64,000 nt of DNA from an uncultured Bacteroidales bacterium (lineage in GTDB: Bacteria; Bacteroidota; Bacteroidia; Bacteroidales; CAYVNP01). Position 1 is the first letter of the stretch, and the number at the start of each line of letters is the position of its first letter. The stretch lies in NCBI GenBank assembly GCA_964452905.1, contig CAYVNP010000001.1, positions 93,066 through 157,065 on the forward strand. The letters are read 5' to 3'. Below are positions 1 through 64,000 of this stretch, piece by piece. Made by a program: the position numbers and the translations under genes. The notes beneath the pieces are model-generated. The model was not told where the DNA came from and searched no databases. It saw only the letters and a list, made by a program, of their open reading frames with translations.

Positions 1-3000
1 AAAAGAAATTTGATAATCATAATCATGTAATCCGGATGCATCAGGATATCCGCTCCCTGATATGTTTCCCGACTTATCTGTAGCTTTGATGAGCAATTCA
101 TAATTCCCATCCTCAGTAAATACAGGGTCCCATTCAATCCGTGCTGTATTTTTGGGCAATGTTGCTGCTGTAAATTTCAGAATTTCAATTCCGTTTTGCA
201 TAAAATAAATCCGTTTGGGTGATTCACCGGTAGGAGTCTTAAGATATATCCTGAACAGAGAAGTATCATTTAATAATAAATATTTATTTTCATCATTTAA
301 CGTAATCATCACTTCGGGTTTACCGGAAACAATATCTCCATTAAGTATATGAACACCGTCAAATGTTAAATCAAGTATAGGATTGGTTTTATCTTTCCCA
401 ACATAAAAATTCTTTTGAAGAATATTATTAAAATGAAATTGTTCTGGCTGAAAATACTGATCATTCAAAGGATTCACCGGATTTACTTCAACCCATAAAC
501 TATTCAGTCCTCTCAATCCATTCGATGGGAATGAGATGGAATCAATCAATATATCTGCCGAGGGATGTAAACGTGTTTTCTTATAAGCAAGTTCATGGAC
601 AACTCGGCTCTGATCAATCAACCAGTAATGATTAATGATCGTATCTTTAAAATTAAAATCACTGATGTTATGCGTTGCTATCGTAACTCTAACCTTTTCA
701 CCTTCGGTAAGTGTATCCTTGAAAAAACTAAAACGAATTGATGGGTCAATAGCTGTTTCAGGTACTTCATCAAATAACACATGCCATCTTTTTAAATATG
801 TTGGTGTTCGGGTTAAATTATCCTTGGTAAATAAAATCAACTTGAGATAAGGATAAACGGCAGCATCAATGCGATTATAAAGGTCTGTAATATCAATTGA
901 ATCTTTTATCGGAGGAAGATTACGAATGACGGTATCAATATCACCATTCTTTTTTATACCGATCACTTTTAGCATGACTGTATCGGTAACCGGAATTTTT
1001 TCTTTGGGTATACTTCGCCAGTGCAATGAATTCCATCGAAAAGCAGGACCAATTAATGTAGATTGGATATATCCTTCATTCCATTTCACAACAATACTGT
1101 CTTTCAGTTGAATGATCTGATTCTGGGCAACAGCCGTTATTTCATGCGAGGAATGAATTGTATCTTTATATTTTTTCCCAAAACATATATAAGGTGTCTT
1201 ATTCCCTGCATTCACAATATTCTGACACCCACATGATTTGAATGCCCGCTGAAGTTCAGGTGGATAAAACTGACTATTCAGATCACGATGACTATAGGTT
1301 AGAAAAAAATAACCTTCGGGTACAGAGTCAATAAACCCTTTCATCCTGCTGAACCATTCTTGTTGTGTAATTAAAGAAAAATCTTGAGTAGGATAATCAA
1401 AACCCGGACGGACATTATCATTTTTGCATTGATAACTCAAGTATTTACCTGTATATTTATTTTCGGGATTACCTGCCGAATTGAGCCATGGGTCTCCGGT
1501 TACCGGATCAAATACCATAAACTTCACCCCTCCGTTACGATCACCCAGGCATGACCATTCACTTATTAAGAAACCATTTACCCTGCACCATTCTTCTCTC
1601 CAGTCAATATATGGATAATAACCTGTTTGAACTGTTAATGCTTTAATATCATTTGAAAATTGGAATGAACGAAGCAGATGATCATATTTGATAAATTTAA
1701 AATTATCTTTTTTGAACTGAAAGAAATGCGCCTGCCCCCATCCTCTTTTACCGGAAATATATTGAAATGAACTTTCTCTCCAGTTGTATTTCCCATAACT
1801 TGATGAATCAATTCCTACCCGCCAAAAAAACACTGTGCTGTCTTTGGCAAATGCAACAGGAGCATCCCAGGTAACCACCCCTCCTGCATGGCTAACAATA
1901 CCACGGGCTAAAGGATTCAGAAACAAATCGGTTGTATCTATTTCAAAAACATATTTACGTTCAGGAGCAAAAGGATTACCGGTATATGCTTTGAGAGTTA
2001 CCTTATTTTGAGGTATAACCGAATATTCATAAGGATAAACCGGCATGATGTCATAGGATGTAATCGGTAACACGACAGTAACTGAATTATTTAATTTGCT
2101 TAATTCACTGATTTCATTCCAGGCATCTAATGTTATCTTCAAGGTATTCAATCCAATCCCTTTGAATGAATTAACATCTAAAGACACTGTAACCGTATCC
2201 TGATACATAGGTGCATGAACACGGAGATTGGTATCTTTCTGTGAACCATCAGGAAATGTGCGGGTAATATTAATGATATACTCAGCATGAACAGCTTTGC
2301 CTAAGTTGGTTGCAATAATATTTATGTTAAAAGATTTTAAATCGCCTGTAACATTTTCAGGTGTAAAATAGACAGATGAGGGTGAAATTGTATAATCCGG
2401 TTTACCGGAAGAACTAAGGCAAATAGCAGGATCACCATGATAAACAAATTCATAAATCAAATTCTTATAATTAAAATCGTTAACCTGGATTGTTTTTATC
2501 GTTTGCTGAATGGAGGTGCCGAGCGATTTACCATAATTTTTATATGCAATATTCCGATATAACTCATCGGAATAAATATTCAGATAATAATCTATTCCTT
2601 TGGTGATGGATGCCAGATAAGCGATAGCGCCTTTATTGGCAATAAGAACATATATTTCACTTGAACTGTTCTGTTCAGAAAAAATATCTCCTGCAAAACA
2701 AGAATTGGCAATCATGAAGGGATATTTACCCTGATTGTTGTATTCGGACGGATAATCAATACTTTCATCAAAGCCAATGCCGGAAGCGTGTCCAAAGAAT
2801 GTCATCATGGAAATACCATTATTGATCATATTTTTAAGTGAATCTGAACGATTGATCTGAAAAGGAGTTGCCGATGTTTTGAAAAAACTATTCACATGAC
2901 CGCCAAATAAAGTGTCTTCAATGATATTTTTATAATTATTTAAATATTGTTTGAAAATATTCTGCTGATTTAGATTGACGCCGCCGCCAAAATGCAACAC

Positions 3001-4728
3001 CTGTTTCATCCACTCTTGAGGATGTTTCAATGCTGTTTCGTGCTCCTTGACTTTATTCAGATATAAAAGCACATCCTCATTGGTTTTGGCACTTAGTCTG
3101 CCGGTAGCAAGTGCAGGATAGTAAACCGGATCATTCAGATGAGCAGTAAGAAGTATATCTGACGGTGGTGTCCCCATAGAGGGTACAAGCGTCATATCAT
3201 AGGTAAGCGGGTCTTTGCGGTAAAATTTTAATACACTGTTGATCTCCGAATCATCCCCTGACCGATACGCTTTTCCGATTAAAAATAAATATTTGGGATT
3301 GATTGAAAACTTAGATAAGCAATCACGAATAAAATTTCGGATTGCCAACGGATGTTTCCCAATACCGTATGCATATTGGTCATACAGGTCATCCACATCT
3401 GCCAGCAATGTTTTATAACCGGTTGAATTCCGGTAACTGCTGTACTGTGAAGCCCCTGTCAGCAAACGTTTATGGGTAATAATCAAATAATCGGAATTAA
3501 TATATTTTCCGGCGCAATAATTAATAAACTTTGCGTAGGCAGATGGATTCGTATTTACCGGTATCAATGAAGAAATAGATTTTATCTGATGATCGGATGT
3601 GATGTAACAAAATTTTTCAGCACCTGTATTAGCAATTAAAGCTGAATACGCATTTCCATTTTTATATACAGCAATACGTTTGTGATTGGTCAGATCAAAT
3701 AAACGAACCGTATCATTGTTCTGAACAGCAAGACTGGTCATATTCAGCAGGGATTTTATCTGAGGTGAATCAGGAATATACATGGCTGCACTTGAATCAT
3801 TTCCCAGTTGAAACGTATGGGGATATTTAACCTGCAGATAAGCAATTGTATTTCTGTCAGCTTGATTATTCGGCAGATCATTGATAGATGTGAATGTAAA
3901 CTGTGTGTTAGTAGTTGATAACTCAGCAGGGGAAACTGAGTAATTCAGTTTTATCATTTTAAATCCTTCAAAGATGGTATCAAAAGATTTTCCTGCAAAA
4001 GTTATACGAACATGATGATCCGGATCAACTGACTGATAATTTGACTGCCCTATCAACATACATTCAATGTTAGCAGGAGGACCGCCAACATAAGAGTTTC
4101 TTGTATTTAAACTTTTTGTAATTGTTCCGCCAAGTTTAAACCCATTATCAAACCAACCCTCTCCAGAAATATAGTCCGGATCGCTGATTCCATCCGGTGA
4201 CACATCACCAAGAAAATAATGATCACTATAATCAACACGTGAACGTTTATAAAAAAAAGGAATTGACTGATAAGCAGAAAAATTATTATCATCCTCCACT
4301 TTCATTCTTCTGTTGCTGATCAGGTTATTAAAGGTGAGAAAATAAATTGCCGTATCATTAAACAAGCTGTAGTCGGGATTTGCCTGTGAAGAAGGACTAT
4401 CAAATAAAGGGATGTCAAAACGACCATCATTTTTTGTTCCATAAAATTCAATGTAATCCGAACCGTCAAAACGACCATCCTTTTCACCGGGAATATAAAT
4501 ATATTGTTCTTCTCCATATTTGAAAAGCTGGATGGAACGGGGATCGATTGCATTGGGATCAATTCCTGCATTTTGCAATGTATTCAGATCAATGCGATAA
4601 ATTCCCTCCTGATTTATCTTTATTTTAAAATATGATTGCGAATAATTGATCCATTCATTTCCTATCGGTTGAGCAAGAGAATTACCGTAGAAAATTAATA
4701 ATACAAGTATGACAATAATATATTTCAT
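1..4728 (-). CDS. PorU-like C25 (gingipain-family) cysteine peptidase, putative T9SS sortase paralogue; N-terminus complete, C-terminus beyond the window edge
   Basis: My own minus-strand translation from ATG 4728-4726 (signal peptide MKYIIVILVLLIFYGNSLAQ) stays open for 1576 codons down to base 1. I checked triplets for stops in several stretches. It is absent from the supplied track only because it has no stop in the window; no other >=60-aa ORF exists between 1112 and 4106. It has a C25-type dyad: FFGHASGIGF (His codon 2788-2790) and FMIANSCFAGD (Cys codon 2698-2700). Confidence 0.8.
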   Translation of the reverse strand, partial: MKYIIVILVLLIFYGNSLAQPIGNEWINYSQSYFKIKINQEGIYRIDLNTLQNAGIDPNAIDPRSIQLFKYGEEQYIYIPGEKDGRFDGSDYIEFYGTKNDGRFDIPLFDSPSSQANPDYSLFNDTAIYFLTFNNLISNRRMKVEDDNNFSAYQSIPFFYKRSRVDYSDHYFLGDVSPDGISDPDYISGEGWFDNGFKLGGTITKSLNTRNSYVGGPPANIECMLIGQSNYQSVDPDHHVRITFAGKSFDTIFEGFKMIKLNYSVSPAELSTTNTQFTFTSINDLPNNQADRNTIAYLQVKYPHTFQLGNDSSAAMYIPDSPQIKSLLNMTSLAVQNNDTVRLFDLTNHKRIAVYKNGNAYSALIANTGAEKFCYITSDHQIKSISSLIPVNTNPSAYAKFINYCAGKYINSDYLIITHKRLLTGASQYSSYRNSTGYKTLLADVDDLYDQYAYGIGKHPLAIRNFIRDCLSKFSINPKYLFLIGKAYRSGDDSEINSVLKFYRKDPLTYDMTLVPSMGTPPSDILLTAHLNDPVYYPALATGRLSAKTNEDVLLYLNKVKEHETALKHPQEWMKQVLHFGGGVNLNQQNIFKQYLNNYKNIIEDTLFGGHVNSFFKTSATPFQINRSDSLKNMINNGISMMTFFGHASGIGFDESIDYPSEYNNQGKYPFMIANSCFAGDIFSEQNSSSEIYVLIANKGAIAYLASITKGIDYYLNIYSDELYRNIAYKNYGKSLGTSIQQTIKTIQVNDFNYKNLIYEFVYHGDPAICLSSSGKPDYTISPSSVYFTPENVTGDLKSFNINIIATNLGKAVHAEYIINITRTFPDGSQKDTNLRVHAPMYQDTVTVSLDVNSFKGIGLNTLKITLDAWNEISELSKLNNSVTVVLPITSYDIMPVYPYEYSVIPQNKVTLKAYTGNPFAPERKYVFEIDTTDLFLNPLARGIVSHAGGVVTWDAPVAFAKDSTVFFWRVGIDSSSYGKYNWRESSFQYISGKRGWGQAHFFQFKKDNFKFIKYDHLLRSFQFSNDIKALTVQTGYYPYIDWREEWCRVNGFLISEWSCLGDRNGGVKFMVFDPVTGDPWLNSAGNPENKYTGKYLSYQCKNDNVRPGFDYPTQDFSLITQQEWFSRMKGFIDSVPEGYFFLTYSHRDLNSQFYPPELQRAFKSCGCQNIVNAGNKTPYICFGKKYKDTIHSSHEITAVAQNQIIQLKDSIVVKWNEGYIQSTLIGPAFRWNSLHWRSIPKEKIPVTDTVMLKVIGIKKNGDIDTVIRNLPPIKDSIDITDLYNRIDAAVYPYLKLILFTKDNLTRTPTYLKRWHVLFDEVPETAIDPSIRFSFFKDTLTEGEKVRVTIATHNISDFNFKDTIINHYWLIDQSRVVHELAYKKTRLHPSADILIDSISFPSNGLRGLNSLWVEVNPVNPLNDQYFQPEQFHFNNILQKNFYVGKDKTNPILDLTFDGVHILNGDIVSGKPEVMITLNDENKYLLLNDTSLFRIYLKTPTGESPKRIYFMQNGIEILKFTAATLPKNTARIEWDPVFTEDGNYELLIKATDKSGNISGSGYPDASGLHDYDYQISF

Positions 4729-5846
4729 TAAAATAAATGTTTTGTTTTTTGTTTGGGTTTATTAAAACATAACTTTAATGAAAACACATTTGAATAAAGA
4801 GAAATGGAGCGATCTCCAAGATCGGTCAGGGTATAATCAATGGAAATACTTTTCATGATATTTACTCCCACACCCATATTTATCTGATAAGAAGAAACCC
4901 GTTTATTTGCATTGTTTGTTAGATGCTGAAAATTCCCAAACCCTGCACGAAGAAAAATAATTTTATTGTATGAAACCTCCAGACCTGCATGTGGATCAAT
5001 ACTGACAGGATTTGACGCGATCATTACATTTCTTTTTCTGTCAAACGTAATATCAGCATCCAATGCAACAAGGCAAGAAATTTTGGGTGTTAAATTTATT
5101 TTTCTGGCAATACCCGGAATTAATTTGGGGAGAGTAATTTCTAATGAATTTTCAGGAACCGTATTTCCGAGTAATGTCAATTGTGCTTTATCCTCATCTG
5201 TAAAATCATATTTCCAGGCATTGAAGGTGGTGGTAATATCTCTGCCCATTAACCCAAACATCCAGTTGTTGAGCTCATACTGCAAACCAAAGTCAATACC
5301 AAACCCCCATGAAGAAGCGAAATAACCTGCTTTGTTGTGAATCACTTTTGCCGTAGCCCCGTATCGTAATCCATTTATTTTAGTATTGGCATGTCCGTAG
5401 GAAAGAAAAAATCCATAACCGACAGCAGAGAATGAAGTTATCTTATCATAATTAAAATTCCCTTCACTGTCAATAAAATAAAGCGTGTTGGGAATATCAT
5501 CCACTCCTACCCTGATCACGGAAAGACTAAGCCCGCCTGATGTACCTGTTTTTGCAGCTATTGCACCATAATCATATTTGGCTATTCCGGCAAAATATTC
5601 ATTGTGCATCAAAGCAATTTGTCTTTCATTTTCAAGTTTCCCAAGCCCGGCTGGATTCCAGTAACCAGCTGTAACATCATTGGTTGTTGATGAAACAGAA
5701 TTGGACATAGCCAAAGCCCTTGCCCCAACACCAATTGAAAGAAAATCATTGCTGTATTTTGGAATTTGAGAATAAACAGAAAAACAACATATATAAAATA
5801 AAAATATATGAAAGTAAATGAATTTTATATACTTAAAATTATACAT
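4728..5846 (-). CDS. PorV/PorQ-family outer-membrane beta-barrel protein (PorV-like)
   Basis: 372-aa ORF with a signal peptide ending SVYSQ. It has the N-terminal motif SIGVGARALAMSNS...AGYWNPAGLG typical of PorV/PorQ barrels, an alternating beta-strand pattern and a C-terminal F. Its TAA stop overlaps the ATG of the downstream C25 gene (TAATG). Confidence 0.7.
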   Translation of the reverse strand: MYNFKYIKFIYFHIFLFYICCFSVYSQIPKYSNDFLSIGVGARALAMSNSVSSTTNDVTAGYWNPAGLGKLENERQIALMHNEYFAGIAKYDYGAIAAKTGTSGGLSLSVIRVGVDDIPNTLYFIDSEGNFNYDKITSFSAVGYGFFLSYGHANTKINGLRYGATAKVIHNKAGYFASSWGFGIDFGLQYELNNWMFGLMGRDITTTFNAWKYDFTDEDKAQLTLLGNTVPENSLEITLPKLIPGIARKINLTPKISCLVALDADITFDRKRNVMIASNPVSIDPHAGLEVSYNKIIFLRAGFGNFQHLTNNANKRVSSYQINMGVGVNIMKSISIDYTLTDLGDRSISLYSNVFSLKLCFNKPKQKTKHLF

Positions 5847-5985
5847 AAAGGATAATGATTAACAAAAATAATGATTTAATTGAATATAATTTTGTTTTCG
5901 TTGAAACAATAAAAATATTCTAAGAAAGAATTAGTTTAATTGATTTTTAATTTTATAAATTGGCTCCATCAAAAATTAATCAACC

Positions 5986-8157
5986 ATGAAATATTCAAAA
6001 AAATTAACATTTTTCTTTTTATTATTTCCATTTTTAACTTTTGCACAAAAAGGAAAAGATGGTATTAAAAACATAACCAATGCCGATTCCATCGTCAATG
6101 TGTATACCAATCTTACAACAAAAGCAAATGCGGGAGCAACGACAATAAAAGTTGGTAATGGATCAATTGTCCAAACCGGTGATTTGGTTATGATCATACA
6201 AGTGCAAGGTGCTATTATTCAGGCAGGTCGTGTAATTCCTGATCCTGCAGGTGGTCCCGAAGCACCCGCTCCGGGTTTGAATCCTGAAGACTGGGGAAAA
6301 GTATTAAATTTACAAAACACAGGGAAATATGAATTGCGCGAAGTAGCCAGTGTTTCCGGTAATACCATTACACTTACCTGTCCTCTCCAAAATACATATG
6401 ATTTTCAATATACTTCCAAATGTTCATCAAATCCCGGTGATCGAAATTTATCGGGAACCTGTAATTTTACTGCAAAAGTTGAAATTGTTAAGGTTCCACG
6501 TTATCAAAGTCTGACCATTAATGCAGGACAAAAAATTACATCCCCTTCATGGAATGGAACAACCGGAGGTATTATTGCTCTTGAGGTAAACGGTGATATT
6601 AAATTAGATGGCAATATTGACGCATCTTTCAAAGGGTTCAGAGGTGGAGCAGCTCAACCGGCAAGAGGAGCGGGTGATAATGTTTTATGGTTCTGGACAA
6701 ATAATAATGTGAGTGGCGGTGAAAAAGGGGAAGGCATAGCCGGATATCAGGCAGATTATGATCTTTATGGCGGACGATGGAGTCGTGGTGCACCTGCCAA
6801 TGGCGGTGGCGGCGGTAATGGACACAACTGTGGGGGTGGCGGAGGCGCTAATGCCGGCGACCTTTCGCTTTATGACGGGCTGGGAACGCCTGATACATCT
6901 ATTACTGACTGGATACAAGCATGGGAACTGGAAGCTAAAGGGTTTTCAAAACATTATTCTTCAGGTGGCGGCAGAGGCGGTTATGGTTGGTCAAACAAGG
7001 AACAGAATGCATTGTTAATCGGTCCCGGGTTAAGCAGTTGGGGTGGTGAAAGCAGACAAAACCGTGGTGGCCGCGGTGGTCGCCCTTTGGATTATAATAA
7101 TACAGGAAGAATCTATATGGGCGGTGGTGGCGGAGCCGGTGATGCCGATAATGGCTGGGGAAAACCCGGTGGCAACGGCGGTGGAATTGTATATATCGTC
7201 TGTAATGGTCAAATCACAGGGGCAGGAAAAATTCTGTCCGAAGGTCAGAAAGCTGCTCCGGTAGATGGCATTTCATTGTTCGGCAGCCACGACTGCTGCA
7301 CAGATGCCGGTTCAGGCGGAGGTTCTGGTGGAACCATCATTGTAAATGCTTTAAATAATGTCAGCGGTATTACTATATCTGTTCGGGGAGGTGATGGAGG
7401 AGACCAGAAATACCGTGATCCGAATATACAACCCGAAGCCGAAGGACCCGGCGGTGGCGGTAGTGGTGGATTTGTTTCTGTGAGCGATGCTTCACTTACA
7501 GGCAATATTTTTGGTGGAAATGGAGGAATCACCACCAGCACAGCCATGACTGAATTCAAAGTTAATGGCGGAACAAAAGGCGCTGTCGGTTTTTCAATCA
7601 AAGCGACCATTGAAGTATCTGACGTAGAAATATGTGCTGATACGCTCACAACATTAACTGCGAAAATTATCGGCGCTGCGCCTACCGGAACAAAGATTGG
7701 CTGGTATGACGCACAATCCAGTACAGATACGTTGGCAACAGGTAAATTCACAACGCCTATTCTGTATAGCAAAAAAACATATTGGGTTGGTGCTTATACC
7801 GATGATTGCGGCACTCCATTCTATATTAAACGTGTTTCAATGAATGTTAATGTAAAAAATTGTAAAAAAGATACCTCTTCGGTCAAAGCACCCAATGTCT
7901 TTACACCCAATAATGACGGCGTGAATGATAAATTCAAAGTTGAACATTCAGGTACGTTTGATAACTTTTCAATCGTTATTTTCAATCGTTGGGGAAGAAA
8001 AGTATATGAAGCAAAAGATATCAGTTTTGAATGGGATGGGAAAGATTGTGATGATGGCGTTTATTATTATGTCATCAATGCAAAAGGATCCGATGGGAAG
8101 GATTACAATGCAAAGGGCAATAAAGGAATGAGAGGAACTTTAACTATTTTACGTTGA
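5986..8157 (+). CDS. Glycine-rich secreted protein with T9SS type B (gliding-motility-associated) C-terminal sorting domain
   Basis: 723-aa ORF with signal peptide ...FLTFAQ and many poly-Gly blocks. The C-terminus APNVFTPNNDGVNDKF...IFNRWGRKVYE...WDGK...DGVYYYVI...RGTLTILR matches the type B CTD consensus. Confidence 0.85.
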   Translation: MKYSKKLTFFFLLFPFLTFAQKGKDGIKNITNADSIVNVYTNLTTKANAGATTIKVGNGSIVQTGDLVMIIQVQGAIIQAGRVIPDPAGGPEAPAPGLNPEDWGKVLNLQNTGKYELREVASVSGNTITLTCPLQNTYDFQYTSKCSSNPGDRNLSGTCNFTAKVEIVKVPRYQSLTINAGQKITSPSWNGTTGGIIALEVNGDIKLDGNIDASFKGFRGGAAQPARGAGDNVLWFWTNNNVSGGEKGEGIAGYQADYDLYGGRWSRGAPANGGGGGNGHNCGGGGGANAGDLSLYDGLGTPDTSITDWIQAWELEAKGFSKHYSSGGGRGGYGWSNKEQNALLIGPGLSSWGGESRQNRGGRGGRPLDYNNTGRIYMGGGGGAGDADNGWGKPGGNGGGIVYIVCNGQITGAGKILSEGQKAAPVDGISLFGSHDCCTDAGSGGGSGGTIIVNALNNVSGITISVRGGDGGDQKYRDPNIQPEAEGPGGGGSGGFVSVSDASLTGNIFGGNGGITTSTAMTEFKVNGGTKGAVGFSIKATIEVSDVEICADTLTTLTAKIIGAAPTGTKIGWYDAQSSTDTLATGKFTTPILYSKKTYWVGAYTDDCGTPFYIKRVSMNVNVKNCKKDTSSVKAPNVFTPNNDGVNDKFKVEHSGTFDNFSIVIFNRWGRKVYEAKDISFEWDGKDCDDGVYYYVINAKGSDGKDYNAKGNKGMRGTLTILR

Positions 8158-8174
8158 TCCAATTCTAATTTATA

Positions 8175-10637
8175 TCAACGGATCACCGCTCCAAGCTTCT
8201 CTTTGAAATTCTTCATCAGTTTTTCCATGATCTTGTCAATCTCCTGATCGGTGAGGGTTTTTTCCTTGTTCTGAAAAATAAAACTGACAGCATACGATTT
8301 TTTCCCGGCTTCAATTTTTTCTCCTTCATATATGTCAAAAAGATTTACTTCCTTCAACAGTTTTCTTTCCGACTGATAAGCGAGCATTTCAATATTATTG
8401 AATGTGATCTCAGTTGATATCAGCATGGCAAGGTCACGGCGTACTTCAGGGAATTTGGGCACTTCAACGTATGTAGTCGAATTATTTTTAACTTGTGCGC
8501 ATAGTTTATCCCAATTGAAATCAGCATAAAAAACATCCTGTTTGATATCCATTAATTTTAATACAGGTTTACTGATCCTACCAAATTCAACCAGCGTATG
8601 ATTTTTTATCTTTCCTATTAGTCCTTCCGAAAATATAGAATCAGCAGAAACAGCAATAGGTTCAAATGTGCAGGTAATATTTAATTTCTTCAGTATTTTG
8701 CCGACAAAATAGTTAAGCAAATAAAAATCCGTTTTCTGATCATTGGTTTGCCAGTTCTCTTTTTCTTTTCTCCCGGTAATGAAAACAGCCAAATGATTTT
8801 CTTCCGAATATTTTTTCAATGCTTCCTGAGTGGAATCAAAACGATATATCTTTCCGAATTCATAAAATTTAATATCCGGATTTTTACGGTTCTGATTATA
8901 CGCCAAAGACTCCAACCCGCTAAGGAGTAAAGTTTGACGCATGATGTTCAAGTCACTGCTCAACGGATTTAAGATGTTTACATTTTTTTCTTTTCTGAAA
9001 AACGGAACTTTATCTGAATATTCTGATCTGGTGAGCGAATTGGTCATGAACTCGTAAAATCCATTGTTGCTAAGCAGTTCAGCAATAAGATTCTGAACTT
9101 TTTCTTTATCCGGTTTTATCTGATAGGTTAACGATGACCTCAGCGTTCCATCCATCTCTATTGAATTATATCCATATATTCTCAATATTTCTTCAATCAC
9201 ATCCGCTTCGCGGGTCACATCCGTTTTAAAAGTAGGTACAGAAATCTGCAACCCGTTTTCGTTTTCTGAAATAATATCTATTTCAAGTGAAATAAGTATT
9301 TGTTTGATGGTCAGGTGGTCAATGGATACACCAATCAATCGATCAATATGGTTATATTTAATTTCAATTTTTTTTGGTTCAATCTTTTCCGGATAGATAT
9401 CAACCAGTTCCGAAGAGATGGTGCCGCCTGCAATTTCTTTGATGAGCATGGCAGCTCTTTTCAGCACAAAGTCCGGCTGATTAGGATCCGTGCCGCGTTC
9501 GAAACGGAACGAAGCATCCGTGTGCAGTCTGTGATGTTTGGCTGTACGACGGATGGACACAGGTGAAAAGCAGGCGCTTTCAAGAAAAATTGTTTTTGTT
9601 TTTTCCGTTACACCTGAATGAATGCCTCCAAACACACCGCCGATACACATGTTCTCTTCTGTATTGCAGATCATCAGGTCATCGCCGGTGAGCTCACGTT
9701 CAATGCCATCCAGCGTTATAATTTTATTTCCTTTTGCCGGTTTCTTAATAATTACCTTATTCCCTTTGATTTCATCAGCATCAAAGGCATGCAGAGGTTG
9801 TCCGGTTTCATGCAGTAAATAATTTGTAATATCCACAATGTTATTAATCGGTCGGGACCCAATGGCATTCAGCCGATTCTTAAGCCATTCGGGTGATTCT
9901 TTCACGTCAATACCCGAAATGGTTATTCCGCAATACCTTGGACAGGCAGCAGTATCTTCAATGATTACATCAATGGGGCGTGACTGATTGTCAATTTTAA
10001 ATTCATCAATGGAAGGTTTTTTGAATATTATTTTTTTGCAATCGAGGTTCAATGATTTACTTTGTTTGATGGCTGCATGCAGGTCGCGTGCAACACCGAG
10101 ATGCGACATGGCATCCGAACGGTTGGGCGTCAATCCTATAGTAAAAACCACATCCTCTTCCACATGAAAATAATCTTTTGCAAGCGTACCAACCGGTACG
10201 GACGGATCAAGCACCATGATCCCTTCGTGTGAATGACCTAAATTTAATTCATCCTCGGCACATATCATCCCTTCTGACTCAATGCCGCGTATCTTGGATC
10301 GTTTTATTTCAAAATTTCCTTTTTCGGAATAAATGATCGTTCCTAACGTAGCTACAGCTACCTTCTGCCCTTGCTCCACGTTCGGCGCACCGCACACAAT
10401 ATTCAACAGCTTTTCAGCGCCTACATCCACAGTGGTAACACTCAGTTTATCCGCATCCGGATGTTTGACTTTTGTTTTCACTTCACCGATCACAACACCT
10501 TTCAATCCGCCTTGAACAAATTGAAATTCTTCAATCTCTTCTACTTCCAGTCCGCAATCGGTAAGTAATTCAGCAACAATAGCCGGTTCCAGCGAAATAT
10601 TGATATATTGTTTCAGCCAATTATATGAAATTTTCAT
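8175..10637 (-). CDS. pheT: Phenylalanine--tRNA ligase beta subunit
   Basis: 820 aa. It has the N-terminus MKISYNWLKQYI, a tRNA-binding domain, B3/4 and B5 domains, and full-length collinearity with PheT. Confidence 0.97.
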   Translation of the reverse strand: MKISYNWLKQYINISLEPAIVAELLTDCGLEVEEIEEFQFVQGGLKGVVIGEVKTKVKHPDADKLSVTTVDVGAEKLLNIVCGAPNVEQGQKVAVATLGTIIYSEKGNFEIKRSKIRGIESEGMICAEDELNLGHSHEGIMVLDPSVPVGTLAKDYFHVEEDVVFTIGLTPNRSDAMSHLGVARDLHAAIKQSKSLNLDCKKIIFKKPSIDEFKIDNQSRPIDVIIEDTAACPRYCGITISGIDVKESPEWLKNRLNAIGSRPINNIVDITNYLLHETGQPLHAFDADEIKGNKVIIKKPAKGNKIITLDGIERELTGDDLMICNTEENMCIGGVFGGIHSGVTEKTKTIFLESACFSPVSIRRTAKHHRLHTDASFRFERGTDPNQPDFVLKRAAMLIKEIAGGTISSELVDIYPEKIEPKKIEIKYNHIDRLIGVSIDHLTIKQILISLEIDIISENENGLQISVPTFKTDVTREADVIEEILRIYGYNSIEMDGTLRSSLTYQIKPDKEKVQNLIAELLSNNGFYEFMTNSLTRSEYSDKVPFFRKEKNVNILNPLSSDLNIMRQTLLLSGLESLAYNQNRKNPDIKFYEFGKIYRFDSTQEALKKYSEENHLAVFITGRKEKENWQTNDQKTDFYLLNYFVGKILKKLNITCTFEPIAVSADSIFSEGLIGKIKNHTLVEFGRISKPVLKLMDIKQDVFYADFNWDKLCAQVKNNSTTYVEVPKFPEVRRDLAMLISTEITFNNIEMLAYQSERKLLKEVNLFDIYEGEKIEAGKKSYAVSFIFQNKEKTLTDQEIDKIMEKLMKNFKEKLGAVIR

Positions 10638-10899
10638 GAATGTTCGTGTTAAATTACAGGAAGCAAAAATAATGAAATTGTTTGCTAATCACAATTGGAA
10701 CAGAAGAAAGGTTTTATATTTTATCGGATAATCTACTTGTAAGTACTGATTTAATGACAAATGACGAATGACAAATGTCGAAAGGTTTATACTTAATATT
10801 TAAAAAGATTGCAAGTTTAATATTTTGGTTTAGCATTAAAATATTAAAAGAATGGTGTTGCTTGCAATGTAACCAACATGCATCATTCCTTTAAAAAAA

Positions 10900-11268
10900 T
10901 TATCTTGTCAAGTGATAATCCTTGATCAAAAGTTCAGGAGAGAGATTTAATTTTAAAGTAAGGTTACGTATCATTCCAATCGTTAATTTACGTTTACGAT
11001 TTAATATTTCCGAAACTCGACTTTTACCTCCAATTTCATTTACTAAATCGAGTTGTTTCAGATGCAATTCTTCCATACGAATTTTAATAGCTTCGATAGG
11101 ATCAGGTGCTTCAATTGGATAATGTTTTTTTTCATATTCATCAATAAGAAGTCCTAACACATCAGCTTCGTCACTTTCTGGTGTACCTCGTTTAGCATCA
11201 AATATGACGTCAAATCTTTTTAATGCCTTTTTGTAATCAATTTCCGTTTTTATTGGTTTTATATTCAT
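10900..11268 (-). CDS. higA: HigA-family antitoxin (HTH/XRE DNA-binding protein)
   Basis: 122 aa. The C-terminal HTH region is LKQLDLVNEIGGKSRVSEILNRKRKLTIGMIRNL. It lies 10 nt downstream of the HigB-like gene on the same strand. Confidence 0.8.
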   Translation of the reverse strand: MNIKPIKTEIDYKKALKRFDVIFDAKRGTPESDEADVLGLLIDEYEKKHYPIEAPDPIEAIKIRMEELHLKQLDLVNEIGGKSRVSEILNRKRKLTIGMIRNLTLKLNLSPELLIKDYHLTR

Positions 11269-11278
11269 CGTTTATATT

Positions 11279-11575
11279 TTATATTTTATTAGCATCTATC
11301 TTATCATACTCCTGATGAGTTCCTACAAAGCGTATAAATATCCATTGTTTTTCAAAATTAAATTTTGCAACAAGTCGATAAGAGTTTCCTTTAATATTAA
11401 ATACAATTCTACTATCCTTTAATATACTGGCATTTGCATAAGTCTTTTTAATTTCACCTGGATTTTTCCAGTCCGAACTCATTGCTGTATCATACCATGT
11501 CTTCAAATATTGCTCACAATCTGGATGCTTTTTCCAGTAATCTCTTAGAGTACTTTTTGCAAATATTCTCTCCAC
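11279..11575 (-). CDS. higB: HigB-family type II toxin (mRNA interferase)
   Basis: 98 aa with the layout ...STLRDYWKKHPD...WKNPGEIKKTYANASIL...RIVFNIKGNSYRLV...FVGTHQEYDKI typical of HigB. The start codon is GTG (plus-strand cac at 11573-11575). Confidence 0.8.
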   Translation of the reverse strand: MERIFAKSTLRDYWKKHPDCEQYLKTWYDTAMSSDWKNPGEIKKTYANASILKDSRIVFNIKGNSYRLVAKFNFEKQWIFIRFVGTHQEYDKIDANKI

Positions 11576-11590
11576 ACATATTATTTTTTA

Positions 11591-11598
11591 CAAAGATA
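11591..11598 (-). promoter_or_regulatory. Candidate Bacteroidota -7 promoter box (TATCTTTG) for higBA
   Basis: The reverse complement of caaagata matches TAnnTTTG and lies 15 nt upstream of the higB start. Confidence 0.35.
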
Positions 11599-11639
11599 AT
11601 ACATAATTCTCATTTTGGGAACTTTTGTAGATATTTTTT

Positions 11640-11985
11640 TTGAGGATTATCTTTTTTTGGTATGGTTGGTAACTATTTGCTGATGCGCGTCTTTGACGCG
11701 TGACCATTCTCCTGCTCGTTTTGCAATCCGAGTAAACGAAGTTAATCCCCAACAGTATTGGGGAAGTCTTGGTTCGCGCGCGACTTCTTGTCGCGAGTGA
11801 ATATTAAATAAATGTACGCGAGAGGAACTCGCGCACCAACCCTGGTATTTGCAATCAATTATAACAGCTAACTATCCATGGTGTTTTTTTAACATGAATA
11901 TTAAATAAATATGCTTTTTTTAAAAACAGGCACTCGGATTACAAATCCGAGCAAGCGAGGTCTTCTTGTAGGGGCTGATTTAATT
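11640..11985. repeat. Cluster of GC-rich hairpins and short direct repeats (REP-like intergenic element array)
   Basis: Perfect short hairpins lie at 11686-11700 (cgcgtc/gacgcg), 11746-11764 (tcccca/tgggga), 11779-11795 (cgcgac/gtcgcg), 11817-11833 (cgcgag/ctcgcg) and 11933-11951 (ctcggat/atccgag). A 16-nt direct repeat tgaatattaaataaat occurs at 11798-11813 and 11895-11910. The motif caa(a)tccgag occurs at 11723 and 11942. Confidence 0.6.
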
Positions 11986-12073
11986 ACGAATGGTTTTTAT
12001 ACGAAAAGATTGCATTGTTCATTATAGTAAATGCAAGGTCAATGTCACATTTTTATTCCATTTCACTAAAATA

Positions 12074-13465
12074 TTAATTCAATTTATAGGCCACTTTTAA
12101 TTCTAATGAGTAAGGCACAAAACCAGAACCATTCTGATTCATATTAAATAATTCATTCTTATCCAAAGAACCGTATGGTAAAAACAGTAAAGAAGCATTA
12201 ACGCCTAGTTCCCATTTATGTTTTTTGTCAGGGTCAAATTTAATCGCTAATATAAAACCTAAGTTATAACGATGATAATGATTTGGCAGAATCGTTTTAG
12301 AACTTCTATTATTAATAAATGTTTTTCCACACCAATTATTCTGCCATAAGTGCAATACCCCAATCATACCCCCTTCTATCGCAAAACAATTATAAAAAGT
12401 TTTATCAACTGTCAATGGAATTCGGAGAACTTCTTCTTTACTGTAAAAATTAAAATGCTTACCATTTGAAGAATTAATATCTTTTTTTGTTGTATCAATG
12501 GTATGGTTGTAGGATATTAATTCAATTCCTGTTTTCAAACTAAATGATTTATAAAAAGGATATGAATAATAAACACCTCCGCCAATATTTGATATTAATT
12601 GAACAGGGGATTGAAAATGAAATAAAGATTGATAATTAAATAATACCCCTATCCTGAAACTTTGTTTTTTAATTTTAGCTGAATCAATCGAATCCGTTTT
12701 GTAGGGAGAGGATAAAATTATTTTACCCATGAATAATGTATCAAATGAATTTATTCTTGAAAATCTAGGATGCAAAAATTCCAAAAGATCGAAAGTAGGT
12801 TTAAAATTATTAATCATATTTAAATTCTCAGAATATAATGTAGGGTGAAATTTTAATTGCTGGTTCATTTTTTGAACATCTGATTGCGCTTCATCTATCG
12901 ATTTTATTTTGTTCACAAGTGATTCAATGGGTTCCTCCTGTTTATACTTTTCTGATGTTAGATTGTTTTTAGAATATCCCTGATTTTTGACTTCATCCTT
13001 TTGATGCTTAAGTTTATTAACCTTGGTGAAAGTTTTTCCATAAGAATTTATTTTTACTATATTTTTATTATGTTGTTCCGATTCCATAATTTTCTGTTTT
13101 CTGTTATTGGAATTTGAAATTTTTTGTTTTTTCTCATTTTTAAATAATGAAACAGAAACAGAGGAATTGGTTTTCTTACCTGATATTATATTTATTTTTT
13201 TCTGATCCTGTAAAGCATTTTTTCTGATTCGTTCAGAATCTAAGTAAATTACTAAAACAGAAATAAGACCCAATGTTGAAAGCACAAAAAATATTTTTAA
13301 AAAGTTAACCATTTTGATAATAGACCATGGATGAAATATTGGTTTTGAGGCAAGAGTAGATTTAGCCCCCGATTCAACCAGTAAACGAATATCATTTAAA
13401 GAAATGTCAGATTCTTCGTTTCTGGCTTGCTCAAATAATTCCGAAATTTTTTTGTTGGGTTTCAT
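12074..13465 (-). CDS. Membrane protein downstream of the ECF sigma gene (candidate anti-sigma) with a C-terminal beta-barrel-like domain
   Basis: 463 aa: a short cytoplasmic N-terminus, one TM helix (FLKIFFVLSTLGLISVLVIYL), a K/N/Q/S-rich linker, and about 230 aa of alternating beta-strand pattern ending YSLELKVAYKLN. It starts 15 nt after the sigma gene stop. Confidence 0.5.
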   Translation of the reverse strand: MKPNKKISELFEQARNEESDISLNDIRLLVESGAKSTLASKPIFHPWSIIKMVNFLKIFFVLSTLGLISVLVIYLDSERIRKNALQDQKKINIISGKKTNSSVSVSLFKNEKKQKISNSNNRKQKIMESEQHNKNIVKINSYGKTFTKVNKLKHQKDEVKNQGYSKNNLTSEKYKQEEPIESLVNKIKSIDEAQSDVQKMNQQLKFHPTLYSENLNMINNFKPTFDLLEFLHPRFSRINSFDTLFMGKIILSSPYKTDSIDSAKIKKQSFRIGVLFNYQSLFHFQSPVQLISNIGGGVYYSYPFYKSFSLKTGIELISYNHTIDTTKKDINSSNGKHFNFYSKEEVLRIPLTVDKTFYNCFAIEGGMIGVLHLWQNNWCGKTFINNRSSKTILPNHYHRYNLGFILAIKFDPDKKHKWELGVNASLLFLPYGSLDKNELFNMNQNGSGFVPYSLELKVAYKLN

Positions 13466-13479
13466 TTATTTATCATGGA

Positions 13480-14046
13480 TTATATGAGAGTTAAAAGATT
13501 ATTTTTTGCGGGCACTGATTGAGCATTATTTATTTGAACTTCATATTCATTTGGGTCCAACAGAAGTCGAAGTTGTTCACGTGCTCTTTTAATTCTTGAC
13601 TTGACCCCCGAAAGAGTACCACCCTGTAACTGGCGTATCTCTTCAAGAGAAAACCCTGAAATTTCAAATAATACTATTGCTTCTCGCTGCTTGGAAGGTA
13701 ACTGGTTCAGCATCCTGTATAATATTTCCACATCATAACTTATTTCCGGAGAGTGTTCATGGTTTGTCAACTTTTCAGCATCCTTTTCGTTGAACTTTCC
13801 TATAAATTTACTTCTGCGAAAATAATGTAACTGCAACCTTCTTGCTACACCAAACAAATATGCTTTAAACGATTCAACCTTCCGAAGCTTTTCTAAATTT
13901 TCATAGACGATTAAAACAGTTTCACTTGCTAAATCTTGAGCATCGTCACGATTACCGGTCAGTCCACGACAATAACCTATAAATCCACTGTGACATGGAG
14001 TGTACAGTTCCATGAATCCTTCCTGTTTGTTTGTATTTAAATTCAA
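13480..14046 (-). CDS. RNA polymerase ECF-type sigma-70 family factor
   Basis: 188 aa. Region 2 is DAQDLASETVLIVYENL...FKAYLFGVARRL. Region 4 is LPSKQREAIVLFEISGFSLEEI...LSGVKSRIKRAREQL. Confidence 0.9.
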   Translation of the reverse strand: MNLNTNKQEGFMELYTPCHSGFIGYCRGLTGNRDDAQDLASETVLIVYENLEKLRKVESFKAYLFGVARRLQLHYFRRSKFIGKFNEKDAEKLTNHEHSPEISYDVEILYRMLNQLPSKQREAIVLFEISGFSLEEIRQLQGGTLSGVKSRIKRAREQLRLLLDPNEYEVQINNAQSVPAKNNLLTLI

Positions 14047-14174
14047 CAGATACTTAAATTTTAAATAAGAACCATTAAATAATAGATTCTATCATTCAAT
14101 TCTAATTTTATACCATTCAATATTTAATTAAAAATCATTATACAATAAATGGTATAAAATACAAACTTATTAAA

Positions 14175-15704
14175 TTATTGTATAATGATTTTTTGAATTA
14201 AAGTTTTATTATCCAAAAGAAAATTCATAAAATAAATTCCTTTCTCTAAACCTACAACATGAATTTTATTTTCCCCTGAAGAAATTTTCCAGTTACCTTT
14301 TTTTTCACCAAGTACATTAAATAATATTAATTCTCCTTGAGAAGAAGATTTGATATTAATATAATCATATGTCGGATTTGGATATATATTTAGTTCGGTT
14401 TTATTAATTCTTTCATCAGCATTTAATAAATCTGATTTGATGCAACTAAATTCTAAAACGCCTGGAATGCCTGTAAAAACAGCATTCGCAAAAGGAGACG
14501 TATTATTACTAACATCTCGCTGTGTTGTCGTAATATATCCGTTAAATGACCCATTTATAGTCCAGTTGCCTGCATCATCTGCAGTAACAGCTCCCAGATA
14601 ATCTGTCCCTTGTCCCGGTATTTCTGTTGTATCATGAATAAAACTATAACAAAGTTCCGTGTTTGAATTAAGATTATAATTTGTAAATTGATCTTTATAA
14701 ACCTCAATAATAGCATTAGGAACAGAGGTTCCTGTAATGCTTGATTTCGTTGCAGCAATAATTATGGGAGGAAATATGTCTGTGTTTGCCCCCTCATAAC
14801 AACCTATTGCTCCAGTTTTATTACAACTAAAAATATTTCCACTGATTAAATTGTTAATTGCACTGATTCCACCACTCCCGATTATTTCAACACCAACATG
14901 TTCATTGCCGACAATAATATTTCCTTCACTTGATTTTGTTCCACCAATAATATTATCTCTTGAATCAATAATGGAAACCCCATTGTATCCATTACCCACA
15001 CAACCTTCTGTGAGCTGACCAATGAAATTTCCCTTTACTATATTAAAGTTACTACTATCTATTAATTCCAAACCCGTATAATTATTACATGAAATAATAT
15101 TATTCAAAATATAATTGTGATTTGAGAAAGAGATCATTTCTATTCCAACATATTCATTAGCTGCACAGCTCGTCCCTGTCGGATCAGTACCAATCTTATT
15201 TTCAACAATTTTTCCAAAACTGGATGAGTAAATTTCAATTCCGCAGTAATGACAGTTTCTTAACACATTTCCTTTTCCTGTTGCACCTATTTCAAAAAAA
15301 TTAGCTTTCCCAATTCCAATACCAGTATGAAAATTAATAATATCTAATCCATAGATTTTGCAATGGTTTGATAATATTACCAAACATGTTTCGTCATATC
15401 CTCTACCATCTAATTTGACTAATGGAATACCGTTATATCCTGATACAGTAGTAGCATCAATTGTTATTTCCTTTGTTAAAGAAGGAAGTGCAAGAGAATC
15501 GGAATTGATAATTATAGTGCCGGCAATACTAAAACGAATCGTATGAGGTCCATTTGTTAGATTTGCTTGAGATATACAATACAATAAAGTTCCGGTTGAA
15601 TCTGTTCCGGTATTTGTATTGCCCATTGAATTTACAATGAAATTTGTTGCTGAAATGGTAACATTGAATACAACAACTAATGAAATTAAAACTAATGTTT
15701 TCAT
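14175..15704 (-). CDS. Right-handed parallel beta-helix repeat protein with T9SS type A C-terminal sorting domain
   Basis: 509 aa with a signal peptide and repeated G-N-x-I/V-x-N-N rungs (NosD/CASH-like). The C-terminus is LNIYPNPTYDYINIKSS...GIYFMNFLLDNKTLIQKIIIQ. Confidence 0.85.
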   Translation of the reverse strand: MKTLVLISLVVVFNVTISATNFIVNSMGNTNTGTDSTGTLLYCISQANLTNGPHTIRFSIAGTIIINSDSLALPSLTKEITIDATTVSGYNGIPLVKLDGRGYDETCLVILSNHCKIYGLDIINFHTGIGIGKANFFEIGATGKGNVLRNCHYCGIEIYSSSFGKIVENKIGTDPTGTSCAANEYVGIEMISFSNHNYILNNIISCNNYTGLELIDSSNFNIVKGNFIGQLTEGCVGNGYNGVSIIDSRDNIIGGTKSSEGNIIVGNEHVGVEIIGSGGISAINNLISGNIFSCNKTGAIGCYEGANTDIFPPIIIAATKSSITGTSVPNAIIEVYKDQFTNYNLNSNTELCYSFIHDTTEIPGQGTDYLGAVTADDAGNWTINGSFNGYITTTQRDVSNNTSPFANAVFTGIPGVLEFSCIKSDLLNADERINKTELNIYPNPTYDYINIKSSSQGELILFNVLGEKKGNWKISSGENKIHVVGLEKGIYFMNFLLDNKTLIQKIIIQ

Positions 15705-16001
15705 AATCTTAAATTTTTTAATTAATTGAAATTTTATTTTTAATAATTTTTAAACCAATATGAAATAGAGTGTACATCTCTTGGTTCATATTTTGATATT
15801 AATACCCAAAAACAACTGTTGTTTTTAACATAGTGCCTTAAGTTTGAAAAAAGTTTCAAGTTGAAAGAATTTATATCAAAATTCAAATCTGATTTCAGCG
15901 AATCAGTTAAAAAGTAATTATGATTCTTCATAAATATTTTAAGCATCTCACCCTTTTATTCTTTTACTTTGTATCGCAAAAAAATTTCTGCGAAATAATA
16001 C

Positions 16002-17834
16002 ATGAAAAAATCATATTCCGAAAGGCGATATATTGTTAATCTGATCTTTATTTCTATCGGGATCATTTTTATTTTGCGTTTATTTTACATTCAGATCCTT
16101 GACGACAGCTACAAGATATCGGCACAAAACAATTCACGCCGTATCCTCACCATATACCCGGGAAGAGGTTTGATTTATGACCGTAAAGACAAGCTGCTAG
16201 TATTCAATGAAGCCACCTACGACCTGATGGTTATCCCTAAACAGATTAAACAAATTGACACCAACCAGTTTTGTTCCCTTATAAAAATTGATAAAGAAAC
16301 GTTTATCAAAAACATGAAAAAAGCCATTGCTGTCTCCCGTTACAAGTCGTCCATTTTTGAAAAGCAGATTTCAAAAGAATCCTATGGTTATCTTCAGGAG
16401 AACTTGTATAAGTTTCCCGGTTTTTATGTTCAGTCGCGTACACTGCGTAAGTACCCGATCCCGCTGGCAGCCCATTCGCTGGGTTATGTGGGTGAAGTGG
16501 ATCAATCCATGATTGATAAAAATAAATATTATTTACTCGGCGATTATATTGGTATCAGCGGGCTTGAGAAAGCATACGAAAATGAACTGCGTGGTAAAAA
16601 AGGAATGAAGATCATGATGGTAGATGTGCTGAACCGTGAAAAAGGAAGTTTTGCTAACGGAAAATATGATACCACTGCCGTGCTCGGAAAAAATCTGTAC
16701 ACCTCTATTGACAGGGATTTGCAGGAGTATGGCGAACAACTGATGCAGAATAAAAAAGGGAGTATCGTTGCCATTGAACCAGCTACCGGTGAGATCCTTG
16801 CGATTGTGTCGGCTCCTTCCTATGACCCTAACCTGTTGGTGGGTCGTTATCGTGCCGACAATTATATGGAACTGTTGCAAGATTCATTAAAACCATTATT
16901 CAACAGGGCATTGATGGCAATGTATCCGCCCGGCTCCACCTTTAAGCTGGCCAATGCACTCATCGGTCAACAAATGGGAGTGGTCTTTCCGAATACCACC
17001 TATACTTGTCAGAGGGGTTTTCATTTCGGCGGACTGACGGTTGAATGTCACGAACATATTCCTACCCTTGATCTCTTGGGATCCATCCAGAATTCATGCA
17101 ACAATTATTATTGCCGTGTATTCATGTCCATACTCAATAAATCGTCATTTAAAAATACCAATGAAGCGTATAACGTATGGCGGGATTATATTTTAAGTTT
17201 TGGCTTCGGCTCAAAATTCAACAGCGACCTGCCTTATGAAACCCGCGGCAATATTCCTTCCTCCACGTTTTATGATAAGTACCACGGTAAAAACAGATGG
17301 AATGCCATCAACATTATTTCCCTTGCGATCGGTCAGGGGGAGGTGCTTGCCACTCCACTGCAAATGGCTAACTTTGTGGCAATGATCGCCAACAAAGGAT
17401 ATTATTATACCCCTCACCTGGTGAAAGCCATTGGACATAAAAATAGTCCGAACAACAAAATCAAGATTGTTAAATATTCACCTGCCATTGACCGCAGATA
17501 TTTTGACTATGTGACCGAGGGAATGTATCAGGTGGTGGAAAATGGAACCGGAACTTCAGCACGGCTGGACAGTATAAAAATATGCGCTAAAACAGGTACA
17601 GCCCAGAATCCGCATGGGAAGTGCCATTCGGTATTTGTTGCCTTTGCACCCAAAGATGATCCCAAAATAGCTATTTCGGTGTTGGTGGAAAATGCCGGCT
17701 TCGGTAATACATGGGCAGCGCCTATCGCCAGTCTGATGATTGAAAAATATCTAAAAGGAAAAGTGAAGCGGAAGGAACTTGAAACAAAGATTTTGGAAGG
17801 AAATCTGATAGGAACCAAACCAAAAACCAATTAA
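16002..17834 (+). CDS. mrdA: Penicillin-binding protein 2 (elongasome transpeptidase)
   Basis: 610 aa with an N-terminal TM helix, the PBP dimerisation domain, and the transpeptidase motifs STFK, SCNNY (SxN) and KTGTA. Confidence 0.95.
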   Translation: MKKSYSERRYIVNLIFISIGIIFILRLFYIQILDDSYKISAQNNSRRILTIYPGRGLIYDRKDKLLVFNEATYDLMVIPKQIKQIDTNQFCSLIKIDKETFIKNMKKAIAVSRYKSSIFEKQISKESYGYLQENLYKFPGFYVQSRTLRKYPIPLAAHSLGYVGEVDQSMIDKNKYYLLGDYIGISGLEKAYENELRGKKGMKIMMVDVLNREKGSFANGKYDTTAVLGKNLYTSIDRDLQEYGEQLMQNKKGSIVAIEPATGEILAIVSAPSYDPNLLVGRYRADNYMELLQDSLKPLFNRALMAMYPPGSTFKLANALIGQQMGVVFPNTTYTCQRGFHFGGLTVECHEHIPTLDLLGSIQNSCNNYYCRVFMSILNKSSFKNTNEAYNVWRDYILSFGFGSKFNSDLPYETRGNIPSSTFYDKYHGKNRWNAINIISLAIGQGEVLATPLQMANFVAMIANKGYYYTPHLVKAIGHKNSPNNKIKIVKYSPAIDRRYFDYVTEGMYQVVENGTGTSARLDSIKICAKTGTAQNPHGKCHSVFVAFAPKDDPKIAISVLVENAGFGNTWAAPIASLMIEKYLKGKVKRKELETKILEGNLIGTKPKTN

Positions 17835-17836
17835 GG

Positions 17837-19105
17837 ATGTCGCCGGCAGAACGAAAAAATATTTTTATGAATATTGACTGGATCATGGTCATTCTTTATT
17901 TTGTGCTGGTGATCATGGGTTGGCTGAACATCTTTGCTGCATCCTACAATGAAGCACACCCGGGCATCTTTGATATTGATCAGAACTACGGAAAGCAGAT
18001 GATCTGGATTGGTACCAGTGTGGTGATCATACTCATCATCCTGCTTATTGATGTTAAATTTTATAATGCATTCGGGTATGTGATTTATATATTGCTGTTG
18101 TTGTTGCTTGCCGGTGTATTGATTGCAGGTAAGGATATCAAAGGTGCTCGCTCCTGGTATCAAATCGGTAGTTTTGCCTTGCAACCATCGGAGTTTGTTA
18201 AATTCGGGCTGAACCTTGCCATAGCAAAATATTTAAATACACGGAATATAAATTTGCAGGCAAATGCATCTAAATTTATGGTTGCACTCATCCTTATTAT
18301 ACCTATGTTTCTGATCATGCTTCAACCGGATGCGGGTTCAGCATTGGTATATTGTTCATTCATTTTTGTCCTTTACCGTGAAGGTGGTTTACCCGGAAAT
18401 ATTTTCATTCTGTTTATCATTGTGCTTATCCTTTTTTCTTTTACTCTATTAGCAAATAAATTCATTATTATTGCTGTACTTGCTGTTATTACTGCTCTTT
18501 TATTCATTTTCATCCGTAAAAGAAGAAAAGAAATTACAACCCTGATCGGGCTGTTCGTTTTATCCACTGCTTTTATATTAAGTGTTGACTTTGGCTTTAA
18601 TCATCTGCTTGCTCCGCACCAACGTCAAAGGATCAATGTGCTGTACGGAAAAGAGGTGGATCTAAAAGGGGTTGGGTATAATGTGAATCAATCCAAGATA
18701 GCTATTGGTTCAGGTGGTTTTACCGGTAAAGGTTATTTGCAGGGAACACAAACTAAATATGATTTTGTCCCCGAACAAAGCACGGACTTTATTTTTTGTA
18801 CCATTGGGGAGGAATGGGGATTTATTGGCAGTACACTGGTGATCATTCTTTTTCTCGGGCTATTGCTCCGGATCGTTTATGTTGCCGAACGGCAGCGGTC
18901 AGTATTCAGCAGAATATACGGGTATGGTGTGGCATCTATCCTTTTCATCCATTTGGCTGTGAACATCGGAATGACCATCGGGCTGGTACCGGTTATTGGC
19001 ATTCCTTTGCCATTCTTCAGCTATGGTGGTTCATCCCTATGGGGATTTACCATCTTATTATTTATTTTCGTAAAATTGGATTCATTCCGGTTACAACTTA
19101 TTTAA
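17837..19105 (+). CDS. rodA: Rod shape-determining protein RodA (SEDS family)
   Basis: 422 aa, polytopic, FtsW/RodA/SpoVE family (QPSEFVKF, ...PEQSTDFIF...GEEWGFIG...GIPLPFFSYGGSS). It starts 2 nt after mrdA. Confidence 0.93.
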   Translation: MSPAERKNIFMNIDWIMVILYFVLVIMGWLNIFAASYNEAHPGIFDIDQNYGKQMIWIGTSVVIILIILLIDVKFYNAFGYVIYILLLLLLAGVLIAGKDIKGARSWYQIGSFALQPSEFVKFGLNLAIAKYLNTRNINLQANASKFMVALILIIPMFLIMLQPDAGSALVYCSFIFVLYREGGLPGNIFILFIIVLILFSFTLLANKFIIIAVLAVITALLFIFIRKRRKEITTLIGLFVLSTAFILSVDFGFNHLLAPHQRQRINVLYGKEVDLKGVGYNVNQSKIAIGSGGFTGKGYLQGTQTKYDFVPEQSTDFIFCTIGEEWGFIGSTLVIILFLGLLLRIVYVAERQRSVFSRIYGYGVASILFIHLAVNIGMTIGLVPVIGIPLPFFSYGGSSLWGFTILLFIFVKLDSFRLQLI

Positions 19106-19141
19106 CAACACAGTTTTCATTTTTAAATAATAAAATTTTTA

Positions 19142-19993
19142 TTGACTATGGATTTACAAAATAAAGTTTGCATCATAACCGGCTCTACGTCCGGTATAGG
19201 TAAAGTGACAGCCACTGCGCTTGCTGCATCAGGAGTCACCTTGGTACTCCCTGTCCGCAACATGGTGAAAGGTGAAAATGTAAAACAGGAGATCATTGCT
19301 CAAACAAAAAATGACCGGATCGAACTTTTTCCGTGTGATCTATCTGTACTAAAATCCGTGCATGATTTTACACTGGCATTTAAACAGAAATATAATCGAT
19401 TGCATATCCTGATCAACAATGCCGGTATTTGGGCTAAACATTTCGGAACCACTTCGGATGGAATTGAAAGAACGTTTGCCATCAATCATCTGGCGCCATT
19501 TCTGTTGACCAACCTTCTGCTCGATGTCATGAAACAAAGCGCTCCGGCTCGTATCATCAATCTGTCATCCATTGCACATAAAATGGGAACTATTGATTTT
19601 GATGATCTGGAAGGAAGAAAAAAATTCAGTTTGATGAAATCATACGGTCAATCCAAACTGGCAAATATTCTGTTCACGAAAAAGCTGGCAAAAGATTTAA
19701 AGGAATTTAATATAACAGCCAACTGTGTTCATCCCGGCGGAGTAAGAACAGAGCTGTTTCAGGAAATGAGCTGGTTGTTGAGAATGATGACCCAACTGGT
19801 ATTGATCAGCCCTGAAAAAGGAGCTGAAACATCCATTTATCTTGCCACTTCAGATGAAGTACAAAATATCACCGGAGAGTATTTTGCCAAAAAGAAAATA
19901 CGCAAACCCATTGATGAAGCATGCAACATGGATATTGCCGAGCAACTCTGGAAAGTAAGCGAAGACTACTTGAAAGATTATTTAGAAAAATAA
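19142..19993 (+). CDS. SDR family oxidoreductase
   Basis: TGSTSGIGK Rossmann motif, NNAG, and the catalytic YGQSKLAN (YxxxK). Confidence 0.9.
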   Translation: MTMDLQNKVCIITGSTSGIGKVTATALAASGVTLVLPVRNMVKGENVKQEIIAQTKNDRIELFPCDLSVLKSVHDFTLAFKQKYNRLHILINNAGIWAKHFGTTSDGIERTFAINHLAPFLLTNLLLDVMKQSAPARIINLSSIAHKMGTIDFDDLEGRKKFSLMKSYGQSKLANILFTKKLAKDLKEFNITANCVHPGGVRTELFQEMSWLLRMMTQLVLISPEKGAETSIYLATSDEVQNITGEYFAKKKIRKPIDEACNMDIAEQLWKVSEDYLKDYLEK

Positions 19994-20149
19994 ATTTCCT
20001 ATTCTTAAGGGTTGCTTGATTCTATAACGCATTCAAAATATATTTATATTTTTTAATATATTGCGTATTATTACGTAATATATATAAGGTATTTTTACTT
20101 GCTTTTCAGTTGTTTTTATGATATATTTTTGTATTTAAATATATCCATT

Positions 20150-20497
20150 ATGAATAACTGGTATCAAAATATTGACACATGTAAAATACTTTGGAATGCG
20201 CTTTTTAATCTGAAACAGATTTCAACCGGTTTTAATGAGAGCGGTGAAATAAAAATTAAAGAACTCTCTTTTTTTGATTCAGTAAGAAATAATCAGATCT
20301 TAAATCAGCAGGCATTTGTTGTGGCTTATCAACTTGATACTATTTTTCGTTCAAAACAAGAGGTATCCTATCAAAAATATATAAACCGGTCAACTGCTGT
20401 AAGCAGCATGTTCAATATTTTGACAGACGATACTAAAAAGTTAAAAGATCTCGCTTCAATGATTGAGAAGTGTTATTTGTTTTTCAAAGAAAAATAA
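20150..20497 (+). CDS. Hypothetical protein
   Basis: The track ORF 20099-20497 starts at a TTG. I prefer ATG 20150, which lies 19 nt after a TATTTTTG box (20124-20131). I recognise no domain. Confidence 0.4.
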   Translation: MNNWYQNIDTCKILWNALFNLKQISTGFNESGEIKIKELSFFDSVRNNQILNQQAFVVAYQLDTIFRSKQEVSYQKYINRSTAVSSMFNILTDDTKKLKDLASMIEKCYLFFKEK

Positions 20498-20685
20498 TTT
20501 TTCAAATACCCTTCTATTTTCTTATATATCTAAATTTCTATAGCATATTGTTTGGTTTCTTATCTTCCTTATAACATTAATAATTTATTCAAATACACAA
20601 AGGAAAAAGAAATTATTATATCTTTGTGTTCTAATCATTGGGCATGAATAATCATGTTCTTGAATAATAAATAAAACGTTTTTAT

Positions 20686-20844
20686 ATGAAAAAAGTAATT
20701 CTTTTTCTAATTGTAATCTTTATGACAGGATTATTCTCATCTTGCAAACAGTATGAGACTTGTCCTGCCTATAAACATCAAATTTTCACAAGCAATTTTA
20801 TTCAAAAGATTATCAAAAATAGTTCTATATCAAATTTTTTCTGA
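20686..20844 (+). CDS. Small putative lipoprotein (52 aa), below the track length cutoff
   Basis: My translation is MKKVILFLIVIFMTGLFSSCKQYETCPAYK..., with a signal peptide and lipobox LFSSC. A TATCTTTG box lies at 20619-20626. Confidence 0.35.
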   Translation: MKKVILFLIVIFMTGLFSSCKQYETCPAYKHQIFTSNFIQKIIKNSSISNFF

Positions 20845-20890
20845 TAGTTCTTTTATACGTTTTCTTTACCCTGCAAAATAAAAGGAAAGG

Positions 20891-21637
20891 ATGAAAAAAA
20901 TATTCCTGTCCATATTTTTAGTTTTCAATTTTTGTTTCGTTTTATTTTCCCAAGAAGATAATTATACCGATAGTCACGTTTTAAAATTAAAAGAAACGTA
21001 TGGCGGTATTGTCGTTAATACATCAAGCTGGGGTATCAATTTCAGAAACGGAAAACATAAAACAGGGATGCGGAAAAGAGTTTGGGAATTTGAAGTGGTT
21101 GGATTGAAAAGTTCCAAAGAAAAGAAATACAATCCCAATTATGACAATTCAAAAAGTTATGTGTACGGTAAATTGAATTATTTGTATTTATTACACGCAG
21201 GGAAAGGCATTCAACGAATATTAAATCACAAACCTTTCTGGGGTGGTGTTGAATTACGCCTCTGCGGTTTTGCCGGCGCATCCATTGGCATTACCAAACC
21301 GGTATATTTATATATTTTAAATGTCTCAAAATATCCTTACGAAGGGTACACACTGACAGAAGAAAGATACGATCCTTCCAAACACGATATGGATAATATT
21401 TACGGGAGGGCACCTTTTTTAACGGGCATTGAAAAAACAAAATTTCATCCCGGTTTATATGGTAAATTAGGATTGAACTTTGAATATGGTCCAAACGACC
21501 GGACGGTTAAAGCAATTGAAGTTGGCGCTGTTGTGGATGCATTCCTGAAACCAATACCCATCATGGCATTTGAAAAGAGTAAAAATATTTTTTTATCATT
21601 ATATCTCAGCTTGAATTTTGGTGGACGATATAATTAA
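20891..21637 (+). CDS. Hypothetical secreted/outer-membrane protein
   Basis: 248 aa with a signal peptide and a beta-rich pattern. I recognise no catalytic motif. Confidence 0.6.
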   Translation: MKKIFLSIFLVFNFCFVLFSQEDNYTDSHVLKLKETYGGIVVNTSSWGINFRNGKHKTGMRKRVWEFEVVGLKSSKEKKYNPNYDNSKSYVYGKLNYLYLLHAGKGIQRILNHKPFWGGVELRLCGFAGASIGITKPVYLYILNVSKYPYEGYTLTEERYDPSKHDMDNIYGRAPFLTGIEKTKFHPGLYGKLGLNFEYGPNDRTVKAIEVGAVVDAFLKPIPIMAFEKSKNIFLSLYLSLNFGGRYN

Positions 21638-21655
21638 TCTATATAATTAATTTCA

Positions 21656-22510
21656 TTGAATCCTTCATCTTTAAAACGAAAGCCCGACTGGTTGCGGATC
21701 AAGTTGCCTTCTGTGGATGATTATTCTTACATCAAATCATATCTCACAAAATTTAATTTAAACACTATCTGTGAGAGCGGTAATTGTCCGAACCGCGGAG
21801 AATGCTGGCAAGCACAAACAGCTACATTCATGATCCTAGGCGATACCTGTACACGTTCATGCAAATTTTGTAATGTAAAAAAAGGCGTTCCTCTACCTGA
21901 AGATTGCAGTGAACCTGAAAGTGTAGCAGAGGCCGTTCATCGTTTGAAATTGAAACATTGTGTTATTACTTCGGTTACCCGTGATGACCTGGATGACGGT
22001 GGTTCAATCATCTGGACTGAAACAGTGAAAGCAATCAGAAAAAAGAATCCCTTGATAACCATTGAAACGTTAATCCCGGATTTTAACGGAAACGAAAAAA
22101 ATCTGCAACGTATTATTGATGTTGCACCTGAAATCATTTCACATAATCTTGAAACTGTGAAACGGTTAACTCCTGCAATCAGGAATTACGCTAAATATGA
22201 ACTAAGTTTAAATGTAATAAAACATATTTCACAGGCAGGTATTCGTTCAAAATCAGGTATCATGCTTGGGTTAGGTGAAACGCGTGAAGACATTCTTGAA
22301 GCAATGGATGACCTGATTCAGGCAGGGTGTGAGGTGTTAACCCTTGGACAATATCTACAACCATCCAGAATCAATCTTCCTGTTCTGGAATATATTGAAC
22401 CTCCCGTATTTGAAGAGTACAAAAGAATTGCAGAAACCAAAGGATTTAAAAAAGTGGAAAGCGGTCCACTCGTTCGATCTTCATATAATTCGAATAAGCA
22501 TCTACGATAG
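21656..22510 (+). CDS. lipA: Lipoyl synthase
   Basis: Cysteine clusters CESGNCPNRGECW and CTRSCKFCNV (radical SAM CxxxCxxC). It is collinear with LipA. The apparent start is TTG. Confidence 0.95.
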   Translation: MNPSSLKRKPDWLRIKLPSVDDYSYIKSYLTKFNLNTICESGNCPNRGECWQAQTATFMILGDTCTRSCKFCNVKKGVPLPEDCSEPESVAEAVHRLKLKHCVITSVTRDDLDDGGSIIWTETVKAIRKKNPLITIETLIPDFNGNEKNLQRIIDVAPEIISHNLETVKRLTPAIRNYAKYELSLNVIKHISQAGIRSKSGIMLGLGETREDILEAMDDLIQAGCEVLTLGQYLQPSRINLPVLEYIEPPVFEEYKRIAETKGFKKVESGPLVRSSYNSNKHLR

Positions 22511-22634
22511 TTAAACCGCTTAAGTATTCTTTCATTTTATGTTTATATCTTTCTAAAAATAATATCATTGTATGTAGACAAACAAACACAAATAATTATT
22601 TGTAATTATTTTGTATATTTGTAAAAATGTCACA

Positions 22635-23096
22635 ATGAAGTTAAGAGTTTATATAGATACATCAGTTGTTGGTGGGTACTTTGATGAAGAATTTGAAGAT
22701 GTTACTAAATTATTTTTTGATAGAATTCAAAAAAAGGAATTCTTGGTTTATTTTTCAGAAGTTAGCGAAGCTGAATTAAGTCTGGCACCCGATTTTGTTA
22801 AAGATTTGAAATCTGAAATACCTGTAGATTGTTACAGATATCTTGAATTGGATGATGAAACAATAGAACTTGCCAAAACATATATTAATGAAAATGTATT
22901 AGGGAAGGCAAGTCTTGATGATGCCTACCACATTGCCATTGCAACTGTCAATAGACTTGATGTTCTTGTAAGTTGGAATTTTAAACACATTGTAAATTAT
23001 GATAAAATTAAGTTATTTAATTCTATCAATTTACGATTAGGTTACCCAATGATTGAAATCCGATCACCTAAAGAATTTGTGAATTATGAAACCTAG
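22635..23096 (+). CDS. PIN-like domain protein (candidate VapC-like toxin)
   Basis: Acidic residues sit at PIN-like positions: VYIDTSV, SEVSEAEL, DDAYHIAIA, SWNFKH. I prefer ATG 22635, preceded by a TATATTTG box at 22614-22621. The track start 22611 is a TTG inside that box. Confidence 0.65.
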   Translation: MKLRVYIDTSVVGGYFDEEFEDVTKLFFDRIQKKEFLVYFSEVSEAELSLAPDFVKDLKSEIPVDCYRYLELDDETIELAKTYINENVLGKASLDDAYHIAIATVNRLDVLVSWNFKHIVNYDKIKLFNSINLRLGYPMIEIRSPKEFVNYET

Positions 23097-23235
23097 TACT
23101 AAAAAAGAATTTGATACCGTTAATTTTTTCCGTTCAATTAAAGAAAAATTAGCTGAAAGAATGATTAATATGACATTTGAACAACAACGGGAATTTCTTA
23201 AGCAAGTTAGAGAAGGAAAGATTAAAATAGCATAA
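23086..23235 (+). CDS. Small ORF (49 aa) overlapping the PIN-like gene end; candidate cognate partner
   Basis: My translation is MKPSTKKEFDTVNFFRSIKEKLAERMINMTFEQQREFLKQVREGKIKIA. Its ATG lies 11 nt inside the upstream gene. It is below the track cutoff. Confidence 0.4.
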   Translation: MKPSTKKEFDTVNFFRSIKEKLAERMINMTFEQQREFLKQVREGKIKIA

Positions 23236-23330
23236 ACTGGTACAGATTTTATCTCCCTTTGACATAGCATGTTATGTCGTAATATTTAAAAAAACTTTGG
23301 CTCCCATTTACATTTATTTTTTTGTTTTAG

Positions 23331-23912
23331 TTAATCGAAAAATAAATATTTCAGATTCAAATAACCATAATTCCCTAGGTCATTAAAGAAAGATGTCCCG
23401 ATTATTTTCAGATGACGCCCATGAGCCGTACGGAGAATATACACATGATTATTGGGTTTAAATGTAAATGGAGGCGGGCCTGCAGGTGATTGTAACATAT
23501 CGTCCAGTAAAGCACAACCGGGAGTTCTTCCCCAGGTAGGAGCCATAGTTAAAATAATCGAGATTGAATCATCGGGAATAAACGATTTGTTTTTGTAGGC
23601 ATTCACAGTTACAGTATCAAAATTGATTTCACCCAGATCAAGAATCGCTCCCTGACCGATTCCACTTTTCCCCCCATTGGTTCTGAAACTTTCAAAACGT
23701 ATTCCAAGATCCCAGCTGAGAGTGTCCTGAAAATTTGTTACTGCTATTTCCTTTGCTGTTTCAAAAGAATAGTATTTCCAGTTGAACAGATCATTGTGAA
23801 CATCAATCTGAACAAGTTTTGCATTTGAAGTGGTGTCATCTTTTTTGTCTTTTTTGCATCCTGCCAACGTTAGTAAAAGGGTGGCAATAATCATTGCATT
23901 TTTAATTTTCAT
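23331..23912 (-). CDS. HmuY-family lipoprotein (putative hemophore-like)
   Basis: Lipobox LAGC. The pattern WKYYSF...LSWDLGIRF...RTNGGKSGIGQGA...SPAGPPPF...VYILRTAHGRHLKI is collinear with P. gingivalis HmuY as I recall it. It lies directly downstream of a TonB-dependent receptor. Confidence 0.75.
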   Translation of the reverse strand: MKIKNAMIIATLLLTLAGCKKDKKDDTTSNAKLVQIDVHNDLFNWKYYSFETAKEIAVTNFQDTLSWDLGIRFESFRTNGGKSGIGQGAILDLGEINFDTVTVNAYKNKSFIPDDSISIILTMAPTWGRTPGCALLDDMLQSPAGPPPFTFKPNNHVYILRTAHGRHLKIIGTSFFNDLGNYGYLNLKYLFFD

Positions 23913-23938
23913 AATATATGTTTTAAGTGGTACTGTTT

Positions 23939-26101
23939 TTATTTTTTAAAATAGGTATATGCTTTATCTAAAGATAGGTTCAATTGACAGAATACTCTTC
24001 GCCCCGGATCAATATTAATGAGGTCAGATGTTTTGTGGTAGTTAAAAAGGTTGTCGATCCCAACCGTTACTCTGGCAGCGCCATTTAAAAATTCATGGAT
24101 GGTGACCAGTTTCCAGATAGAGTAGTCAGGATAAGTTACATTCACAAATACCAATGAATTGTCAGCATAATCCTGATACGTTTTTTGGCTATAGTATTTC
24201 CCATTAAAGGCAAGCCGGAACTGATATTTTTTAAATCGTTTACTGTATTCAATTCCTCCAATTCCGGTATGTTTGCTGATACCTATCAATTCCTTATGTG
24301 TATTCATATCAAGTGCATACGTAAAACTATAACCGATGGTCAGAATTAATTTCCGGATGATTTTATGTCTTATCATATTATCAATTCCAAAGATATTCAC
24401 TTTACTGAAATTAACATAAGAGAAGGTATGATCAGTCCCGGCAATCGGCATTTCCAGGATCATATCTTTCAGATGTGTATTGTAAATATTTATACTGTAG
24501 TCCACCCGGTTTGTTTGAATCTCAGTTGAAAGCGAAGCGTATTGCGATCTTTCCGGCTTCAGGTCTTTATTCCCCTGGAACGCAATGAATCCGAGATCAA
24601 AATCATAATAACGTTCTTTGATACTTGGTACACGGAATCCGTAACCATAGGTTCCCCTGAAAACAAATTTACCAACTGTATACATCAACGAAGCTTTGGG
24701 TGAAAAAGAAGGTCCGAATTCGGAATGTATATCGGTGCGGAAGCCGATCACGCTGCTCCATCGTTTATTCATCTTCATTTCATCTTGCATAAAAAAAACA
24801 TAATTATGATTCTGCTTGGAAGAATCCTGAATACGTTCAGCATACATTTTATCTGAAAAATATTCAATGCCGCCAATGATATTTTGTTCTTTAAAAAGTT
24901 TATGTGGTTTCAAATGATACTCACCAATCAAACGACCGGTCATTTGAGTGTTGTCATAATTCTTTCTTTTTTCATTATTCAGTCGTTCCAGAATATCATA
25001 CGATTTGTAATCATCTCCGTAGAAACTACCTGTCAGACTGAACCGTTCATTGATCTTGAATTTGCTGCCCAGTCCACCGCTGAAATCAACATAAAGAGGA
25101 TGTTTATTAATAACAGCCACATCAAACCGTTCGCGTGAAAAGTAGGACCCATGCAGATTTAATGAAATTTTCGGTGTAATATCATAATTGAATTTTTGAA
25201 AAACAGAATATATTTCATAAGGTTCAACGGTATATAAATCAGGTGTTGCCGGTGTCAGGTCGTATCCGGATGATTGTTTACGCACAAAATCAGTAAAGCT
25301 GGTGAAATTATTTTTTTTAAAGCCGACATTGGCGCCTGTCTCCAGTTCATTGTATTTGGAATATCGTCCATATATATTTGATTCAAACGGTTTGACAGGT
25401 GTATGGGTTATAATGTTGACCACACCGCCGATGGCGCTTGAACCGTAAAGCGATGAGGATGCACCTTTAACAATTTCAACCTTATCAATATTAGATGTGT
25501 TCAATCGTGAATAATCAATATTGTCGCGGTTCTCACCTGCAAAGCGTTCCCCGTCAAGCAGGAACAAGGTATATTTTGCCGATAATCCCTGCACCCTGAA
25601 TGTGAGTCCGCGCCCTTCGTTGTAAAACTCAACACCGGGCATGGTGCTGTTGATAGCATCTGCAATATTCGTTGTCCCTGTATTTTGTATTTGTTGCGTA
25701 TTCACGATCTGGGTTAATACAGGAACATCTTTTAACAATTGATCCGTTCGTGAAGCAGTAATAACAACCTCATTAAAATCAGTAACCGATTCATTCAGAT
25801 ATATTTTTAATTCATGTATAGATTGTTGAATGGATAATTTCTGCTGTTTCGTGGAGTATCCCATGGCGCTAAAAAATACAGTATAGATGCCTGGTTTTAC
25901 AATTTTAAAAAGAAAATGACCATTTACATCAGAAACTGCATGTTTGTTGGATTCTTTCAGGATAATATTCCCTGAAGCAATGGGTTGTTTCGTGGCTGAA
26001 TCCAGAAGAAACCCGGTAAATTCAATGGATTGAGACCAAGCGCTCTTTCCAAGAAAAAAAAACTGGATAAAAAGAAATAATATATAGATCGTTCTTTTCA
26101 A
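23939..26101 (-). CDS. TonB-dependent receptor with N-terminal carboxypeptidase-regulatory-like domain
   Basis: 720 aa with a signal peptide, a plug domain (VVITASR...DVPV...) and a C-terminal barrel. The apparent TTG start overlaps the upstream stop (cattgaaaa). Confidence 0.92.
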   Translation of the reverse strand: MKRTIYILFLFIQFFFLGKSAWSQSIEFTGFLLDSATKQPIASGNIILKESNKHAVSDVNGHFLFKIVKPGIYTVFFSAMGYSTKQQKLSIQQSIHELKIYLNESVTDFNEVVITASRTDQLLKDVPVLTQIVNTQQIQNTGTTNIADAINSTMPGVEFYNEGRGLTFRVQGLSAKYTLFLLDGERFAGENRDNIDYSRLNTSNIDKVEIVKGASSSLYGSSAIGGVVNIITHTPVKPFESNIYGRYSKYNELETGANVGFKKNNFTSFTDFVRKQSSGYDLTPATPDLYTVEPYEIYSVFQKFNYDITPKISLNLHGSYFSRERFDVAVINKHPLYVDFSGGLGSKFKINERFSLTGSFYGDDYKSYDILERLNNEKRKNYDNTQMTGRLIGEYHLKPHKLFKEQNIIGGIEYFSDKMYAERIQDSSKQNHNYVFFMQDEMKMNKRWSSVIGFRTDIHSEFGPSFSPKASLMYTVGKFVFRGTYGYGFRVPSIKERYYDFDLGFIAFQGNKDLKPERSQYASLSTEIQTNRVDYSINIYNTHLKDMILEMPIAGTDHTFSYVNFSKVNIFGIDNMIRHKIIRKLILTIGYSFTYALDMNTHKELIGISKHTGIGGIEYSKRFKKYQFRLAFNGKYYSQKTYQDYADNSLVFVNVTYPDYSIWKLVTIHEFLNGAARVTVGIDNLFNYHKTSDLINIDPGRRVFCQLNLSLDKAYTYFKK

Positions 26102-26481
26102 TGCCTGATCATGATTAATATAGCTCCGGTAATATAAGCGAGTACCCAGTAAATGTAAACGAACATCGTCCCTCTGAAAAATCGAGGAGAAATTATTTTA
26201 TCAGTTCCGTTTGTTTGAATAAACCGCAAACAAAGTATTGTTTCTATCAGCATACCGGTTAAAGAAGAATAACCGATCAATCCATGCAACGTGATGGCTC
26301 CCTGACTTGATCCAATAACCATGCAGATGGTCGAGGTCAAATCAAAAAACACACCAATGGAAAAAAAAGTAAAAACAATACGGCTTAAAATTTTTTCCTT
26401 TGACAGTTTAAGGAATCCGATCGTATAAAATATCAATGCCAGATTGACTATAATAATACCGACAGTTAAAATGGGTTTCAT
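26098..26481 (-). CDS. Small 4-TM integral membrane protein (possibly HsmA/TIGR03987-like)
   Basis: 127 aa with four hydrophobic helices. It is the first gene of the receptor operon. The family assignment is from memory of this architecture, not from a search. Confidence 0.6.
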   Translation of the reverse strand: MKPILTVGIIIVNLALIFYTIGFLKLSKEKILSRIVFTFFSIGVFFDLTSTICMVIGSSQGAITLHGLIGYSSLTGMLIETILCLRFIQTNGTDKIISPRFFRGTMFVYIYWVLAYITGAILIMIRH

Positions 26482-26690
26482 CTTCTTTTTAAAAAGTGCA
26501 CAAAATTAGAGATAATAAAATTACATATTCAATTTATTAGTAAATAATTTGACTGATAAATAGTATAAAAAGATTTGTCTTTTCTCATATGATAAATCGT
26601 TTTAATATTTTTGCCCTGATTACTCAATAAATAAAAATAAAATATACATGATTTATATAAAAACAAATTTCATCTTCAAATCATTTAATG

Positions 26691-26698
26691 TAAATTTG
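26691..26698 (+). promoter_or_regulatory. Candidate -7 promoter box (TAAATTTG) for recG
   Basis: It matches TAnnTTTG and lies 21 nt upstream of the recG ATG. Confidence 0.4.
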
Positions 26699-26719
26699 TA
26701 CAAAGAATCCCATTCATAA

Positions 26720-28825
26720 ATGACGTATAATTTTTTTGATACCCCTATTGAATACCTGAAAGGAGTTGGTCCCAAGCGGGGTGAGTCATTAAAAAAAGAA
26801 CTTGCTGTTTCCACCTTCAGTGATCTGATGGAAACCTATCCTTACAGGTACATTGACCGGAGTGTTTTTTATAAAATCAAAGACATACAAAGCGATAGCG
26901 CCTATATTCAGATCAAAGGAAGAATTTCAGATGTGCAGCAGATAGGCAAACAGAGAACAGCGCGACTGGTTGCTACGTTATCGGATGAGACCGGCTCCAT
27001 TGAACTGGTTTGGTTCAGAGGGATCAAATGGTATATCAATAAATTCAATTCAACCGAAGAATATATTGTTTTCGGGAAACCAAATATTTTTCAAAACAAA
27101 CTCAGCATTCCGCATCCCGAAATTGAACCTGTCAGCCATGAGCCGTTGCCTGTCAACGCCACGTTGCAGCCGCTCTACAGCACGACCGAAAAGTTGAAAA
27201 ACCAAGGTCTTGATAATAAAGCGATCGGTAAACTGACCAAAACACTTGTAACATCTGCAATTGGCAGCATACCCGAAAATTTAACCTTTCAACTGATCAA
27301 TGCCCTGCATCTGATTGACCGTGAAAAAGCATTGATCAACATACATCATCCTGAAAGTCAAGCATTGCTTGATAAAGCAATAGTTCGGTTGAAGTTTGAA
27401 GAACTTTTTTTTATTCAGTTAAAACTATTGAAATTAAAATTGGTCCGTACCGAAAAGATACAAGGGACCCGTTTTTCTGTTGTAGGTGACTATGTCAATG
27501 ATTTTTATAATAAGATTCTGCCGTTTGAACTGACCAATGCACAAAAGCGTGTCATAAAAGAAATACGTGCCGACATGGGGTCGGGCAAGCAGATGAACCG
27601 CCTGCTGCAGGGTGATGTGGGCAGCGGAAAAACGCTGGTCGCCTTGATGGCTATGCTGATCGCATTGGATAATAAATTTCAGACATGTCTGATGGCGCCT
27701 ACTGAAATCCTTGCCCAGCAACATTTTCAAACAATCTCCCGCCTGGTTGAAAAATTAAATATTACGGTCAGTCTCCTGACGGGTTCAACTAAAAGTAAAC
27801 AACGGAAAGTATTATCTGAAGAACTGATCAGCGGAAATTTACAAATCGTGATCGGCACGCATGCATTGATTGAAGAACATGTTAAATTCAATAATCTCGG
27901 GCTGGTCATCATTGATGAACAACATCGTTTCGGTGTGGAGCAACGTGCAAAGCTATGGGAAAAAAATTCCATTATGCCGCATGTGCTGGTTATGACCGCC
28001 ACACCTATTCCGCGCACACTTGCCATGACGCTGTACGGAGACCTTGATGTGTCGGTAATTGACGAACTTCCACCGGGAAGAAAATCAATCAAAACCCATC
28101 ACCTCAATGATTCGCATCGTCTGCGCCTGTTCGGATTCATGAAAGAACAGATCAAACATAAACATCAGATTTATGTTGTTTATCCGATGATCAATGATTC
28201 TGAAACCCTTGATCTGAAATACCTGATGGATGGCTATGAGAGTATCGTCAGAGAGTTTCCTTTACCGCATTACAATGTCAGCATCATGCATGGGCAGATG
28301 AAACCTGCGGATAAGGATTTTGAAATGCAACGTTTCATCAAAGGGGAAACGCAGATCATGGTGTCAACCACCGTAATTGAAGTGGGCGTGGATGTTCCGA
28401 ATGCATCTGTCATGGTGATCGAAAGCGCACAACGATTCGGGTTATCCCAGTTGCATCAGTTGAGAGGCAGGGTGGGCAGAGGCGCTGCTCAGTCCTATTG
28501 TATCCTGATGACAGATAAAAATCTTTCTGCAGATGCCTACAAACGAATAGAAACCATGGTGCGCACAAATGACGGGTTTGAAATTGCCGAAGCGGACATG
28601 CGACTGCGTGGACCGGGCGACCTGCAAGGAACACAGCAGAGCGGACTACCGGATCTTAAACTGGCTGATATTGTCCGCGATGAAAAAATGCTTACCTATG
28701 CACGTACACTTGCGATCCAACTACTGGAAGACGATCCGCAACTTGAAAAAGAAGAAAACAAATCTTTGAGAAAACACCTGGATACGCTGGCAAAACATGC
28801 TCATAACTGGGGATTGATCAGTTGA
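26720..28825 (+). CDS. recG: ATP-dependent DNA helicase RecG
   Basis: 701 aa with a wedge domain, Walker A (GDVGSGKT), DEQH, and the TPIPRT and QLHQLRGRVGRG motifs. Confidence 0.96.
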   Translation: MTYNFFDTPIEYLKGVGPKRGESLKKELAVSTFSDLMETYPYRYIDRSVFYKIKDIQSDSAYIQIKGRISDVQQIGKQRTARLVATLSDETGSIELVWFRGIKWYINKFNSTEEYIVFGKPNIFQNKLSIPHPEIEPVSHEPLPVNATLQPLYSTTEKLKNQGLDNKAIGKLTKTLVTSAIGSIPENLTFQLINALHLIDREKALINIHHPESQALLDKAIVRLKFEELFFIQLKLLKLKLVRTEKIQGTRFSVVGDYVNDFYNKILPFELTNAQKRVIKEIRADMGSGKQMNRLLQGDVGSGKTLVALMAMLIALDNKFQTCLMAPTEILAQQHFQTISRLVEKLNITVSLLTGSTKSKQRKVLSEELISGNLQIVIGTHALIEEHVKFNNLGLVIIDEQHRFGVEQRAKLWEKNSIMPHVLVMTATPIPRTLAMTLYGDLDVSVIDELPPGRKSIKTHHLNDSHRLRLFGFMKEQIKHKHQIYVVYPMINDSETLDLKYLMDGYESIVREFPLPHYNVSIMHGQMKPADKDFEMQRFIKGETQIMVSTTVIEVGVDVPNASVMVIESAQRFGLSQLHQLRGRVGRGAAQSYCILMTDKNLSADAYKRIETMVRTNDGFEIAEADMRLRGPGDLQGTQQSGLPDLKLADIVRDEKMLTYARTLAIQLLEDDPQLEKEENKSLRKHLDTLAKHAHNWGLIS

Positions 28826-28852
28826 AACGAAAATAAAATTTAGTAAATTTTA

Positions 28853-28925
28853 ATTTACCCACTCCCCAGCCCTCTCCCTATGAATAGAGAGAGTGAGACA
28901 GGGTGAGGGTCAAAGAATTAAGCGC
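28853..28925 (+). repeat. Palindromic REP-like element, copy 1 (aatttaccc...ggtgagggtcaaagaattaa)
   Basis: It shares both ends with the copy at 30312-30391. It lies between the convergent recG and the 432-aa gene. Confidence 0.6.
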
Positions 28926-28942
28926 TCAATAATAACAATTTT

Positions 28943-30241
28943 TTATTTTCTCCTCCACGCAATACCGATTTTAATACCGAGATTGAATGTTGGTTTCCAC
29001 ATATATTTATATACCTTTTGAGGTTCAGGATATATAATCTCTTTATGAAAGAGATCGTTATATTCACTGTATCGCGTTATTAAATCATCAATATATCTTA
29101 TTCCAAGCCCGGTATAAATATCATATATAAGGTTAGTCCGATTTGATGTTTTAAAAAACAAGTGTTTTAATCCCAACAGAAATTTAATCCCCCAAATTTT
29201 TTTTTGTTCAGATTGTAAATATTTTATGTAAAAAAAATTCCCACTTGAATATTCAAAATCTTCACGATAATATTTGTTTTCATAATATTTATAAAGAAAA
29301 TATGGTTCAGCAGTAACATACAAAAGTGTTTTTCGGTTACGATTACTATCGAAATAATAATTATAGGCAAGTGAAATGTATTTTGCATTTGTAATATTAG
29401 TTCCTATAATAAGCATTCCACGCGTTTGATTTACTAAACTCCAAATTCCTTTTTCAGTTTCATCGGTTGTAGCCCATTGATAAGCACCTTCTATTTTCAG
29501 ACTTTGTCTTTTAAAAACAAATCTTTCATATGAAACTCGAAGTTCGGTAATATAGGATGAAAGGATATTTAATGAAAAATAATTTTTAAAAAAAATGGTA
29601 TCTACAGGGTTTAATATCATTTTATTGTTGTTGTGATCATATTTATATGTTACCAATCCTGATTCATTATAGGCTTCAGTTGTATCAATCTCATGTCCAT
29701 ATTGATATTTAACTTTTAGCTTAGGAAAACCATTATAATAGTAACGAGTATATGTACCATGTTTTATGTGGCTCTCTGTTATAATTTGATAATCTTGTCT
29801 GATATGTCCCCTCCTGTAATAAATAACAGTTCTTCCTGTAATTATAACACCTTCATTTATTCTAAAATAGGATATAATATCATTAAAATGTCCACCAGGA
29901 GTATGTTTAATTGCAATTCCATTAAAAGGAGTTTTGTCATTTTTTGTTTTGAAATATTTTTTTAAATGTAAATTACATTCCTTTATTTGTTTAATAGAAA
30001 GTTTTTTAAAATCAACCGTGTCTGTTAGTTTGGTTTTACTTTGTATCAAACTATCAAAACAATATTTAAAGCAGGAAATATAATCTGAACAGGGCTTGAT
30101 AGATTTCTGTTTGGTATCTGGTACAATAATTTGTTTTATCTGTTTAAATTTCCTTTCTTCCAATGTATCTTTCTGGCACAATGCACCCTGTGCAAGCCCT
30201 ATGAATACGATGACTAAAAGGATTCTCATTTCTAAATCCAT
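28943..30241 (-). CDS. Hypothetical secreted protein (MORN/YwqK-like segment plus beta-rich C-terminal half)
   Basis: 432 aa with a signal peptide. It has a segment HGTYTRYYYNGFPKLKVKYQYGHE and a Y/F-rich beta pattern in the C-terminal half. Confidence 0.6.
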   Translation of the reverse strand: MDLEMRILLVIVFIGLAQGALCQKDTLEERKFKQIKQIIVPDTKQKSIKPCSDYISCFKYCFDSLIQSKTKLTDTVDFKKLSIKQIKECNLHLKKYFKTKNDKTPFNGIAIKHTPGGHFNDIISYFRINEGVIITGRTVIYYRRGHIRQDYQIITESHIKHGTYTRYYYNGFPKLKVKYQYGHEIDTTEAYNESGLVTYKYDHNNNKMILNPVDTIFFKNYFSLNILSSYITELRVSYERFVFKRQSLKIEGAYQWATTDETEKGIWSLVNQTRGMLIIGTNITNAKYISLAYNYYFDSNRNRKTLLYVTAEPYFLYKYYENKYYREDFEYSSGNFFYIKYLQSEQKKIWGIKFLLGLKHLFFKTSNRTNLIYDIYTGLGIRYIDDLITRYSEYNDLFHKEIIYPEPQKVYKYMWKPTFNLGIKIGIAWRRK

Positions 30242-30311
30242 TAAAAGACAGTATCAAATATAATAAATATATTTAAAAAAACTTAATTGGTGGTTAAAAA
30301 ATGATATTTGG

Positions 30312-30391
30312 AATTTACCCTCTCCCTTACTCCCTCTCCTCCGCCGGCTGGCGGAGGAGAGGGTTGGGGTGAGGGTCAAAGAATTAACCGC
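30312..30391 (+). repeat. Palindromic REP-like element, copy 2
   Basis: It contains a perfect 14-bp stem (ccctctcctccgcc / ggcggaggagaggg) and the same termini as copy 1, in the same orientation. Confidence 0.6.
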
Positions 30392-30430
30392 AGAAAGTAA
30401 TGCAGCACCAAAGGTCGTTTTAATAAAAAC

Positions 30431-30457
30431 AAAAAAGGTTGGCAATGCCAACCTTTT
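30431..30457 (-). terminator. Rho-independent terminator-like hairpin (strongest on the minus strand)
   Basis: Stem ggttgg caatg ccaacc, flanked by an A-run and a T-run. On the minus strand the stem is followed by ttttttgttttt. Confidence 0.55.
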
Positions 30458-30842
30458 CAAATGGTTAAAATGTTGTTTTATTTTTTAGGTTGCGGTTTAT
30501 GCTCCTGATGTTTCTTATGATCTTTATGTTGAGCAACATTCTTTTCATGTTTAACATCTTTCTTATCCTTTGTCAAATCCTTTTTATCTTTTGCTAATTC
30601 TTTTTTATCTTTATGAATCTCTTTCTGTTCTTTAACAGCTTTTTTATTTTCACCTCTTGCTAAAATTAATATCCGTATTTACATATTATCCTGTATCCTT
30701 TTTTAAGAAAAAAAAATATTTAGCCCAAGGGTTATTGGGAGTCCATTAGTACTCCATTAACCTATTGTGTACAAAAACAAATATTACAAAAAATATATTA
30801 TATTCGTGGTGCATTTTTAAAACCAATTTATTTATATTGTTT

Positions 30843-31487
30843 ATGTACCGATTAGTCCTGTTAATACAATTAATTCTGTTTCAGCTGATAGGTGCTGAAG
30901 CCCAATGGATACAATTATTTAACGGCAAAGACCTGACCGGATGGGAACATGTTGGTCCCGGGAATTTCATAGTTGAAAACGGATTACTTAAAACCAGCGG
31001 TGGCATGGGATTGCTCTGGTACACACCAAAAAAATTCTCGAATTGTATAATTAAAGTTGTGTATAAAACTGAAAAATTTCAATCGAATGCAGGGGTGTTC
31101 ATTCGCATCCCTGAAAAACCAACAGAGCCGTGGATGCCTGTCAATAAAGGATTTGAAGTGCAGATTCATGACGATGATGATGACTATCATGTAACCGGAA
31201 CGCTTTATTCATTCACCAAAGCAAAAGCAAAACCAAGTGTGGCAGATGATTGGAATACAATGGAAATAATCATGGACAGTCTTCGCACCATTACAAAAAT
31301 CAATGGGATCATCATTACTGATTTTAAGGACGGTGACCCTGTGCCTCTTAAAACTCAATCATGGGAACCTGACCGCGGTCCTCGTTCATGGGAAGGATAT
31401 ATTGGATTACAAAATCATGGCGATAATGATGTAGTATGGTTTAGAGAAATAAGCATTAAACCAAATAATAAATCAACGATGGATTAA
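30843..31487 (+). CDS. DUF1080 (3-keto-disaccharide hydrolase family) domain protein
   Basis: WIQLFNGKDLTGWEH...GLLWY...FEVQI.D...GYIGLQNHGDNDVVWFREISIKP. I prefer ATG 30843 (signal peptide) over the track TTG at 30765. Confidence 0.85.
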   Translation: MYRLVLLIQLILFQLIGAEAQWIQLFNGKDLTGWEHVGPGNFIVENGLLKTSGGMGLLWYTPKKFSNCIIKVVYKTEKFQSNAGVFIRIPEKPTEPWMPVNKGFEVQIHDDDDDYHVTGTLYSFTKAKAKPSVADDWNTMEIIMDSLRTITKINGIIITDFKDGDPVPLKTQSWEPDRGPRSWEGYIGLQNHGDNDVVWFREISIKPNNKSTMD

Positions 31488-31528
31488 AAAAATTTATCTA
31501 TATTAAAAAATAATTATTAACTTAAAAA

Positions 31529-32347
31529 ATGAATACCATGAAAAAAAATTACATTTCAATTGTACTACTTGCAGTTATTACATTTGCAACATTGACAAAC
31601 ACAAAAGCTCAGAAAAAATGGGTTTTCACGAACGGGTTTGACGGATGGTCCCGTTTTACAACAACCGGTTGGCCTTCAAAGGATTCAAGTAAATGTGTTA
31701 CGAACGCTCAGATTGATAATGGCGCCATACGAATCGATTTCACCTGTGGGGATGCCTATATATATTCACCGGTCATTAATATGAGCGCCTCAAACAATTT
31801 GGTTAAAGTAAGAATGAAAAATCCTACTCCTTCAACAGGAAGCCAGATCTATTTTATTACCGGTGATAATCCGGATTATATAAATGTGAATAATGGAAAT
31901 ACGTTTCATGTAGAATTTCCAATTTCATCGTATGATACAGATTTCCAAGATTACACCATTGATATGAGCGTGAATCCTGACTGGACAGGAAATATCATTC
32001 AGTTTCGTGTTGACCCAGCCAACAATACAGAAAATTCAAGTGTATATCTTGAATCTGTTGAATTAACCTATTACGGTGCATCTGTCCATGATTTATCTTC
32101 CCCTCAAAATGCAGTACAGTTAATTTCTGATCCTTCATCTAAAACAATCACCATCTCTTCTAATCAAAAAGAGTTCACCCCTGAAAGAATAAATATTTAT
32201 GATATAAATGGCAAACTGGTAATTTCATTAAAAGCAAATGAAACCGACAAACAAATCATAAATGTTGAACAACTGGAAAAGGGAATGTACAGTGTGCAGG
32301 TCATTGGGCAAGCCACCAGTATCTCCAAAAAAGTAATCATACATTAA
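31529..32347 (+). CDS. Secreted protein with T9SS type A C-terminal sorting domain
   Basis: 272 aa with a signal peptide. The C-terminal ~75 aa is ...INIYDINGKLVISL...GMYSVQVIGQATSISKKVIIH. Confidence 0.75.
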   Translation: MNTMKKNYISIVLLAVITFATLTNTKAQKKWVFTNGFDGWSRFTTTGWPSKDSSKCVTNAQIDNGAIRIDFTCGDAYIYSPVINMSASNNLVKVRMKNPTPSTGSQIYFITGDNPDYINVNNGNTFHVEFPISSYDTDFQDYTIDMSVNPDWTGNIIQFRVDPANNTENSSVYLESVELTYYGASVHDLSSPQNAVQLISDPSSKTITISSNQKEFTPERINIYDINGKLVISLKANETDKQIINVEQLEKGMYSVQVIGQATSISKKVIIH

Positions 32348-32360
32348 ATTATTCACAAAT

Positions 32361-34790
32361 ATGAAAATCAGACTTCATTATCTGTTTTTTTTTATCCTGA
32401 TTTTATTTTTTTTATATTCCTGCAAACAAAATAGATTTCAACCGAACTGGAAGTCATTGGAGCAGGTGAATCCAGCGCCTGAATGGTTCAAGGATGCAAA
32501 ATTCGGTATTTATTTTCATTGGGGCGTATACAGTGTACCTGCTTTTGGCAATGAATGGTATCCGCGAAATATGTTCAATGCCGGTTCCAATGAAAATAAA
32601 CATCATACGGAAACCTATGGTAATCCTAAAGACTGGCCTTATCATTTTTTTATAACAGGAGCAAAAGACCTCAAAGGAAATTCTATTCAGTTTGCTCCAA
32701 AGCTGAAATCAGAAGGCGGACAGTTTGATCCGGATGAATGGGCACAATTTTTCTCGGATGCTGGCGCACGTTTTGCCGGACCGGTTGCCGAACATCACGA
32801 TGGGTTCTCCATGTGGGCAAGTAAAGTGAATCCATGGAATGCAAAGGATATGGGGCCTAAACTGGATCTGGTCAAACTTTTAACTGATGCCATACGAAAA
32901 AAAAATATGAACGTATTTCTTTCAATGCATCATGCTTTCAATATTACAGGATATTATGAATTCGTTCCTAAAACAAATGATCCTAAACTGCAGATATTAT
33001 ATGGTCAGCAAAGCAAAGAAAAAAATGAACAACTGTGGCTTGATAAACACAAAGAGATCATTGATCAGTATCAGCCGGACATCATATATCAGGATTTTAA
33101 TCTGTCCAAAATAGATGAAAAATATCATCTGGAATTTTTATCGTATTATTATAACAAAGCCGATGAATGGAACAAAGAAGTCGTGACCACCTATAAAGAT
33201 GAGTACAATAAAAAATGTTCCATGCTTGATTTTGAACGTGGTGGTCCTGCCGACTTAACTGATTATTACTGGCTCACAGATGACGCCATCAGTTCATCCA
33301 GTTGGTGTTATACCGAGGGAATCAGCTATTATTCCAAAACCGCCCTTCTTCATGCCTTAATTGACAGGGTCAGTAAAAATGGCAATATGATTCTGAATAT
33401 TTCCCCCCGTCCGGATGGCAGTATTCCTCAGGGACAGAAAGATATATTGTTGGCAATGGGGGCATGGTTAAAGAAGTATGGTGAAGCCATTTATTCCACC
33501 CGTGCATGGGTGAAATATGGAGAGGGGTCAACGAAGATGGGCGCCGGACATGGCGTATTTACTGCTCCTCAGGAAGGTAAACCCGATGATATCCGGTTTA
33601 CAAGGTCAAAAGACAATACAATCCTTTATGCCATTTTACTGGCATGGCCGGGTGATCAGACGAAATTTACGATCAAGTCCCTGGCAACCACCCGAATTCA
33701 TTTACAATCCCTGAAAGAAGTTTCATTGCTTGCACCCGCAGGAAGCAAAAATATACCTCTCGCATTTTTTCAGGATTCAACAGGACTCCATATTACTCTG
33801 CCGGTCAAACCTTTAGAAGAAATGGCTTATGTAATCAAATTATCTTATAAAGGACAAATCCCTACCTATGATAATTATTTTGAACTGAATGAAACAGAAA
33901 AATATTATACCATCGTTTCTAAAGAAAACATGGGATTGAAGGTAAACAATACAGACAGCAAGGGGGCAGTAAATTTTTCTTCTGATAAAAAAAATCATGC
34001 CCAGCAATGGAAATTTGTTAAAACAGGGAAAGGATTCTACAAAATTCAAAACCGAAAAGATTCACAACTTGTGCTGGAATGCACTGAAAATACGGATAAA
34101 TCTATGATCGTTCATTTGGCTAACTATTCATCTGCCGATAATCAACAATGGAAACTGGTGAATGCTGACGACGGATTTTATTATATCCTGAATAAAAAAT
34201 ATACGAATTACGGTCTTGATTTTACAGGCCCTCCATCCAAGATCACACGCATTGAAAGTAAAAAATTTGATAAAGACAAATCCCACAAATGGGCGCTGAT
34301 GGATGTATGTGAAAAAATCCGGACACCCTTTAAACCCAATATTATCCCGGGAACCATTGAAGCGGAAGATTATGATAACGGCTGCCCGGATGAAGTATAT
34401 TTTGATTCAGACCCTCAATGCAGCGGTGGAGAATATCGGACTGAAAACGGCGTAGACATTGAAAAATGTATCAAAGGTGGCTACAATGTCGGATGGACTG
34501 CTACAGGTGAATGGCTTGAATATACCGTGAACGTTAAACATTCAGGTACCTATTCATTGAATATTCATACAGCTTCCGGTTCAAATGGAAATAAATTACA
34601 TATTGAATTTGACGGGATTGATAAAACCGGACCTGTTGTAATCAATACTACCGGAGGTATTCAAGTATGGAAAATCATCTCAAAAACATTTAAATTAACT
34701 GAAGGAAAACATATCATGAAGGTATTTTTTGATGTTGCCCCCGGCGGATGTAATCTGGATAAATTTGATTTTGTTTATAATAAACACTGA
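32361..34790 (+). CDS. GH29 alpha-L-fucosidase with ricin-type lectin and CBM6-like C-terminal modules
   Basis: The N-terminal half has FGIYFHWGVYSVPAFGNEWYPRNM and further GH29-like segments. QQWKF/QQWKL (QxW) repeats follow. The C-terminal module is IEAEDYDNG...GWTATGEWLEYTV. Confidence 0.9.
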   Translation: MKIRLHYLFFFILILFFLYSCKQNRFQPNWKSLEQVNPAPEWFKDAKFGIYFHWGVYSVPAFGNEWYPRNMFNAGSNENKHHTETYGNPKDWPYHFFITGAKDLKGNSIQFAPKLKSEGGQFDPDEWAQFFSDAGARFAGPVAEHHDGFSMWASKVNPWNAKDMGPKLDLVKLLTDAIRKKNMNVFLSMHHAFNITGYYEFVPKTNDPKLQILYGQQSKEKNEQLWLDKHKEIIDQYQPDIIYQDFNLSKIDEKYHLEFLSYYYNKADEWNKEVVTTYKDEYNKKCSMLDFERGGPADLTDYYWLTDDAISSSSWCYTEGISYYSKTALLHALIDRVSKNGNMILNISPRPDGSIPQGQKDILLAMGAWLKKYGEAIYSTRAWVKYGEGSTKMGAGHGVFTAPQEGKPDDIRFTRSKDNTILYAILLAWPGDQTKFTIKSLATTRIHLQSLKEVSLLAPAGSKNIPLAFFQDSTGLHITLPVKPLEEMAYVIKLSYKGQIPTYDNYFELNETEKYYTIVSKENMGLKVNNTDSKGAVNFSSDKKNHAQQWKFVKTGKGFYKIQNRKDSQLVLECTENTDKSMIVHLANYSSADNQQWKLVNADDGFYYILNKKYTNYGLDFTGPPSKITRIESKKFDKDKSHKWALMDVCEKIRTPFKPNIIPGTIEAEDYDNGCPDEVYFDSDPQCSGGEYRTENGVDIEKCIKGGYNVGWTATGEWLEYTVNVKHSGTYSLNIHTASGSNGNKLHIEFDGIDKTGPVVINTTGGIQVWKIISKTFKLTEGKHIMKVFFDVAPGGCNLDKFDFVYNKH

Positions 34791-34915
34791 TAATATTAAA
34801 GCATTCAGGTATTGCTGAAAAAATTTATTCTGATGACAAAGAAGTTGGTTTGTTATTCCATTTAAGAGAGAAAATAAAATTTAAATGTAACGTTTTTCAA
34901 ATCTGAATAATCATA

Positions 34916-35036
34916 TTATACCAATTCTTATTATAAAATATGCCATTGGCAATTTTATAATTTAGAATGGTTAATGCCGATCTACAATATGTTAAGAACA
35001 ATTTATTGGACTTTTACTTATTGAGTTTCGGTATTA
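34916..35036 (+). repeat. Left copy of a 121-bp inverted repeat (partner 46155-46275)
   Basis: 111 nt are identical (34916-35026), then one mismatch, then 9 more matches to the reverse complement of 46155-46275. It duplicates the upstream region and the first 20 codons of the HTH gene, giving a truncated ORF at 34967-35044 (MVNADLQYVKNNLLDFYLLSFGIKS). Confidence 0.85.
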
Positions 35037-35195
35037 AATCATAATAATCAGCGTTCTATTTTTGGCTGCTGAGTCGTGGCAATTTTCTTAATTATAAAGA
35101 AATATCTTATTCGATATAAACTCTAATAATAATAGACTAATTATTTTTTGACAAACTTTTATTATTCCTATCTTTGAGGAGTAAATAAAATTAAA

Positions 35196-37070
35196 ATGTT
35201 TTTATCCAAGCAACATGCACCCCGCTGGTTGATCCTTCTGCTTGATATGACCGTTTGTACGTTTTCGGTCATTCTGGCTTATCTGCTTCGTTTTGATTTT
35301 GGGAATTCACCGGATAAAGACTTTCATGCACTCCCCAAAGTATTGCTGTTTATCCTTTTGATCCGTACAATCATTTTTTTGATCACAAGAACATATGCAG
35401 GTATCATCCGACATACCGGGACAGGAGATACTGTTAAGATTTTTATTTCAACCCTTGCCGGCAGTTTGCTTTTTGTTGGTACAAATATCATTACATTTTA
35501 TTTTATCTCCGGTAGATATTTCATCCCTTTTTCTATCATCATCATCGATTTCTTAACGACTACATTTGTACTGATCGCATTTAGAATATTAATAAAAATC
35601 ATATATATTGAAAACTTTTATTTATTTAAAGAACAAACACAGGTCGTTATTTTTGGTGCCGGTGAGTCCGGATTATTTACCAAAAGAGCCCTCGACCGAG
35701 ATATGGGTATTCGTTACAAAGTAGCTGCCTTTCTGGATGATGATCCAAAAAAGATCAATAAAACACTTGAGCAGGTTAAAATCTACAGTTCCGATAAGTT
35801 AGATGAATTATTGAATGAGGAAAAAAATATCAATCAGGTTATTTTATCTGTTCAGCATCTTCATCCTGATAAGAAAAAAGAAATCATAGAAACATGTTTA
35901 TCGCATAATGTGCATGTCTTGACTGTACCGCCTGTCAGCAGTTGGATCAACGGAGAACTGAGCGTCAAACAGATCAAAGAAATCAATATTGAAGACCTGC
36001 TTGAACGTGCGATCATTAAGTTGGATGAAGAAAAGATCAAGAAAGAACTCATTGGCAAAACAGTACTGGTCACAGGCGCTGCGGGTTCCATTGGCAGTGA
36101 ACTGACAAGACAGATAGCCGTTTTTAAACCCGCTCAATTAATCCTGATCGATCAGGCGGAAACACCTTTGTTTCATCTTGAAGTTGAATTAAATGAACAC
36201 TTCAGAAACTGTAATTTCAAGATCATTGTTGCCGATATCAGGAACAAGAACAGGATGGAGTACATATTTAAACAATACAAACCGGATGTGATCTATCATT
36301 CAGCCGCATACAAACATGTTCCGTTGATGGAAAATAATGCGGTAGAAGCTGTTTCAACCAATATTGAAGGGACAAGAATCATAGCAGATCTATCCATTGA
36401 ATATGGAGTTAAAAAATTTGTCATGATCTCCACCGATAAAGCCGTGAATCCGACCAATATCATGGGGGCTTCCAAAAGAATCGCTGAAGTTTACACACAA
36501 TCACTGAATCAAAAAGAAGTGACTCGTTTTGTAACAACTCGCTTTGGAAATGTGCTTGGCTCGAATGGTTCAGTGGTTGAATTATTTAAGAAACAGATTG
36601 CACACGGTGAACCGCTTACGATCACTCATCCCGATGTAACACGCTTTTTTATGACCATTCCCGAAGCATGCCAGCTTGTTCTTGAAGCAGGAACAATGGG
36701 CAACGGGGGCGAGATATTTATCTTTGATATGGGCAGCCCCGTCAAAATTGTGGACCTTGCCAAAAAAATGATCAAACTTTCAGGATTGACATTGGGAAAA
36801 GATATTCAGATCGTTTTTACGCAATTACGCCCCGGTGAAAAATTATATGAAGAACTTCTCAATGACCATGAAAATACCATTCCTACACATCATCCACAGA
36901 TCATGATTGCCAAAGTGAAAGTTTACGATTTGGAACATTTTACTAAAGAAATGCTTGAACTGATCGAATTACTAAAAAGTCAGAATGATTTTGACATTGC
37001 AAAAAAAATGAAAAAAATGATTCCTGAATTCATCAGCAATAATTCAGTCTTTGAACAACTGGATGTTTAG
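35196..37070 (+). CDS. Polysaccharide biosynthesis protein, membrane-anchored NDP-sugar 4,6-dehydratase (CapD/PglF/WbpM family)
   Basis: 624 aa with an N-terminal 4-TM region, two Rossmann motifs (VIFGAGESG, VTGAAGSIGSEL) and YKHVP...STDKAV. Confidence 0.92.
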   Translation: MFLSKQHAPRWLILLLDMTVCTFSVILAYLLRFDFGNSPDKDFHALPKVLLFILLIRTIIFLITRTYAGIIRHTGTGDTVKIFISTLAGSLLFVGTNIITFYFISGRYFIPFSIIIIDFLTTTFVLIAFRILIKIIYIENFYLFKEQTQVVIFGAGESGLFTKRALDRDMGIRYKVAAFLDDDPKKINKTLEQVKIYSSDKLDELLNEEKNINQVILSVQHLHPDKKKEIIETCLSHNVHVLTVPPVSSWINGELSVKQIKEINIEDLLERAIIKLDEEKIKKELIGKTVLVTGAAGSIGSELTRQIAVFKPAQLILIDQAETPLFHLEVELNEHFRNCNFKIIVADIRNKNRMEYIFKQYKPDVIYHSAAYKHVPLMENNAVEAVSTNIEGTRIIADLSIEYGVKKFVMISTDKAVNPTNIMGASKRIAEVYTQSLNQKEVTRFVTTRFGNVLGSNGSVVELFKKQIAHGEPLTITHPDVTRFFMTIPEACQLVLEAGTMGNGGEIFIFDMGSPVKIVDLAKKMIKLSGLTLGKDIQIVFTQLRPGEKLYEELLNDHENTIPTHHPQIMIAKVKVYDLEHFTKEMLELIELLKSQNDFDIAKKMKKMIPEFISNNSVFEQLDV

Positions 37071-37264
37071 TATTATTTCTTACTTGTTGGTCAAGGTACA
37101 AAATTTCATAAAAACTTTTTTATTCACTTCTTTTATTGAGATTTCTCTAAATTAAATTCCTTTCTTTTTTATATTTGTATTTGGGTGTTTGAAAAATTTC
37201 ACGTACGTTTGTAGTAGAGTGCCAACCCAAAAACAATTTTTTTCTTGTACGGAAAAATCTGATC

Positions 37265-39268
37265 ATGAAAGAATTTATTGAACTCATCGTAAACAATGAA
37301 GACTGGCTGATGCAATGTGTATTGTATTATGCAAAGAAATTCAATTATGATGAATACATTTATACCCAGGAAGGTGCCTGGAGTATTTCTGTCAATGAAC
37401 TTTCCAATGCGTTGATCACAAAGGCATCCCAATCCGGAAAAGTTGTGCCCGAACTGAATCCTCATACAGAACCTGAGGATGATCCTTTATCTGTTTTCGG
37501 AAAAACGCTTGCAGCAAAACAAATCAGCGGAACAAACAGAATTTCCGTTTTACTTGGATTATTGAAATATTACCGCCAATCATTTATGGACCTTGTGGAA
37601 ACATCAATTATTGATGATCACAATAATAACCATTATAAATTATTCACAGAACGTTGTTTCGATACTATTGAAATTTCATTTTGTAATGAATGGCTGATAC
37701 TTTCAGGAGGGAAAAAACAAAAAAATATCATCCAGCCACAGACTTCAACATTCAGCAGCAACAATGTATATCATACCATCTTTGAAAATTCGTATACACC
37801 AATAGTTTTTCTGGACGAAAATAATAGAATCATAAATTACAATTTTGCCGCTGCAGAAATTTTTATTTCAGCAAATACTACTGATTCCTATCAAGAAAAT
37901 TCGCGCGAATCATTAAAACAACTTAATGAAAAATTACAGGAATTTATTCAAAAGGATTTTGATGAAAATATTATTGAAACAGAAATAGATACTGGTCAGG
38001 GGAAACGTTTTTTTCATGTTAAGCTGAAATCCATGCACACGGCAGAAGGGAAACAGAGCGGAACCATTGTGATGTTTGATGATATTACCCGACGCAAAGA
38101 AGCAGAAATGCAGCTTACACTTGCTAAAGAAAAAGCCGAAGAAGCTGATAAATTGAAAACTGCTTTTCTTGCCAACATGTCGCATGAGATCCGAACACCG
38201 ATGAATGCTATTTTAGGATTCTCCAAAATGCTGACCAAATCGGATACTCCTGAAGATAAACGGTCGCAATATATTGAAATCATTAAGAACAGTACCGATC
38301 AACTGCTTACCATCATCAATGATATTGTTGATATTTCGAAAATTGAAGCCCATCAGATCAAGATTGATGAAGGGTCAGTGGTCATGCTGAATGACCTAAT
38401 CGGTGAAATTCATTCTCTGTTCCGTCCAACAGCAGAATTGAACAATCTTAAACTAACCTATAGTCATGGCTTACCAGATATGCCCAGCAATATTTATGCT
38501 GATGGGGTGAGACTACGTCAAATATTAACCAACCTTTTGAGCAATGCACTCAAGTTCACCAGTCAGGGATATATTAAATTCGGATATATATTAAAAGATT
38601 CATTTCTTGAATTTTTTGTTGAGGATTCAGGCATCGGAATATCACAGGATAAACAAGAACTCATTTTTGAACGTTTTAGCCAGGCCGATCTGACGACCCC
38701 GAAACTATTTGGTGGTACAGGTCTTGGCTTATCGATTGCTAAAGCATTGATTGAGTTGCATGGAGGCAAAATATGGCTGAAATCTCAACCCGATAAAGGA
38801 TCCGTTTTTTATTTTACCATTCCTTATCGTCCGGTATACGCCAATAAAAATTTAAATGGGGAAGCAAAAAAAGAACCAAAAGAAAACAATTGGGATAACA
38901 TCACAATGATGATCGCAGAAGATGAAGAAATCAATTATCTGTTCTTAAAAGAATTTCTCTCTAAAACACATATTAATCTGATCAGAGCGCGTAATGGTCA
39001 TGAAGCGATTGAACTTTATAAACAACATTCAAATATCGATCTGATCTTAATGGATATTAAAATGCCTGTGAAAGACGGATATGAAGCTACCAAACAAATC
39101 AAGCTGATCAACCATGATGTTCCTATCATCGCTCAAACGGCCTATGTTTTTGAAGATGATAAAATCAGAATCTCACAATCCGGGTTTGATGATTACATAT
39201 CCAAACCCATCAATGAAATGAAACTGATCAATACCATTAAAAAATTTATCGAGAAAGTAAAGACTTAA
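37265..39268 (+). CDS. Hybrid sensor histidine kinase/response regulator (cytoplasmic)
   Basis: PAS-like segment, H-box FLANMSHEIRTPMNAILGF, HATPase N/G boxes, and a C-terminal REC domain (IAEDEEIN...LILMDIKMP). Confidence 0.92.
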   Translation: MKEFIELIVNNEDWLMQCVLYYAKKFNYDEYIYTQEGAWSISVNELSNALITKASQSGKVVPELNPHTEPEDDPLSVFGKTLAAKQISGTNRISVLLGLLKYYRQSFMDLVETSIIDDHNNNHYKLFTERCFDTIEISFCNEWLILSGGKKQKNIIQPQTSTFSSNNVYHTIFENSYTPIVFLDENNRIINYNFAAAEIFISANTTDSYQENSRESLKQLNEKLQEFIQKDFDENIIETEIDTGQGKRFFHVKLKSMHTAEGKQSGTIVMFDDITRRKEAEMQLTLAKEKAEEADKLKTAFLANMSHEIRTPMNAILGFSKMLTKSDTPEDKRSQYIEIIKNSTDQLLTIINDIVDISKIEAHQIKIDEGSVVMLNDLIGEIHSLFRPTAELNNLKLTYSHGLPDMPSNIYADGVRLRQILTNLLSNALKFTSQGYIKFGYILKDSFLEFFVEDSGIGISQDKQELIFERFSQADLTTPKLFGGTGLGLSIAKALIELHGGKIWLKSQPDKGSVFYFTIPYRPVYANKNLNGEAKKEPKENNWDNITMMIAEDEEINYLFLKEFLSKTHINLIRARNGHEAIELYKQHSNIDLILMDIKMPVKDGYEATKQIKLINHDVPIIAQTAYVFEDDKIRISQSGFDDYISKPINEMKLINTIKKFIEKVKT

Positions 39269-39765
39269 AATTTAGTCTCTTTGATTAATTTCCCCTTATC
39301 AAATATTTTCTCTTTTATCTTTTTACCCTTCTTATCCCAGTATGTCCACAAGCCATCATTGAAGCAATCAACGTAATTTCCCTCACTTTCCTTCTGCCCG
39401 TTTTCATACCAATAAACAGCATACCCATTGCGAAAATCATTGACATATATTTCTTCGCTTTTTTTCATACCGCTTTCATAGTAATAAGTCATTTTACCAT
39501 TGAATTTCCCATCTATAAATTCAGCGGATAAATAAATCTTTCCATTGGCAAACCATGATGTTTGTGTTCCGTTGTACTTTCCATCAACAAAGTTTGATTC
39601 AGACGTTTTTTGACCGTTTACCGAATACGTATACGCTTTGCCTGTAAAAAGACTGTCATGATTATATTTAACTCCATCCACATCCTTTAATGTAATCATA
39701 TTTACTTCTTGTGAATATATTGATAGAGTGAATAGAATAAATCCAACTACTAAATATTTTTTCAT
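39265..39765 (-). CDS. MORN-repeat-variant (YwqK-like) secreted protein
   Basis: 166 aa with a signal peptide and repeated G-x-x-x-x-W/Y-Y-x-N-G-Q/K units. Confidence 0.7.
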   Translation of the reverse strand: MKKYLVVGFILFTLSIYSQEVNMITLKDVDGVKYNHDSLFTGKAYTYSVNGQKTSESNFVDGKYNGTQTSWFANGKIYLSAEFIDGKFNGKMTYYYESGMKKSEEIYVNDFRNGYAVYWYENGQKESEGNYVDCFNDGLWTYWDKKGKKIKEKIFDKGKLIKETKF

Positions 39766-39848
39766 ATTTAAAAATTAATACTCAAAGGTAAGAATAAAAA
39801 ATATGGAAAAACTATAACGCGTTGACTGTTTAATTCCAAATTTTTATT

Positions 39849-39987
39849 TAATTTTGCACGTACTATTATAAAAATTAAAAATGGACGAAGGCCCGGCGAT
39901 ATATAAATCATTAAACACTTTGATATAGAAGGGTGGCGCTTTATCTAACCTCCTTTCAGTATCAAGTTATAAAAAGAGGAGGTACCA
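39849..39987 (+). promoter_or_regulatory. Promoter box plus ~120-nt structured leader with alternative SD-sequestering pairing
   Basis: TAATTTTG box at 39849-39856. Purine boxes gaaggcccggcg (39887-39898) and gaagggtggcgc (39928-39939). Pyrimidine box aacctcctttc (39947-39957), which can pair either with the second purine box or with the SD agaggaggt (39975-39983). Confidence 0.45.
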
Positions 39988-41265
39988 ATGACTTTCCAGA
40001 AAACATTTTATTTAAGTAAGATTTTAGAAAAACGTCTTTATGATCCGCAAGGTCATTCAATTGGCAAGATCAAAGACGTTTTGATTGATCTTCATCCTTC
40101 GGGATCAGATGAGAATACTTCTCCAAAACCAAAAATTACCGGTTTGAAACTTAAATCCGCTGGTCAGATTCGTACTATTGCTTTTGACGAAGTGGAAATC
40201 ACCAAATTCAAAGGAGACTTCACGGTTAGTTGTAAAGAATTGATTGAACTGAGCGAAGAAAAAATTAATTCCGGACTATTCCTGAACGAAAATATTCTGG
40301 ATAAACAAATAGTTGATATTAACGGAAGAAAAGTAGTACGGGTGAATGATATTCGTTTGGTTATAGTTTCCAGCGGTGCTTATGTTATTGCAGTTGATGT
40401 GGGTATTGAAGGGCTATTACGCAGGATTGGCATTGCTAAATTTTTTCAGCGGTTATTTTCCTTATTCAGAGTTTCTATCCCATCCAAATTTATTTTATGG
40501 GATGATGTTGAAACCATTGATCATTCACGGCATAGTATTAAATTATCCAAAACATCTTCCAAACTTCATCGCTTGCATCCGTCGGATGTTGCGGATATCA
40601 TTGAAGAACTCGGACGTGCTTCCAAAACAACTGTATTTGCTACATTGGATGAAGAAAAAGCTGCCGATGTGCTTGAAGAGCTTGAACCGCATGTACAAGT
40701 GGATATCATTGAAAGTCTTCCTGTTCATAAGGCTGCTGACGTACTTGAAAAAATGCCTGCCAATGAAGCTGCCGATATTATTGATGAACTGGAAGATGAA
40801 AAAGCCGAACAATTGCTGAATGAGATGGAAGTTGAATCATCCGAAGAAGTCAGAGAGCTTTTAGAATATCCTGCTTATAAAGTGGGAAGTATTATGACTA
40901 CTGATTACCTTTCATTCCGGAATGACCAAACCGTAGAGGATGCACTTCAAATCATCCGTTCTCAAAAACCGGAAACAGATCTTTTATATAATTTGTTTAT
41001 TACCGATCAAAATGAAAAACTGATTGCTACTTTATCACTCAGGGATTTAGTGGTGTCTGAGCCGCAGGTTAAACTGGATCAGATCATGAAAAACAAACCG
41101 GTCAAGGTATATGATGACGATCGGATTGACTTACTCGCTGAAATAACCGAGAAATACAATTTGCTGGCAATACCGGTTATTGATCAAGAAGATTCATTGT
41201 TGGGGATGGTAGTCATCGATGATATTATTGAAGACCTTGTAAATAAAGGAAGAACCAATAAATAG
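39988..41265 (+). CDS. Soluble PRC-barrel + MgtE N-domain + CBS-pair protein (MgtE cytoplasmic sensor module without a membrane domain)
   Basis: 425 aa. It has acidic helical repeats (DVADIIEEL...AADVLEELEP...AADVLEKMP...AADIIDELEDEKAEQLLNEM) typical of MgtE_N, followed by two CBS motifs. No hydrophobic segments. Confidence 0.85.
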   Translation: MTFQKTFYLSKILEKRLYDPQGHSIGKIKDVLIDLHPSGSDENTSPKPKITGLKLKSAGQIRTIAFDEVEITKFKGDFTVSCKELIELSEEKINSGLFLNENILDKQIVDINGRKVVRVNDIRLVIVSSGAYVIAVDVGIEGLLRRIGIAKFFQRLFSLFRVSIPSKFILWDDVETIDHSRHSIKLSKTSSKLHRLHPSDVADIIEELGRASKTTVFATLDEEKAADVLEELEPHVQVDIIESLPVHKAADVLEKMPANEAADIIDELEDEKAEQLLNEMEVESSEEVRELLEYPAYKVGSIMTTDYLSFRNDQTVEDALQIIRSQKPETDLLYNLFITDQNEKLIATLSLRDLVVSEPQVKLDQIMKNKPVKVYDDDRIDLLAEITEKYNLLAIPVIDQEDSLLGMVVIDDIIEDLVNKGRTNK

Positions 41266-41277
41266 GAGGATTTTGCC

Positions 41278-42528
41278 ATGATGAATGCCAGAGTCAGAAG
41301 AAATTCTTTTTTACGGAATATCGCCTTATTCCTTGTAATCCTTGGTCCGGGTATTATTACCGGCAGTGTTGACAATGATGCCGGAGGGATCACCACCTAT
41401 TCTGTTGCCGGCGCCCGTTACGGGTATGGACTGATCTGGACGCTCATTCCTTCTTTTATCGTGCTGGTTATTATTCAGGAGATGAATGCACGAATGGGAA
41501 TCGTCACAGGCAAAGGACTTGCAGACCTGATCCGTGAAAAAGCAGGAGTAAAAGTGACATTTTTTATTTTTGTCGGTTTGCTGGTTGCTGACATTGGGAA
41601 TACAACTACCGAATTTGCCGGTGTCGCAGGCAGTATGGAAGTATTTAGTATTAATAAATATATTTCTGTACCTATCGTCTCAATGATGGTATGGTTACTG
41701 GTCGTAAAAGGAAATTATAAAATAGCTGAACGAATTTTTCTGATTTTCAGCGCTTCTTTATTGATGTATGTTATTTCAGCACTGATGGGTAAGCCACACT
41801 GGAAAGAGATCGGCTCTTCCATCATTCATCCGAAGATGGATATGAGTGCAAGCGGATTAGCCATGGTGATCGGTATCATCGGCACGACCATTGCTCCCTG
41901 GATGCAGTTTTATATGCAATCATCCGTCATCGAAAAAAGATTGAAAATGAGGAAATATAAATTTACACTGCTTGATGTTGTTGTCGGTTGTGTTGCTACC
42001 GTTGTCGTTGCGTTTTTTATTATTGTTGCCTGTGCGTCCACGTTGTATGAAAATCATATTACTATTAATGAAGCAAAGGATGCGGCGCTCGCTTTAAAGC
42101 CCCTGGCAGGCAATCTGTCATCACAAGTGTTTGCTTTCGGTTTGTTTGTTGCTTCTGTTTTTTCAGCCACCATACTACCTCTGGCAACCGCCTTCTATGT
42201 ATGCGAAGCATTCGGTTTTGAAGCAGGTATTGATAAAAAATGGGATGAAGCCCCTGAATTTTATTTTTTATATACAGGTATTTTAATTATTGCAGCAGGA
42301 ATTATTTTAATCCCCAATGCTCCGCTGATTGCTATTTCTCTGTGGTCTCAGGTCATCAATGGAATCCTGCTGCCGGTTGTACTTGTTTGTATGATCCTGC
42401 TGGTGAATGACAAAAAAATAATGGGTGAGCATGTCAATAAACCAATCAATAATATTATCGGCTGGTCAACGGTGATCATTCTGATTGGCTTATCCTCTAT
42501 GCTTTTATTCATGCCTTTCTTTTCTTAA
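41278..42528 (+). CDS. NRAMP-family divalent cation transporter with an NRMT-like (Mg2+-type) binding-site signature
   Basis: 416 aa with about 11 TM helices. TM1 reads VDNDAGGITTY where canonical NRAMP has DPGN. TM6 reads GTTIAPWMQFYMQS where canonical NRAMP has GAxxMPHNLYLHS. The SD aggagga (41264-41270) overlaps the upstream stop codon. Confidence 0.88.
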   Translation: MMNARVRRNSFLRNIALFLVILGPGIITGSVDNDAGGITTYSVAGARYGYGLIWTLIPSFIVLVIIQEMNARMGIVTGKGLADLIREKAGVKVTFFIFVGLLVADIGNTTTEFAGVAGSMEVFSINKYISVPIVSMMVWLLVVKGNYKIAERIFLIFSASLLMYVISALMGKPHWKEIGSSIIHPKMDMSASGLAMVIGIIGTTIAPWMQFYMQSSVIEKRLKMRKYKFTLLDVVVGCVATVVVAFFIIVACASTLYENHITINEAKDAALALKPLAGNLSSQVFAFGLFVASVFSATILPLATAFYVCEAFGFEAGIDKKWDEAPEFYFLYTGILIIAAGIILIPNAPLIAISLWSQVINGILLPVVLVCMILLVNDKKIMGEHVNKPINNIIGWSTVIILIGLSSMLLFMPFFS

Positions 42529-42618
42529 TATGTGTTAACTGAATATTTAAACTTCTCTGTATTTATCATCCTGAAAATTTATTTATATCTTTACCATCAC
42601 ATTAACTGTTTTGGTTGA

Positions 42619-44124
42619 ATGAATCTATATGCCCAACGAAAACGATGGAACTGGTTCCTGTTGATTTTTGCAGCAGTGATTGTTATCATTTCATTATGGT
42701 ACACCAATAAACTGGTAAAGAACATTGCGCAGGAAGAAAGAAAAAAAGTCAAACTCTGGGCTGAAGCCATTCGCAGGAAAGCAGTGCTGGTCAAGTATAC
42801 AGATAGTCTTTTTGAAAAATTAAAAATTCAGGAACGTAAACGGGTTGAAATATGGGCAGAAGCCAACAAATATATTTTTACTGCCGGTCCTAATGAAGAC
42901 CTAACATTCTTTGTAAAAATTATTACCGACAACACGACCATTCCTGTTATTGTTACCAATCACAAAGGAGAAATTACCAATGCTGCTAATGTTGATTTTG
43001 ATTTAAAAAAAATCAAATTCTTTAATGATTCCCTCAAAAAACAATTTTCTGATTATCCTCCTTTTGTCATCAATTATTATGGAAATCTTAAGTTATTCCT
43101 GTATTATAAAGATTCAAAATTGTTTACTGATCTTCGTGAAGTAATGAATGATATTATCCGATCCTTTCTTTCGGAGATCATCAATTCAGCGTCGGTTCCT
43201 GTCCTTATAACGGACAGTACTCAACAACATGTGATTGCTTCAGGAAATGTTGATACAATCAGTTTTAAAGATCAGGCAGCGGTTATAAAAACAATCGCAT
43301 CTTTCCGTTCCGCTAATACACCGGTTGAAGTTGAACTTACCGGTAAAGTAAAAAGTTATATATTCTATAAAGATTCATATTTGCTCACACGGCTTAGGTA
43401 TTATCCATACGTACAATTTTTTATCATCGGACTTTTTTTACTGATCGCCTATCTGATGTTCAGCACCACACGAAAAGCCGAACAAAACCAGGTGTGGATG
43501 GGAATGGCAAAAGAAACGGCACACCAGTTAGGTACACCCTTATCATCCTTAATGGCATGGATGGAAATACTGAAAATGAAACAAGGCGATAATGAAACCA
43601 CGGAGGAACTCAAAAAAGATATTGATCGACTTGAAACTATTGCCGAACGATTTTCTAAAATTGGTTCACCTCCCAAACTGGAAAAAGAAAATATTGTAAA
43701 AATACTCTATCGCTCAATCGAATACCTTAAATCAAGAACATCAAAGAATGTAATCTATTCGATCAATACACCGGAGAGTGTTGAAATATGGATTCCTTTG
43801 AATGCACGTTTATTTGAATGGGTGATTGAAAACATATGTAAAAATGCCGTTGATGCCATGGCAGGCAAAGGTTATCTTACGATTCAACTGGGTGAAGAAG
43901 GAAAAAATATTTTTATAGATATCTCCAATACGGGAAAAGCTATTCCTAAATCTAAATTCAAAACCATATTTCACCCGGGATATACAACTAAACAGAGTGG
44001 CTGGGGACTCGGTCTGTCTCTTGCCAGAAGGATTATTGAAGAAGTACATAAAGGAAAAATATTTGTTAAAAAATCTATTCCGGATAAAGAAACTACATTT
44101 AGAATTATATTAAAAAAATTATAA
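42619..44124 (+). CDS. Membrane sensor histidine kinase (no adjacent response regulator)
   Basis: 501 aa with two TM helices flanking a ~230-aa periplasmic domain, the H-box AHQLGTPLSSLMAWMEIL, and HATPase motifs. Confidence 0.88.
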   Translation: MNLYAQRKRWNWFLLIFAAVIVIISLWYTNKLVKNIAQEERKKVKLWAEAIRRKAVLVKYTDSLFEKLKIQERKRVEIWAEANKYIFTAGPNEDLTFFVKIITDNTTIPVIVTNHKGEITNAANVDFDLKKIKFFNDSLKKQFSDYPPFVINYYGNLKLFLYYKDSKLFTDLREVMNDIIRSFLSEIINSASVPVLITDSTQQHVIASGNVDTISFKDQAAVIKTIASFRSANTPVEVELTGKVKSYIFYKDSYLLTRLRYYPYVQFFIIGLFLLIAYLMFSTTRKAEQNQVWMGMAKETAHQLGTPLSSLMAWMEILKMKQGDNETTEELKKDIDRLETIAERFSKIGSPPKLEKENIVKILYRSIEYLKSRTSKNVIYSINTPESVEIWIPLNARLFEWVIENICKNAVDAMAGKGYLTIQLGEEGKNIFIDISNTGKAIPKSKFKTIFHPGYTTKQSGWGLGLSLARRIIEEVHKGKIFVKKSIPDKETTFRIILKKL

Positions 44125-44183
44125 TACAAACAAACATATTTATATTATTCAAATATGATATTTAATTTTTAATTACACCATCC

Positions 44184-44741
44184 ATGTCCATTTTTACTAT
44201 TTTATTAATCGCTATTGGACTTTCTATGGATTGTTTTGCAGTTACCATTGCCATTGGATTTACGTATGATAACTTTCAACGTAAACAGGCATTACGGATA
44301 GCTGCCATTTTCGGATTATTTCACATTCTGATGCCAACCCTTGGCTGGCTGATAGGAACTCCTTTTAAACAATTCATTTCTGATATCGATCATTGGATTG
44401 CTTGTATTATGCTTTCGGGAATTGGCATCAAAATGATTGTTGAAGCCATCAGAAATCATCCTGAAGAAAAAAAAGATATCAATAAAATCATGGTTCTTAT
44501 CTGGCTTGCATTTGCTACCAGTATGGATGCACTGATCATCGGAGTCAGTATGGCTTTTCTGGATGTTAATATTTTTATCATACCGTTCATATTTGGATTG
44601 ATTACATTTTTGATTTCATTTATCGGATGCTCCATCGGAAAAAGATTTGGATATATTCTTGGTGAAAGAGCTGAAATTATTGGCGGCTTGGTATTGATCG
44701 CTTTAGGGGTAAAAATTTTACTTGATCATACATTACTTTAA
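44184..44741 (+). CDS. mntP: Manganese efflux pump MntP
   Basis: 185 aa with 6 TM helices and the duplicated motifs LSMDCFAV / TSMDALIIG characteristic of MntP/YebN. Confidence 0.9.
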   Translation: MSIFTILLIAIGLSMDCFAVTIAIGFTYDNFQRKQALRIAAIFGLFHILMPTLGWLIGTPFKQFISDIDHWIACIMLSGIGIKMIVEAIRNHPEEKKDINKIMVLIWLAFATSMDALIIGVSMAFLDVNIFIIPFIFGLITFLISFIGCSIGKRFGYILGERAEIIGGLVLIALGVKILLDHTLL

Positions 44742-44743
44742 TA

Positions 44744-45646
44744 ATGAAATACCTTGTTTTGTTTTTTCTGTTAAATCTTAATTCATTGAATTGCATTTCT
44801 CAAATTCAATGGAGTAAAAAAAACAGCATGTATTTTTTATCTTCCGGTCCAATCCATTTAACGATTGATACTTCCATGGGAGGAAGAATATCTTCATTGA
44901 AATTAAATCAACAGGAAATGCTAAATCAAACCTGTATCTCTTGCGGGTCATTGTTCTGGACAAGTCCTCAAAGTAGCTGGGGTTGGTGGCCACCGGTCAA
45001 ATCATTTTCAAGCAAACCGTTCAATTCCGTATTGAATAATAATAAAACTGAATTGGTATTAACCAGCCGAATTGATTCTGTTACAGGGTTTCAAATGATA
45101 AAAAAGATTCATGCCGATAAAAAAAATAATTCCATAGAATTGACCTATATTCTCATAAATCAAACAGATTCCGTCAACGTGGTTGCACCATGGGAATTAA
45201 CTTTTGTTCCTACAGGTGGATTTTATTTTTTCCCAAAAGCAAGCAATTTCACACTTGTTCAGAAGAATAAAGGGAATCCGAAAGAATTAATTCCGCAAAT
45301 TGATGATTCAATTGTATGGTATGCTTACAGGATGGATGATCATCATAAAAAACTTTTCAGGGATGGCGCTGAAGGCTGGATGGCTATGGTACAAAAAAAC
45401 ATATTGTTTATTAAAAAATATCCTGACATTCCGATTTCGCAGTTTGCTCCTCAAGAAGCAGAAGTTGAGATCTACACTGCTGCAGATCATGCTGAATTTG
45501 AAGTTCAAGGTGCTTATACCACGCTTCAGCCAAAACAATCACTCACCTGGTCCGTTCAGTGGTATCTTGCTGAAATCCCTGCATACATGAATTCCACGAT
45601 GGGTTCACCCACGCTTGTTAACTATGTACGAAGTATAATAAAATAA
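44744..45646 (+). CDS. Hypothetical secreted protein (possibly a mutarotase-like fold)
   Basis: 300 aa with a signal peptide. The fold guess is weak and rests only on motifs such as GGRISSLKLN and WELTFVP. Confidence 0.45.
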   Translation: MKYLVLFFLLNLNSLNCISQIQWSKKNSMYFLSSGPIHLTIDTSMGGRISSLKLNQQEMLNQTCISCGSLFWTSPQSSWGWWPPVKSFSSKPFNSVLNNNKTELVLTSRIDSVTGFQMIKKIHADKKNNSIELTYILINQTDSVNVVAPWELTFVPTGGFYFFPKASNFTLVQKNKGNPKELIPQIDDSIVWYAYRMDDHHKKLFRDGAEGWMAMVQKNILFIKKYPDIPISQFAPQEAEVEIYTAADHAEFEVQGAYTTLQPKQSLTWSVQWYLAEIPAYMNSTMGSPTLVNYVRSIIK

Positions 45647-45673
45647 TTATTTTTATTAAAAAAACTATTTATC

Positions 45674-45681
45674 TATCTTTG
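45674..45681 (+). promoter_or_regulatory. Candidate -7 promoter box (TATCTTTG) for tRNA-Leu
   Basis: It matches TAnnTTTG and lies 22 nt upstream of the tRNA 5' end. Confidence 0.4.
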
Positions 45682-45703
45682 CAATCCAATTTCAAATCAA
45701 TAA

Positions 45704-45787
45704 GCCCGAATGGCGGAATTGGTAGACGCGCTGGTCTCAAAAACCTGTGAGTGCAAGCTCGTGCCGGTTCAACTCCGGCTTCGGGTA
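45704..45787 (+). tRNA. tRNA-Leu (anticodon CAA), type II with a long variable arm
   Basis: Folded by hand. Acceptor stem GCCCGAA/TTCGGGT (G1-U72 wobble). D-loop AATTGGTAG. Anticodon loop CTCAAAA. Long variable arm. T-arm GCCGG TTCAACT CCGGC. Discriminator A. CCA is not encoded. Confidence 0.9.
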
Positions 45788-45801
45788 CATTTTTCACCTC
45801 A

Positions 45802-45832
45802 AAACCCTTGATTTATCAGGGGTTTCTTTTTT
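45802..45832 (+). terminator. Rho-independent terminator after tRNA-Leu
   Basis: Stem aaacccttga / tcaggggttt (one G-U pair), loop ttta, followed by cttttttg. Confidence 0.6.
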
Positions 45833-45861
45833 GTTCGATTGAAAAGGGGGCTGACATTTTT

Positions 45862-46224
45862 TTAAGCAGCAACATTATTATTCCTTCTTGTATATTTTAT
45901 ACTTCTAATTTCTTGTAAAGAACTCATAACATCTTTTCTAAAGTATCTCACATTCCCAGCAAGACGTAATCCTTTCAAAATTCCTGATTTTGTATATTCA
46001 TTTAGAGATTGTGAAGAAATTTTTAATATCTCCATTACTTCTTCACGAGTTAATAAATCTTCATCCGATTTATTTGGTAGATTTGATAAACACTTTTGTA
46101 TAGAGTGTTCGATTGATTGCTGAATAAATTCTTTAAATTCTTCAATCGGGATTGTAATACCGATACTCAATAAGTAAAAGTCCAATAAATTGTTCTTAAC
46201 ATATTGTAGATCGGCATTAACCAT
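45862..46224 (-). CDS. Helix-turn-helix (excisionase/MerR-like HTH_17-type) DNA-binding protein
   Basis: 120 aa. The C-terminal part LLTREEVMEILKISSQSLNEYTKSGILKGLRLAGNVRYFRKDV resembles the small HTH proteins of Bacteroidota mobile elements. It lies immediately 3' of the tRNA gene. Confidence 0.65.
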   Translation of the reverse strand: MVNADLQYVKNNLLDFYLLSIGITIPIEEFKEFIQQSIEHSIQKCLSNLPNKSDEDLLTREEVMEILKISSQSLNEYTKSGILKGLRLAGNVRYFRKDVMSSLQEIRSIKYTRRNNNVAA

Positions 46225-46275
46225 TCTAAATTATAAAATTGCCAATGGCATATTTTATAATAAGAATTGGTATAA
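46155..46275 (-). repeat. Right copy of the 121-bp inverted repeat (partner 34916-35036)
   Basis: See the left copy. Position p on the left maps to 81191-p on the right. Confidence 0.85.
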
Positions 46276-46602
46276 CAATTATTTGAGTATCCATAAAAAG
46301 TTTAATTTTTTATATTCTTATGTGTAATTATTTCTTTCAATCTCAATATTTACAAGCTACATGCTAAACATCAATAACACTGTCACTCCTACGGAGTTTA
46401 AAATTCGGGGCTTTATTTATTCTACCAAAATATTACCCCGATGGGATTTAATTTTAGCTCCATAGGAACGAGGTGAGCAGGAGTCATATATTATTAATGA
46501 TGTATATGTCGAACTCATGTTAAAATAATAATATTTTTATGGTTATTAGAAAGTGTAATTTAATAAAATTCTTATTTTTGAAAAAACAAAATAAACTGCA
46601 CC

Positions 46603-47313
46603 ATGTTAACAGCACTTCTTATAATCGGTATAGTAGCGTTATTACTGCTCGAAACCTATTGGTACTCAACGCAAATAAATGTAGTGTTAGATGTTGCTCT
46701 CGATCACGATTATGGTTTTCATATTTTGGCAATGCAAATGCTTTTGCCTACAAAAAGCAATATTATACGCAACTCAAACACAGTAATGAAAGATGTTTTT
46801 GTTGATATTCGGACTAAAAAAGCCTACAGGGTAGTTTTTGGAAAGCTTTTAAACAATTATTATGAGGATTCGGGATTTTCCGAAGGTTATACCACGGTAA
46901 GGCAAGGCTTAATTAATCACGATAAACGAAGGACTGCCTTATTCGAAAAACTGAAAATAAAAACCGGTTTAGATCACCGTTTTGATGATGTTAAAAGCCA
47001 TAATGGTGCAATAAGGTATTTTGAAGGAGCTTTCGACCCAAACAATCCCCACATGAATAAACCATCAACTGTTATTGTTAATTCATTTAGTTACTCCTAT
47101 TATACAGTTACTTGTATTGACGATAAATCGCAAATTGCATGGTCGCGTAAAATGAATAACCGGTATGAACAGGGCTTATGCAGGAGTTTTATCTTTAACG
47201 ATCAGGTATTTGTAATTTCGATGAAGTTAGTGATGGATTTAACCTTCAGAAACTTTAAAATACATTGCTTTGACATTAAAACAGGTAAAACTATCTGGAC
47301 AAAGGCAATTTAA
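46603..47313 (+). CDS. Hypothetical membrane-anchored protein
   Basis: 236 aa with an N-terminal TM helix. Its C-terminal 16 aa (HCFDIKTGKTIWTKAI) resemble the C-terminus of the 361-aa protein at 50341-51426. Confidence 0.55.
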   Translation: MLTALLIIGIVALLLLETYWYSTQINVVLDVALDHDYGFHILAMQMLLPTKSNIIRNSNTVMKDVFVDIRTKKAYRVVFGKLLNNYYEDSGFSEGYTTVRQGLINHDKRRTALFEKLKIKTGLDHRFDDVKSHNGAIRYFEGAFDPNNPHMNKPSTVIVNSFSYSYYTVTCIDDKSQIAWSRKMNNRYEQGLCRSFIFNDQVFVISMKLVMDLTFRNFKIHCFDIKTGKTIWTKAI

Positions 47314-47454
47314 TAGGGATTTTTTACTCCAGCTCATTCGGATTTATTATCATGATTTATAATGCAAGTGTGAAAGCAAACTAACCATGGTGTTTTATTA
47401 ACAAGAAGTATGAAATAAATATGAATAAATAATTATTATTAAAATTTATTTTTT

Positions 47455-47462
47455 TATATTTG
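47455..47462 (+). promoter_or_regulatory. Candidate -7 promoter box (TATATTTG) for the LRR gene
   Basis: It matches TAnnTTTG and lies 88 nt upstream of ATG 47551. Confidence 0.4.
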
Positions 47463-47475
47463 TTAAAATAAAAAG

Positions 47476-47491
47476 TAGTTTCCGGAAACTA
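47476..47491. promoter_or_regulatory. Perfect 16-bp palindrome tagtttccggaaacta (candidate operator or 5' hairpin)
   Basis: It is exactly self-complementary and starts 14 nt after the promoter box. Confidence 0.4.
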
Positions 47492-47550
47492 TTAAAACCC
47501 GGGGCGTAACCGAAAAGCCGTAAGAGTAGGAAAAACTAAAATGAAAAAGT

Positions 47551-48804
47551 ATGAAAAAAATTTACCTTTTAATGATGGTATTGTCTTTTGCATTTATAAG
47601 TTCACTTAAAACACATGGTCAAAATATTAACATCCCGGATCCGATTTTCAAATCAATTCTGGTAAACAACCCATCCATTAATACAAATCAGGATGGGGAA
47701 ATTCAAGAATTCGAAGCTCAGGTATATACCGGCTCCATTTTTGTTGATGCTGCCGGTATAACCGACCTTACAGGCATCAACACTTTTGCGTCATTAACTG
47801 AGCTAAGCTGTTACGGTAATGAACTGACCAACCTTAATGTTCATTATTGCACAGCTATCACCACATTGAACTGCAGTGGAAACCATCTCACTTCATTGGC
47901 TCTTCCGGGCAGCACATCATTGGTCTCACTAAATTGTCATAGCAATCAGCTTACGGGTCTTGAACTCAATTCTTATGTCAACCTCCAAACCCTGAATTGT
48001 CGCAACAATTCACTTACAAATCTTTCACTTCCAATATCACTTGTTAATTTGATATGTGATTATAACCAGTTGACCTCACTTTCTTTTTATGGAAACATGA
48101 GTCTTAAAACACTTTCTTGCAACAACAACCAACTTACTAGTTTATTTTTAGGTAATACTCCTTTGAATAATCTGAACTGTTCAGTTAACCAATTAACATC
48201 TCTCGACCTTTCCGACCTTAATGGGTCATCTATTATTATTTCTTGTTCACAAAATCAACTTACAAGTCTATTGCTGGGTACAGCAAGTATAACTTCATTA
48301 ATTTGCAGTGTAAATAAATTGACAGACCTTGATATATCAGGCACCCCTGCCACAGCTCTTGATTGCAGCCAGAATCAGCTTCTATCTTTGAATGCTCAAA
48401 ACGGTATGAATTATAGCTTTGCTTCATTCTATTCAACCTCCAATCCAAACCTTCAGTGCATCCAAGTTGACGATCCTACATGGTCATCAACCTACTGGAC
48501 TCATATTGACAATGGAACATTTTTCAGTGATAATTGCCTTACCGGACTACAAGACAAACAAGCAAGTCGTGATGTTTCTGTTACAGTTTATCCGAACCCG
48601 GGACAGGGAATTTTTACTATTGCATCTGAGCACAATTTTTCGACTCTCAAATTATTCAACTCATTTGGACAGCTTGTCTTGAGCAACGAGACAATCCCGG
48701 AAATCACGACCATAGATTTAAGTCACCACAGTCAGGGTATATATAATTTGATTCTCAGTGACGAAAAAGGATTCACTTACTCAAGAAAAATTGTCATTGA
48801 ATAA
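47551..48804 (+). CDS. Leucine-rich repeat protein with T9SS type A C-terminal sorting domain
   Basis: 417 aa with a signal peptide and about 11 LRR units (LTSLxL...LxxLxCxxNQ). The C-terminus is VTVYPNPGQGIFTI...GIYNLILSDEKGFTYSRKIVIE. Confidence 0.88.
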   Translation: MKKIYLLMMVLSFAFISSLKTHGQNINIPDPIFKSILVNNPSINTNQDGEIQEFEAQVYTGSIFVDAAGITDLTGINTFASLTELSCYGNELTNLNVHYCTAITTLNCSGNHLTSLALPGSTSLVSLNCHSNQLTGLELNSYVNLQTLNCRNNSLTNLSLPISLVNLICDYNQLTSLSFYGNMSLKTLSCNNNQLTSLFLGNTPLNNLNCSVNQLTSLDLSDLNGSSIIISCSQNQLTSLLLGTASITSLICSVNKLTDLDISGTPATALDCSQNQLLSLNAQNGMNYSFASFYSTSNPNLQCIQVDDPTWSSTYWTHIDNGTFFSDNCLTGLQDKQASRDVSVTVYPNPGQGIFTIASEHNFSTLKLFNSFGQLVLSNETIPEITTIDLSHHSQGIYNLILSDEKGFTYSRKIVIE

Positions 48805-48950
48805 AACTTAATGTGGATTTTTAGCATTTCCAGAACATTATTTATACAGAAATGCCAATGAATTTAGTGAAATTAAAATTTTGCAAATTTCAAAATAAAT
48901 TATCTGATAATTTTTAGAACGAACGTAACGCTTGCTCCTGCTGGGAGTTA

Positions 48951-49139
48951 CTATTTTACAATCTTATAATTATAAATATAATTATCAAGATGAATATCAA
49001 TCAGGTAAATTCCGGAGGGTATGTGAGGGATTGAAATCTCATCAGATGAATAATCCAGTTTGTCAGTCATTATAATTCTACCGGATAAATCTTTCAGTGT
49101 AATTTTTCCACCAAATGAACTAAAAATTAATTTACACTC
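48951..49139 (-). pseudogene. Orphan, decayed T9SS type A C-terminal domain fragment
   Basis: My translation is ...KLIFSSFGGKITLKDLSGRIIMTDKLDYSSDEISIPHIPSGIYLIDIHLDNYIYNYKIVK*. It has no start codon and a TGA lies just upstream. The preceding CTD part (FHTIIIANPLERF...) is in another frame up to about 49200. Confidence 0.55.
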
Positions 49140-49377
49140 TCACGCAACAAATAAACCGCTCTAAAGGATTTGCAATTATGATTGTGTGAAACATGCCAAA
49201 CTTCAATAATGTTGTTTCTTCTATTTTGTTAGAAAATCGGAATTATTTTTTTATTCAAATAAAATTCATTCCTAAAAGAATCTATTTTTTTAACTCCATT
49301 TGAGCGAAGTATTGGCAAAAAATATCACCTCTTTCAATAAAACTGAATATGCATTAATGTAAAATTATCGGGCGTGA

Positions 49378-50256
49378 TCAGGATATTCGAAAATATGCTA
49401 TGCCAACTATGATACTCCACAAAACAATTCCGGCAATATAAGAAATAACAACCCACAATAATCTTTTGTGAGCAGTATCTGTTAAGTTATTATCTAATGG
49501 AATCAATAAATTCATTTCCTGATTCTTGTTATTGACATAAGATTGTATAGCTGAAATGAAATTGTCACGAAACCCAGAACTTTGTGGTGAATAATAAACA
49601 GATTTACTCGAATAATCTTTTTCTAAAAATTCTTTTAAACAATTCGCTTTATATACTTCAAAATCCGATTGTAAACCCTGAGGACGGGAATAACGGCTTT
49701 CAGACCTGCTAAAATATGTTCCTGTCCATAATTTTACATTAGAAATATTGACTGTATCTTTCGGGGTATTTATAAGTGGGCAAATAAAATATATTTGGGT
49801 TCGATGATATTCATCCGACTTTCCAGCTGAGTTTCCTGTAACATAAGTAAATACGTTCTGTTTATCAGCATAACATTCCTTAAATTGATAATATGTTCCG
49901 CGTTTTATTGAAGTAATTTCTGAAGGAAATAGTAATCCCTGTTTTTGGGGTAAAAAAAACTGCATATATTGCGATGAACAAAACATTGGGATAAACATAC
50001 CAAGTGCAGCTAAAAAAAGTAAGAAATTATATAGTCTTGGTGTGTTAAATTCAAATGCTGCAAGACCCGAAATTTTTGGAGATATAAACATTAAGGTTAT
50101 AAGCAATGCCAATATTGCAGGCGTAATAAATTCGGTATATATTCTCTTAATTGAATATAAACTATAATGGTAATAAACCCAATATAGTATTGAGAAAAGA
50201 ATAAGAATACTCAATGAAAAAATTGCATAATGGCATATCAATGATAAAATTTTCAT
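49378..50256 (-). CDS. Hypothetical polytopic membrane protein
   Basis: 292 aa with three N-terminal TM helices, a ~150-aa loop domain and a C-terminal TM helix. I recognise no motif. Confidence 0.6.
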   Translation of the reverse strand: MKILSLICHYAIFSLSILILFSILYWVYYHYSLYSIKRIYTEFITPAILALLITLMFISPKISGLAAFEFNTPRLYNFLLFLAALGMFIPMFCSSQYMQFFLPQKQGLLFPSEITSIKRGTYYQFKECYADKQNVFTYVTGNSAGKSDEYHRTQIYFICPLINTPKDTVNISNVKLWTGTYFSRSESRYSRPQGLQSDFEVYKANCLKEFLEKDYSSKSVYYSPQSSGFRDNFISAIQSYVNNKNQEMNLLIPLDNNLTDTAHKRLLWVVISYIAGIVLWSIIVGIAYFRIS

Positions 50257-50340
50257 AGTGCTTCAAATGTTTATTTGTAATTCATTATAAGTAATTTTCT
50301 ATAAAATGGTGTGATATAAATTCAACGATCATTTTTTCAC

Positions 50341-51426
50341 CTAAAATCTTTGTTTCCATTTAATTTTACCACTTGCAGTTTCAATACAATAAACAAATCC
50401 ACCGATACCAATATAGATATTGTTATTATTTAGCACAGCATCCGTTACCAGCGGTTTTTTATCAGAAAAGAAATCGTCAGGGGCTAATGTTTCATGGTTG
50501 ATTTTCCATTGTGTTATTAAATTCATATTAAGTGCGGTAAAAATATATTTTTCTTTATCTGTATTTTCATAACTTAATATCAGAATTAAGTTGTTATCAG
50601 GGGAAAAACCTATGCAGCTCCCTTCAATAAAAGATTCATCCGAATATACTTTTTTCTCAACCGCATCATCAATCCGGAATAAATGAGTTCGTTTTTCGCC
50701 ATATATTAATGATTTGAATTTAAAAATTTCCTTCTCACTGCCATTTTCTATATAAATTATTTTATCATAATAGCACGAGTATTTTTTATATAAATAATGT
50801 GAGGGATCAGGTTCAGCAACTATTTTATCGCTAAAAGGTTCATAATAATAAATAAGTCCGTCTTTTGACTTAATAATAATAAAATCTTTGATATAACTGA
50901 TATTATCAATACCTGCAGAGCATTGAATAAAATTTTTAATAAAATATTCTTTGTCTATTTTCCTGACAATCTCAGTTTTATCAATATCAAACACATTATA
51001 GGTTTTACTGTTCGAAAGAAGCATAAGGTTGTCTTTGTCTTTGCGCCATTCCATACCTATACCCAAATACCCCCGGTATAAACGCTTGCCATTTTCCATA
51101 TCCACTATGTATAGCCGGTTCAAATCTAACATTCCCAAAGTGGAATAACGTGCCGTGGATCTTTTCCTATTATCAAAAAAAATTAATTTGTTTTTACATA
51201 CTGACAAATGAGTGATGTGATGAACATAACCATTTTCTTTTGACCAGTATAATGAAGATGTGAAAAATAGGATCGCCGAAAGTACGATCACAATACCAAT
51301 GCCTATTATTCCTTTTTTCAACAATTTGTATTTGAAAATGATCAGAACAATAGCTGTTGTTAATACTAATAAAGTAATAATAAAAATAAGTTTGGATGTT
51401 GCCAGGATGTTGAAAATTGCTTCCAT
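50341..51426 (-). CDS. Hypothetical membrane-anchored protein with beta-propeller-like repeats
   Basis: 361 aa with two N-terminal TM helices and a beta-rich domain. It contains D-x-x-x-G-K-x-x-W/Y blade-like motifs, and its C-terminus is YCIETASGKIKWKQRF. Confidence 0.6.
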   Translation of the reverse strand: MEAIFNILATSKLIFIITLLVLTTAIVLIIFKYKLLKKGIIGIGIVIVLSAILFFTSSLYWSKENGYVHHITHLSVCKNKLIFFDNRKRSTARYSTLGMLDLNRLYIVDMENGKRLYRGYLGIGMEWRKDKDNLMLLSNSKTYNVFDIDKTEIVRKIDKEYFIKNFIQCSAGIDNISYIKDFIIIKSKDGLIYYYEPFSDKIVAEPDPSHYLYKKYSCYYDKIIYIENGSEKEIFKFKSLIYGEKRTHLFRIDDAVEKKVYSDESFIEGSCIGFSPDNNLILILSYENTDKEKYIFTALNMNLITQWKINHETLAPDDFFSDKKPLVTDAVLNNNNIYIGIGGFVYCIETASGKIKWKQRF

Positions 51427-51825
51427 GTTTTTATGATGAAATTATTTAATAACGTATTACAGATTCACGATTATGAAATTTTTTATTAAAATTCTGTTCT
51501 GCAGGTATTAATGTCATCTTGTCCTAAATTTATTGGGTTGGAGTTGGTAACTTCATTAATATTCGACACTTAATCGGTGATTTAATTGTTCATCTCTTAC
51601 ATACTCACCTGAAAGGCTCATGTCCTCCCTTCCTCCCTGTCCAATCAATACCACCCGCATTGCCGAAAAACACCGCAGGTTGGTTTTAGACCCACTCCTG
51701 ATTGTTGTTCTGATAGTCCCTGTTTTTTCGTCTTCTTTCTATTTTTGTACTATCATCCTGGCAATAGTTACGAACTTTCAGCATTTGGGTTGTGTTACAC
51801 AATTGTTGCTCTCTCGTGGCACACA

Positions 51826-52581
51826 TTAATCTTTTACACAACGCACCGAAAACCCATTTGGCTTATTGTAACTGAGTCTGCTAACATTGTTGTAATCGAA
51901 GTCCATGACCCGGATTAATGCATTGTTGGTATCGTACTCTGTAGAACTCCACCAGTAACCGGAGTCGCCAATGGAATAGAATGCCCCGTTGGGATCACGG
52001 AGGGCACCCGGAAGGGCTGTAAAGCCGGTAGAGTTTCGTTTAGCAGGGTAATCAGTATTGCCAACAGCACCTACTTCTATAGATAAATTCCAATTGGTAG
52101 TAGCAGCAAGTGATTTTGCAAAGAGATTACCCGTGGTTGTGCCATCATAATTATATCCATTGGCAATCAGATAGTTTTGCAGTGTTGTCCACTCGATATC
52201 CGAAGGTACATGCCAACCGGCAGGGGCAAGTTTCCCTGTGTTTACTGCATACCAATTATATAAAGCTCCGTAAGTAGCTCCGTAAGTGGCTTTATCATTA
52301 TTATACCAGCAATAACCCGGAGTTAATAAACTACTCCACGCTGTTACATCTGTTACAAGGGGTATAGCGGTGCCATCGTTGTAACGGGTAACTTTTAAAT
52401 TTTCCTTCATCCATGTTTGTGTGCCAATTTTTATTGTATTATAAACATTGCCATCTATATCAGTTACTGTACTTGTTTGTGCAGTGTCTTTCTTTCCATC
52501 TTTCTTGCAACTTATTGCAAGCATTAAAACGAATCCCATTATTATTAAAGGATACAACCAAATTTGTTTTTCCTGTTTCAT
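51826..52581 (-). CDS. FISUMP (Fibrobacter succinogenes major paralogous) domain lipoprotein
   Basis: Lipobox AISC. DIDGNVYNTIKIGTQTWMKENL...GALYNWYAV...GWHVPSDIEWTTL...GYWWSST. Confidence 0.88.
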   Translation of the reverse strand: MKQEKQIWLYPLIIMGFVLMLAISCKKDGKKDTAQTSTVTDIDGNVYNTIKIGTQTWMKENLKVTRYNDGTAIPLVTDVTAWSSLLTPGYCWYNNDKATYGATYGALYNWYAVNTGKLAPAGWHVPSDIEWTTLQNYLIANGYNYDGTTTGNLFAKSLAATTNWNLSIEVGAVGNTDYPAKRNSTGFTALPGALRDPNGAFYSIGDSGYWWSSTEYDTNNALIRVMDFDYNNVSRLSYNKPNGFSVRCVKD

Positions 52582-52857
52582 GGTAATTTTATTTTTACTG
52601 TTTTTTAAATAATATTAAATCCAAATATAATAATTTTTTATAAATTTTATAATTAGCAGTTAAAAAATGCACACCAAAATATATCATAATTTATTTTTAT
52701 TGTTATCTTTGTTGAAAGGAAGATGAATACAAAATCAGAATCTGAAAAACGGACTAACCCTATTGGAAAAACATGTTCAACAATTAGAGGGTTAAGTCAA
52801 AATTAATAACGTAAATAATCTTCATTTGTTTCTATCAATTACTAAAACTCAATTTAT

Positions 52858-53676
52858 ATGAAGAAAAAAATGATTCCTTTTTATGTAATAGCAGTAGTCT
52901 TTTTATCTAGCTGTTATCGCGTAACACCAAATGCCGGTGAAGAAAGTGTATTAATTTATCAACCCTATATTTTTGGACATGGTGGTGTTGATGAAACACC
53001 CATATCTACAGGTGCAACATGGTGTGTTTTTACAACAAGTCACCGCGAATTTCCAATAACTCCTATTACTATTACAGAAGATTTTGCTAATATGATTCCT
53101 TCAGATAATACACCCGTTTCATTTAATGTTTACCTTAAGGTACAAATTCAAAAAGGGAACACACCACAATTATATAAGCTATTCGGTGCTGAATGGTATG
53201 AACATAGTTTAAAAGCTACTTTTAGAACTATGGTTAGAGACAAAGCCAGTGCATTTAAGATGTTTGATCTTGCTTCAAAAAGAGAGATTTCTGCACAATT
53301 AGAAAAAGAAATTTATAAAGATATTTCGATATATGCAAAAAGTATTAAAATTCCTGTTAATATCATGCAAGTATCAATTGGAGCAATAACACCACCTGAA
53401 CAAGTATTAACCGAAACAAAAAATACTGCTGCACAAAATCAAAGTATTTTAACTCAACAAGCTAGAGCAAATGCTGAATTGTCTAGGAAACAAGCTGAAA
53501 TAAATAAAGCAATTGCTGACAACGCATATCAAAAAGAAATGAAAATGAGTGTTGAGCAATATTTGCATTTGAGACAATTAGAAATCGAAAAAGAAAAGGT
53601 TGAATTGCTTAAAGATAATAAAAATGCAACTATAATATTTGGACAAAATTTACCAATAACATATCCAGCAAAATAA
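52858..53676 (+). CDS. SPFH/Band-7 (prohibitin-like) domain lipoprotein
   Basis: Lipobox LSSC, an SPFH core, and a C-terminal coiled coil (QARANAELSRKQAEINKAIADNAYQKE). Confidence 0.8.
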   Translation: MKKKMIPFYVIAVVFLSSCYRVTPNAGEESVLIYQPYIFGHGGVDETPISTGATWCVFTTSHREFPITPITITEDFANMIPSDNTPVSFNVYLKVQIQKGNTPQLYKLFGAEWYEHSLKATFRTMVRDKASAFKMFDLASKREISAQLEKEIYKDISIYAKSIKIPVNIMQVSIGAITPPEQVLTETKNTAAQNQSILTQQARANAELSRKQAEINKAIADNAYQKEMKMSVEQYLHLRQLEIEKEKVELLKDNKNATIIFGQNLPITYPAK

Positions 53677-53831
53677 AAAAAATTGCAACTTCTTGGTAAA
53701 TCGAGTAAGCAGTCCCGTCTGATAGTACTGATGGAGAGAATACTTCAACAGCTCCCTGCTCACTTAGATTTGTTAGGAACTCCTGAGATTATCTTATAAT
53801 TTATAGTTTTAAAATGCCAGCTGCTTTAATT

Positions 53832-55370
53832 CTACTTTAACCAACTGTCCTTATCAAGACTGCGGTACTGAATGGCTTCGGCGAGGTGGTCGGTCTGGAT
53901 ATTGTCCGAGCTGTCAAGATCGGCAATGGTGCGGGCAACCTTCAGGATGCGGTCATACGCCCGCGCTGACAGACCGAGTTTTTCCATGGCATTCTTCAGC
54001 AGATTCTGTCCAGTCTCATCAATGCCACAGTATTCGCGGATCTGTTTTGAACTTATTTGTGCATTGCAATATACCCCTTTTTGTTCGTGATAGCGTTGTT
54101 CCTGCACTTTCCTTGCTTGTTCCACGCGCACCCTGATCTTTTCGCTTCTCTCCGACAGGCGGATAGACGACAGTTCCTTGAAGGGCACGGGTGTTACCTC
54201 CACATGGATATCAATCCTGTCCATCAATGGACCTGAAATTTTATTGAGGTATTTTTGTACAGCACCCGGCGGACAGATACAGTCCTTATCGGGGTGGTTG
54301 AAAAACCCGCAGGGACACGGATTCATGGATGCCACCAACATAAAACTGGCAGGATAATCAACCGAAAACTTTGCACGTGAAATGGTGATCGCCCTTTCTT
54401 CCAGCGGCTGACGAAGCACTTCCAGCACGGTACGTTTGAATTCAGGAAACTCATCTAAAAATAGAACGCCGTTGTGAGCCAGAGAGATCTCTCCCGGCTG
54501 GGGGAACGAACCGCCGCCCACCAACGCTACATCACTGATGGTGTGGTGCGGCGAACGGAACGGACGAACAGATATCAATGCAATCTCTTTGTTCATCTTG
54601 CCTGCCACCGAATGTATCTTTGTGGTTTCAAGCGCTTCATGTAGGTTCAGCGGAGGAAGGATAGATGGCAGTCGCTTGGCAAGCATAGTTTTCCCTGCGC
54701 CGGGCGGACCGATCAATATTGCATTATGCCCTCCTGCAGCAGCGATTTCCAGCGCCCGCTTGATGTTCTCCTGCCCTTTCACATCGGCAAAATCAAATTC
54801 GTATTCGTTCAGGTGTGAGAAAAATTTTTCACGCGTATTCACGATCAATGGTTGCAACGTTGTTTCACCGTTGAAAAAATCAATGACCTCTTTGATATTT
54901 TCCACACCAAAAACATCAAAATCGCTTACAATAGCAGCTTCGTATTCATTTTGTTTGGGGAGGATAAATCCTTTGAATCCTTGTTTACGCGCTTCAATGG
55001 CAATGGGCAATGCGCCCTTGATCGGCTGCAATCCGCCATCGAGCGACAGTTCGCCCATGATCAGGTATTCATGCACACGGTCGGTTTTGATCTGCTCTGA
55101 AGCAGCAAGAATGCCGATGGCTAAAGGAAGGTCATACGCAGAGCCCTCTTTGCGTATATCTGCCGGAGCCATGTTGATGGTGATTTTTTTTACCGGTATC
55201 CGATAGCCGATATTTTTCAGCGCTGCTTCAATCCGCTGGTGACTCTCCTTGACTGCATTATCCGGCAGTCCGACCATGAAAAACTGAACCCCCTGATCAA
55301 TATTTACTTCAATGGTGATGATGATCGCATTGATGCCTTGAATAGCGCTGCCAAATGTTTTTATAAGCAT
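53832..55370 (-). CDS. comM: YifB/ComM family Mg-chelatase-like AAA+ ATPase
   Basis: N-terminal Lon-protease-like domain, Walker A GPPGAGKT, Walker B FLDEFPEF, a zinc-ribbon-like CPCG...C.C segment, and a C-terminal ChlI-like domain. I prefer ATG 55370 (MLIKTFGSA) over the track start at 55400. Confidence 0.93.
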   Translation of the reverse strand: MLIKTFGSAIQGINAIIITIEVNIDQGVQFFMVGLPDNAVKESHQRIEAALKNIGYRIPVKKITINMAPADIRKEGSAYDLPLAIGILAASEQIKTDRVHEYLIMGELSLDGGLQPIKGALPIAIEARKQGFKGFILPKQNEYEAAIVSDFDVFGVENIKEVIDFFNGETTLQPLIVNTREKFFSHLNEYEFDFADVKGQENIKRALEIAAAGGHNAILIGPPGAGKTMLAKRLPSILPPLNLHEALETTKIHSVAGKMNKEIALISVRPFRSPHHTISDVALVGGGSFPQPGEISLAHNGVLFLDEFPEFKRTVLEVLRQPLEERAITISRAKFSVDYPASFMLVASMNPCPCGFFNHPDKDCICPPGAVQKYLNKISGPLMDRIDIHVEVTPVPFKELSSIRLSERSEKIRVRVEQARKVQEQRYHEQKGVYCNAQISSKQIREYCGIDETGQNLLKNAMEKLGLSARAYDRILKVARTIADLDSSDNIQTDHLAEAIQYRSLDKDSWLK

Positions 55371-55644
55371 ACAACTAAATTTATTTTTACAAAATAGCAA
55401 AATTTTCAGAATATCAAAATGAAAATTGCATTCCCCGATTTTTGGTATTATATTTGAATGTCTGTTCTTTTATTTTTCAGGGGTTCAAACATTTTTAATA
55501 GATTTATACTATGCTTTCGTTGTTTGACGTTATATTAACTATTTTCTAATTTGATATTTTCTCTTATGTTTCTCAATCTTTTTATTTTCAAGGCATTCGT
55601 CAAAAAAAATTCTTCTTTTTAAAATAAATACAAAATTATTTTTT

Positions 55645-58600
55645 ATGAAAAAAATCATGTTTGTTTTATTATTTCTGGGGATAAGCTCTGTAATGCTTGC
55701 CAATACAAATGTTCCTCCTCCGGATGGATATAAATCCGATTGGAAAAAAGTTGATTCTTTGATCAAAAAAGGACTCAGTAAATCTGCGAAAGGAATTGTA
55801 AATAAAATTTATCTGAAAGCAAAAGCGGAGGGCAATAATCCCCAACTGCTCAAAGCAGTTATTTATAAACTCAATCTGATCGGGGACCTTGAAGAGAATG
55901 AAGAGATCGGGGAGATCAACTTACTAACCAATGAGATCAAAGTGGCCGGAACACCTGTCAGGCAAATACTTCAATCCATCCTTGCCGAGACGTACCATGA
56001 ATACTATATCAATAATCGCTGGCGGATCATGGAAAGAACCGAAACAATGAACGTGGAACAAACTGATATCAGCACATGGGATTTAAAAAAGATACAGCGA
56101 GAGATCTGTAAAAATTATCTTGGCTCACTGAAAAATATTAATGAACTAAAATTAATTCCTTTATCAGGGTATAATCTTATCCTTGAATCAAAAACCGGCT
56201 CCAAAAAAGTTCGTCCCACACTTTATGATTTTTTAGCTCACCGTGCGTTGGATTATTTTAAAAACGAAGAATCGGCTTTAACAGAACCGGTGAATAAATT
56301 TACGATTGATCAGGCAGACTATTTTTCTCCTTCCGAGCAATTCTCCCGAACAGCTTTTGTTACAAAGGATTCCACCTCACTCGCTTTTTATGCCATCAAC
56401 ATCATGAAAGATCTTATCGCTTTTCATTTAAAAGACGAAAATCCTGCAGCACTTGTTGATATTGATCTTGAACGATTGACATACGTCAAACAGCATGCGA
56501 TACTTCCGGTTAAAGACAGTCTGTATTTTGATGCTCTCTCATCCCTTGAAAAAAAATATCATTTTGCACCTGTCTCAACAGAGATCGTTTATCTTATGGC
56601 TGATTTCATTTCGGATAATAGTCGTTTATACAAACCGCTCCAATCAGACCAGCATAAGTGGGACAATAAAATAGCATATGATTTGTGCAATGATGTGATC
56701 AAACGTTTTCCCAATGCTTCAGGGGTTAACAATTGCAGGTATCTGATGGGAAAAATTTCCGAAACTTCTATCAATCTAACAACGGAAACAGTGAATGTAC
56801 CCGATAATCCTTTCAGAATGCTTGCTTCAGTTAAAAATATTAAAGAATTATATATTCGTATTATACAAATACAATATGATACCCATCGGGAGATCATCCG
56901 AAAGAATTACGATGCTTCTCTTATCAAGGAATATCTGAAACTGCCTGTTTACAAAGAGTGGAGCGTGAACATGCTTGATGATGAAGATTATAACACCCAT
57001 GCATCTGAAATAAAAATTCCTGCACTGCCTGTCGGGTATTATGTGATTCTTGCAGCCAATACCAAAGATTTTTCATATTCAGTAAAAGCAGCAGGTGAAA
57101 AACCCAAATGCGTTGCCTATTCGAATTGCTGGATTTCAAATATCAGTTATATCAGCAGAGACACCAAAAAACCTTCGTATGAATTTCATGTGATCAATCG
57201 TGAAACCGGTCAGCCCCTTGCCAATGTAAATGTACAGACATATTATGAAAATTATAATTATAAGAAATACATATATGAACGGATTAAATGGAATACATTC
57301 ACAACGACCAACGATGGTTATTTTGAAGTGTTACCGCCTAAAGACAATGATAGGTCACGAAATTTTTATATTGACCTTTCAAATGGAAATGACCGTTATG
57401 TTACAGAATCACCCTTTTACCTTTATTCGTCAAACTATCGGAATGAACCGGTTGAACGAATAAAAACTTTTTTCTTTTCTGACCGTGCCATTTACCGTCC
57501 TGGACAAACGTTTTTCTTCAAAGGCATACTGTTAAAGGCAGTCGGGGATTCCAATCAGATCATTCAGGGAGAAAAAACAACCGTTGAATTATTCAACTCC
57601 AATTACCAAAAAGTGGCAGATATGGTTCTCACCACCAATGAATACGGGACGATCAGCGGTTCTTTCACTATTCCGTCGGATGGAATGAACGGACAGATGT
57701 ACATCAAAAACGAATCCGGAGCGCTTTATTTTTCGGTTGAAGAATACAAACGTCCCAAGTTTGAAGTAAATTTTAAACCTGTCAGCGGAAGTTATAAACT
57801 GAATGAAAAAATTGTTGTTAAAGGAATCGCCAAAGCATATGCCGGAAATACTATTGCAGATGCTGATGTTAAATTTCATGTTGAACGCAAAGCACGCTTC
57901 CCTTATTATTTCTGGTGGTTTATACCACCCTCATCACCTGCAACGGTTATTCTTGATGGTGCAGGAAAAACAAACGAGAACGGCGAATTCGAAATTACAT
58001 TCAATGCCATACCCGACCAAACCGTTCAAAAAAATGATCATCCTGTTTTTGATTTTGCCGTCAATGTAAATATCGTAGATTTAAATGGTGAATCACATTC
58101 AGCCGAAACAGTAATTTCTGTCGGATATACCGCATTAATTGCAGAAATTAACATCCCTGACCAATTGGATCGTGAGAGTAAAAATGAATTTACTATTAAA
58201 ACAAATAACCTGAATGGTGAGCCACAAGCCGTACAGGGAGAGATTTCCATTAGCCGGTTGTTACAACCCGGGAAAATTTACAGAGCAAGAAAATGGACTG
58301 CCCCCGACCGATTTATCTTGAGCAAAGAAGAGTTTGAACAAAATTTCCCAAACGACCTATATGCGAATGAAACAGATATTTCAACCTGGCAAAAACAAAA
58401 AACAATTTTAACTTCACCCTTCAACACGGAAAAATCAAAAATATTTTCTATCTCAGACATGAACAGTCTTGAACCCGGACAATATGTTGCAGAGCTGAAA
58501 ACAAAAGATATTTATGGGGAACCGGTTGAATGGAAAAAATATTTTGTCGTGTTTTCACCCAACACAAAACAGATTTGTACACCATCGCCTGACTGGTTCA

Positions 58601-61600
58601 TTTTGCTAAAGAACAAGGTAGAACCCGGCGACACCGCATCATTCCTGATAGGTACGAAAAATAAAGATGTAAAAGTTCTTTATGAAATTGAATTCAAAGA
58701 CAAGATCATTCAGAAACAATGGCTTGATCTGAGTGATGAACAAAGAAAAATAAATATTCCTGTCATTGAAAAGTACCGCGGAAATTTTACCATCCATCTT
58801 TGTTTTATAAAAAATAATCGCATCTATTATCACAAAGAAACCATCGTTGTTCCCCGTACCAATAAACAGTTGGACATTACATTTGAAACTTTCCGCAACA
58901 AACTGATGCCGGGAGAAAAAGAAGAATGGAGAATAAAGATCAAAGGAATGAAAGGCGAAAAGGTTGCATCCGAAATGCTGGCTACATTGTATGATGCTTC
59001 GCTGGATGCATTCAAACAAAACATTTGGTCATTCAATATTTACTCATCCTATTACAGTTCACTCGGATGGGATGTGAATAATCCTTTCTCTACACGTCAG
59101 AGTATGCTTGTTATAAGAAATAAATTTTTATCTCATATGAGTTTTAGAAATTATGATGTGCTGAACCGTTTTCATTTTGGCGACATGTATCTTTCTTCCG
59201 GTGCGGGTTATGGCTATGCTGATGGCTTTGGTGCCGGTGAACCGGTTTTGAAAAAAAATAAAATAATGATGTCTGTTGCTAAATCAGAAGAAAAAAGTGT
59301 GATGGAAGTAGAAAGATCATCCAATGCTCGTTACAGATTACAAGGGAATGTGAATGACGAAGCGTTAGCTGATTCTGTTGCTTATGTTGCAGGAGAGTCG
59401 AAAAATAAAGAAGCTGAATTGTTGGGTGTAGCTGCAAGAAAAAATTTCACGGAAACAGCATTTTTTTATCCGCATCTGCAAACAGATAAAAACGGTGATG
59501 TGATCATTCAGTTCACCATCCCTGAAGCACTTACCAAATGGAAGATGATGGGGTTTGCACATACCAAAGATCTTAAGTACGGCATGATCCAGAATGAACT
59601 GGTTACGCAAAAAGAACTGATGGTGATGCCCAATACTCCTCGGTTCTTAAGGGAAAGCGATACACTTATATTTAGTACTAAAATTTCAAATGTGTCGGAT
59701 AAAAATTTATCAGGTGATGTCATGCTGAACTTTTTTGATGCATTTAGTTCAAAACCCATTGACAGTGCATTCATGAATTTAAAAACAATTCAACCTTTTA
59801 AAACAGATGCTGGACAAAGCACTGTGACGAATTGGAAAGTTGTTGTCCCTGTTGGCCTGGAGGCAGTACTTTGCAAAGTGGTTGCCAAATCGGGAATATA
59901 TGCCGATGGTGAAGAAACTGTATTACCTGTTCTCACCAACCGGATGCTTGTTACTGAATCAATGCCATTGCCGATCAATGGCAAACAGACAAAAACATTT
60001 ACACTTGAAAAACTTATCCATTCCGATTCATCCAAAACGTTGCGACACCATAAGGTTACCCTCGAGTTCACGCCTAACCCTGCATGGTACGCCATACAGG
60101 CATTGCCTTACATGATGGAATATCCGTATGAATGTTCCGAACAGGTGTTCAGTCGTTTCTATGCCAACAGCATTGCAACACACATTGTTAATTCTAATCC
60201 AAAGATCAAAACCGTTTTTGATGCATGGAAAAACACATCTCCGGATGCATTGCTCTCTAATCTTGAAAAAAATCAGGAACTGAAATCACTCATGCTCGAA
60301 GAAACGCCCTGGGTGCTGAATGCACAGAATGAATCACAACGGAAGCAACGTATTTCTTTATTGTTCGATCTGAATAAAATGTCTAACGAAACAGAACGTG
60401 CTTTGAAGTTACTGCAAAAGAAACAAGCACCAAACGGCGGCTGGCCCTGGTTTGACGGCATGCCCGACAGTCGGTATATCACTCAACACATTTTGACCGG
60501 CATGGGACACCTTGATCATCTCGGGATAAAAAATATCAAAGAGGATAGAAAAATATTTAATATGATCATGAATGCCATGCTTTACCTTGACAGGAAGATG
60601 ACAGAGGATTACGTTCAAATAAAAAAATATTATCCTGCCAAAATGAATGAGAACCACCTTGGCAGCGAGGAAATACAATACCTCTATGCACGCAGCTTTT
60701 TTAAAAATGTTATTTCGCTTGAAACTAAAAATAAAGCAGCATATGATTATTTCAGCGGACAGGCAAAAAAATACTGGCTGACACAAAACAAATATATGCA
60801 GGGAATGATTGCTTTAGCACTCTATCGGAATGGTGATAAGGAAACCTCAACTGCCATCATGAAATCACTGAAAGAAAAAGCCCTGCATTCCGAAGAGATG
60901 GGAATGTACTGGAAGGAAATGGATGAAGGATATTATTGGTGGCAGGCACCTGTTGAAACACAGGCATTGATGATCGAAGCATTTGATGAAGTTGCGAACG
61001 ATCACGTTGCTGTGGAAGAATTGAAAATATGGTTGCTCAAACAAAAACAAACGCAGGACTGGAAAACAACCAAAGCCACTGCCGATGCCTGCTTTGCACT
61101 GCTGTTGAAAGGGACAGACATCCTTTCCAAAGAAAGTGAAGTTGGGATCATCCTTGGCAGTAAAAAAATTGATCCGAAAAAAATGGATGATGTGAACGTG
61201 GAAGCAGGAACAGGTTATTTCAAAACGTCATGGAAAAATAATGAAGTTAAACCTGAAATGGGTCAAGTGACCGTCATTAAAGGAGATGAAGGTGTTGCAT
61301 GGGGTGCTTTGTACTGGCAATACTTTGAACAACTGGATAAGATCACGCCACACGCTACCCCGCTGAAACTGGATAAAAAATTATTTGTTGAACGAACTAC
61401 GCCCACAGGAGCGGTGATTGAACCGGTGAATGAAAAAACAGTTATAGTTAAAGGGGATAAAATCAAAGTGCGCATTGAACTGCGTGTTGACCGTGACATG
61501 GAATATGTTCATATGAAAGACATGCGTGCTGCTGGCTTGGAGCCGGTCAATGTGTTCTCGGAATACAAGTATCAGGATGGACTTGGCTATTATGAAAGCA

Positions 61601-61779
61601 CCAAAGATGCTGCAACCAACTTTTTCTTTTCTTATTTGTCCAAGGGAACCTATGTGTTTGAATACCCTCTGGTGATCAATCAGTCGGGCGATTTCTCCAA
61701 CGGAATCACGACCATTCAATGTATGTATGCACCTGAATTCTCATCCCATTCCGAAGGAGTAAGAGTGAAAGTGAAATAA
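55645..61779 (+). CDS. Alpha-2-macroglobulin family protein (large bacterial A2M)
   Basis: 2044 aa with a signal peptide, an MG-domain series and a thioester-type motif YPYECSEQVFSRFY (CxEQ). The alpha/alpha-toroid TED region includes NGGWPWF, followed by a C-terminal receptor-binding-like domain. Confidence 0.92.
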   Translation: MKKIMFVLLFLGISSVMLANTNVPPPDGYKSDWKKVDSLIKKGLSKSAKGIVNKIYLKAKAEGNNPQLLKAVIYKLNLIGDLEENEEIGEINLLTNEIKVAGTPVRQILQSILAETYHEYYINNRWRIMERTETMNVEQTDISTWDLKKIQREICKNYLGSLKNINELKLIPLSGYNLILESKTGSKKVRPTLYDFLAHRALDYFKNEESALTEPVNKFTIDQADYFSPSEQFSRTAFVTKDSTSLAFYAINIMKDLIAFHLKDENPAALVDIDLERLTYVKQHAILPVKDSLYFDALSSLEKKYHFAPVSTEIVYLMADFISDNSRLYKPLQSDQHKWDNKIAYDLCNDVIKRFPNASGVNNCRYLMGKISETSINLTTETVNVPDNPFRMLASVKNIKELYIRIIQIQYDTHREIIRKNYDASLIKEYLKLPVYKEWSVNMLDDEDYNTHASEIKIPALPVGYYVILAANTKDFSYSVKAAGEKPKCVAYSNCWISNISYISRDTKKPSYEFHVINRETGQPLANVNVQTYYENYNYKKYIYERIKWNTFTTTNDGYFEVLPPKDNDRSRNFYIDLSNGNDRYVTESPFYLYSSNYRNEPVERIKTFFFSDRAIYRPGQTFFFKGILLKAVGDSNQIIQGEKTTVELFNSNYQKVADMVLTTNEYGTISGSFTIPSDGMNGQMYIKNESGALYFSVEEYKRPKFEVNFKPVSGSYKLNEKIVVKGIAKAYAGNTIADADVKFHVERKARFPYYFWWFIPPSSPATVILDGAGKTNENGEFEITFNAIPDQTVQKNDHPVFDFAVNVNIVDLNGESHSAETVISVGYTALIAEINIPDQLDRESKNEFTIKTNNLNGEPQAVQGEISISRLLQPGKIYRARKWTAPDRFILSKEEFEQNFPNDLYANETDISTWQKQKTILTSPFNTEKSKIFSISDMNSLEPGQYVAELKTKDIYGEPVEWKKYFVVFSPNTKQICTPSPDWFILLKNKVEPGDTASFLIGTKNKDVKVLYEIEFKDKIIQKQWLDLSDEQRKINIPVIEKYRGNFTIHLCFIKNNRIYYHKETIVVPRTNKQLDITFETFRNKLMPGEKEEWRIKIKGMKGEKVASEMLATLYDASLDAFKQNIWSFNIYSSYYSSLGWDVNNPFSTRQSMLVIRNKFLSHMSFRNYDVLNRFHFGDMYLSSGAGYGYADGFGAGEPVLKKNKIMMSVAKSEEKSVMEVERSSNARYRLQGNVNDEALADSVAYVAGESKNKEAELLGVAARKNFTETAFFYPHLQTDKNGDVIIQFTIPEALTKWKMMGFAHTKDLKYGMIQNELVTQKELMVMPNTPRFLRESDTLIFSTKISNVSDKNLSGDVMLNFFDAFSSKPIDSAFMNLKTIQPFKTDAGQSTVTNWKVVVPVGLEAVLCKVVAKSGIYADGEETVLPVLTNRMLVTESMPLPINGKQTKTFTLEKLIHSDSSKTLRHHKVTLEFTPNPAWYAIQALPYMMEYPYECSEQVFSRFYANSIATHIVNSNPKIKTVFDAWKNTSPDALLSNLEKNQELKSLMLEETPWVLNAQNESQRKQRISLLFDLNKMSNETERALKLLQKKQAPNGGWPWFDGMPDSRYITQHILTGMGHLDHLGIKNIKEDRKIFNMIMNAMLYLDRKMTEDYVQIKKYYPAKMNENHLGSEEIQYLYARSFFKNVISLETKNKAAYDYFSGQAKKYWLTQNKYMQGMIALALYRNGDKETSTAIMKSLKEKALHSEEMGMYWKEMDEGYYWWQAPVETQALMIEAFDEVANDHVAVEELKIWLLKQKQTQDWKTTKATADACFALLLKGTDILSKESEVGIILGSKKIDPKKMDDVNVEAGTGYFKTSWKNNEVKPEMGQVTVIKGDEGVAWGALYWQYFEQLDKITPHATPLKLDKKLFVERTTPTGAVIEPVNEKTVIVKGDKIKVRIELRVDRDMEYVHMKDMRAAGLEPVNVFSEYKYQDGLGYYESTKDAATNFFFSYLSKGTYVFEYPLVINQSGDFSNGITTIQCMYAPEFSSHSEGVRVKVK

Positions 61780-61870
61780 TATTTTTTAAACAGCCGTGTT
61801 CTTTCTATCGTTTCAATTTATGATATGAAAAGAAACGAATTATACTACCCCATCCATTCTGTAACTGGTA

Positions 61871-61913
61871 AAGGGAATAATATCAGGACTTATGTCCTGA
61901 TTACTATTCCCTT
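61871..61913. other. Long imperfect hairpin (9-bp and 8-bp stems) downstream of the A2M gene
   Basis: aagggaata-at-atcaggac ttat gtcctgat-tac-tattccctt. There is no adjacent T-run on either strand. Confidence 0.5.
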
Positions 61914-62057
61914 CACACCAAATGAATTTTTGTTTTGACTAAGAATTAATTATAGAGTCATGTTCAAGATATGCAATTATTGTATATCTATAAATTGTTT
62001 TTAGAGAAATGACTAATAAAAAATTGAACAAAATCAGTTGAAAATATTTAAATTCAA

Positions 62058-63377
62058 CTATTCTTTGATTAATTTTTTAACAACATTCATTTCGGTATTC
62101 TGTATCTTAATATAGTAAATGCCTGCCGAATAATCCGTCAAATTAATGTGAATACTATTCTGTCCTTGAGGAATTTTTGTTGTATAGATTGTTTGACCGA
62201 TTGAATTTATAATCTCAATGTTCGATTCCGTGTTGCTAGTATTCGTAATTACCGTCAAATCATTGTTTGCGGGATTTGGATATATATTTGATTTAACCAA
62301 ATTATAGTCAGTCACCCCTACTGTTGTAGTGTAAAAATAAACATTATCAATGTACACAACTCCTGAACCGGTAGGTGTACCAACAAATATTAATTGTGCT
62401 ATATGATTTTTTGATGTTAAACTTAAAAATTGAGACATTTTAATGTCATAACTATTCCAACCTTCAAGTGTTGGTGTAAAGGTTAAAGCATGTTCTTTAT
62501 CATCACCGCCACCATAAACCCCATTTGCGCCGAAATCTACTAATTTCACCGTAAAAGCAGTCAGGTTTGGAGTCCATGCATCAACATGAAAATAATCCAT
62601 TGTCGACGCATTAATAAGGTTTGCACCGGTCGTTTCTATACCAACAAAATCAAGTGTTGAATATTTTTTAACATCATTTCCGGCAATTTGCATATCCGTT
62701 AAAGATCCAGCAGACCATATGGTTCTCCAGGTATCAACACCTACATTTGTATAAGTGTTGCTAAACATAGAAATTACATTAGCAGCAGGTACTATTGGTG
62801 CTGGAGCAGCAACTTTAGGTTCAGGTAGTGTAACAACCGCTCCTGAAGAAAAAGTAATATTATCAAAATAACAAATATTTTCGACAGATCTGGCTTTAAA
62901 ATCGGGAAAAATAATAATTTGACTTCTTGTAAGTCCGACTAAATTTGAAACATCAAATGTAAGTTCTTCCCATTCATTAATTTTTGTATTGGCTACTTTT
63001 ACTTCTACAAGAGCTTCGCCTGTAGCAGTAGCAAATTTTAATCCTACATCACTAATAATAGGTTTGTAAACCATCATCTTTACTTTAACATTTGATGCCG
63101 AAAAAGTGAAAGTTCCAATATCGGCTAATTTATTAGATTCACAACCAGCCCATGGCTTACCTACTGCCAATGCAGAAAATTTTGCCACCGTAACGGAAGT
63201 ATTAATTCCTGTTTTGTTTGGATTTGGAACAAATTTCAGAGCAGGATTTGTATCATTCTCAAAAACAGTCCAAGTCCAATTTGCTCCATTGCCTGCAGGT
63301 TCAAAATCAATTGGATTGACCTGTGCATATCCTAATGTAAAGGATAAAACTAAAATAAGTGTACTAATTGTTTTCAT
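62058..63377 (-). CDS. Secreted protein with two carbohydrate-binding-module-like domains and T9SS type A C-terminal sorting domain
   Basis: 439 aa with a signal peptide. Two similar ~170-aa beta-sandwich-like halves follow. The C-terminus is NIYPNPANNDLTVI...GIYYIKIQNTEMNVVKKLIKE. Confidence 0.8.
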   Translation of the reverse strand: MKTISTLILVLSFTLGYAQVNPIDFEPAGNGANWTWTVFENDTNPALKFVPNPNKTGINTSVTVAKFSALAVGKPWAGCESNKLADIGTFTFSASNVKVKMMVYKPIISDVGLKFATATGEALVEVKVANTKINEWEELTFDVSNLVGLTRSQIIIFPDFKARSVENICYFDNITFSSGAVVTLPEPKVAAPAPIVPAANVISMFSNTYTNVGVDTWRTIWSAGSLTDMQIAGNDVKKYSTLDFVGIETTGANLINASTMDYFHVDAWTPNLTAFTVKLVDFGANGVYGGGDDKEHALTFTPTLEGWNSYDIKMSQFLSLTSKNHIAQLIFVGTPTGSGVVYIDNVYFYTTTVGVTDYNLVKSNIYPNPANNDLTVITNTSNTESNIEIINSIGQTIYTTKIPQGQNSIHINLTDYSAGIYYIKIQNTEMNVVKKLIKE

Positions 63378-63713
63378 AATTTTAATTGTTTTAATTGATA
63401 AACGTATTTAAAGATTTATATATTTAATAACCGGATTAACTTTATTTTTTCTCCACTTAATTAATCATGTCTTTCAAGTGTTCCTTTTTTTAAGCTGGCT
63501 TCTAATTTGTAATCAATACTTTTTAAATGAATAATTTATTATAGTCAATTTGACACAAAGATATAAGATTTTATTAAATAACAGAAAAAAAGATGCAGAA
63601 TAAACTAAAATCCGTTGAGGATATGTTAGGAATATTCCTCCAATAATTCTTGCACTAAGCAAAAAATAATGGTAAACGAAGGAATAAACTGCAGATTTTA
63701 GGGTGAATATTTT

Positions 63714-64000
63714 TTACAGCAGTTCGAGTTGCCCTTTTACTTGTTGCATCAGCCACATTGGAGTAGAGGTGGCACCACAGATACCAACCTTATTGTTTTT
63801 GGTAAACCAGTCTAAATTGATCTCTTCGCAGTTGCTGATAAAATGAGTGCGTTCATTTACTTGCTTACAAAAATCAAATAGCACTTTTCCATTGGATGAA
63901 TTTCTTCCGGCTACAAAAACAATCACATCGAATTGTTTGGCAAAATTTTTCAATTGTTGTTCTCTGTTCGCCACCTGATTGCATATAGTATCTTTCAGAT
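63714..64000 (-). CDS. ispH: 4-hydroxy-3-methylbut-2-enyl diphosphate reductase, C-terminal part (5' end beyond the window)
   Basis: ...TICNQVANREQQL...DVIVFVAGRNSSNGKVLF...GICGATSTPMWLM is the IspH/LytB C-terminus. The frame stays open to base 64000; the track M at 63974 is an internal GTG. Confidence 0.9.
   Translation of the reverse strand, partial: LKDTICNQVANREQQLKNFAKQFDVIVFVAGRNSSNGKVLFDFCKQVNERTHFISNCEEINLDWFTKNNKVGICGATSTPMWLMQQVKGQLELL

Follow-up and report, generated by a model that had tools for sequence, protein, structure and literature searches.

Canonical PorU, the sortase of the T9SS, cleaves the C-terminal domains (CTDs) of cargo proteins and transfers the cargo to A-LPS, and its shuttle partner PorV is needed for cargo with a type-A CTD. 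The pair (PG0026/PG0027 in P. gingivalis; also present in F. johnsoniae) is encoded by adjoining genes on the same strand, in the canonical order porU then porV. The CTD of PorU remains bound to PorV, and that of PorZ, a beta-propeller protein, remains bound to PorQ, so that in the latter case too a surface protein is held on a PorV-family barrel by a retained CTD (reviewed in PMC10202324). In the case of the PorP/SprF shuttles and their type-B substrates, the barrel gene adjoins the gene of the CTD protein that is handled; orphan type-B substrates of F. johnsoniae rely on a PorP/SprF shuttle that is encoded distally (PMC12618676).

The locus described here lies at the left end of a 64-kb stretch of DNA, the whole of which is called the window. 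The window contains four genes for type-A and one for type-B CTD cargo, which indicates that the organism uses a T9SS. The features of the locus are the following.

1..4728, minus strand: porU2, for an oversized PorU-like C25 peptidase; codons 1-1576 of 1697 are inside the window
1..18, minus strand: window part of the PorU-like CTD of PorU2 (residues 1571-1697), which lies mostly to the left of the window
19..2073, minus strand: PorU2-specific extension (residues 886-1570, about 685 aa), a chain of beta-sandwiches with one alpha/beta ILEI-like domain
1171-1380, minus strand: the ILEI-like domain in this extension (residues 1117-1186), a weak Pfam match
2422..3489, minus strand: Peptidase C25 catalytic domain of PorU2 (residues 414-769; Pfam PF01364)
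2698..2700, minus strand: codon of the catalytic Cys677, within ANSCFAG
2788..2790, minus strand: codon of the catalytic His647, within FFGHASG
4726..4730, minus strand: TAATG stop/start overlap of porV2 and porU2, from direct reading
4728..5846, minus strand: porV2, for a beta-barrel protein of 372 aa in the outer membrane, of the PorV/PorQ (FadL-like) type
5640..5732, minus strand: PorV-type N-terminal motif GVGARALAMSNS...AGYWNPAGLG of PorV2 (residues 39-69), from the translation
5769..5846, minus strand: predicted signal peptide of PorV2 (residues 1-26), a hydrophobic N-terminus followed by the invariant Gln27
5847..5985, no strand: divergent intergenic region of 139 bp with two TAnnTTTG matches
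5986..8157, plus strand: neighbour gene, for a glycine-rich protein of 723 aa that combines an Ig-like domain with a type-B CTD; its membership of the module is doubtful
7885-8100, plus strand: type-B CTD of the neighbour (residues 634-705; TIGR04131, PF13585)

Judged by their sequences, the two minus-strand genes encode paralogues of the T9SS shuttle and sortase PorV and PorU, and they form an ordinary member of a family that has already been catalogued: the curated names are "putative T9SS sortase PorU2" (NF052324) and "putative type IX sorting system protein PorV2" (NF052325), and a homologue, P0178, is annotated as PorV2 by PGAP. A literature search found no publication, structure or experiment on the PorV2/PorU2 family, and the names remain 'putative'. 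The family models of NCBIfam distinguish the pair from its canonical relatives. The frame from 5846 to 4728 on the minus strand (372 aa, with a hydrophobic N-terminus) scores 449 bits with the PorV2 model over residues 13-361 (cut-off 325), and falls just short with the PorV/PorQ family model PorV_fam (NF033709; 86.4 bits, cut-off 90). The score with the PorQ model (NF033711) is higher than that with the model of canonical PorV (NF033710; 25.1 bits, cut-off 250), yet it amounts to 52.1 bits against a cut-off of 220. In searches of NCBIfam and Pfam with E<=0.01, PorV2 did not match PorP/SprF, and the Pfam search gave no match with the window copy.

That PorV2 is an outer-membrane barrel of the PorV/FadL type is evident from its AF2 model (pLDDT 78.7, pTM 0.75), to which the closest PDB structures are the F. 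johnsoniae PorV chains 8gl6_F and 6h3i_F (TM 0.62-0.66), followed by FadL and TodX. The motif stretch of residues 39-69 aligns with F. johnsoniae PorV (6h3i_F, E 0.003), and most residues of the motif are invariant among PorV2 homologues (alignment A3). Gln27 is invariant across 29 homologues, and cleavage of the signal peptide probably takes place just before it, since an N-terminal Gln is common in Bacteroidota proteins after cleavage by signal peptidase I.

The adjoining frame, from 4728 to 1 on the minus strand, has 1576 open codons and continues past the edge of the window. Its full-length version is P0001, a protein of 1697 aa that is 100% identical over the window part and whose final 121 residues are encoded outside the window, to its left. 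The PorU2 model (cut-off 450) gives 761.6 bits with this frame, over residues 4-881, and 761.3 bits with the whole of P0001, whereas canonical PorU (NF033707, cut-off 420) gives 155.5 bits with the window part and 210.8 bits with the full-length protein. Since the curated family cut-offs are passed by wide margins, chance is excluded for both assignments. PorV2 and PorU2 thus differ from PorV and PorU in scoring far under the canonical cut-offs, and their function is only putative. Positions 4-734 of the canonical PorU model align to PorU2 residues 30-773 (E 1e-45), and PorU2 has the N-terminal architecture of PorU followed by a C25 domain (197 bits with PF01364, gathering cut-off 23) in which the His/Cys dyad is intact and located at the same place as in PorU. 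The two residues, 30 positions apart, are both invariant in the PorU2 family (alignment A1). His647 aligns with H216 of the Kgp chain and with the GH of PorU, and Cys677 with C249 of the Kgp chain and the TC of PorU; H216 and C249 we take to be His444 and Cys477 of Kgp. Beyond Cys677, 899 residues are present inside the window and 1020 in full-length P0001.

These results partly bear out what a sequence-only reading of the locus had proposed. Its open reading frames, TAATG overlap, catalytic codons and a type-B cargo gene about 140 bp away (139 bp) were all found correct on re-reading; the assignment of His and Cys to a C25 dyad is confirmed by the alignment with Kgp and PorU, and the suggestion of a PorV2/PorU2-like pair that is paralogous to, and different from, the canonical one agrees with the model scores.

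The extension with the ILEI-like domain makes PorU2 some 540 residues longer than PorU, of which the chain in 6za2 has 1156. This family-specific region of about 685 residues, made up of beta-sandwiches and one ILEI-like domain, has matches in 1018 cluster representatives (E<=1e-30), and among the full-length matches listed (about 1600-1810 aa) it occupies approximately residues 830-1690. Confidence in its AF2 model is moderate (pLDDT 68.8, pTM 0.47), and a Foldseek search with this model returned only generic multi-beta-sandwich proteins at TM <0.2. The Pfam ILEI domain is present in 17 of 19 PorU2 family members (best E 2e-11), the match of the window copy being sub-threshold (E 0.022). Domains of the ILEI/FAM3 type bind GlcNAc and mannose (PMC9802357).

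The C-terminus, which was missing from the window, proved on inspection of full-length P0001 to consist of a PorU-like CTD of the protein's own. Residues 1572-1673 can be aligned to the PorU CTD of P. gingivalis (6za2, residues 1041-1142; E 1e-4), and neither the type-A nor the type-B model is matched, PorU's own CTD being the nearest. Across the family the CTD is more conserved than any other segment (mean column identity 0.80, 35% invariant columns), which fits a retained docking domain better than a disposable signal.

Possession of a CTD together with a gingipain-related C25 domain could also mean that PorU2 is T9SS cargo instead of machinery, i.e. a gingipain-like protease or adhesin of large size, anchored at the surface, whose substrates are external ones rather than cargo CTDs, with PorV2 as its private anchor barrel, in the way SprF serves SprB and PorQ serves PorZ. 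Gene pairs of a barrel and its cognate substrate are well known in T9SS (PMC12618676, PMC10202324), the beta-sandwich array of PorU2 recalls alpha-2-macroglobulins and adhesin-like proteins, and the model name 'PorVQ2', as well as the preference of PorV2 for the PorQ over the PorV model (52 against 25 bits), would suit a static anchor. We nevertheless regard this as unlikely. A profile of 19 PorU2 family members does find the gingipains Kgp and RgpB next to PorU (6za2), and the catalytic domains are homologous with aligned dyads, but the gingipains match the catalytic core only and weakly (E 2e-6 to 3e-5), whereas the first 770 or so residues of PorU2 align to PorU specifically, beyond the C25 domain, and the overall architecture is PorU-like. 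Furthermore, the CTD is far more conserved than is usual for cargo CTDs, and the similar length and architecture of the full-length members listed, in housekeeping surroundings in many orders, are a pattern seen more in machinery than in effectors.

The organization of the genes is likewise a property of the family. At the junction, which reads ...TTT TAATG AAA, the TAA of porV2 and the ATG of porU2 have one A in common (1-nt overlap). In 67 of the 72 informative loci porU2 is immediately preceded by porV2 on its own strand, the other five having porU2 without an adjoining porV2, and the genes overlap at 32 of these 67 junctions (27 as ATGA), with a gap of at most 30 nt at 56 of the 67. The PorU2 family occurs in at least 571 GTDB species, with about 1000 clusters at the 50% identity level, and porV2 and porU2 are kept together in many Bacteroidota. 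The adjoining, same-strand genes and the partner barrel of PorV fold are shared with PorU-PorV, but porV2-porU2 runs in the opposite order and overlaps. The reversed order, the overlap and the extra length, which the sequence-only reading had singled out at this locus, are thus real and, moreover, family-wide traits that are not peculiar to it. No conserved cargo or partner gene was found beside porV2-porU2 among the related loci, where the neighbours are housekeeping genes.

A different explanation would be that porV2 and porU2 encode the only PorU and PorV of the lineage, as divergent orthologues that have replaced the core attachment pair, so that there is no second module. Canonical porU, porV and porQ are indeed all absent from the 64-kb window and from about 1.6 Mb of related loci, but these represent a small fraction of each genome, and the absence carries little weight. 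The scores with the canonical equivalog models are far under the cut-offs, the names PorU2 and PorV2 given by the NCBI curators imply coexistence with PorU and PorV (as far as naming goes), and the genome has many genes for type-A cargo, for which PorV is required. Replacement of the core pair is therefore quite improbable in our judgment.

The reading that we prefer, with a probability of roughly 0.6, is that porV2-porU2 is a translationally coupled two-gene operon, paralogous to PorV-PorU in the attachment complex of the T9SS, and with a putative sortase and docking function. If PorU-PorV and PorZ-PorQ are taken as a guide, both proteins would be exported by Sec, and PorU2 would then cross the outer membrane via the T9SS by means of its own CTD. 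This CTD would be retained and dock PorU2 on PorV2 at the cell surface, in the manner of PorZ on PorQ, even though PorU2 is a peptidase and PorZ a beta-propeller protein. The Cys677/His647 site may cut the CTD off a subset of T9SS cargo, which would subsequently be released or passed to an acceptor molecule. The CTD-peptidase or sortase activity, the retention of the CTD and the binding of PorU2 by PorV2 are all presumed from these two systems. The ILEI-like domain, of which relatives are sugar-binding, may together with the long stalk recognize a glycan acceptor or glycosylated cargo, and such a glycan-binding domain, if present, would echo PorZ handing A-LPS to PorU.

More tentatively, PorV2-PorU2 could form a second, independent attachment complex of separate specificity, which processes a defined subset of T9SS cargo and links it to a different surface acceptor. 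The acceptor would be chosen by the ILEI-like, lectin-type domain of the extension, with one polypeptide doing for itself the job that PorZ does for PorU. We find this elaboration doubtful; if true, a second attachment complex would explain how cargo is routed to different fates (release versus attachment) in the lineages that carry it.

The gene divergent from porV2, at a distance of 139 bp, passes both models of the type-B CTD (TIGR04131, 50.3 bits, cut-off 35; PF13585 CHU_C, 75.5 bits, cut-off 27); Ig_7 was detected as well, and AgmC_N repeats remained under the cut-off. From this neighbour, which has no PorP/SprF gene beside it, it had been proposed that the pair serves the type-B protein or its class, and PorV2 could then stand in for the PorP/SprF partner. 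Two related loci (L060 and L062) also have a same-strand gene for a type-B CTD protein that terminates shortly before porV2. The proposal did not hold up in the comparison of related loci, in which this adjacency is not kept: a type-B CTD gene occurs within +/-10 kb in 7 of 80 and directly adjoins the pair in 3 of 81 (window included), which by a rough estimate is about the chance level for genomes with tens of such genes. Nor is the missing PorP/SprF neighbour unusual, in view of the orphan type-B substrates with distal shuttles documented in F. johnsoniae (PMC12618676). Although porV2-porU2 resembles the PorP/SprF loci in that a barrel gene adjoins the gene of a CTD protein, PorV2 is without similarity to PorP/SprF and the CTD of PorU2 is PorU-like, not type B. 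A dedication to type-B cargo is accordingly the least probable of the explanations considered here, and very improbable.

Within the 139-bp intergenic region, the sequence TAnnTTTG, the -7 promoter motif of Bacteroidota, occurs at 5863-5870 on the minus strand and at 5887-5894 on the plus strand; these are consensus matches from a regular-expression search only, at a frequency of 1.25 per kb across the window.

On the minus strand at one end of the window, the gene for the barrel protein PorV2 runs directly into that for the C25 peptidase PorU2, which itself leaves the window at base 1. Both ORFs, the TAATG junction, the His and Cys codons and the divergent type-B gene were all found where the sequence-only reading had placed them:

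5846 to 4728, minus strand: porV2, an ORF of 372 aa with a hydrophobic N-terminus; its translation reads GVGARALAMSNS...AGYWNPAGLG, the N-terminal motif, at residues 39-69
4728 to base 1, minus strand: porU2, a frame open for 1576 codons
junction of porV2 and porU2, minus strand: TTT-TAATG-AAA, stop and start sharing one base
2788-2790, minus strand: codon of PorU2 His647, within FFGHASG
2698-2700, minus strand: codon of PorU2 Cys677, within ANSCFAG, 30 residues from His647
5986..8157, plus strand: type-B cargo gene, divergent from porV2 and 139 bp apart from it

The C-terminus of PorU2 was taken from the protein-database entry P0001, a protein of 1697 aa from a 173,742-bp NCBI contig that is 100% identical to the part of PorU2 encoded in the window; the exact PorV2 protein is recorded solely on a 4.1-kb Logan contig. 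That porU2 is a chance ORF or a pseudogene is ruled out by the 1576 open codons together with the conserved full-length homologues listed.

Profile scores place the locus in the PorU2 and PorV2 families of NCBIfam. PorV2 obtains 449 bits against a cut-off of 325 on NF052325 ("putative type IX sorting system protein PorV2"), and stays below the cut-offs of the PorV/PorQ family model (86.4 against 90 bits), the PorQ model (52.1 against 220 bits) and the PorV model (25.1 against 250 bits). A PorP/SprF identity was dropped for PorV2, which gave no PorP/SprF match. The window ORF of PorU2 passes the 450-bit cut-off of NF052324 ("putative type IX secretion system sortase PorU2") with 761.6 bits, while the canonical PorU model gives 155.5 bits (cut-off 420) in an alignment covering residues 30-773, and Peptidase_C25 is detected at residues 414-769 (197 bits, Pfam). 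One database homologue, P0178, bears the PGAP name of the family outright. The pair is a paralogue of canonical PorU, PorV or PorQ, not a member of these families, nor is it PorP/SprF. The earlier proposal of a PorV2/PorU2-like pair thus agrees with names already in use by NCBI curators, the cut-offs of both models being passed. Since the family had already been named, the locus does not represent a new kind of system; it is an ordinary member of a family that is catalogued yet unstudied. Publications on PorU2/PorV2, or on a second sortase of the PorU type, were not found in a literature search, where seeming matches proved to be reference superscripts.

That this pair would be the only PorU/PorV of its lineage seems quite improbable, the arguments against it being indirect: the "2" in the curators' names implies coexistence with a canonical pair, and the genome holds many type-A cargoes. 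Genes with a type-A CTD (Por_Secre_tail/TIGR04183) in the window are:

14175..15704, minus strand: type-A CTD cargo gene
31529..32347, plus strand: type-A CTD cargo gene
47551..48804, plus strand: type-A CTD cargo gene
62058..63377, minus strand: type-A CTD cargo gene

One of the four encodes a NosD-like domain and one leucine-rich repeats. Because these four genes are present, it is clear that the organism uses a T9SS. Further T9SS machinery was not found within the window, and neither a PorV2 HMM nor C25 clustering turned up additional genes of the PorV or C25 type, whether in the window or across 80 related loci.

The AF2 model of PorV2 (pLDDT 78.7, pTM 0.75) shows a PorV-fold barrel, with the F. 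johnsoniae translocon PorV chains 8gl6_F and 6h3i_F as the closest structures (TM 0.62-0.66) and FadL and TodX ranking after them; the PorV2 profile finds 6h3i_F by sequence too, at the N-terminal motif (E 0.003). PorU2 is a C25 peptidase of PorU architecture that has kept the catalytic dyad intact and carries a PorU-like CTD of its own. His647 and Cys677 do not vary across 19 aligned PorU2 family members, and the profile of this alignment matches PorU (E 6e-12), Kgp and RgpB. In the profile alignment the histidine corresponds to the GH of PorU and to Kgp chain residue 216, and the cysteine to the TC of PorU and to Kgp chain residue 249; with an offset of +228, we take the Kgp residues to be His444 and Cys477, the catalytic pair of that enzyme. 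The 121 PorU2 residues beyond the window are part of a domain that aligns to the CTD of P. gingivalis PorU (6za2 residues 1041-1142, E 1e-4), and the C-terminal tail gave no match to the type-A or type-B CTD model. This CTD (residues 1571-1697) is the most conserved part of PorU2 in the same alignment (mean column identity 0.80, 35% invariant columns), equalling the active-site block and exceeding the C25 domain taken whole.

The extra size of PorU2 is due to an extension (residues 886-1570), which at E<=1e-30 matches 1018 of 1.84 billion cluster representatives. In the full-length proteins among the matches listed (about 1600-1810 aa) it is found at about residues 830-1690, and the shorter matches among those listed look like fragments. 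An AF2 model of residues 886-1697, of moderate confidence (pLDDT 68.8, pTM 0.47), predicts a row of beta-sandwich domains and one alpha/beta domain. Foldseek comparison of the extension was uninformative, with generic multi-sandwich proteins only (alpha-2-macroglobulins, complement C5, PorU) at TM below 0.2. An ILEI (FAM3-type) domain was detected by Pfam in the alpha/beta part of 17 of the 19 members (best E 2e-11), the match of the window copy being weak (E 0.022). ILEI/FAM3-type domains of animal proteins bind GlcNAc and mannose (PMC9802357), and by analogy the PorU2 extension may be glycan-binding.

When each GTDB species was scanned in one genome, relatives were found in at least 571 species. 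The best 80 of these are all metagenome-assembled genomes, mostly labelled as Bacteroidota lineages, e.g. Bacteroidales, Flavobacteriales and Chitinophagales, and 3 of the 80 carry non-Bacteroidota labels. Bins with PorU2/PorV2 that are labelled Competibacteraceae (L059, L075), Akkermansia (L060) or KSB1 (homologues P0104/P0134) most likely reflect binning or labelling errors, not spread beyond the phylum. Of these best 80 loci, 67 have porV2 immediately upstream of porU2 and in the same orientation; the sequence ends too near porU2 to judge in 8 of the remaining 13, so that the order is found in 67 of 72 informative loci. Five loci (L021, L033, L040, L056, L081) have no upstream porV2 despite the presence of upstream DNA, and here the barrel gene may be located elsewhere or lost. 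The junction overlaps in 32 of the 67 loci, 27 times as ATGA, and the gap is at most 30 nt in 56. Coupling between the two genes is tight and they are conserved together, and the reversed order, overlap and oversized peptidase remarked on in the sequence-only reading are real and are traits of the family, as the order (67/72), the overlaps (32/67) and the 1018 extension clusters illustrate.

The type-B cargo gene next to the pair ends in a type-B CTD (TIGR04131, 50.3 bits, cut-off 35; CHU_C, 75.5 bits), and it is this adjacency that speaks for a module dedicated to type-B cargo, as had been suggested. The comparison of loci did not bear this out: by tblastn and a type-B CTD HMM, such a gene was found within 10 kb on either side of the pair in just 7 of 80 loci, a count that excludes later rounds of the iterative HMM, which drifted into PorU2 CTDs, and that by a rough estimate is about chance level for genomes with tens of such genes. 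Among the 80 loci and the window, direct adjacency is restricted to the window and to two loci with near-identical gene layouts:

L060, 6814..8112, strand of porV2: type-B CTD gene, ending about 50-65 nt upstream of porV2
L062, 6574..8145, strand of porV2: type-B CTD gene, ending about 50-65 nt upstream of porV2

A PorP/SprF gene is indeed absent near the cargo gene, but this is no sign that PorV2 serves the cargo, since "orphan" type-B substrates of F. johnsoniae that lack an adjoining PorP/SprF gene rely on a shuttle whose gene lies elsewhere (PMC12618676). Dedication to type-B cargo is therefore very unlikely.

The commonest neighbour, present in 32 of the 80 loci and absent at the window locus, is a gene upstream of porV2 and divergent from it, read from the opposite strand (e.g. 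L004 8506..9252), for a membrane protein of about 248 aa that by eye looks like a pssA-type CDP-alcohol phosphatidyltransferase. The remaining neighbours, again judged by eye, resemble housekeeping genes (lptB-, lnt-, tatC-like). Such a context, together with the PorU-like first 770 residues or so, makes it unlikely that PorU2 is itself an effector protease with PorV2 as its private anchor barrel, an arrangement that the higher score of PorV2 on the PorQ than on the PorV model would favour. A conserved third gene around the pair was not found in the 80 loci, and the downstream side is without a conserved gene. A Wzy_C gene (O-antigen ligase/polymerase family) lies directly downstream of porU2 at 16172..17680 in L082, a locus on a 4.86-Mb metagenomic contig, and also in L083 and L084; it is confined to this one lineage and not kept in other loci. 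As LPS plays a role in anchoring cargo, its position is suggestive.

In the canonical T9SS, PorU keeps its CTD, which stays bound to PorV, as that of PorZ stays bound to PorQ (PMC10202324). By analogy, PorU2 would be exported through the T9SS and docked at the cell surface on PorV2 via its retained CTD, and could there remove the CTDs from some cargo, which would then be released or attached; in the most speculative step, the ILEI-like domain might recognize glycans of the acceptor or of glycosylated cargo. We give this reading as a whole a probability of roughly 0.6. The unusually strong conservation of the CTD makes a permanent interface a better fit than a disposable signal, and translational coupling fits a roughly 1:1 PorV2-PorU2 complex. 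What decides whether T9SS cargo is released or attached to the surface is explicitly described as an open question in a review (PMC10202324). In its carrier lineages, a second enzyme of the PorU type that is widespread and has its own barrel and a probable glycan-binding extension would be an obvious candidate for contributing to this decision. A first experimental study could build on the fixed gene order, V before U, with translational coupling, on the ultra-conserved CTD, on the constant position of the extension in the full-length members listed, and on the lack of cargo linkage.

Four type-A cargo genes within 64 kb amount to a high density, and an ECF-type sigma factor gene and its neighbour lie just downstream of one of them. 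This and other observations in the window are:

32361..34790, plus strand: alpha-L-fucosidase fused to ricin-type lectin and CBM6/CBM35 modules, in which a T9SS CTD was not detected
55645..61779, plus strand: 2044-aa bacterial alpha-2-macroglobulin-like protein with MG2, A2M and bMG10 domains and no NCBIfam match
12074..14046, minus strand: ECF-type sigma factor (13480..14046), then a 463-aa protein without family match; the two may be a sigma/anti-sigma pair
39988..44741, plus strand: in a row, MgtE_N plus CBS protein, Nramp transporter, histidine-kinase-like protein and MntP manganese efflux pump, which looks like a manganese homeostasis cluster
23331..26481, minus strand: HmuY-like gene adjoining a TonB-dependent receptor of the heme/hemoglobin kind, the start of which is overlapped by an upstream 127-aa ORF; probably a heme-uptake operon

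Follow-up and report, generated by a model that had tools for sequence, protein, structure and literature searches.

The two arms of a 121-bp inverted repeat in a 64-kb stretch of DNA (the whole stretch analyzed, referred to here as the window) are probably two copies of a small, hairpin-forming element of the MITE type, lying in opposite orientation 11.1 kb apart. In the mechanism that we propose, the element would consist of a 115-bp core, 121 bp with TTA on each side, that is AT-rich, non-coding, and hairpin-forming, and a transposase from another part of the genome would have mobilized it in trans, duplicating a TTA target. One copy would have landed in the intergenic spacer upstream of a capD-like gene. 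The other would have entered an orphan, integrase-associated HTH_17 gene beside tRNA-Leu after 19 nt of its coding sequence, separating the native start and codons 1-6 from the gene body. The empty spacer between the fucosidase and capD-like genes would read AATCATATTAAATCATA if TTA was duplicated or AATCATAATAATC if a flanking 7-mer was duplicated, and the uninterrupted HTH gene would start MDTQIIVTIPIEEF. The sequence-only reading of this DNA had set against its own interpretation the case of a small mobile or multi-copy unit, and the evidence points toward that case.

Geometry, structure, and copy number of the repeat

The repeat and the DNA that it encloses comprise the following features:

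34916..35036, plus strand: left copy of the 121-bp unit, delimited by the repeat search, the fold, and a TTA duplication fitting both copies; located intergenically, with the fucosidase gene (end 34790) on one side and the capD-like gene (start 35196) on the other
34919-35033: likely element core of the left copy, TACC...GGTA, with TTA flanks at 34916-34918 and 35034-35036
34930..34961, plus strand: palindrome of hairpin 1, ATTATAAAAT-N12-ATTTTATAAT, with the same palindrome at 46230-46261 in the right copy
34909..34915, plus strand: AATCATA, abutting the left copy on the left
35037..35043, plus strand: AATCATA, the identical 7-mer abutting the left copy on the right
34967..35044, plus strand: 25-codon ORF, an element-internal ATG frame closed 8 nt past the left copy
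35037..46154: intervening block with the capD-like gene, a hybrid kinase, a MORN protein, the MgtE_N/CBS and NRAMP pair, a kinase, MntP, a DUF4380 protein, and tRNA-Leu
46155..46275, minus strand: right copy of the unit, within codon 7 of the HTH_17 (excisionase-family) gene

We confirmed the inverted repeat described earlier. By repeat search and direct comparison, 34916-35036 is the reverse complement of 46155-46275 over 121 nt with 120/121 positions identical, arranged as 111 matches, one mismatch, and 9 matches. The mismatch falls at unit position 112, which is T at 35027 in the left copy and A (in unit orientation) at 46164 in the right copy. The repeat search of the 64-kb window placed the arms 11,118 nt apart with 99% complementarity, and self-BLAST gave the pair an E-value of 1.3e-57. 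This pair was the sole long repeat in the 64 kb, the only other being a 49-bp, 88% low-complexity pair. The homology ends sharply, as the 300-nt outer and inner flanks aligned locally no better than shuffles. As had been argued before, the near-identity of the two copies indicates a recent event.

The unit folded into two hairpins at -22.5 kcal/mol, compared to -6.4 +/- 2.1 kcal/mol for shuffles (z = -7.7; 0/200 shuffles as good). Hairpins of this strength are unlike a promoter-plus-coding region and thus count for reading the unit as an element. The unit termini, TTATACC...GGTATTA, match at 6/7 positions (background of 2.6e-3) and at 7/9 when extended, and the core ends TACC and GGTA are perfect over 4 bp, giving inverted ends of 4-7 bp relative to the usual MITE minimum of 10-15 bp. 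A third copy of the terminal motif occurs at unit positions 57-65. TTA is the sole flanking duplication compatible with both copies. The right copy has no 7-mer like AATCATA at its sides. The TTA and 7-mer duplications are mutually exclusive, and the latter applies to the left copy only; exact 7-bp direct repeats border a 121-bp segment at a background rate of 2.3e-4 of window positions. The left flanks of both insertion sites also share AATAAT-type microhomology.

At 121 bp (115-bp core) and AT-rich, the unit has the size and composition of a MITE, and its coding capacity is limited to the 25-codon frame, with no transposase. We detected no TAnnTTTG promoter box in the unit upstream of its ATG. 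MITEs are defined as small, AT-rich, and without coding capacity (PMC4596501; bioRxiv 10.1101/2024.01.18.576219), and the match of the unit to these definitions in size, AT-richness, and lack of coding capacity supports an assignment to the MITE type.

Our copy tally stands at two in the 64-kb window. Searches with nhmmer across the window and 1.35 Mb of DNA from related Bacteroidales turned up no further copies, even diverged ones. Pattern scans with two exact parts of the unit gave no hit in JGI metagenomes, nor did a scan of IMG/VR with one of the two. Furthermore, blastn with the left copy, with and without short flanks, found nothing in PLSDB plasmids or a phage collection, tblastn with the HTH protein found nothing in plasmids, and the unit had no Rfam match at the gathering threshold or at E <= 1. 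We also found no transposase or insertion sequence (IS) with matching ends in the 64-kb window.

The interrupted HTH_17 gene

The locus at the right copy is composed of three parts, all on the minus strand:

46276..46294, minus strand: native 5' end of the HTH gene, now displaced, ATG GAT ACT CAA ATA ATT G
45862..46154, minus strand: body of the HTH_17 gene, the part homologous to excisionase-family proteins of roughly 95-105 aa
45862..46224, minus strand: annotated 120-aa ORF, a chimera with residues 1-23 from the unit and the remainder from the HTH gene

The ORF-level picture given earlier, in which the unit holds the start of the HTH ORF and the left copy has a 25-codon ORF, is correct as annotated; the unit spans the initial 23 codons of the annotated HTH_17 ORF plus the 51 nt preceding them. 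Directly outside the right copy, positions 46294-46276 encode MDTQII and the first base of codon 7, in a frame that at present meets a stop after 22 codons, within the inserted unit. Upon excision of the unit with one TTA kept, 46294-46276 joins 46154 onward in frame to read MDTQIIVTIPIEEF... (MDTQIIVTIPIEEFKEF...). Without the right copy, the HTH_17 N-terminus is in frame and typical of its family, and its alignment to the family HMM starts at position 1. The reconstructed protein aligned without gaps over positions 1-97 of the 98-position HMM (136 family members) at 115.0 bits; alignment of the present 120-aa ORF begins at HMM position 7, corresponding to residue 23, at 109.8 bits. The PSSM score of MDTQII was matched or exceeded at 4 of the 127,960 six-frame positions of the window, and the N-termini of homologues read MQNIIFTQIPIDEF, MQNLIFSQIPIEEF, and MSNQILISIPIDEF.

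Alignments to the best 149 of 717 homologues nearly all start at residue 18 or beyond, with residues 1-17 almost uncovered. Excisionase-family proteins are about 90-113 aa, and the 120-aa query was the longest among the members listed. Because the 120-aa ORF aligns to its family only from residue 23, its sequence marks it as a chimera whose start codon is an ATG belonging to the element. Gene callers give this chimera because the element ATG shares, by chance, the reading frame of the HTH body, and this coincidence makes the repeat mimic a promoter with the opening 20 codons of the HTH gene. The proposal that the unit represents the native upstream region and first 20 codons of this gene is not supported, as the native start and six codons lie outside the unit (46294-46276). 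Judged from these alignments, the right copy is an insertion into the HTH gene rather than a copied 5' end of it. The description of the gene as excisionase-like was sound, as it sits beside tRNA-Leu and belongs to an integrase-associated "excisionase family", with an integrase 0-1 genes upstream in 5/5 homologue contexts.

The intervening block and alternative origins of the repeat

The genes enclosed by the repeat are as given in the sequence-only reading, with tRNA-Leu(CAA) at 45704-45788. In a contig scan based on NRAMP that covered 80 Bacteroidales loci, only the MgtE_N-NRAMP pair was syntenic, and the closest capD-like proteins (76% and 74% identity) were in unrelated contexts. In the closest capD relative, the 156-nt upstream spacer is without unit sequence and the proximal promoter region is conserved. 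The capD-like gene and tRNA-Leu each have their own TAnnTTTG box. Considering that the repeat probably represents two insertion copies, the 11.1-kb block is not a unit and lies between them incidentally.

We found no sign that the block has been inverted. As assembled, each copy keeps its own matching flanks in cis. GC skew at 4-fold sites was -0.079 for plus-strand genes of the block, relative to -0.063 for flanking plus-strand genes and +0.062 for flanking minus-strand genes, with a pooled p = 0.017 for the contrast to the latter. Neither the in-cis pairing of the flanks nor the skew, which agrees with the orientation as assembled, points to past inversion or mis-oriented assembly, and the earlier suggestion that the repeats are an inversion scar is not supported. 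The inverted pair is a possible substrate for homologous inversion, and the sole consequence of its arrangement would be 121 bp of homology for an occasional RecA-type event. Such an inversion would leave promoter-gene linkage inside the copies unchanged, because the copies share internal sequence up to the crossover.

A second suggestion, which places the repeat at the border of a mobile element using tRNA-Leu, was likewise not supported, as the window contained no integrase, att-like tRNA repeat, or recombinase. Phage_integrase, Resolvase, and Recombinase had no hit in any ORF scanned across the 64-kb window, tblastn with two integrases revealed no integrase or remnant in the window, and no match of at least 12 nt to 45691-45830 occurred elsewhere in the window. 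Thus, of the features of a tRNA island, both an integrase gene and a direct repeat of the tRNA 3' end are absent here. For an invertible segment, no site-specific recombinase was found encoded in the window, and no linkage would be changed by inversion, with the capD-like gene and tRNA-Leu carrying their own boxes.

Other origins were tried and rejected. Duplication of a promoter or operator, placing the HTH promoter before capD, does not suit a unit that has no TAnnTTTG box ahead of its ATG and is not native to the HTH gene, and the capD box is its own and conserved. A staggered-break inversion does not suit flanks that pair in cis or the skew. A composite transposon with 121-bp ends has no transposase inside and no duplication flanking the whole 11.4 kb, and a mobile island at tRNA-Leu has no integrase, integrase remnant, or att repeat.

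Although we favor two insertions of a dedicated element, a one-off ectopic copy would also give two copies. In such an event, the unit would be native to one site, for instance the fucosidase-capD spacer, and template switching or break repair would have copied a 118- to 121-bp patch of it into the HTH gene once, in inverted orientation, with no dedicated mobile element. Two copies only in the DNA searched, very short terminal inverted repeats, the lack of a transposase in the 64 kb, and the AATAAT-type microhomology at the two sites agree with this scenario. We consider it unlikely, as short direct repeats (AATCATA or TTA) border the left copy too, in the manner of an insertion, the compact double hairpin (z = -7.7), with a motif that recurs at either terminus and centrally, is characteristic of dedicated small repeats, and the spacer of the closest capD relative is without the unit despite its conserved proximal promoter. 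In a model that follows the sequence-only reading, the unit is the HTH gene's own promoter with its initial 20 codons, and the left copy is a truncated duplicate that arose by inversion or duplication where a tRNA-Leu mobile element ended. The annotated ORF start inside the unit, the integrase-associated family of the HTH gene, and its abutment on tRNA-Leu fit this account, which predicts HTH orthologues beginning MVNADLQYVKNN without an upstream MDTQII remnant. We regard it as very improbable given that the family-type N-terminus lies outside the unit and in frame across it, residues 1-17 are almost without counterpart in the best 149 of 717 homologues, the flanks are in cis with a skew that fits the present orientation, and the window has no integrase, integrase remnant, or tRNA direct repeat and no TAnnTTTG box before the unit ATG.

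Bacteroidota are rich in invertible DNA, and the inverted orientation of the copies, each with a palindrome of two arms and a spacer, could suggest a programmed inverton or shufflon in which a recombinase flips the 11-kb block at sites in the repeat such as ATTATAAAAT-N12-ATTTTATAAT. This is very unlikely to be the case, as no tyrosine or serine recombinase is present in the 64 kb, 121 bp of identity is far above the size of a recombinase site, and inversion would switch nothing in a block that is not a conserved unit and whose capD-like and tRNA-Leu genes have their own promoters. Assemblers can mis-orient DNA between inverted repeats, and our source is a contig from an uncultured organism. 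A false duplication or mis-oriented segment in this metagenome-assembled genome is nevertheless extremely improbable: each of the four flanks is unique, a single base distinguishes the copies, and a flipped assembly would break both the in-frame, same-strand continuity of HTH start and body across the right copy and the 7-mers on both sides of the left copy. An independent 1.6-kb Logan contig, retrieved via a 236-aa neighbor, was 100% identical over 46438-48029 and ends 163 nt short of the repeat; sequencing run SRR12261227 contains this organism. Finally, it is improbable that a MITE was domesticated here for regulation or reversible inversion, as a portable 5' cassette that uses its start codon and operator-like palindrome to re-head genes, puts identical control sequence ahead of the capD-like gene, and, as an inverted pair, lets the cell flip the 11-kb block. 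If it were so, the flippable block would hold Mn/Mg-homeostasis genes and tRNA-Leu(CAA).

With the insertion of a MITE-like element as the preferred reading, the value of these results is mainly corrective. The 120-aa "HTH/excisionase" ORF is an insertion-made chimera, the 11-kb "bracketed block" is neither a mobile nor an invertible unit, and masking the repeat as a small element is more appropriate than reading it as a rearrangement scar. The analysis also adds a probable MITE-like element from an uncultured Bacteroidales lineage and illustrates that insertions of this sort can pass for a "duplicated gene start". Further copies, if there are any, would be marks of recent transposition and possible rearrangement hot spots in this genome.

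Comparison with known small elements and invertible DNA

The unit shares with the invertons and shufflons of Bacteroidota the presence of inverted repeats flanking DNA in a Bacteroidales genome. In contrast, those systems use 15- to 30-bp sites and a recombinase to switch a promoter or gene segment; here, the window has no recombinase and inversion would switch nothing.

PATEs, which derive from IS200/IS605, and REP/BIME units have subterminal hairpins and little or no terminal inverted repeat, and IS200/IS605-type insertion next to a short specific sequence can mimic a duplication. The unit resembles these elements in being short and hairpin-dominated and in its possible insertion next to TTA. 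It differs from them in that no TnpA or RAYT gene is present in the window, its copies are in opposite orientation within 11 kb, and the 7-bp repeat flanking the left copy is not expected from single-strand transposition. Subgroups of the IS5 family and PIF/Harbinger-type elements make 3-bp TNA/TTA target duplications, consistent with TTA as the only duplication that suits both copies, but neither a transposase nor matching IS ends occur in the window. Our literature search found no citable statement on the 3-bp duplication of IS5 subgroups.

Correia elements of Neisseria and RUP of Streptococcus pneumoniae are comparable small elements. The bacterial MITEs of Porphyromonas gingivalis (MITE239, MITEPgRS, and BrickBuilt) differ from the unit in some respects, as the unit is known in two copies, has inverted ends of 4-7 bp, and has neither a parent IS found in the window nor sequence similarity found to described elements. 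The unit shares with bacterial MITEs their smallness (50-800 bp), AT-richness, and lack of coding, together with hairpin potential, near-identical copies, and insertion in spacers or gene ends; its candidate inverted ends and candidate short flanking duplications would be further points in common. Inverted MITE copies are rearrangement substrates, and MITEs are associated with inversions in P. gingivalis (PMC2575886). The 121-bp unit is thus most likely a MITE-like element that belongs to a known kind and resides in an uncultured Bacteroidales lineage.

The inverted repeat and the gene split by its right copy

Direct comparison of the two copies confirmed the inverted repeat described in the sequence-only reading, with 111 matches, one mismatch (unit position 112) and 9 further matches over 121 nt in each copy, the copies lying 11,118 nt apart. 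Self-BLAST of the window recovered the pair with an E-value of 1.3e-57. Similarity ends sharply at the unit edges, as the outer and inner flanks (300 nt each) are at the level of shuffled sequence. The features at and near the copies, together with the sole other window repeat in the self-BLAST, are as follows.

34916-35036 (+): left copy of the unit
34967-35044 (+): 25-codon ORF carried by the left copy, as first reported
45862-46224 (-): annotated 120-aa ORF of the HTH_17 gene (HTH gene); body 45862-46154
46155-46275 (-): right copy of the unit
46294-46276 (-): sequence directly beyond the right copy, ATG GAT ACT CAA ATA ATT G, encoding MDTQII
46295-46602: 308-nt non-coding gap from the displaced HTH start to a divergent 236-aa gene
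46447-46435 (-): terminator-like hairpin inside this gap
46438: start of an independent Logan contig (run SRR12261227), within the same gap
11866-11913 and 47375-47423: 49-bp, 88% AT-rich direct match, probably low-complexity

The unit had been described as about 50 nt upstream of the HTH gene plus its first 20 codons. Its extent held approximately, at 51 nt ahead of the annotated ORF and 23 codons into it, and its reading as a native gene start did not. An exhaustive HMMER search returned 717 homologues of the HTH protein. Among the best 149 of these, almost all are 90-113 aa long, their alignments to the window protein begin at residues 18-28, and residues 1-17 have almost no counterpart; in a second, profile-based search the window protein was the longest of the listed members. 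The sequence at 46294-46276 joins in frame with that just inside the right copy. With one TTA retained, the joined reading is MDTQIIVTIPIEEFKEF..., which matches positions 1-97 of a 98-position family HMM made from 136 members with no gap (115.0 bits). Deletion of the whole 121 bp gives MDTQIIAIPIEEF... (111.6 bits), and the HMM match of the present ORF starts only at HMM position 7, residue 23 (109.8 bits). Homologues begin with MQNIIFTQIPIDEF, MQNLIFSQIPIEEF and MSNQILISIPIDEF, and a six-frame scan of the window found just 4 of 127,960 positions with a position-specific score as high as that of MDTQII. A family-type N-terminus that lies outside the unit and in frame across it indicates that the right copy is an insertion in codon 7 of the HTH gene, with the annotated first codons representing inserted DNA and the annotated 120-aa protein a chimera. 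The native ATG frame today stops after 22 codons, within the unit. Neither HTH start is preceded by a TAnnTTTG box, making expression of the chimera doubtful; a one-mismatch version lies in the unit, 2 nt before its ATG. The practical consequence of the insertion is a chimeric and probably disabled excisionase-family ORF.

The intervening block and the tRNA-Leu locus

The window belongs to the chromosome of a low-GC member of the Bacteroidota and contains T9SS sorting domains and core genes, among them PheT, PBP2/RodA, RecG and a ComM-like gene. Annotation bore out the genes reported between the copies, where it places a capD-like dehydratase, a hybrid histidine kinase, a MORN protein, a soluble MgtE_N/CBS protein with an NRAMP transporter, a second kinase, MntP, a DUF4380 protein, tRNA-Leu(CAA) and the HTH gene. 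Synteny in relatives did not extend to this block as a whole. Across 80 Bacteroidales loci fetched via the NRAMP protein, the MgtE_N-NRAMP pair alone was syntenic, adjacent in 79 of 80 (L002-L081); the remaining locus, L056, starts at the NRAMP gene and so has no upstream sequence. The two nearest capD-like proteins (76% and 74% identity) lie in unrelated neighborhoods, and the capD-proximal region is kept in the closest relative. The capD-like gene and tRNA-Leu are each preceded by a separate Bacteroidota-type -7 box, TATCTTTG, at -27 and -30, respectively. On these comparisons the block is not a conserved unit, and the impression of a bracketed gene block is spurious. Other features in and around the block include the following.

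35168-35175 and 45673-45680: examples of TAnnTTTG boxes, which lie 21-34 nt ahead of tRNA-Leu and of several first genes (further offsets: 236-aa gene -30, MORN -25, RecG -29)
35196-37070: capD-like protein; the representative of its 90%-identity cluster is an unrelated high-GC 57-aa JGI fragment, a database oddity and not biology
39988-42528 (+): soluble MgtE_N and CBS protein without a transmembrane part, directly upstream of the NRAMP-family transporter
47470-47536 (+): Rfam DUF805 RNA motif (RF03081, 54.2 bits, passing the gathering score); the gene directly downstream is not DUF805 but encodes an LRR protein that has a T9SS sorting tail (47551-48804)
51607-51723 (-): Rfam group-II-D1D4-2 match (38.3 bits; gathering score 36); the same-strand ORFs beside it, 50341-51426 and 49378-50256, lack a Pfam match or reverse-transcriptase domain

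The HTH gene had been called excisionase-like, which its family label ("excisionase family DNA binding protein") and PHROG excisionase matches uphold. In all five homologue contexts examined (loci L085-L090), a same-strand tyrosine integrase lies upstream of the homologue, 0-1 genes away, and in one of them a terminase gene follows downstream. Domain scans of ORFs across the 64 kb detected no integrase, resolvase or transposase, a tblastn search with two integrases gave no sign of a remnant in the window, and the tRNA-Leu 3' end has no second copy elsewhere in it. The HTH gene (45862-46294, -) stands alone beside tRNA-Leu, with no integrase, att repeat or other recognizable partner gene; at most it is an orphan left over from an integrated element. 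The proposal that the repeat marks a mobile-element edge at tRNA-Leu found no backing here, and the repeat has no demonstrable connection with that history.

Architecture and origin of the unit

As single-stranded DNA, the unit folds into two hairpins (unit positions 5-56 and 57-121) at -22.5 kcal/mol versus -6.4 +/- 2.1 for shuffles (z = -7.7; 0 of 200 shuffles as good). Hairpin 1 is a palindrome, ATTATAAAAT-N12-ATTTTATAAT, found in the two copies alone. The termini form a short inverted repeat, TTATACC...GGTATTA (6/7; background 2.6e-3), and a third copy of the end motif, TAATGCCGA, occupies unit positions 57-65. In a systematic search for flanking duplications, TTA was the single solution fitting both copies, which would leave a 115-bp core, TACC...GGTA. 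AATCATA adjoins the left copy on each side (background 2.3e-4); TTA and AATCATA are alternative candidates, of which at most one can be the target duplication.

A flip of the block, by recombination or by the assembler, would leave each copy with one foreign flank, and the opposite was seen: the displaced HTH start and HTH body share strand and frame across the right copy, and identical 7-mers flank the left copy. Independent, weaker support for the present orientation comes from GC skew at 4-fold sites, which is -0.063 for + strand and +0.062 for - strand flanking genes (pooled chi-square p = 0.007) and -0.079 for the block's + strand genes, agreeing with the flanking + strand genes and differing from the flanking - strand genes (pooled p = 0.017; gene-level Mann-Whitney p = 0.05). 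Such strand-dependent skew is a usable replication-strand signal even within 64 kb. There is no sign of past inversion or mis-oriented assembly. We accordingly regard an assembly artefact as extremely improbable, and give very little credence to the earlier explanation of a duplicated gene start or inversion scar, in which the unit would be native to a gene that it instead interrupts. A programmed invertible segment is similarly improbable, since inversion would leave every gene joined to the same copy-internal sequence and no switch is apparent.

We consider it likely that the copies represent two recent MITE-like insertions, one into a spacer and the other into the 5' end of the HTH gene, which a transposase from elsewhere in the genome would have mobilized in trans. 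The main weakness of this explanation is that two documented copies are its whole basis in number. A single ectopic copying event from one site to the other, which the two documented copies would fit, is rather unlikely. Two exact sub-patterns of the unit had no counterpart in JGI metagenomes, nor one of them in IMG/VR; blastn of the left copy gave no hit in PLSDB or a phage collection, Rfam gave none for the unit, and further copies were absent from 1.35 Mb of related loci. As an inverted pair, the two copies share 121 bp through which homologous recombination could occasionally invert the DNA between them. The original observation of the repeat was correct, and its interpretation is largely replaced. 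The feature would be of an ordinary kind, with the MITE-like element itself new, in an uncultured Bacteroidales genome. MITEs have been described in Bacteroidales and linked there to inversions and other rearrangements (PMC2575886). Set against published definitions of MITEs (PMC4596501; bioRxiv 10.1101/2024.01.18.576219), the unit has candidate inverted ends (4-7 bp, shorter than the usual 10-15 bp) and candidate flanking duplications, and it agrees in size, AT-richness and absence of coding capacity.

Follow-up and report, generated by a model that had tools for sequence, protein, structure and literature searches.

The 64,000 nucleotides of Bacteroidales DNA analysed here (the window) carry a two-gene operon for a putative Mg2+ importer, preceded by a 5' leader that we read as a translational attenuator; it would consist of four RNA segments and an MgtL-like acidic, proline-containing leader peptide and would switch in the style of ermC (probability about 0.6, as judged from sequence comparison and folding). 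The leader points to control of its output at translation initiation, because the conserved output element is a hairpin that sequesters the Shine-Dalgarno (SD) sequence and ends 4 nt before the ATG. Ribosome-driven leader-peptide attenuation of Mg2+ importers is already known (mgtL, corL); no Bacteroidales, NrmT or corA leader peptide of this kind was found described in the literature.

Operon, leader and their occurrence

The coordinates of the leader and operon are collected in Table 1. The gene 1 product matches the cytosolic domains of MgtE in PDB (E = 2.7e-33) and is, by sequence, a homolog of the Mg2+-sensing cytoplasmic part of MgtE; a partner gene of this type has been described for NrmT (PMC4072509). 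The gene 2 product is placed with the Mg2+-transporting NRMT type and not with the Mn2+ NRAMPs, both by its best PDB match (7qia, EleNRMT; E = 3.7e-108 vs about 1e-26 for MntH) and by its binding site. In the NRMT site signature (PMC8806188) the Asp is kept, helix 1 has Gly for Asn, helix 6 has Thr for Ala and Ala for Met, and Trp replaces His; gene 2 encodes D..G and T-I-A-P-W in helices 1 and 6, respectively (aligned as ..NDAGG.. and ..GTTIAPW..).

Table 1 Features of the leader and the operon in the window. Positions are those of the window; uORF, upstream open reading frame; SD, Shine-Dalgarno sequence.
Feature	Position	Strand	Basis
Bacteroidota-type -7 promoter box TAATTTTG (TAnnTTTG)	39849..39856	+	sequence read directly
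uORF (leader peptide) MDEGPAIYKSLNTLI, TAG stop 39926-39928	39881..39928	+	conservation, open frame
Conserved box ATGGACGAnGnnCCnGCG, uORF codons 1-6	39881-39898	+	
Segment 2, anti-anti-SD purine strand tttgatatagaagggtgg, overlaps uORF stop codon	39919..39936	+	folding, covariation
Segment 3, shared pyrimidine strand, anti-SD acctcctttc + agtatcaag	39948..39966	+	folding, pair counts
Segment 4, SD of the main ORF, agaggaggt	39975..39983	+	read directly; pairing energy -13.7 kcal/mol
Gene 1, soluble protein with PRC-barrel, MgtE_N and CBS domains	39988..41265	+	Pfam; PDB matches
SD-like aggagga before gene 2, 7 nt upstream of ATG 41278	41264..41270	+	pairing -10.2 kcal/mol
Gene 2, NRAMP-related Mg2+ transporter (NRMT/NrmT type)	41278..42528	+	Pfam Nramp; PDB match

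Direct reading of the sequence bore out all box coordinates given previously, including those of the SD, which ends 4 nt upstream of ATG 39988, of the pyrimidine box acctcctttc (39948-39957) and of the purine box gaagggtgg (39928-39936). What had been listed as a second purine box, gaaggcccggcg at 39887-39898, is correctly placed but is not a separate box, being codons 3-6 of the conserved uORF.

In the leaders of orthologous operons, the promoter box and the three other boxes are found again. In 77 of 113 leaders an exact TAnnTTTG has its end 20-30 nt (mode 26) upstream of the uORF ATG, and most of the others have a near-match at the same place; the gap in the window is 24 nt. Among 79 genome loci found by protein homology, 66 have the leader upstream of the orthologous operon. 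Matches to the 19-nt uORF box in metagenomes numbered 120, of which 52 were followed by the operon's gene 98-126 nt downstream; the remaining matches lay mostly within GC-rich sequence. The covariance model built from the leaders finds the window copy at 39878-39993 (50.1 bits; E = 4e-10), and the lineages represented are Bacteroidales, some Firmicutes and Spirochaetes.

The window sequence on its own gives unremarkable fold z-scores (-0.83 and -1.63), as would fit a chance likeness of complementary boxes in an AT-rich intergenic region with no regulatory role. We give chance next to no credence: it is already contradicted by the comparative data, with more than 110 leaders from several phyla that show covariation and fixed geometry. 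It is because of these comparative data, not of single-sequence folding, that the feature is judged real.

The upstream open reading frame and the riboswitch question

The leader contains a uORF of 15 codons that had been overlooked in the sequence-only reading. Its consensus, M-D-[D/E]-[G/D/Y/V]-P-[A], is found in 66 of the 79 protein-selected loci, and its first six codons are the most conserved part of the leader, with an invariant ATG. Up to the purine box the uORF frame has no stop in 671 codons, vs 53 in 657 and 22 in 647 in the other two frames; codons 3-5 show synonymous variation, with GGC/GGA/GGG and CCT/CCG/CCC at codons 4-5. An SD of its own precedes the uORF in all four non-Bacteroidota copies (Firmicutes, Spirochaete) vs none of the 62 Bacteroidota copies. 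The uORF looks translated, because of the invariant ATG and consensus, the stop-free frame, the synonymous changes and the SD present only in SD-using phyla.

Across the leaders the uORF varies in length from 9 to 30 codons, and in 75 of 75 leaders its stop is placed between -6 and +39 nt (median +7) relative to where segment 2 begins. Two rare codons are fixed beyond the need of the amino acid, GAC at position 2 (59 of 60 leaders; background 29%) and GCG at position 6 (48 of 49; background 9%), and room is left for an RNA-level role of the box besides coding. Of the M-D-D/E uORFs in the window, only that at 39881 lies within a leader; the rest are inside coding regions.

This codon fixation, which exceeds what the peptide needs, would suit a true riboswitch, that is, a direct metal-sensing RNA whose box and helices bind Mg2+ or another ligand without translation, the ORF being incidental. 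So would the typical use of SD occlusion as a riboswitch platform, and the control of the same operon in Firmicutes by the M-box, itself an RNA Mg2+ sensor. We nevertheless hold a riboswitch to be very unlikely. A search with 4227 Rfam 15 models (yybP-ykoY, NiCo and RNA thermometers included) returned no match to the leader at the gathering threshold or at E <= 10, beyond what is expected by chance; the corA leaders described below likewise had no Rfam match. The M-box (RF00380) is absent from the window even at E <= 10, and this search is valid because the same model recovers the M-boxes of Firmicutes orthologs at 97-111 bits. We saw no conserved aptamer of several helices, the leaders differ in both sequence and length between the box and segment 2, and pairing of the box to downstream RNA shows no covariation. 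Further against a riboswitch, the uORF frame is free of stops and the other two are not, the uORF gains an SD exactly in the SD-using phyla, and its stop codon is tied to segment 2. The one strongly conserved block is the beginning of a short ORF that bears the marks of coding sequence, not a structured junction; neither a ligand-binding aptamer nor an RNA thermometer found support.

In Firmicutes orthologs the M-box replaces or precedes the leader. It stands before the orthologous NRMT/MgtE-domain operon in two loci (L057, L077); in two others (L064, L068) an M-box with terminator is followed by the same uORF leader in tandem, where a second RNA sensor of Mg2+ would be redundant.

Competing helices and access to the SD sequence

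Segment 3 has segment 2 or the SD as its partner, one at a time. The anti-SD:SD helix joins 39948-39956 with 39975-39983 in 9 bp (8 Watson-Crick and one G-U) and is present in the minimum-free-energy fold; in folds of the window with 28 nt masked from the uORF start, the purine strand pairs with 39949-39966. For the window, the predicted energies are -14.6 kcal/mol for the ON hairpin (2:3) and -11.2 kcal/mol for the OFF hairpin (3:4); OFF is favoured only with the 5' domain formed.

In 80 distinct leaders, 77% of cells of the ON helix are paired vs 28-53% when the strands are slid, the covariation score is 0.38 vs at most 0.08 in controls, and double-sided changes occur at all 19 pairs. The OFF helix, with pairs counted on an alignment not fitted to it, has 76.7% paired vs 48-55% slid and a covariation score of 0.179 vs at most 0.098; for all such scores, the alignments consist of related sequences, and kinship inflates significance based on shuffling. 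Pairing of segment 1, the uORF start, with segment 2 is found in 61% of cells vs 35-45% slid, with covariation not above shuffles (59/500) and an energetic effect of about 1.5 kcal/mol. As a partner of the uORF box, neither the inner hairpin nor segment 2 was retained as a main element, since covariation is not significant and the predicted partners are diffuse; such pairing is kept as a weak contributor. A plain MAFFT alignment of 62 leaders gave essentially no structure in RNAalifold, because the variable middle region misaligns and the two competing folds cancel; a seed alignment and a covariance model were used in its place, with pairs counted explicitly.

Access to the SD was measured as the free-energy cost of its opening. 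This replaced the unpaired probability of the SD core, which was dropped because the first codons of the main ORF pair with the core and blur the measure. The median cost in 66 leaders (in one of them, L068, the uORF start was set on the SD of the uORF) was 7.3 kcal/mol for naked RNA, 3.6 kcal/mol with a ribosome on the uORF start and 10.1 kcal/mol with a ribosome at the uORF stop; upstream-shuffled controls gave 10.3, 10.8 and 11.2 kcal/mol for the same three states. The proposal of a cis-regulatory 5' leader, in which mutually exclusive pairings of one pyrimidine box occlude the SD, is upheld by covariation and by this three-state thermodynamic model with its controls: the boxes recur in orthologous leaders, and both helices score above shuffled and slid controls.

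The SD itself is unusual for the window. In a set of 39 non-overlapping ORFs of 120 aa or more, predicted pairing with the 16S tail is strongest for the two operon genes (energies in Table 1) and weaker than -3 kcal/mol for most others, as scored against a canonical tail that may differ from the host's own; the rarity of SDs noted previously is thereby borne out. The SD-like sequence before gene 2, also pointed out previously, is present, but it is not conserved (median of orthologs -6.6 kcal/mol; about 40% at -8 or better). Before gene 1, GGAGG is found in 56 of 62 Bacteroidota orthologous leaders, in 46 at a spacing of 5 nt from the ATG; in 30 of 62, complementarity to the canonical 16S tail spans 9-13 nt, and GGAGG is unchanged where its cis partner shifts register (L008, L055).

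Bacteroidia ribosomes are reported as not using SD sequences (PMC7797042, PMC9976891), which counts against a model of SD exposure; extended SDs do drive bS21-dependent control of rpsU in Flavobacterium (PMC9976891). With that precedent, the frequency, spacing and length of the SD and its persistence in L008 and L055 could mean that the SD is the key feature and that the operon is translated only by special ribosomes, for example those lacking bS21, the uORF and helices being secondary. We consider this highly improbable as a rival: no Bacteroidales come under the survey's criteria for rpsU autoregulation (PMC9976891), the extended matches refer to the canonical 16S tail, which may differ from the organism's own, and the conserved uORF, the stop-codon geometry and the covarying ON helix would be left unexplained. 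Special ribosomes are, moreover, compatible with attenuation by the leader peptide and not exclusive of it.

Magnesium, proposed mechanism and known systems

Of the 14 Bacteroidota corA loci read, 12 have a sister leader before corA, and these 12 are apparently all of Bacteroidales type; the sister leader has a uORF MDDY[H/Y/P]..., followed by AGAGG / CCTCT / GGAGG. These corA uORFs keep M-D-D, often without the proline (MDDYH...). In MgtL, D, E or P together with small residues at the N-terminus leads to Mg2+-sensitive abortion or pausing (bioRxiv 10.1101/2021.02.02.429294; PMC11282234; PMC11552253), and the N-terminus of the uORF fits this rule of DE/P plus small residues (bioRxiv 10.1101/2021.02.02.429294). 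Our analysis suggests that the leader most likely reports magnesium, because of the NRMT and MgtE-domain genes, the Firmicutes M-box, the corA sister leader and the MgtL precedent. The original proposal that the leader controls the cation-transport pair stands, and its suggestion of metal sensing is probably right in so far as a metal-related signal is meant, which the M-box on the same operon in Firmicutes fits.

The uORF could also drive the SD switch in response to a signal other than Mg2+: how far Asp, Pro or Ala tRNAs are charged, the decoding of rare codons, the state of EF-P or of an ABC-F protein (EttA-like) and hence the ATP/ADP ratio, or general translation capacity. MgtL, too, reacts to limiting proline and to EttA, and in E. 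coli translation comes to depend on EttA when acidic residues stand early in the chain (both PMC11282234); in the uORF, GCG and CCG are fixed rare codons. Such a signal has a real chance but is unlikely, in view of the regulated genes, which so far are all Mg2+ importers of two unrelated families (NRMT with its MgtE-like partner; CorA), of the absence of amino-acid biosynthesis or transport genes behind the leader among the loci examined, and of the leader's replacing or accompanying the M-box in orthologous operons.

In the proposed Mg2+ attenuator, pairing of segment 3 with segment 2 would leave the SD free and the operon ON, and pairing of segment 3 with segment 4 would hide the SD and turn the operon OFF; the naked leader RNA is predicted to be mostly OFF. 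A ribosome that finishes the uORF would occupy segment 2, so that segment 3 closes on the SD (OFF). A ribosome that pauses or drops off in M-D-E-G-P-A would never reach segment 2, so that 2:3 forms (ON); when paused, it would also block pairing of segment 1 with segment 2. By likeness to MgtL of E. coli and Salmonella (MEPDPT...), the acidic, small and proline residues of the N-terminal run would make early elongation fragile at low free Mg2+, and the rare GAC and GCG codons may, speculatively, prolong the vulnerable step. Low Mg2+ would then lead to abortion or stalling on the uORF, and the Mg2+ importer (NRMT) would be made together with its MgtE-like sensor subunit.

A wider version, which we regard as a long shot, would be a lineage-wide Bacteroidales 'M-D-D' leader-peptide regulon for Mg2+ importers (NRMT operon, CorA, perhaps others), in which Mg2+-dependent fragility of the ribosome on a nascent chain of 5-6 residues operates an SD switch and the SD is functional though the anti-SD is normally hidden. 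Low Mg2+ or a bS21-poor ribosome pool would in that case unmask the 16S tail, and the ribosome would be both sensor and specialised decoder.

If the attenuator is real, sensing of Mg2+ by the ribosome through a destabilising leader peptide, which has so far been an enterobacterial trait (mgtL, corL), would extend to Bacteroidales, some Firmicutes and Spirochaetes as an independent peptide family with translational output, and would supply the missing regulator of NRMT-type Mg2+ importers that have no M-box. There would be a conserved SD that appears to matter in a lineage called SD-blind, and the use of the anti-SD by Bacteroidia ribosomes would become directly testable with one small reporter. 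The leader would also offer a compact Mg2+-responsive expression part for gut Bacteroidales.

Four known systems bear comparison. The SD of rpsU in Flavobacteriales is also rare, conserved and often extended, and its lineage generally lacks SDs; rpsU belongs to another gene class, and neither a uORF nor an anti-SD switch has been described for it. The M-box (ykoK, RF00380) governs orthologous NRMT/MgtE-domain operons of Firmicutes, presumably in response to the same physiological signal, but is a 160-nt aptamer for Mg2+ with a terminator as its output and has no match in the window. In ermC/cat attenuation, as proposed here, 1:2 and 3:4 pairing hides the SD, and a ribosome held early frees segment 2 for segment 3 and exposes the SD; the window energies of 2:3 and 3:4 fit this likeness. 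The inducer of ermC/cat is an antibiotic in the exit tunnel acting on a longer nascent peptide, whereas the critical residues of the present leader would be codons 2-6, too short to fill the tunnel, and its 1:2 pairing is weakly supported.

The mgtL-mgtA and corL-corA leaders of Salmonella and E. coli also have a short uORF 5' of Mg2+ importer genes; efficient translation of the uORF is predicted to be repressive in both types, the ribosome selecting between two exclusive RNA folds. The N-termini of MgtL (MEPDPT) and of the present peptide (MD[D/E]xPA) are both acidic and proline-rich, but there is no sequence homology and the peptides are analogous only. The output of mgtL and corL is Rho-dependent transcription termination, that of the present leader is predicted to be SD sequestration. 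The former are found in Enterobacteria, the latter in Bacteroidales and some Firmicutes and Spirochaetes, where NRMT with an MgtE-like subunit would be a new target family; corA is a target common to the two.

Boxes and upstream ORF of the leader

The leader lies 5' of a two-gene operon, and every box located by the sequence-only reading was found in its place on re-reading. The 'second purine box' is present as sequence and is part of a conserved upstream ORF (uORF). The 9-bp hairpin between the pyrimidine box (anti-SD) and the Shine–Dalgarno sequence (SD) occurs in the minimum-free-energy fold. By itself, the window leader shows no folding advantage over shuffled controls (z = -0.83 and -1.63); it is the comparison with other sequences that carries the case. 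The rarity of SDs in this genome was borne out: among 39 non-overlapping window ORFs of at least 120 aa, predicted pairing to the canonical 16S tail was strongest for the two operon genes (-13.7 and -10.2 kcal/mol) and mostly weaker than -3 kcal/mol for the others.

Features of the leader, the operon and other parts of the window
Feature	Position	Strand	Remarks
Promoter box TAATTTTG	39849-39856	+	read in sequence
uORF MDEGPAIYKSLNTLI	39881-39928	+	stop TAG 39926-39928
'Second purine box' gaaggcccggcg	39887-39898	+	uORF codons 3-6
Upstream purine box gaagggtgg	39928-39936	+	first base overlapped by uORF stop TAG
Pyrimidine box acctcctttc	39948-39957	+	read in sequence
SD agaggaggt	39975-39983	+	followed by 4 nt (acca) and ATG 39988
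Gene 1	39988-41265	+	PRC-barrel, MgtE_N and CBS domains
aggagga	41264-41270	+	7 nt 5' of ATG 41278 (gene 2)
Gene 2	41278-42528	+	NRAMP homolog
Hybrid histidine kinase/response regulator gene	37265-39268		operon neighbour
Second histidine kinase gene	42619-44124		operon neighbour
ORF	13480-14013	-	caggaaggattc just upstream (14014-14035), SD-like, close to start, -9.6 kcal/mol; only other window ORF with a fairly strong SD-like element near its start
tRNA gene (RF00005)	45704-45787	+	53 bits
DUF805 RNA motif (RF03081)	47470-47536	+	54.2 bits, above gathering threshold; just 5' of ORF 47551-48804
Group II intron fragment (match to domain model D1-D4-2, RF01999)	51607-51723	-	38.3 bits, just above gathering threshold

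A protein search and a genome scan with homolog alignment gave 79 orthologous loci, mostly from Bacteroidales MAGs, with a few from Chitinophagaceae, the FCB group and Firmicutes and one from a Spirochaete; the three boxes recur in their upstream regions. A highly conserved block, AATGGACGAnGnnCCnGCG, lies ~100-125 nt 5' of the main ATG; its first bases are ATG, and in 66/79 loci it opens an ORF of 9-30 codons, M-D-[D/E]-[G/D/Y/V]-P-[A/G/D]. Two Chitinophagaceae MAGs (L012, L018) have M-D-E-[S/G]-E-P..., with the proline one codon later, and a main ORF apparently starting at TTG. An exact-pattern scan of metagenome contigs with the 19-nt uORF box gave 120 matches: 52 have the gene 1 ortholog 98-126 nt 3' of the box, two more are truncated leaders, and the others mostly lie within GC-rich sequence, where a pattern so rich in G and C is expected to turn up by chance.

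Several features speak for translation of the uORF. Its frame, read from codon 2 up to a point 6 nt short of the purine strand, holds no stop in 671 codons, against 53 and 22 stops in the other two frames (80 leaders). Variation is synonymous or conservative (codon 3, GAC/GAT/GAA; codon 4, GGC/GGA/GGG/GAC; codon 5, CCT/CCG/CCC), and Pro is retained in 58/62 leaders. A purine-rich SD precedes the uORF ATG by 6-10 nt in all four non-Bacteroidota copies and in none of the 62 Bacteroidota copies, whose start codons lie in the A-rich context typical of the phylum (PMC7366714). The promoter box, TAnnTTTG, ends 20-30 nt (mode 26) 5' of the uORF ATG in 77/113 leaders, with near-matches in most of the remainder, which makes the uORF the first feature of the transcript. 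A further constraint shows in two nearly fixed codons: Asp2 is GAC in 59/60 leaders (window 39884-39886; 29% in adjoining ORFs) and Ala6 is GCG in 48/49 (window 39896-39898; 9%). A pairing partner accounting for them was sought and not found; they could reflect slow decoding or a role at the RNA level.

Alternative helices and the SD

RNAalifold on a plain MAFFT alignment of the leaders gave no usable structure. Two helices were then defined from single-sequence folds in a 22-sequence seed: the ON helix, in which the purine strand (39919-39936) pairs with the pyrimidine strand (39948-39966) around a small hairpin and leaves the SD free, and the OFF helix, in which the pyrimidine strand pairs with the SD. 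Both exceeded controls in the seed alignment, and with the ON structure as its basis a covariance model recovered 82 leaders (window copy 39878-39993, 50.1 bits, E = 4e-10). For the ON helix, 77% of cells were paired (28-53% in slid controls), with covariation of 0.38 (slid, at most 0.08) and double-sided changes at 19/19 pairs, and for the OFF helix 76.7% (48-55%), 0.179 (at most 0.098) and 12/15 pairs, numbers which, given the kinship of the sequences and an alignment fitted to ON and not to OFF, are supportive rather than formal proof. Conservation of the boxes and covariation above controls in both helices support the proposed switch. For pairing of the uORF start (segment 1) with downstream RNA (segment 1:2, segment 2 being the purine strand), there was no covariation support and predicted partners were diffuse; shuffling the first 31 nt alone lowers the naked SD-opening cost by ~1.5 kcal/mol.

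Folded in isolation, the window's ON hairpin (39919-39966) is at -14.6 and its OFF hairpin (39948-39983) at -11.2 kcal/mol; OFF is favoured overall only because the 5' domain including the uORF start (-13.4) also forms. In all 75 leaders compared, the uORF stop falls -6 to +39 nt from the purine-strand start (median +7) while uORF length varies three-fold, so that a terminating ribosome must cover or unwind the purine strand. With a ribosome footprint masked at several sites in 66 protein-selected leaders, the median free-energy cost of opening the SD was 7.3 kcal/mol for naked RNA (upstream-shuffled controls, 10.3), 3.6 when the ribosome covered uORF codons 1 to about 9 (10.8) and 10.1 with the ribosome at the uORF stop (11.2).

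Bacteroidia ribosomes are reported to be SD-blind, bS21, bS18 and bS6 sequestering the 16S tail, and an extended SD is carried by a single gene of Flavobacterium johnsoniae, rpsU (PMC7797042, PMC9976891, PMC13000453). GGAGG is retained in 56/62 Bacteroidota leaders, 46 of them with a 5-nt spacing to the ATG, and the match to the canonical tail (a general sequence, not this organism's) reaches 9-13 nt in 30/62. Two leaders (L008, L055) keep GGAGG although the cis partner is in a shifted register, and the SD complements the canonical tail better than its own anti-SD, a conserved U-G position (UG 38, CG 21) weakening the cis pairing. Together these suggest a constraint in trans, that is, a working SD, in a lineage whose ribosomes are reported to be SD-blind.

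Gene content and the proposed link to magnesium

Gene 1 matches the cytosolic part of MgtE that senses Mg2+ and has been crystallised (E = 2.7e-33). By far the closest solved relative of gene 2 is 7qia, the NRAMP-related magnesium transporter (NRMT) of Eggerthella lenta (E = 3.7e-108; MntH, about 1e-26), and its alignment contains the binding-site residues that mark NRMTs (NDAGG; GTTIAPW; PMC8806188). Exactly such a pair, NrmT and a separate MgtE cytoplasmic-domain protein, was described by Shin et al. 2014, who demonstrated Mg2+ transport and found M-box riboswitches ahead of some members (PMC4072509). With an NRMT-type gene 2 and this gene pair, the operon is one for Mg2+ import rather than for Mn2+.

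Rfam M-boxes lie directly 5' of the orthologous operon, with no uORF, in two Firmicutes (L057, L077). In two others (L064:702-1075, L068:2578-2991) an M-box and terminator hairpin are followed by the same uORF leader, with boxes TGGAGGGA / TCCCTCCA / TGGAGGGA and the purine box within the uORF 3' end; this layout would place a transcriptional and a translational Mg2+-related control one after the other. The window leader itself has no match in Rfam 15 at the gathering threshold nor even at E ≤ 10, which speaks against a riboswitch.

The covariance model also found second copies, divergent from the nrmT-operon leader, at L113:2241-2340 (-) and L087:3456-3545 (-), each standing in front of a gene for a CorA Mg2+ transporter. 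After CorA homologs were traced into 12 further contigs, 12 of 14 corA loci, all 12 apparently Bacteroidales-type, had this sister leader (upstream of 801 or 601 in contigs L200-L207, L212 and L214-L217): promoter box, uORF MDDY[H/Y/P]... (mostly exactly 8 codons), AGAGG / CCTCT / GGAGG, ATG. Both Asp codons alternate between GAC and GAT there, favouring selection on the peptide. Rfam gave only chance-level hits for the corA leaders as well. A Flavobacterium corA (L209:716-800) has a related uORF, MNDYYSGMFN, at the same distance, but lacks an SD and any obvious purine/pyrimidine boxes; as SDs are almost absent from that order, the device may exist there in an SD-free form. One Chlorobiaceae corA has neither uORF nor SD.

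Proposed mechanism and known systems

The constant feature of the uORF is Met and two acidic residues, usually followed by a small residue and Pro. In E. coli and Salmonella, a D/E/P-rich N-terminal stretch makes the ribosome unstable or causes it to pause, above all where residues are small and the exit tunnel is empty, and more strongly at low Mg2+; MgtL (MEPDPT...) thereby turns mgtA on, corL and corA behave similarly, and the ABC-F protein EttA modulates the effect (bioRxiv 10.1101/2021.02.02.429294, PMC11552253, PMC11282234). Sequence and comparison show the architecture, how it is conserved and which genes follow it; how the peptide would be translated and which signal it answers we infer from this resemblance. 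With enough Mg2+, the uORF would be translated to its end, the purine strand would be covered by ribosomes and the SD would be closed; at low Mg2+, pausing or drop-off at codons 2-6 would let the purine and pyrimidine strands pair, the SD would open and the importer would be made. With 1:2 pairing weak, the active event may be either pausing (ermC-like) or drop-off (MgtL-like). The uORF-plus-SD-switch architecture is considered probable, and Mg2+ acting through ribosome fragility an evenly balanced proposition; the two combined are given a probability of roughly 0.6. An SD-occluding, switch-like leader of a metal importer, as read from the sequence, is thus kept, most likely as a leader-peptide attenuator instead of a riboswitch.

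No leader peptide for NrmT, nor for Bacteroidales corA/nrmT, was found in full-text literature searches of incomplete coverage, so that there may be an earlier description. The device follows the four-segment logic of trp and ermC attenuators, the place of segment 4 being taken by the SD. Leader peptides of acidic residues and proline that act together with alternative RNA folds on a Mg2+ importer are already known from Enterobacteria; what is new here is the family of peptides, the lineage, NRMT as the target and an output at the level of translation through an SD switch.
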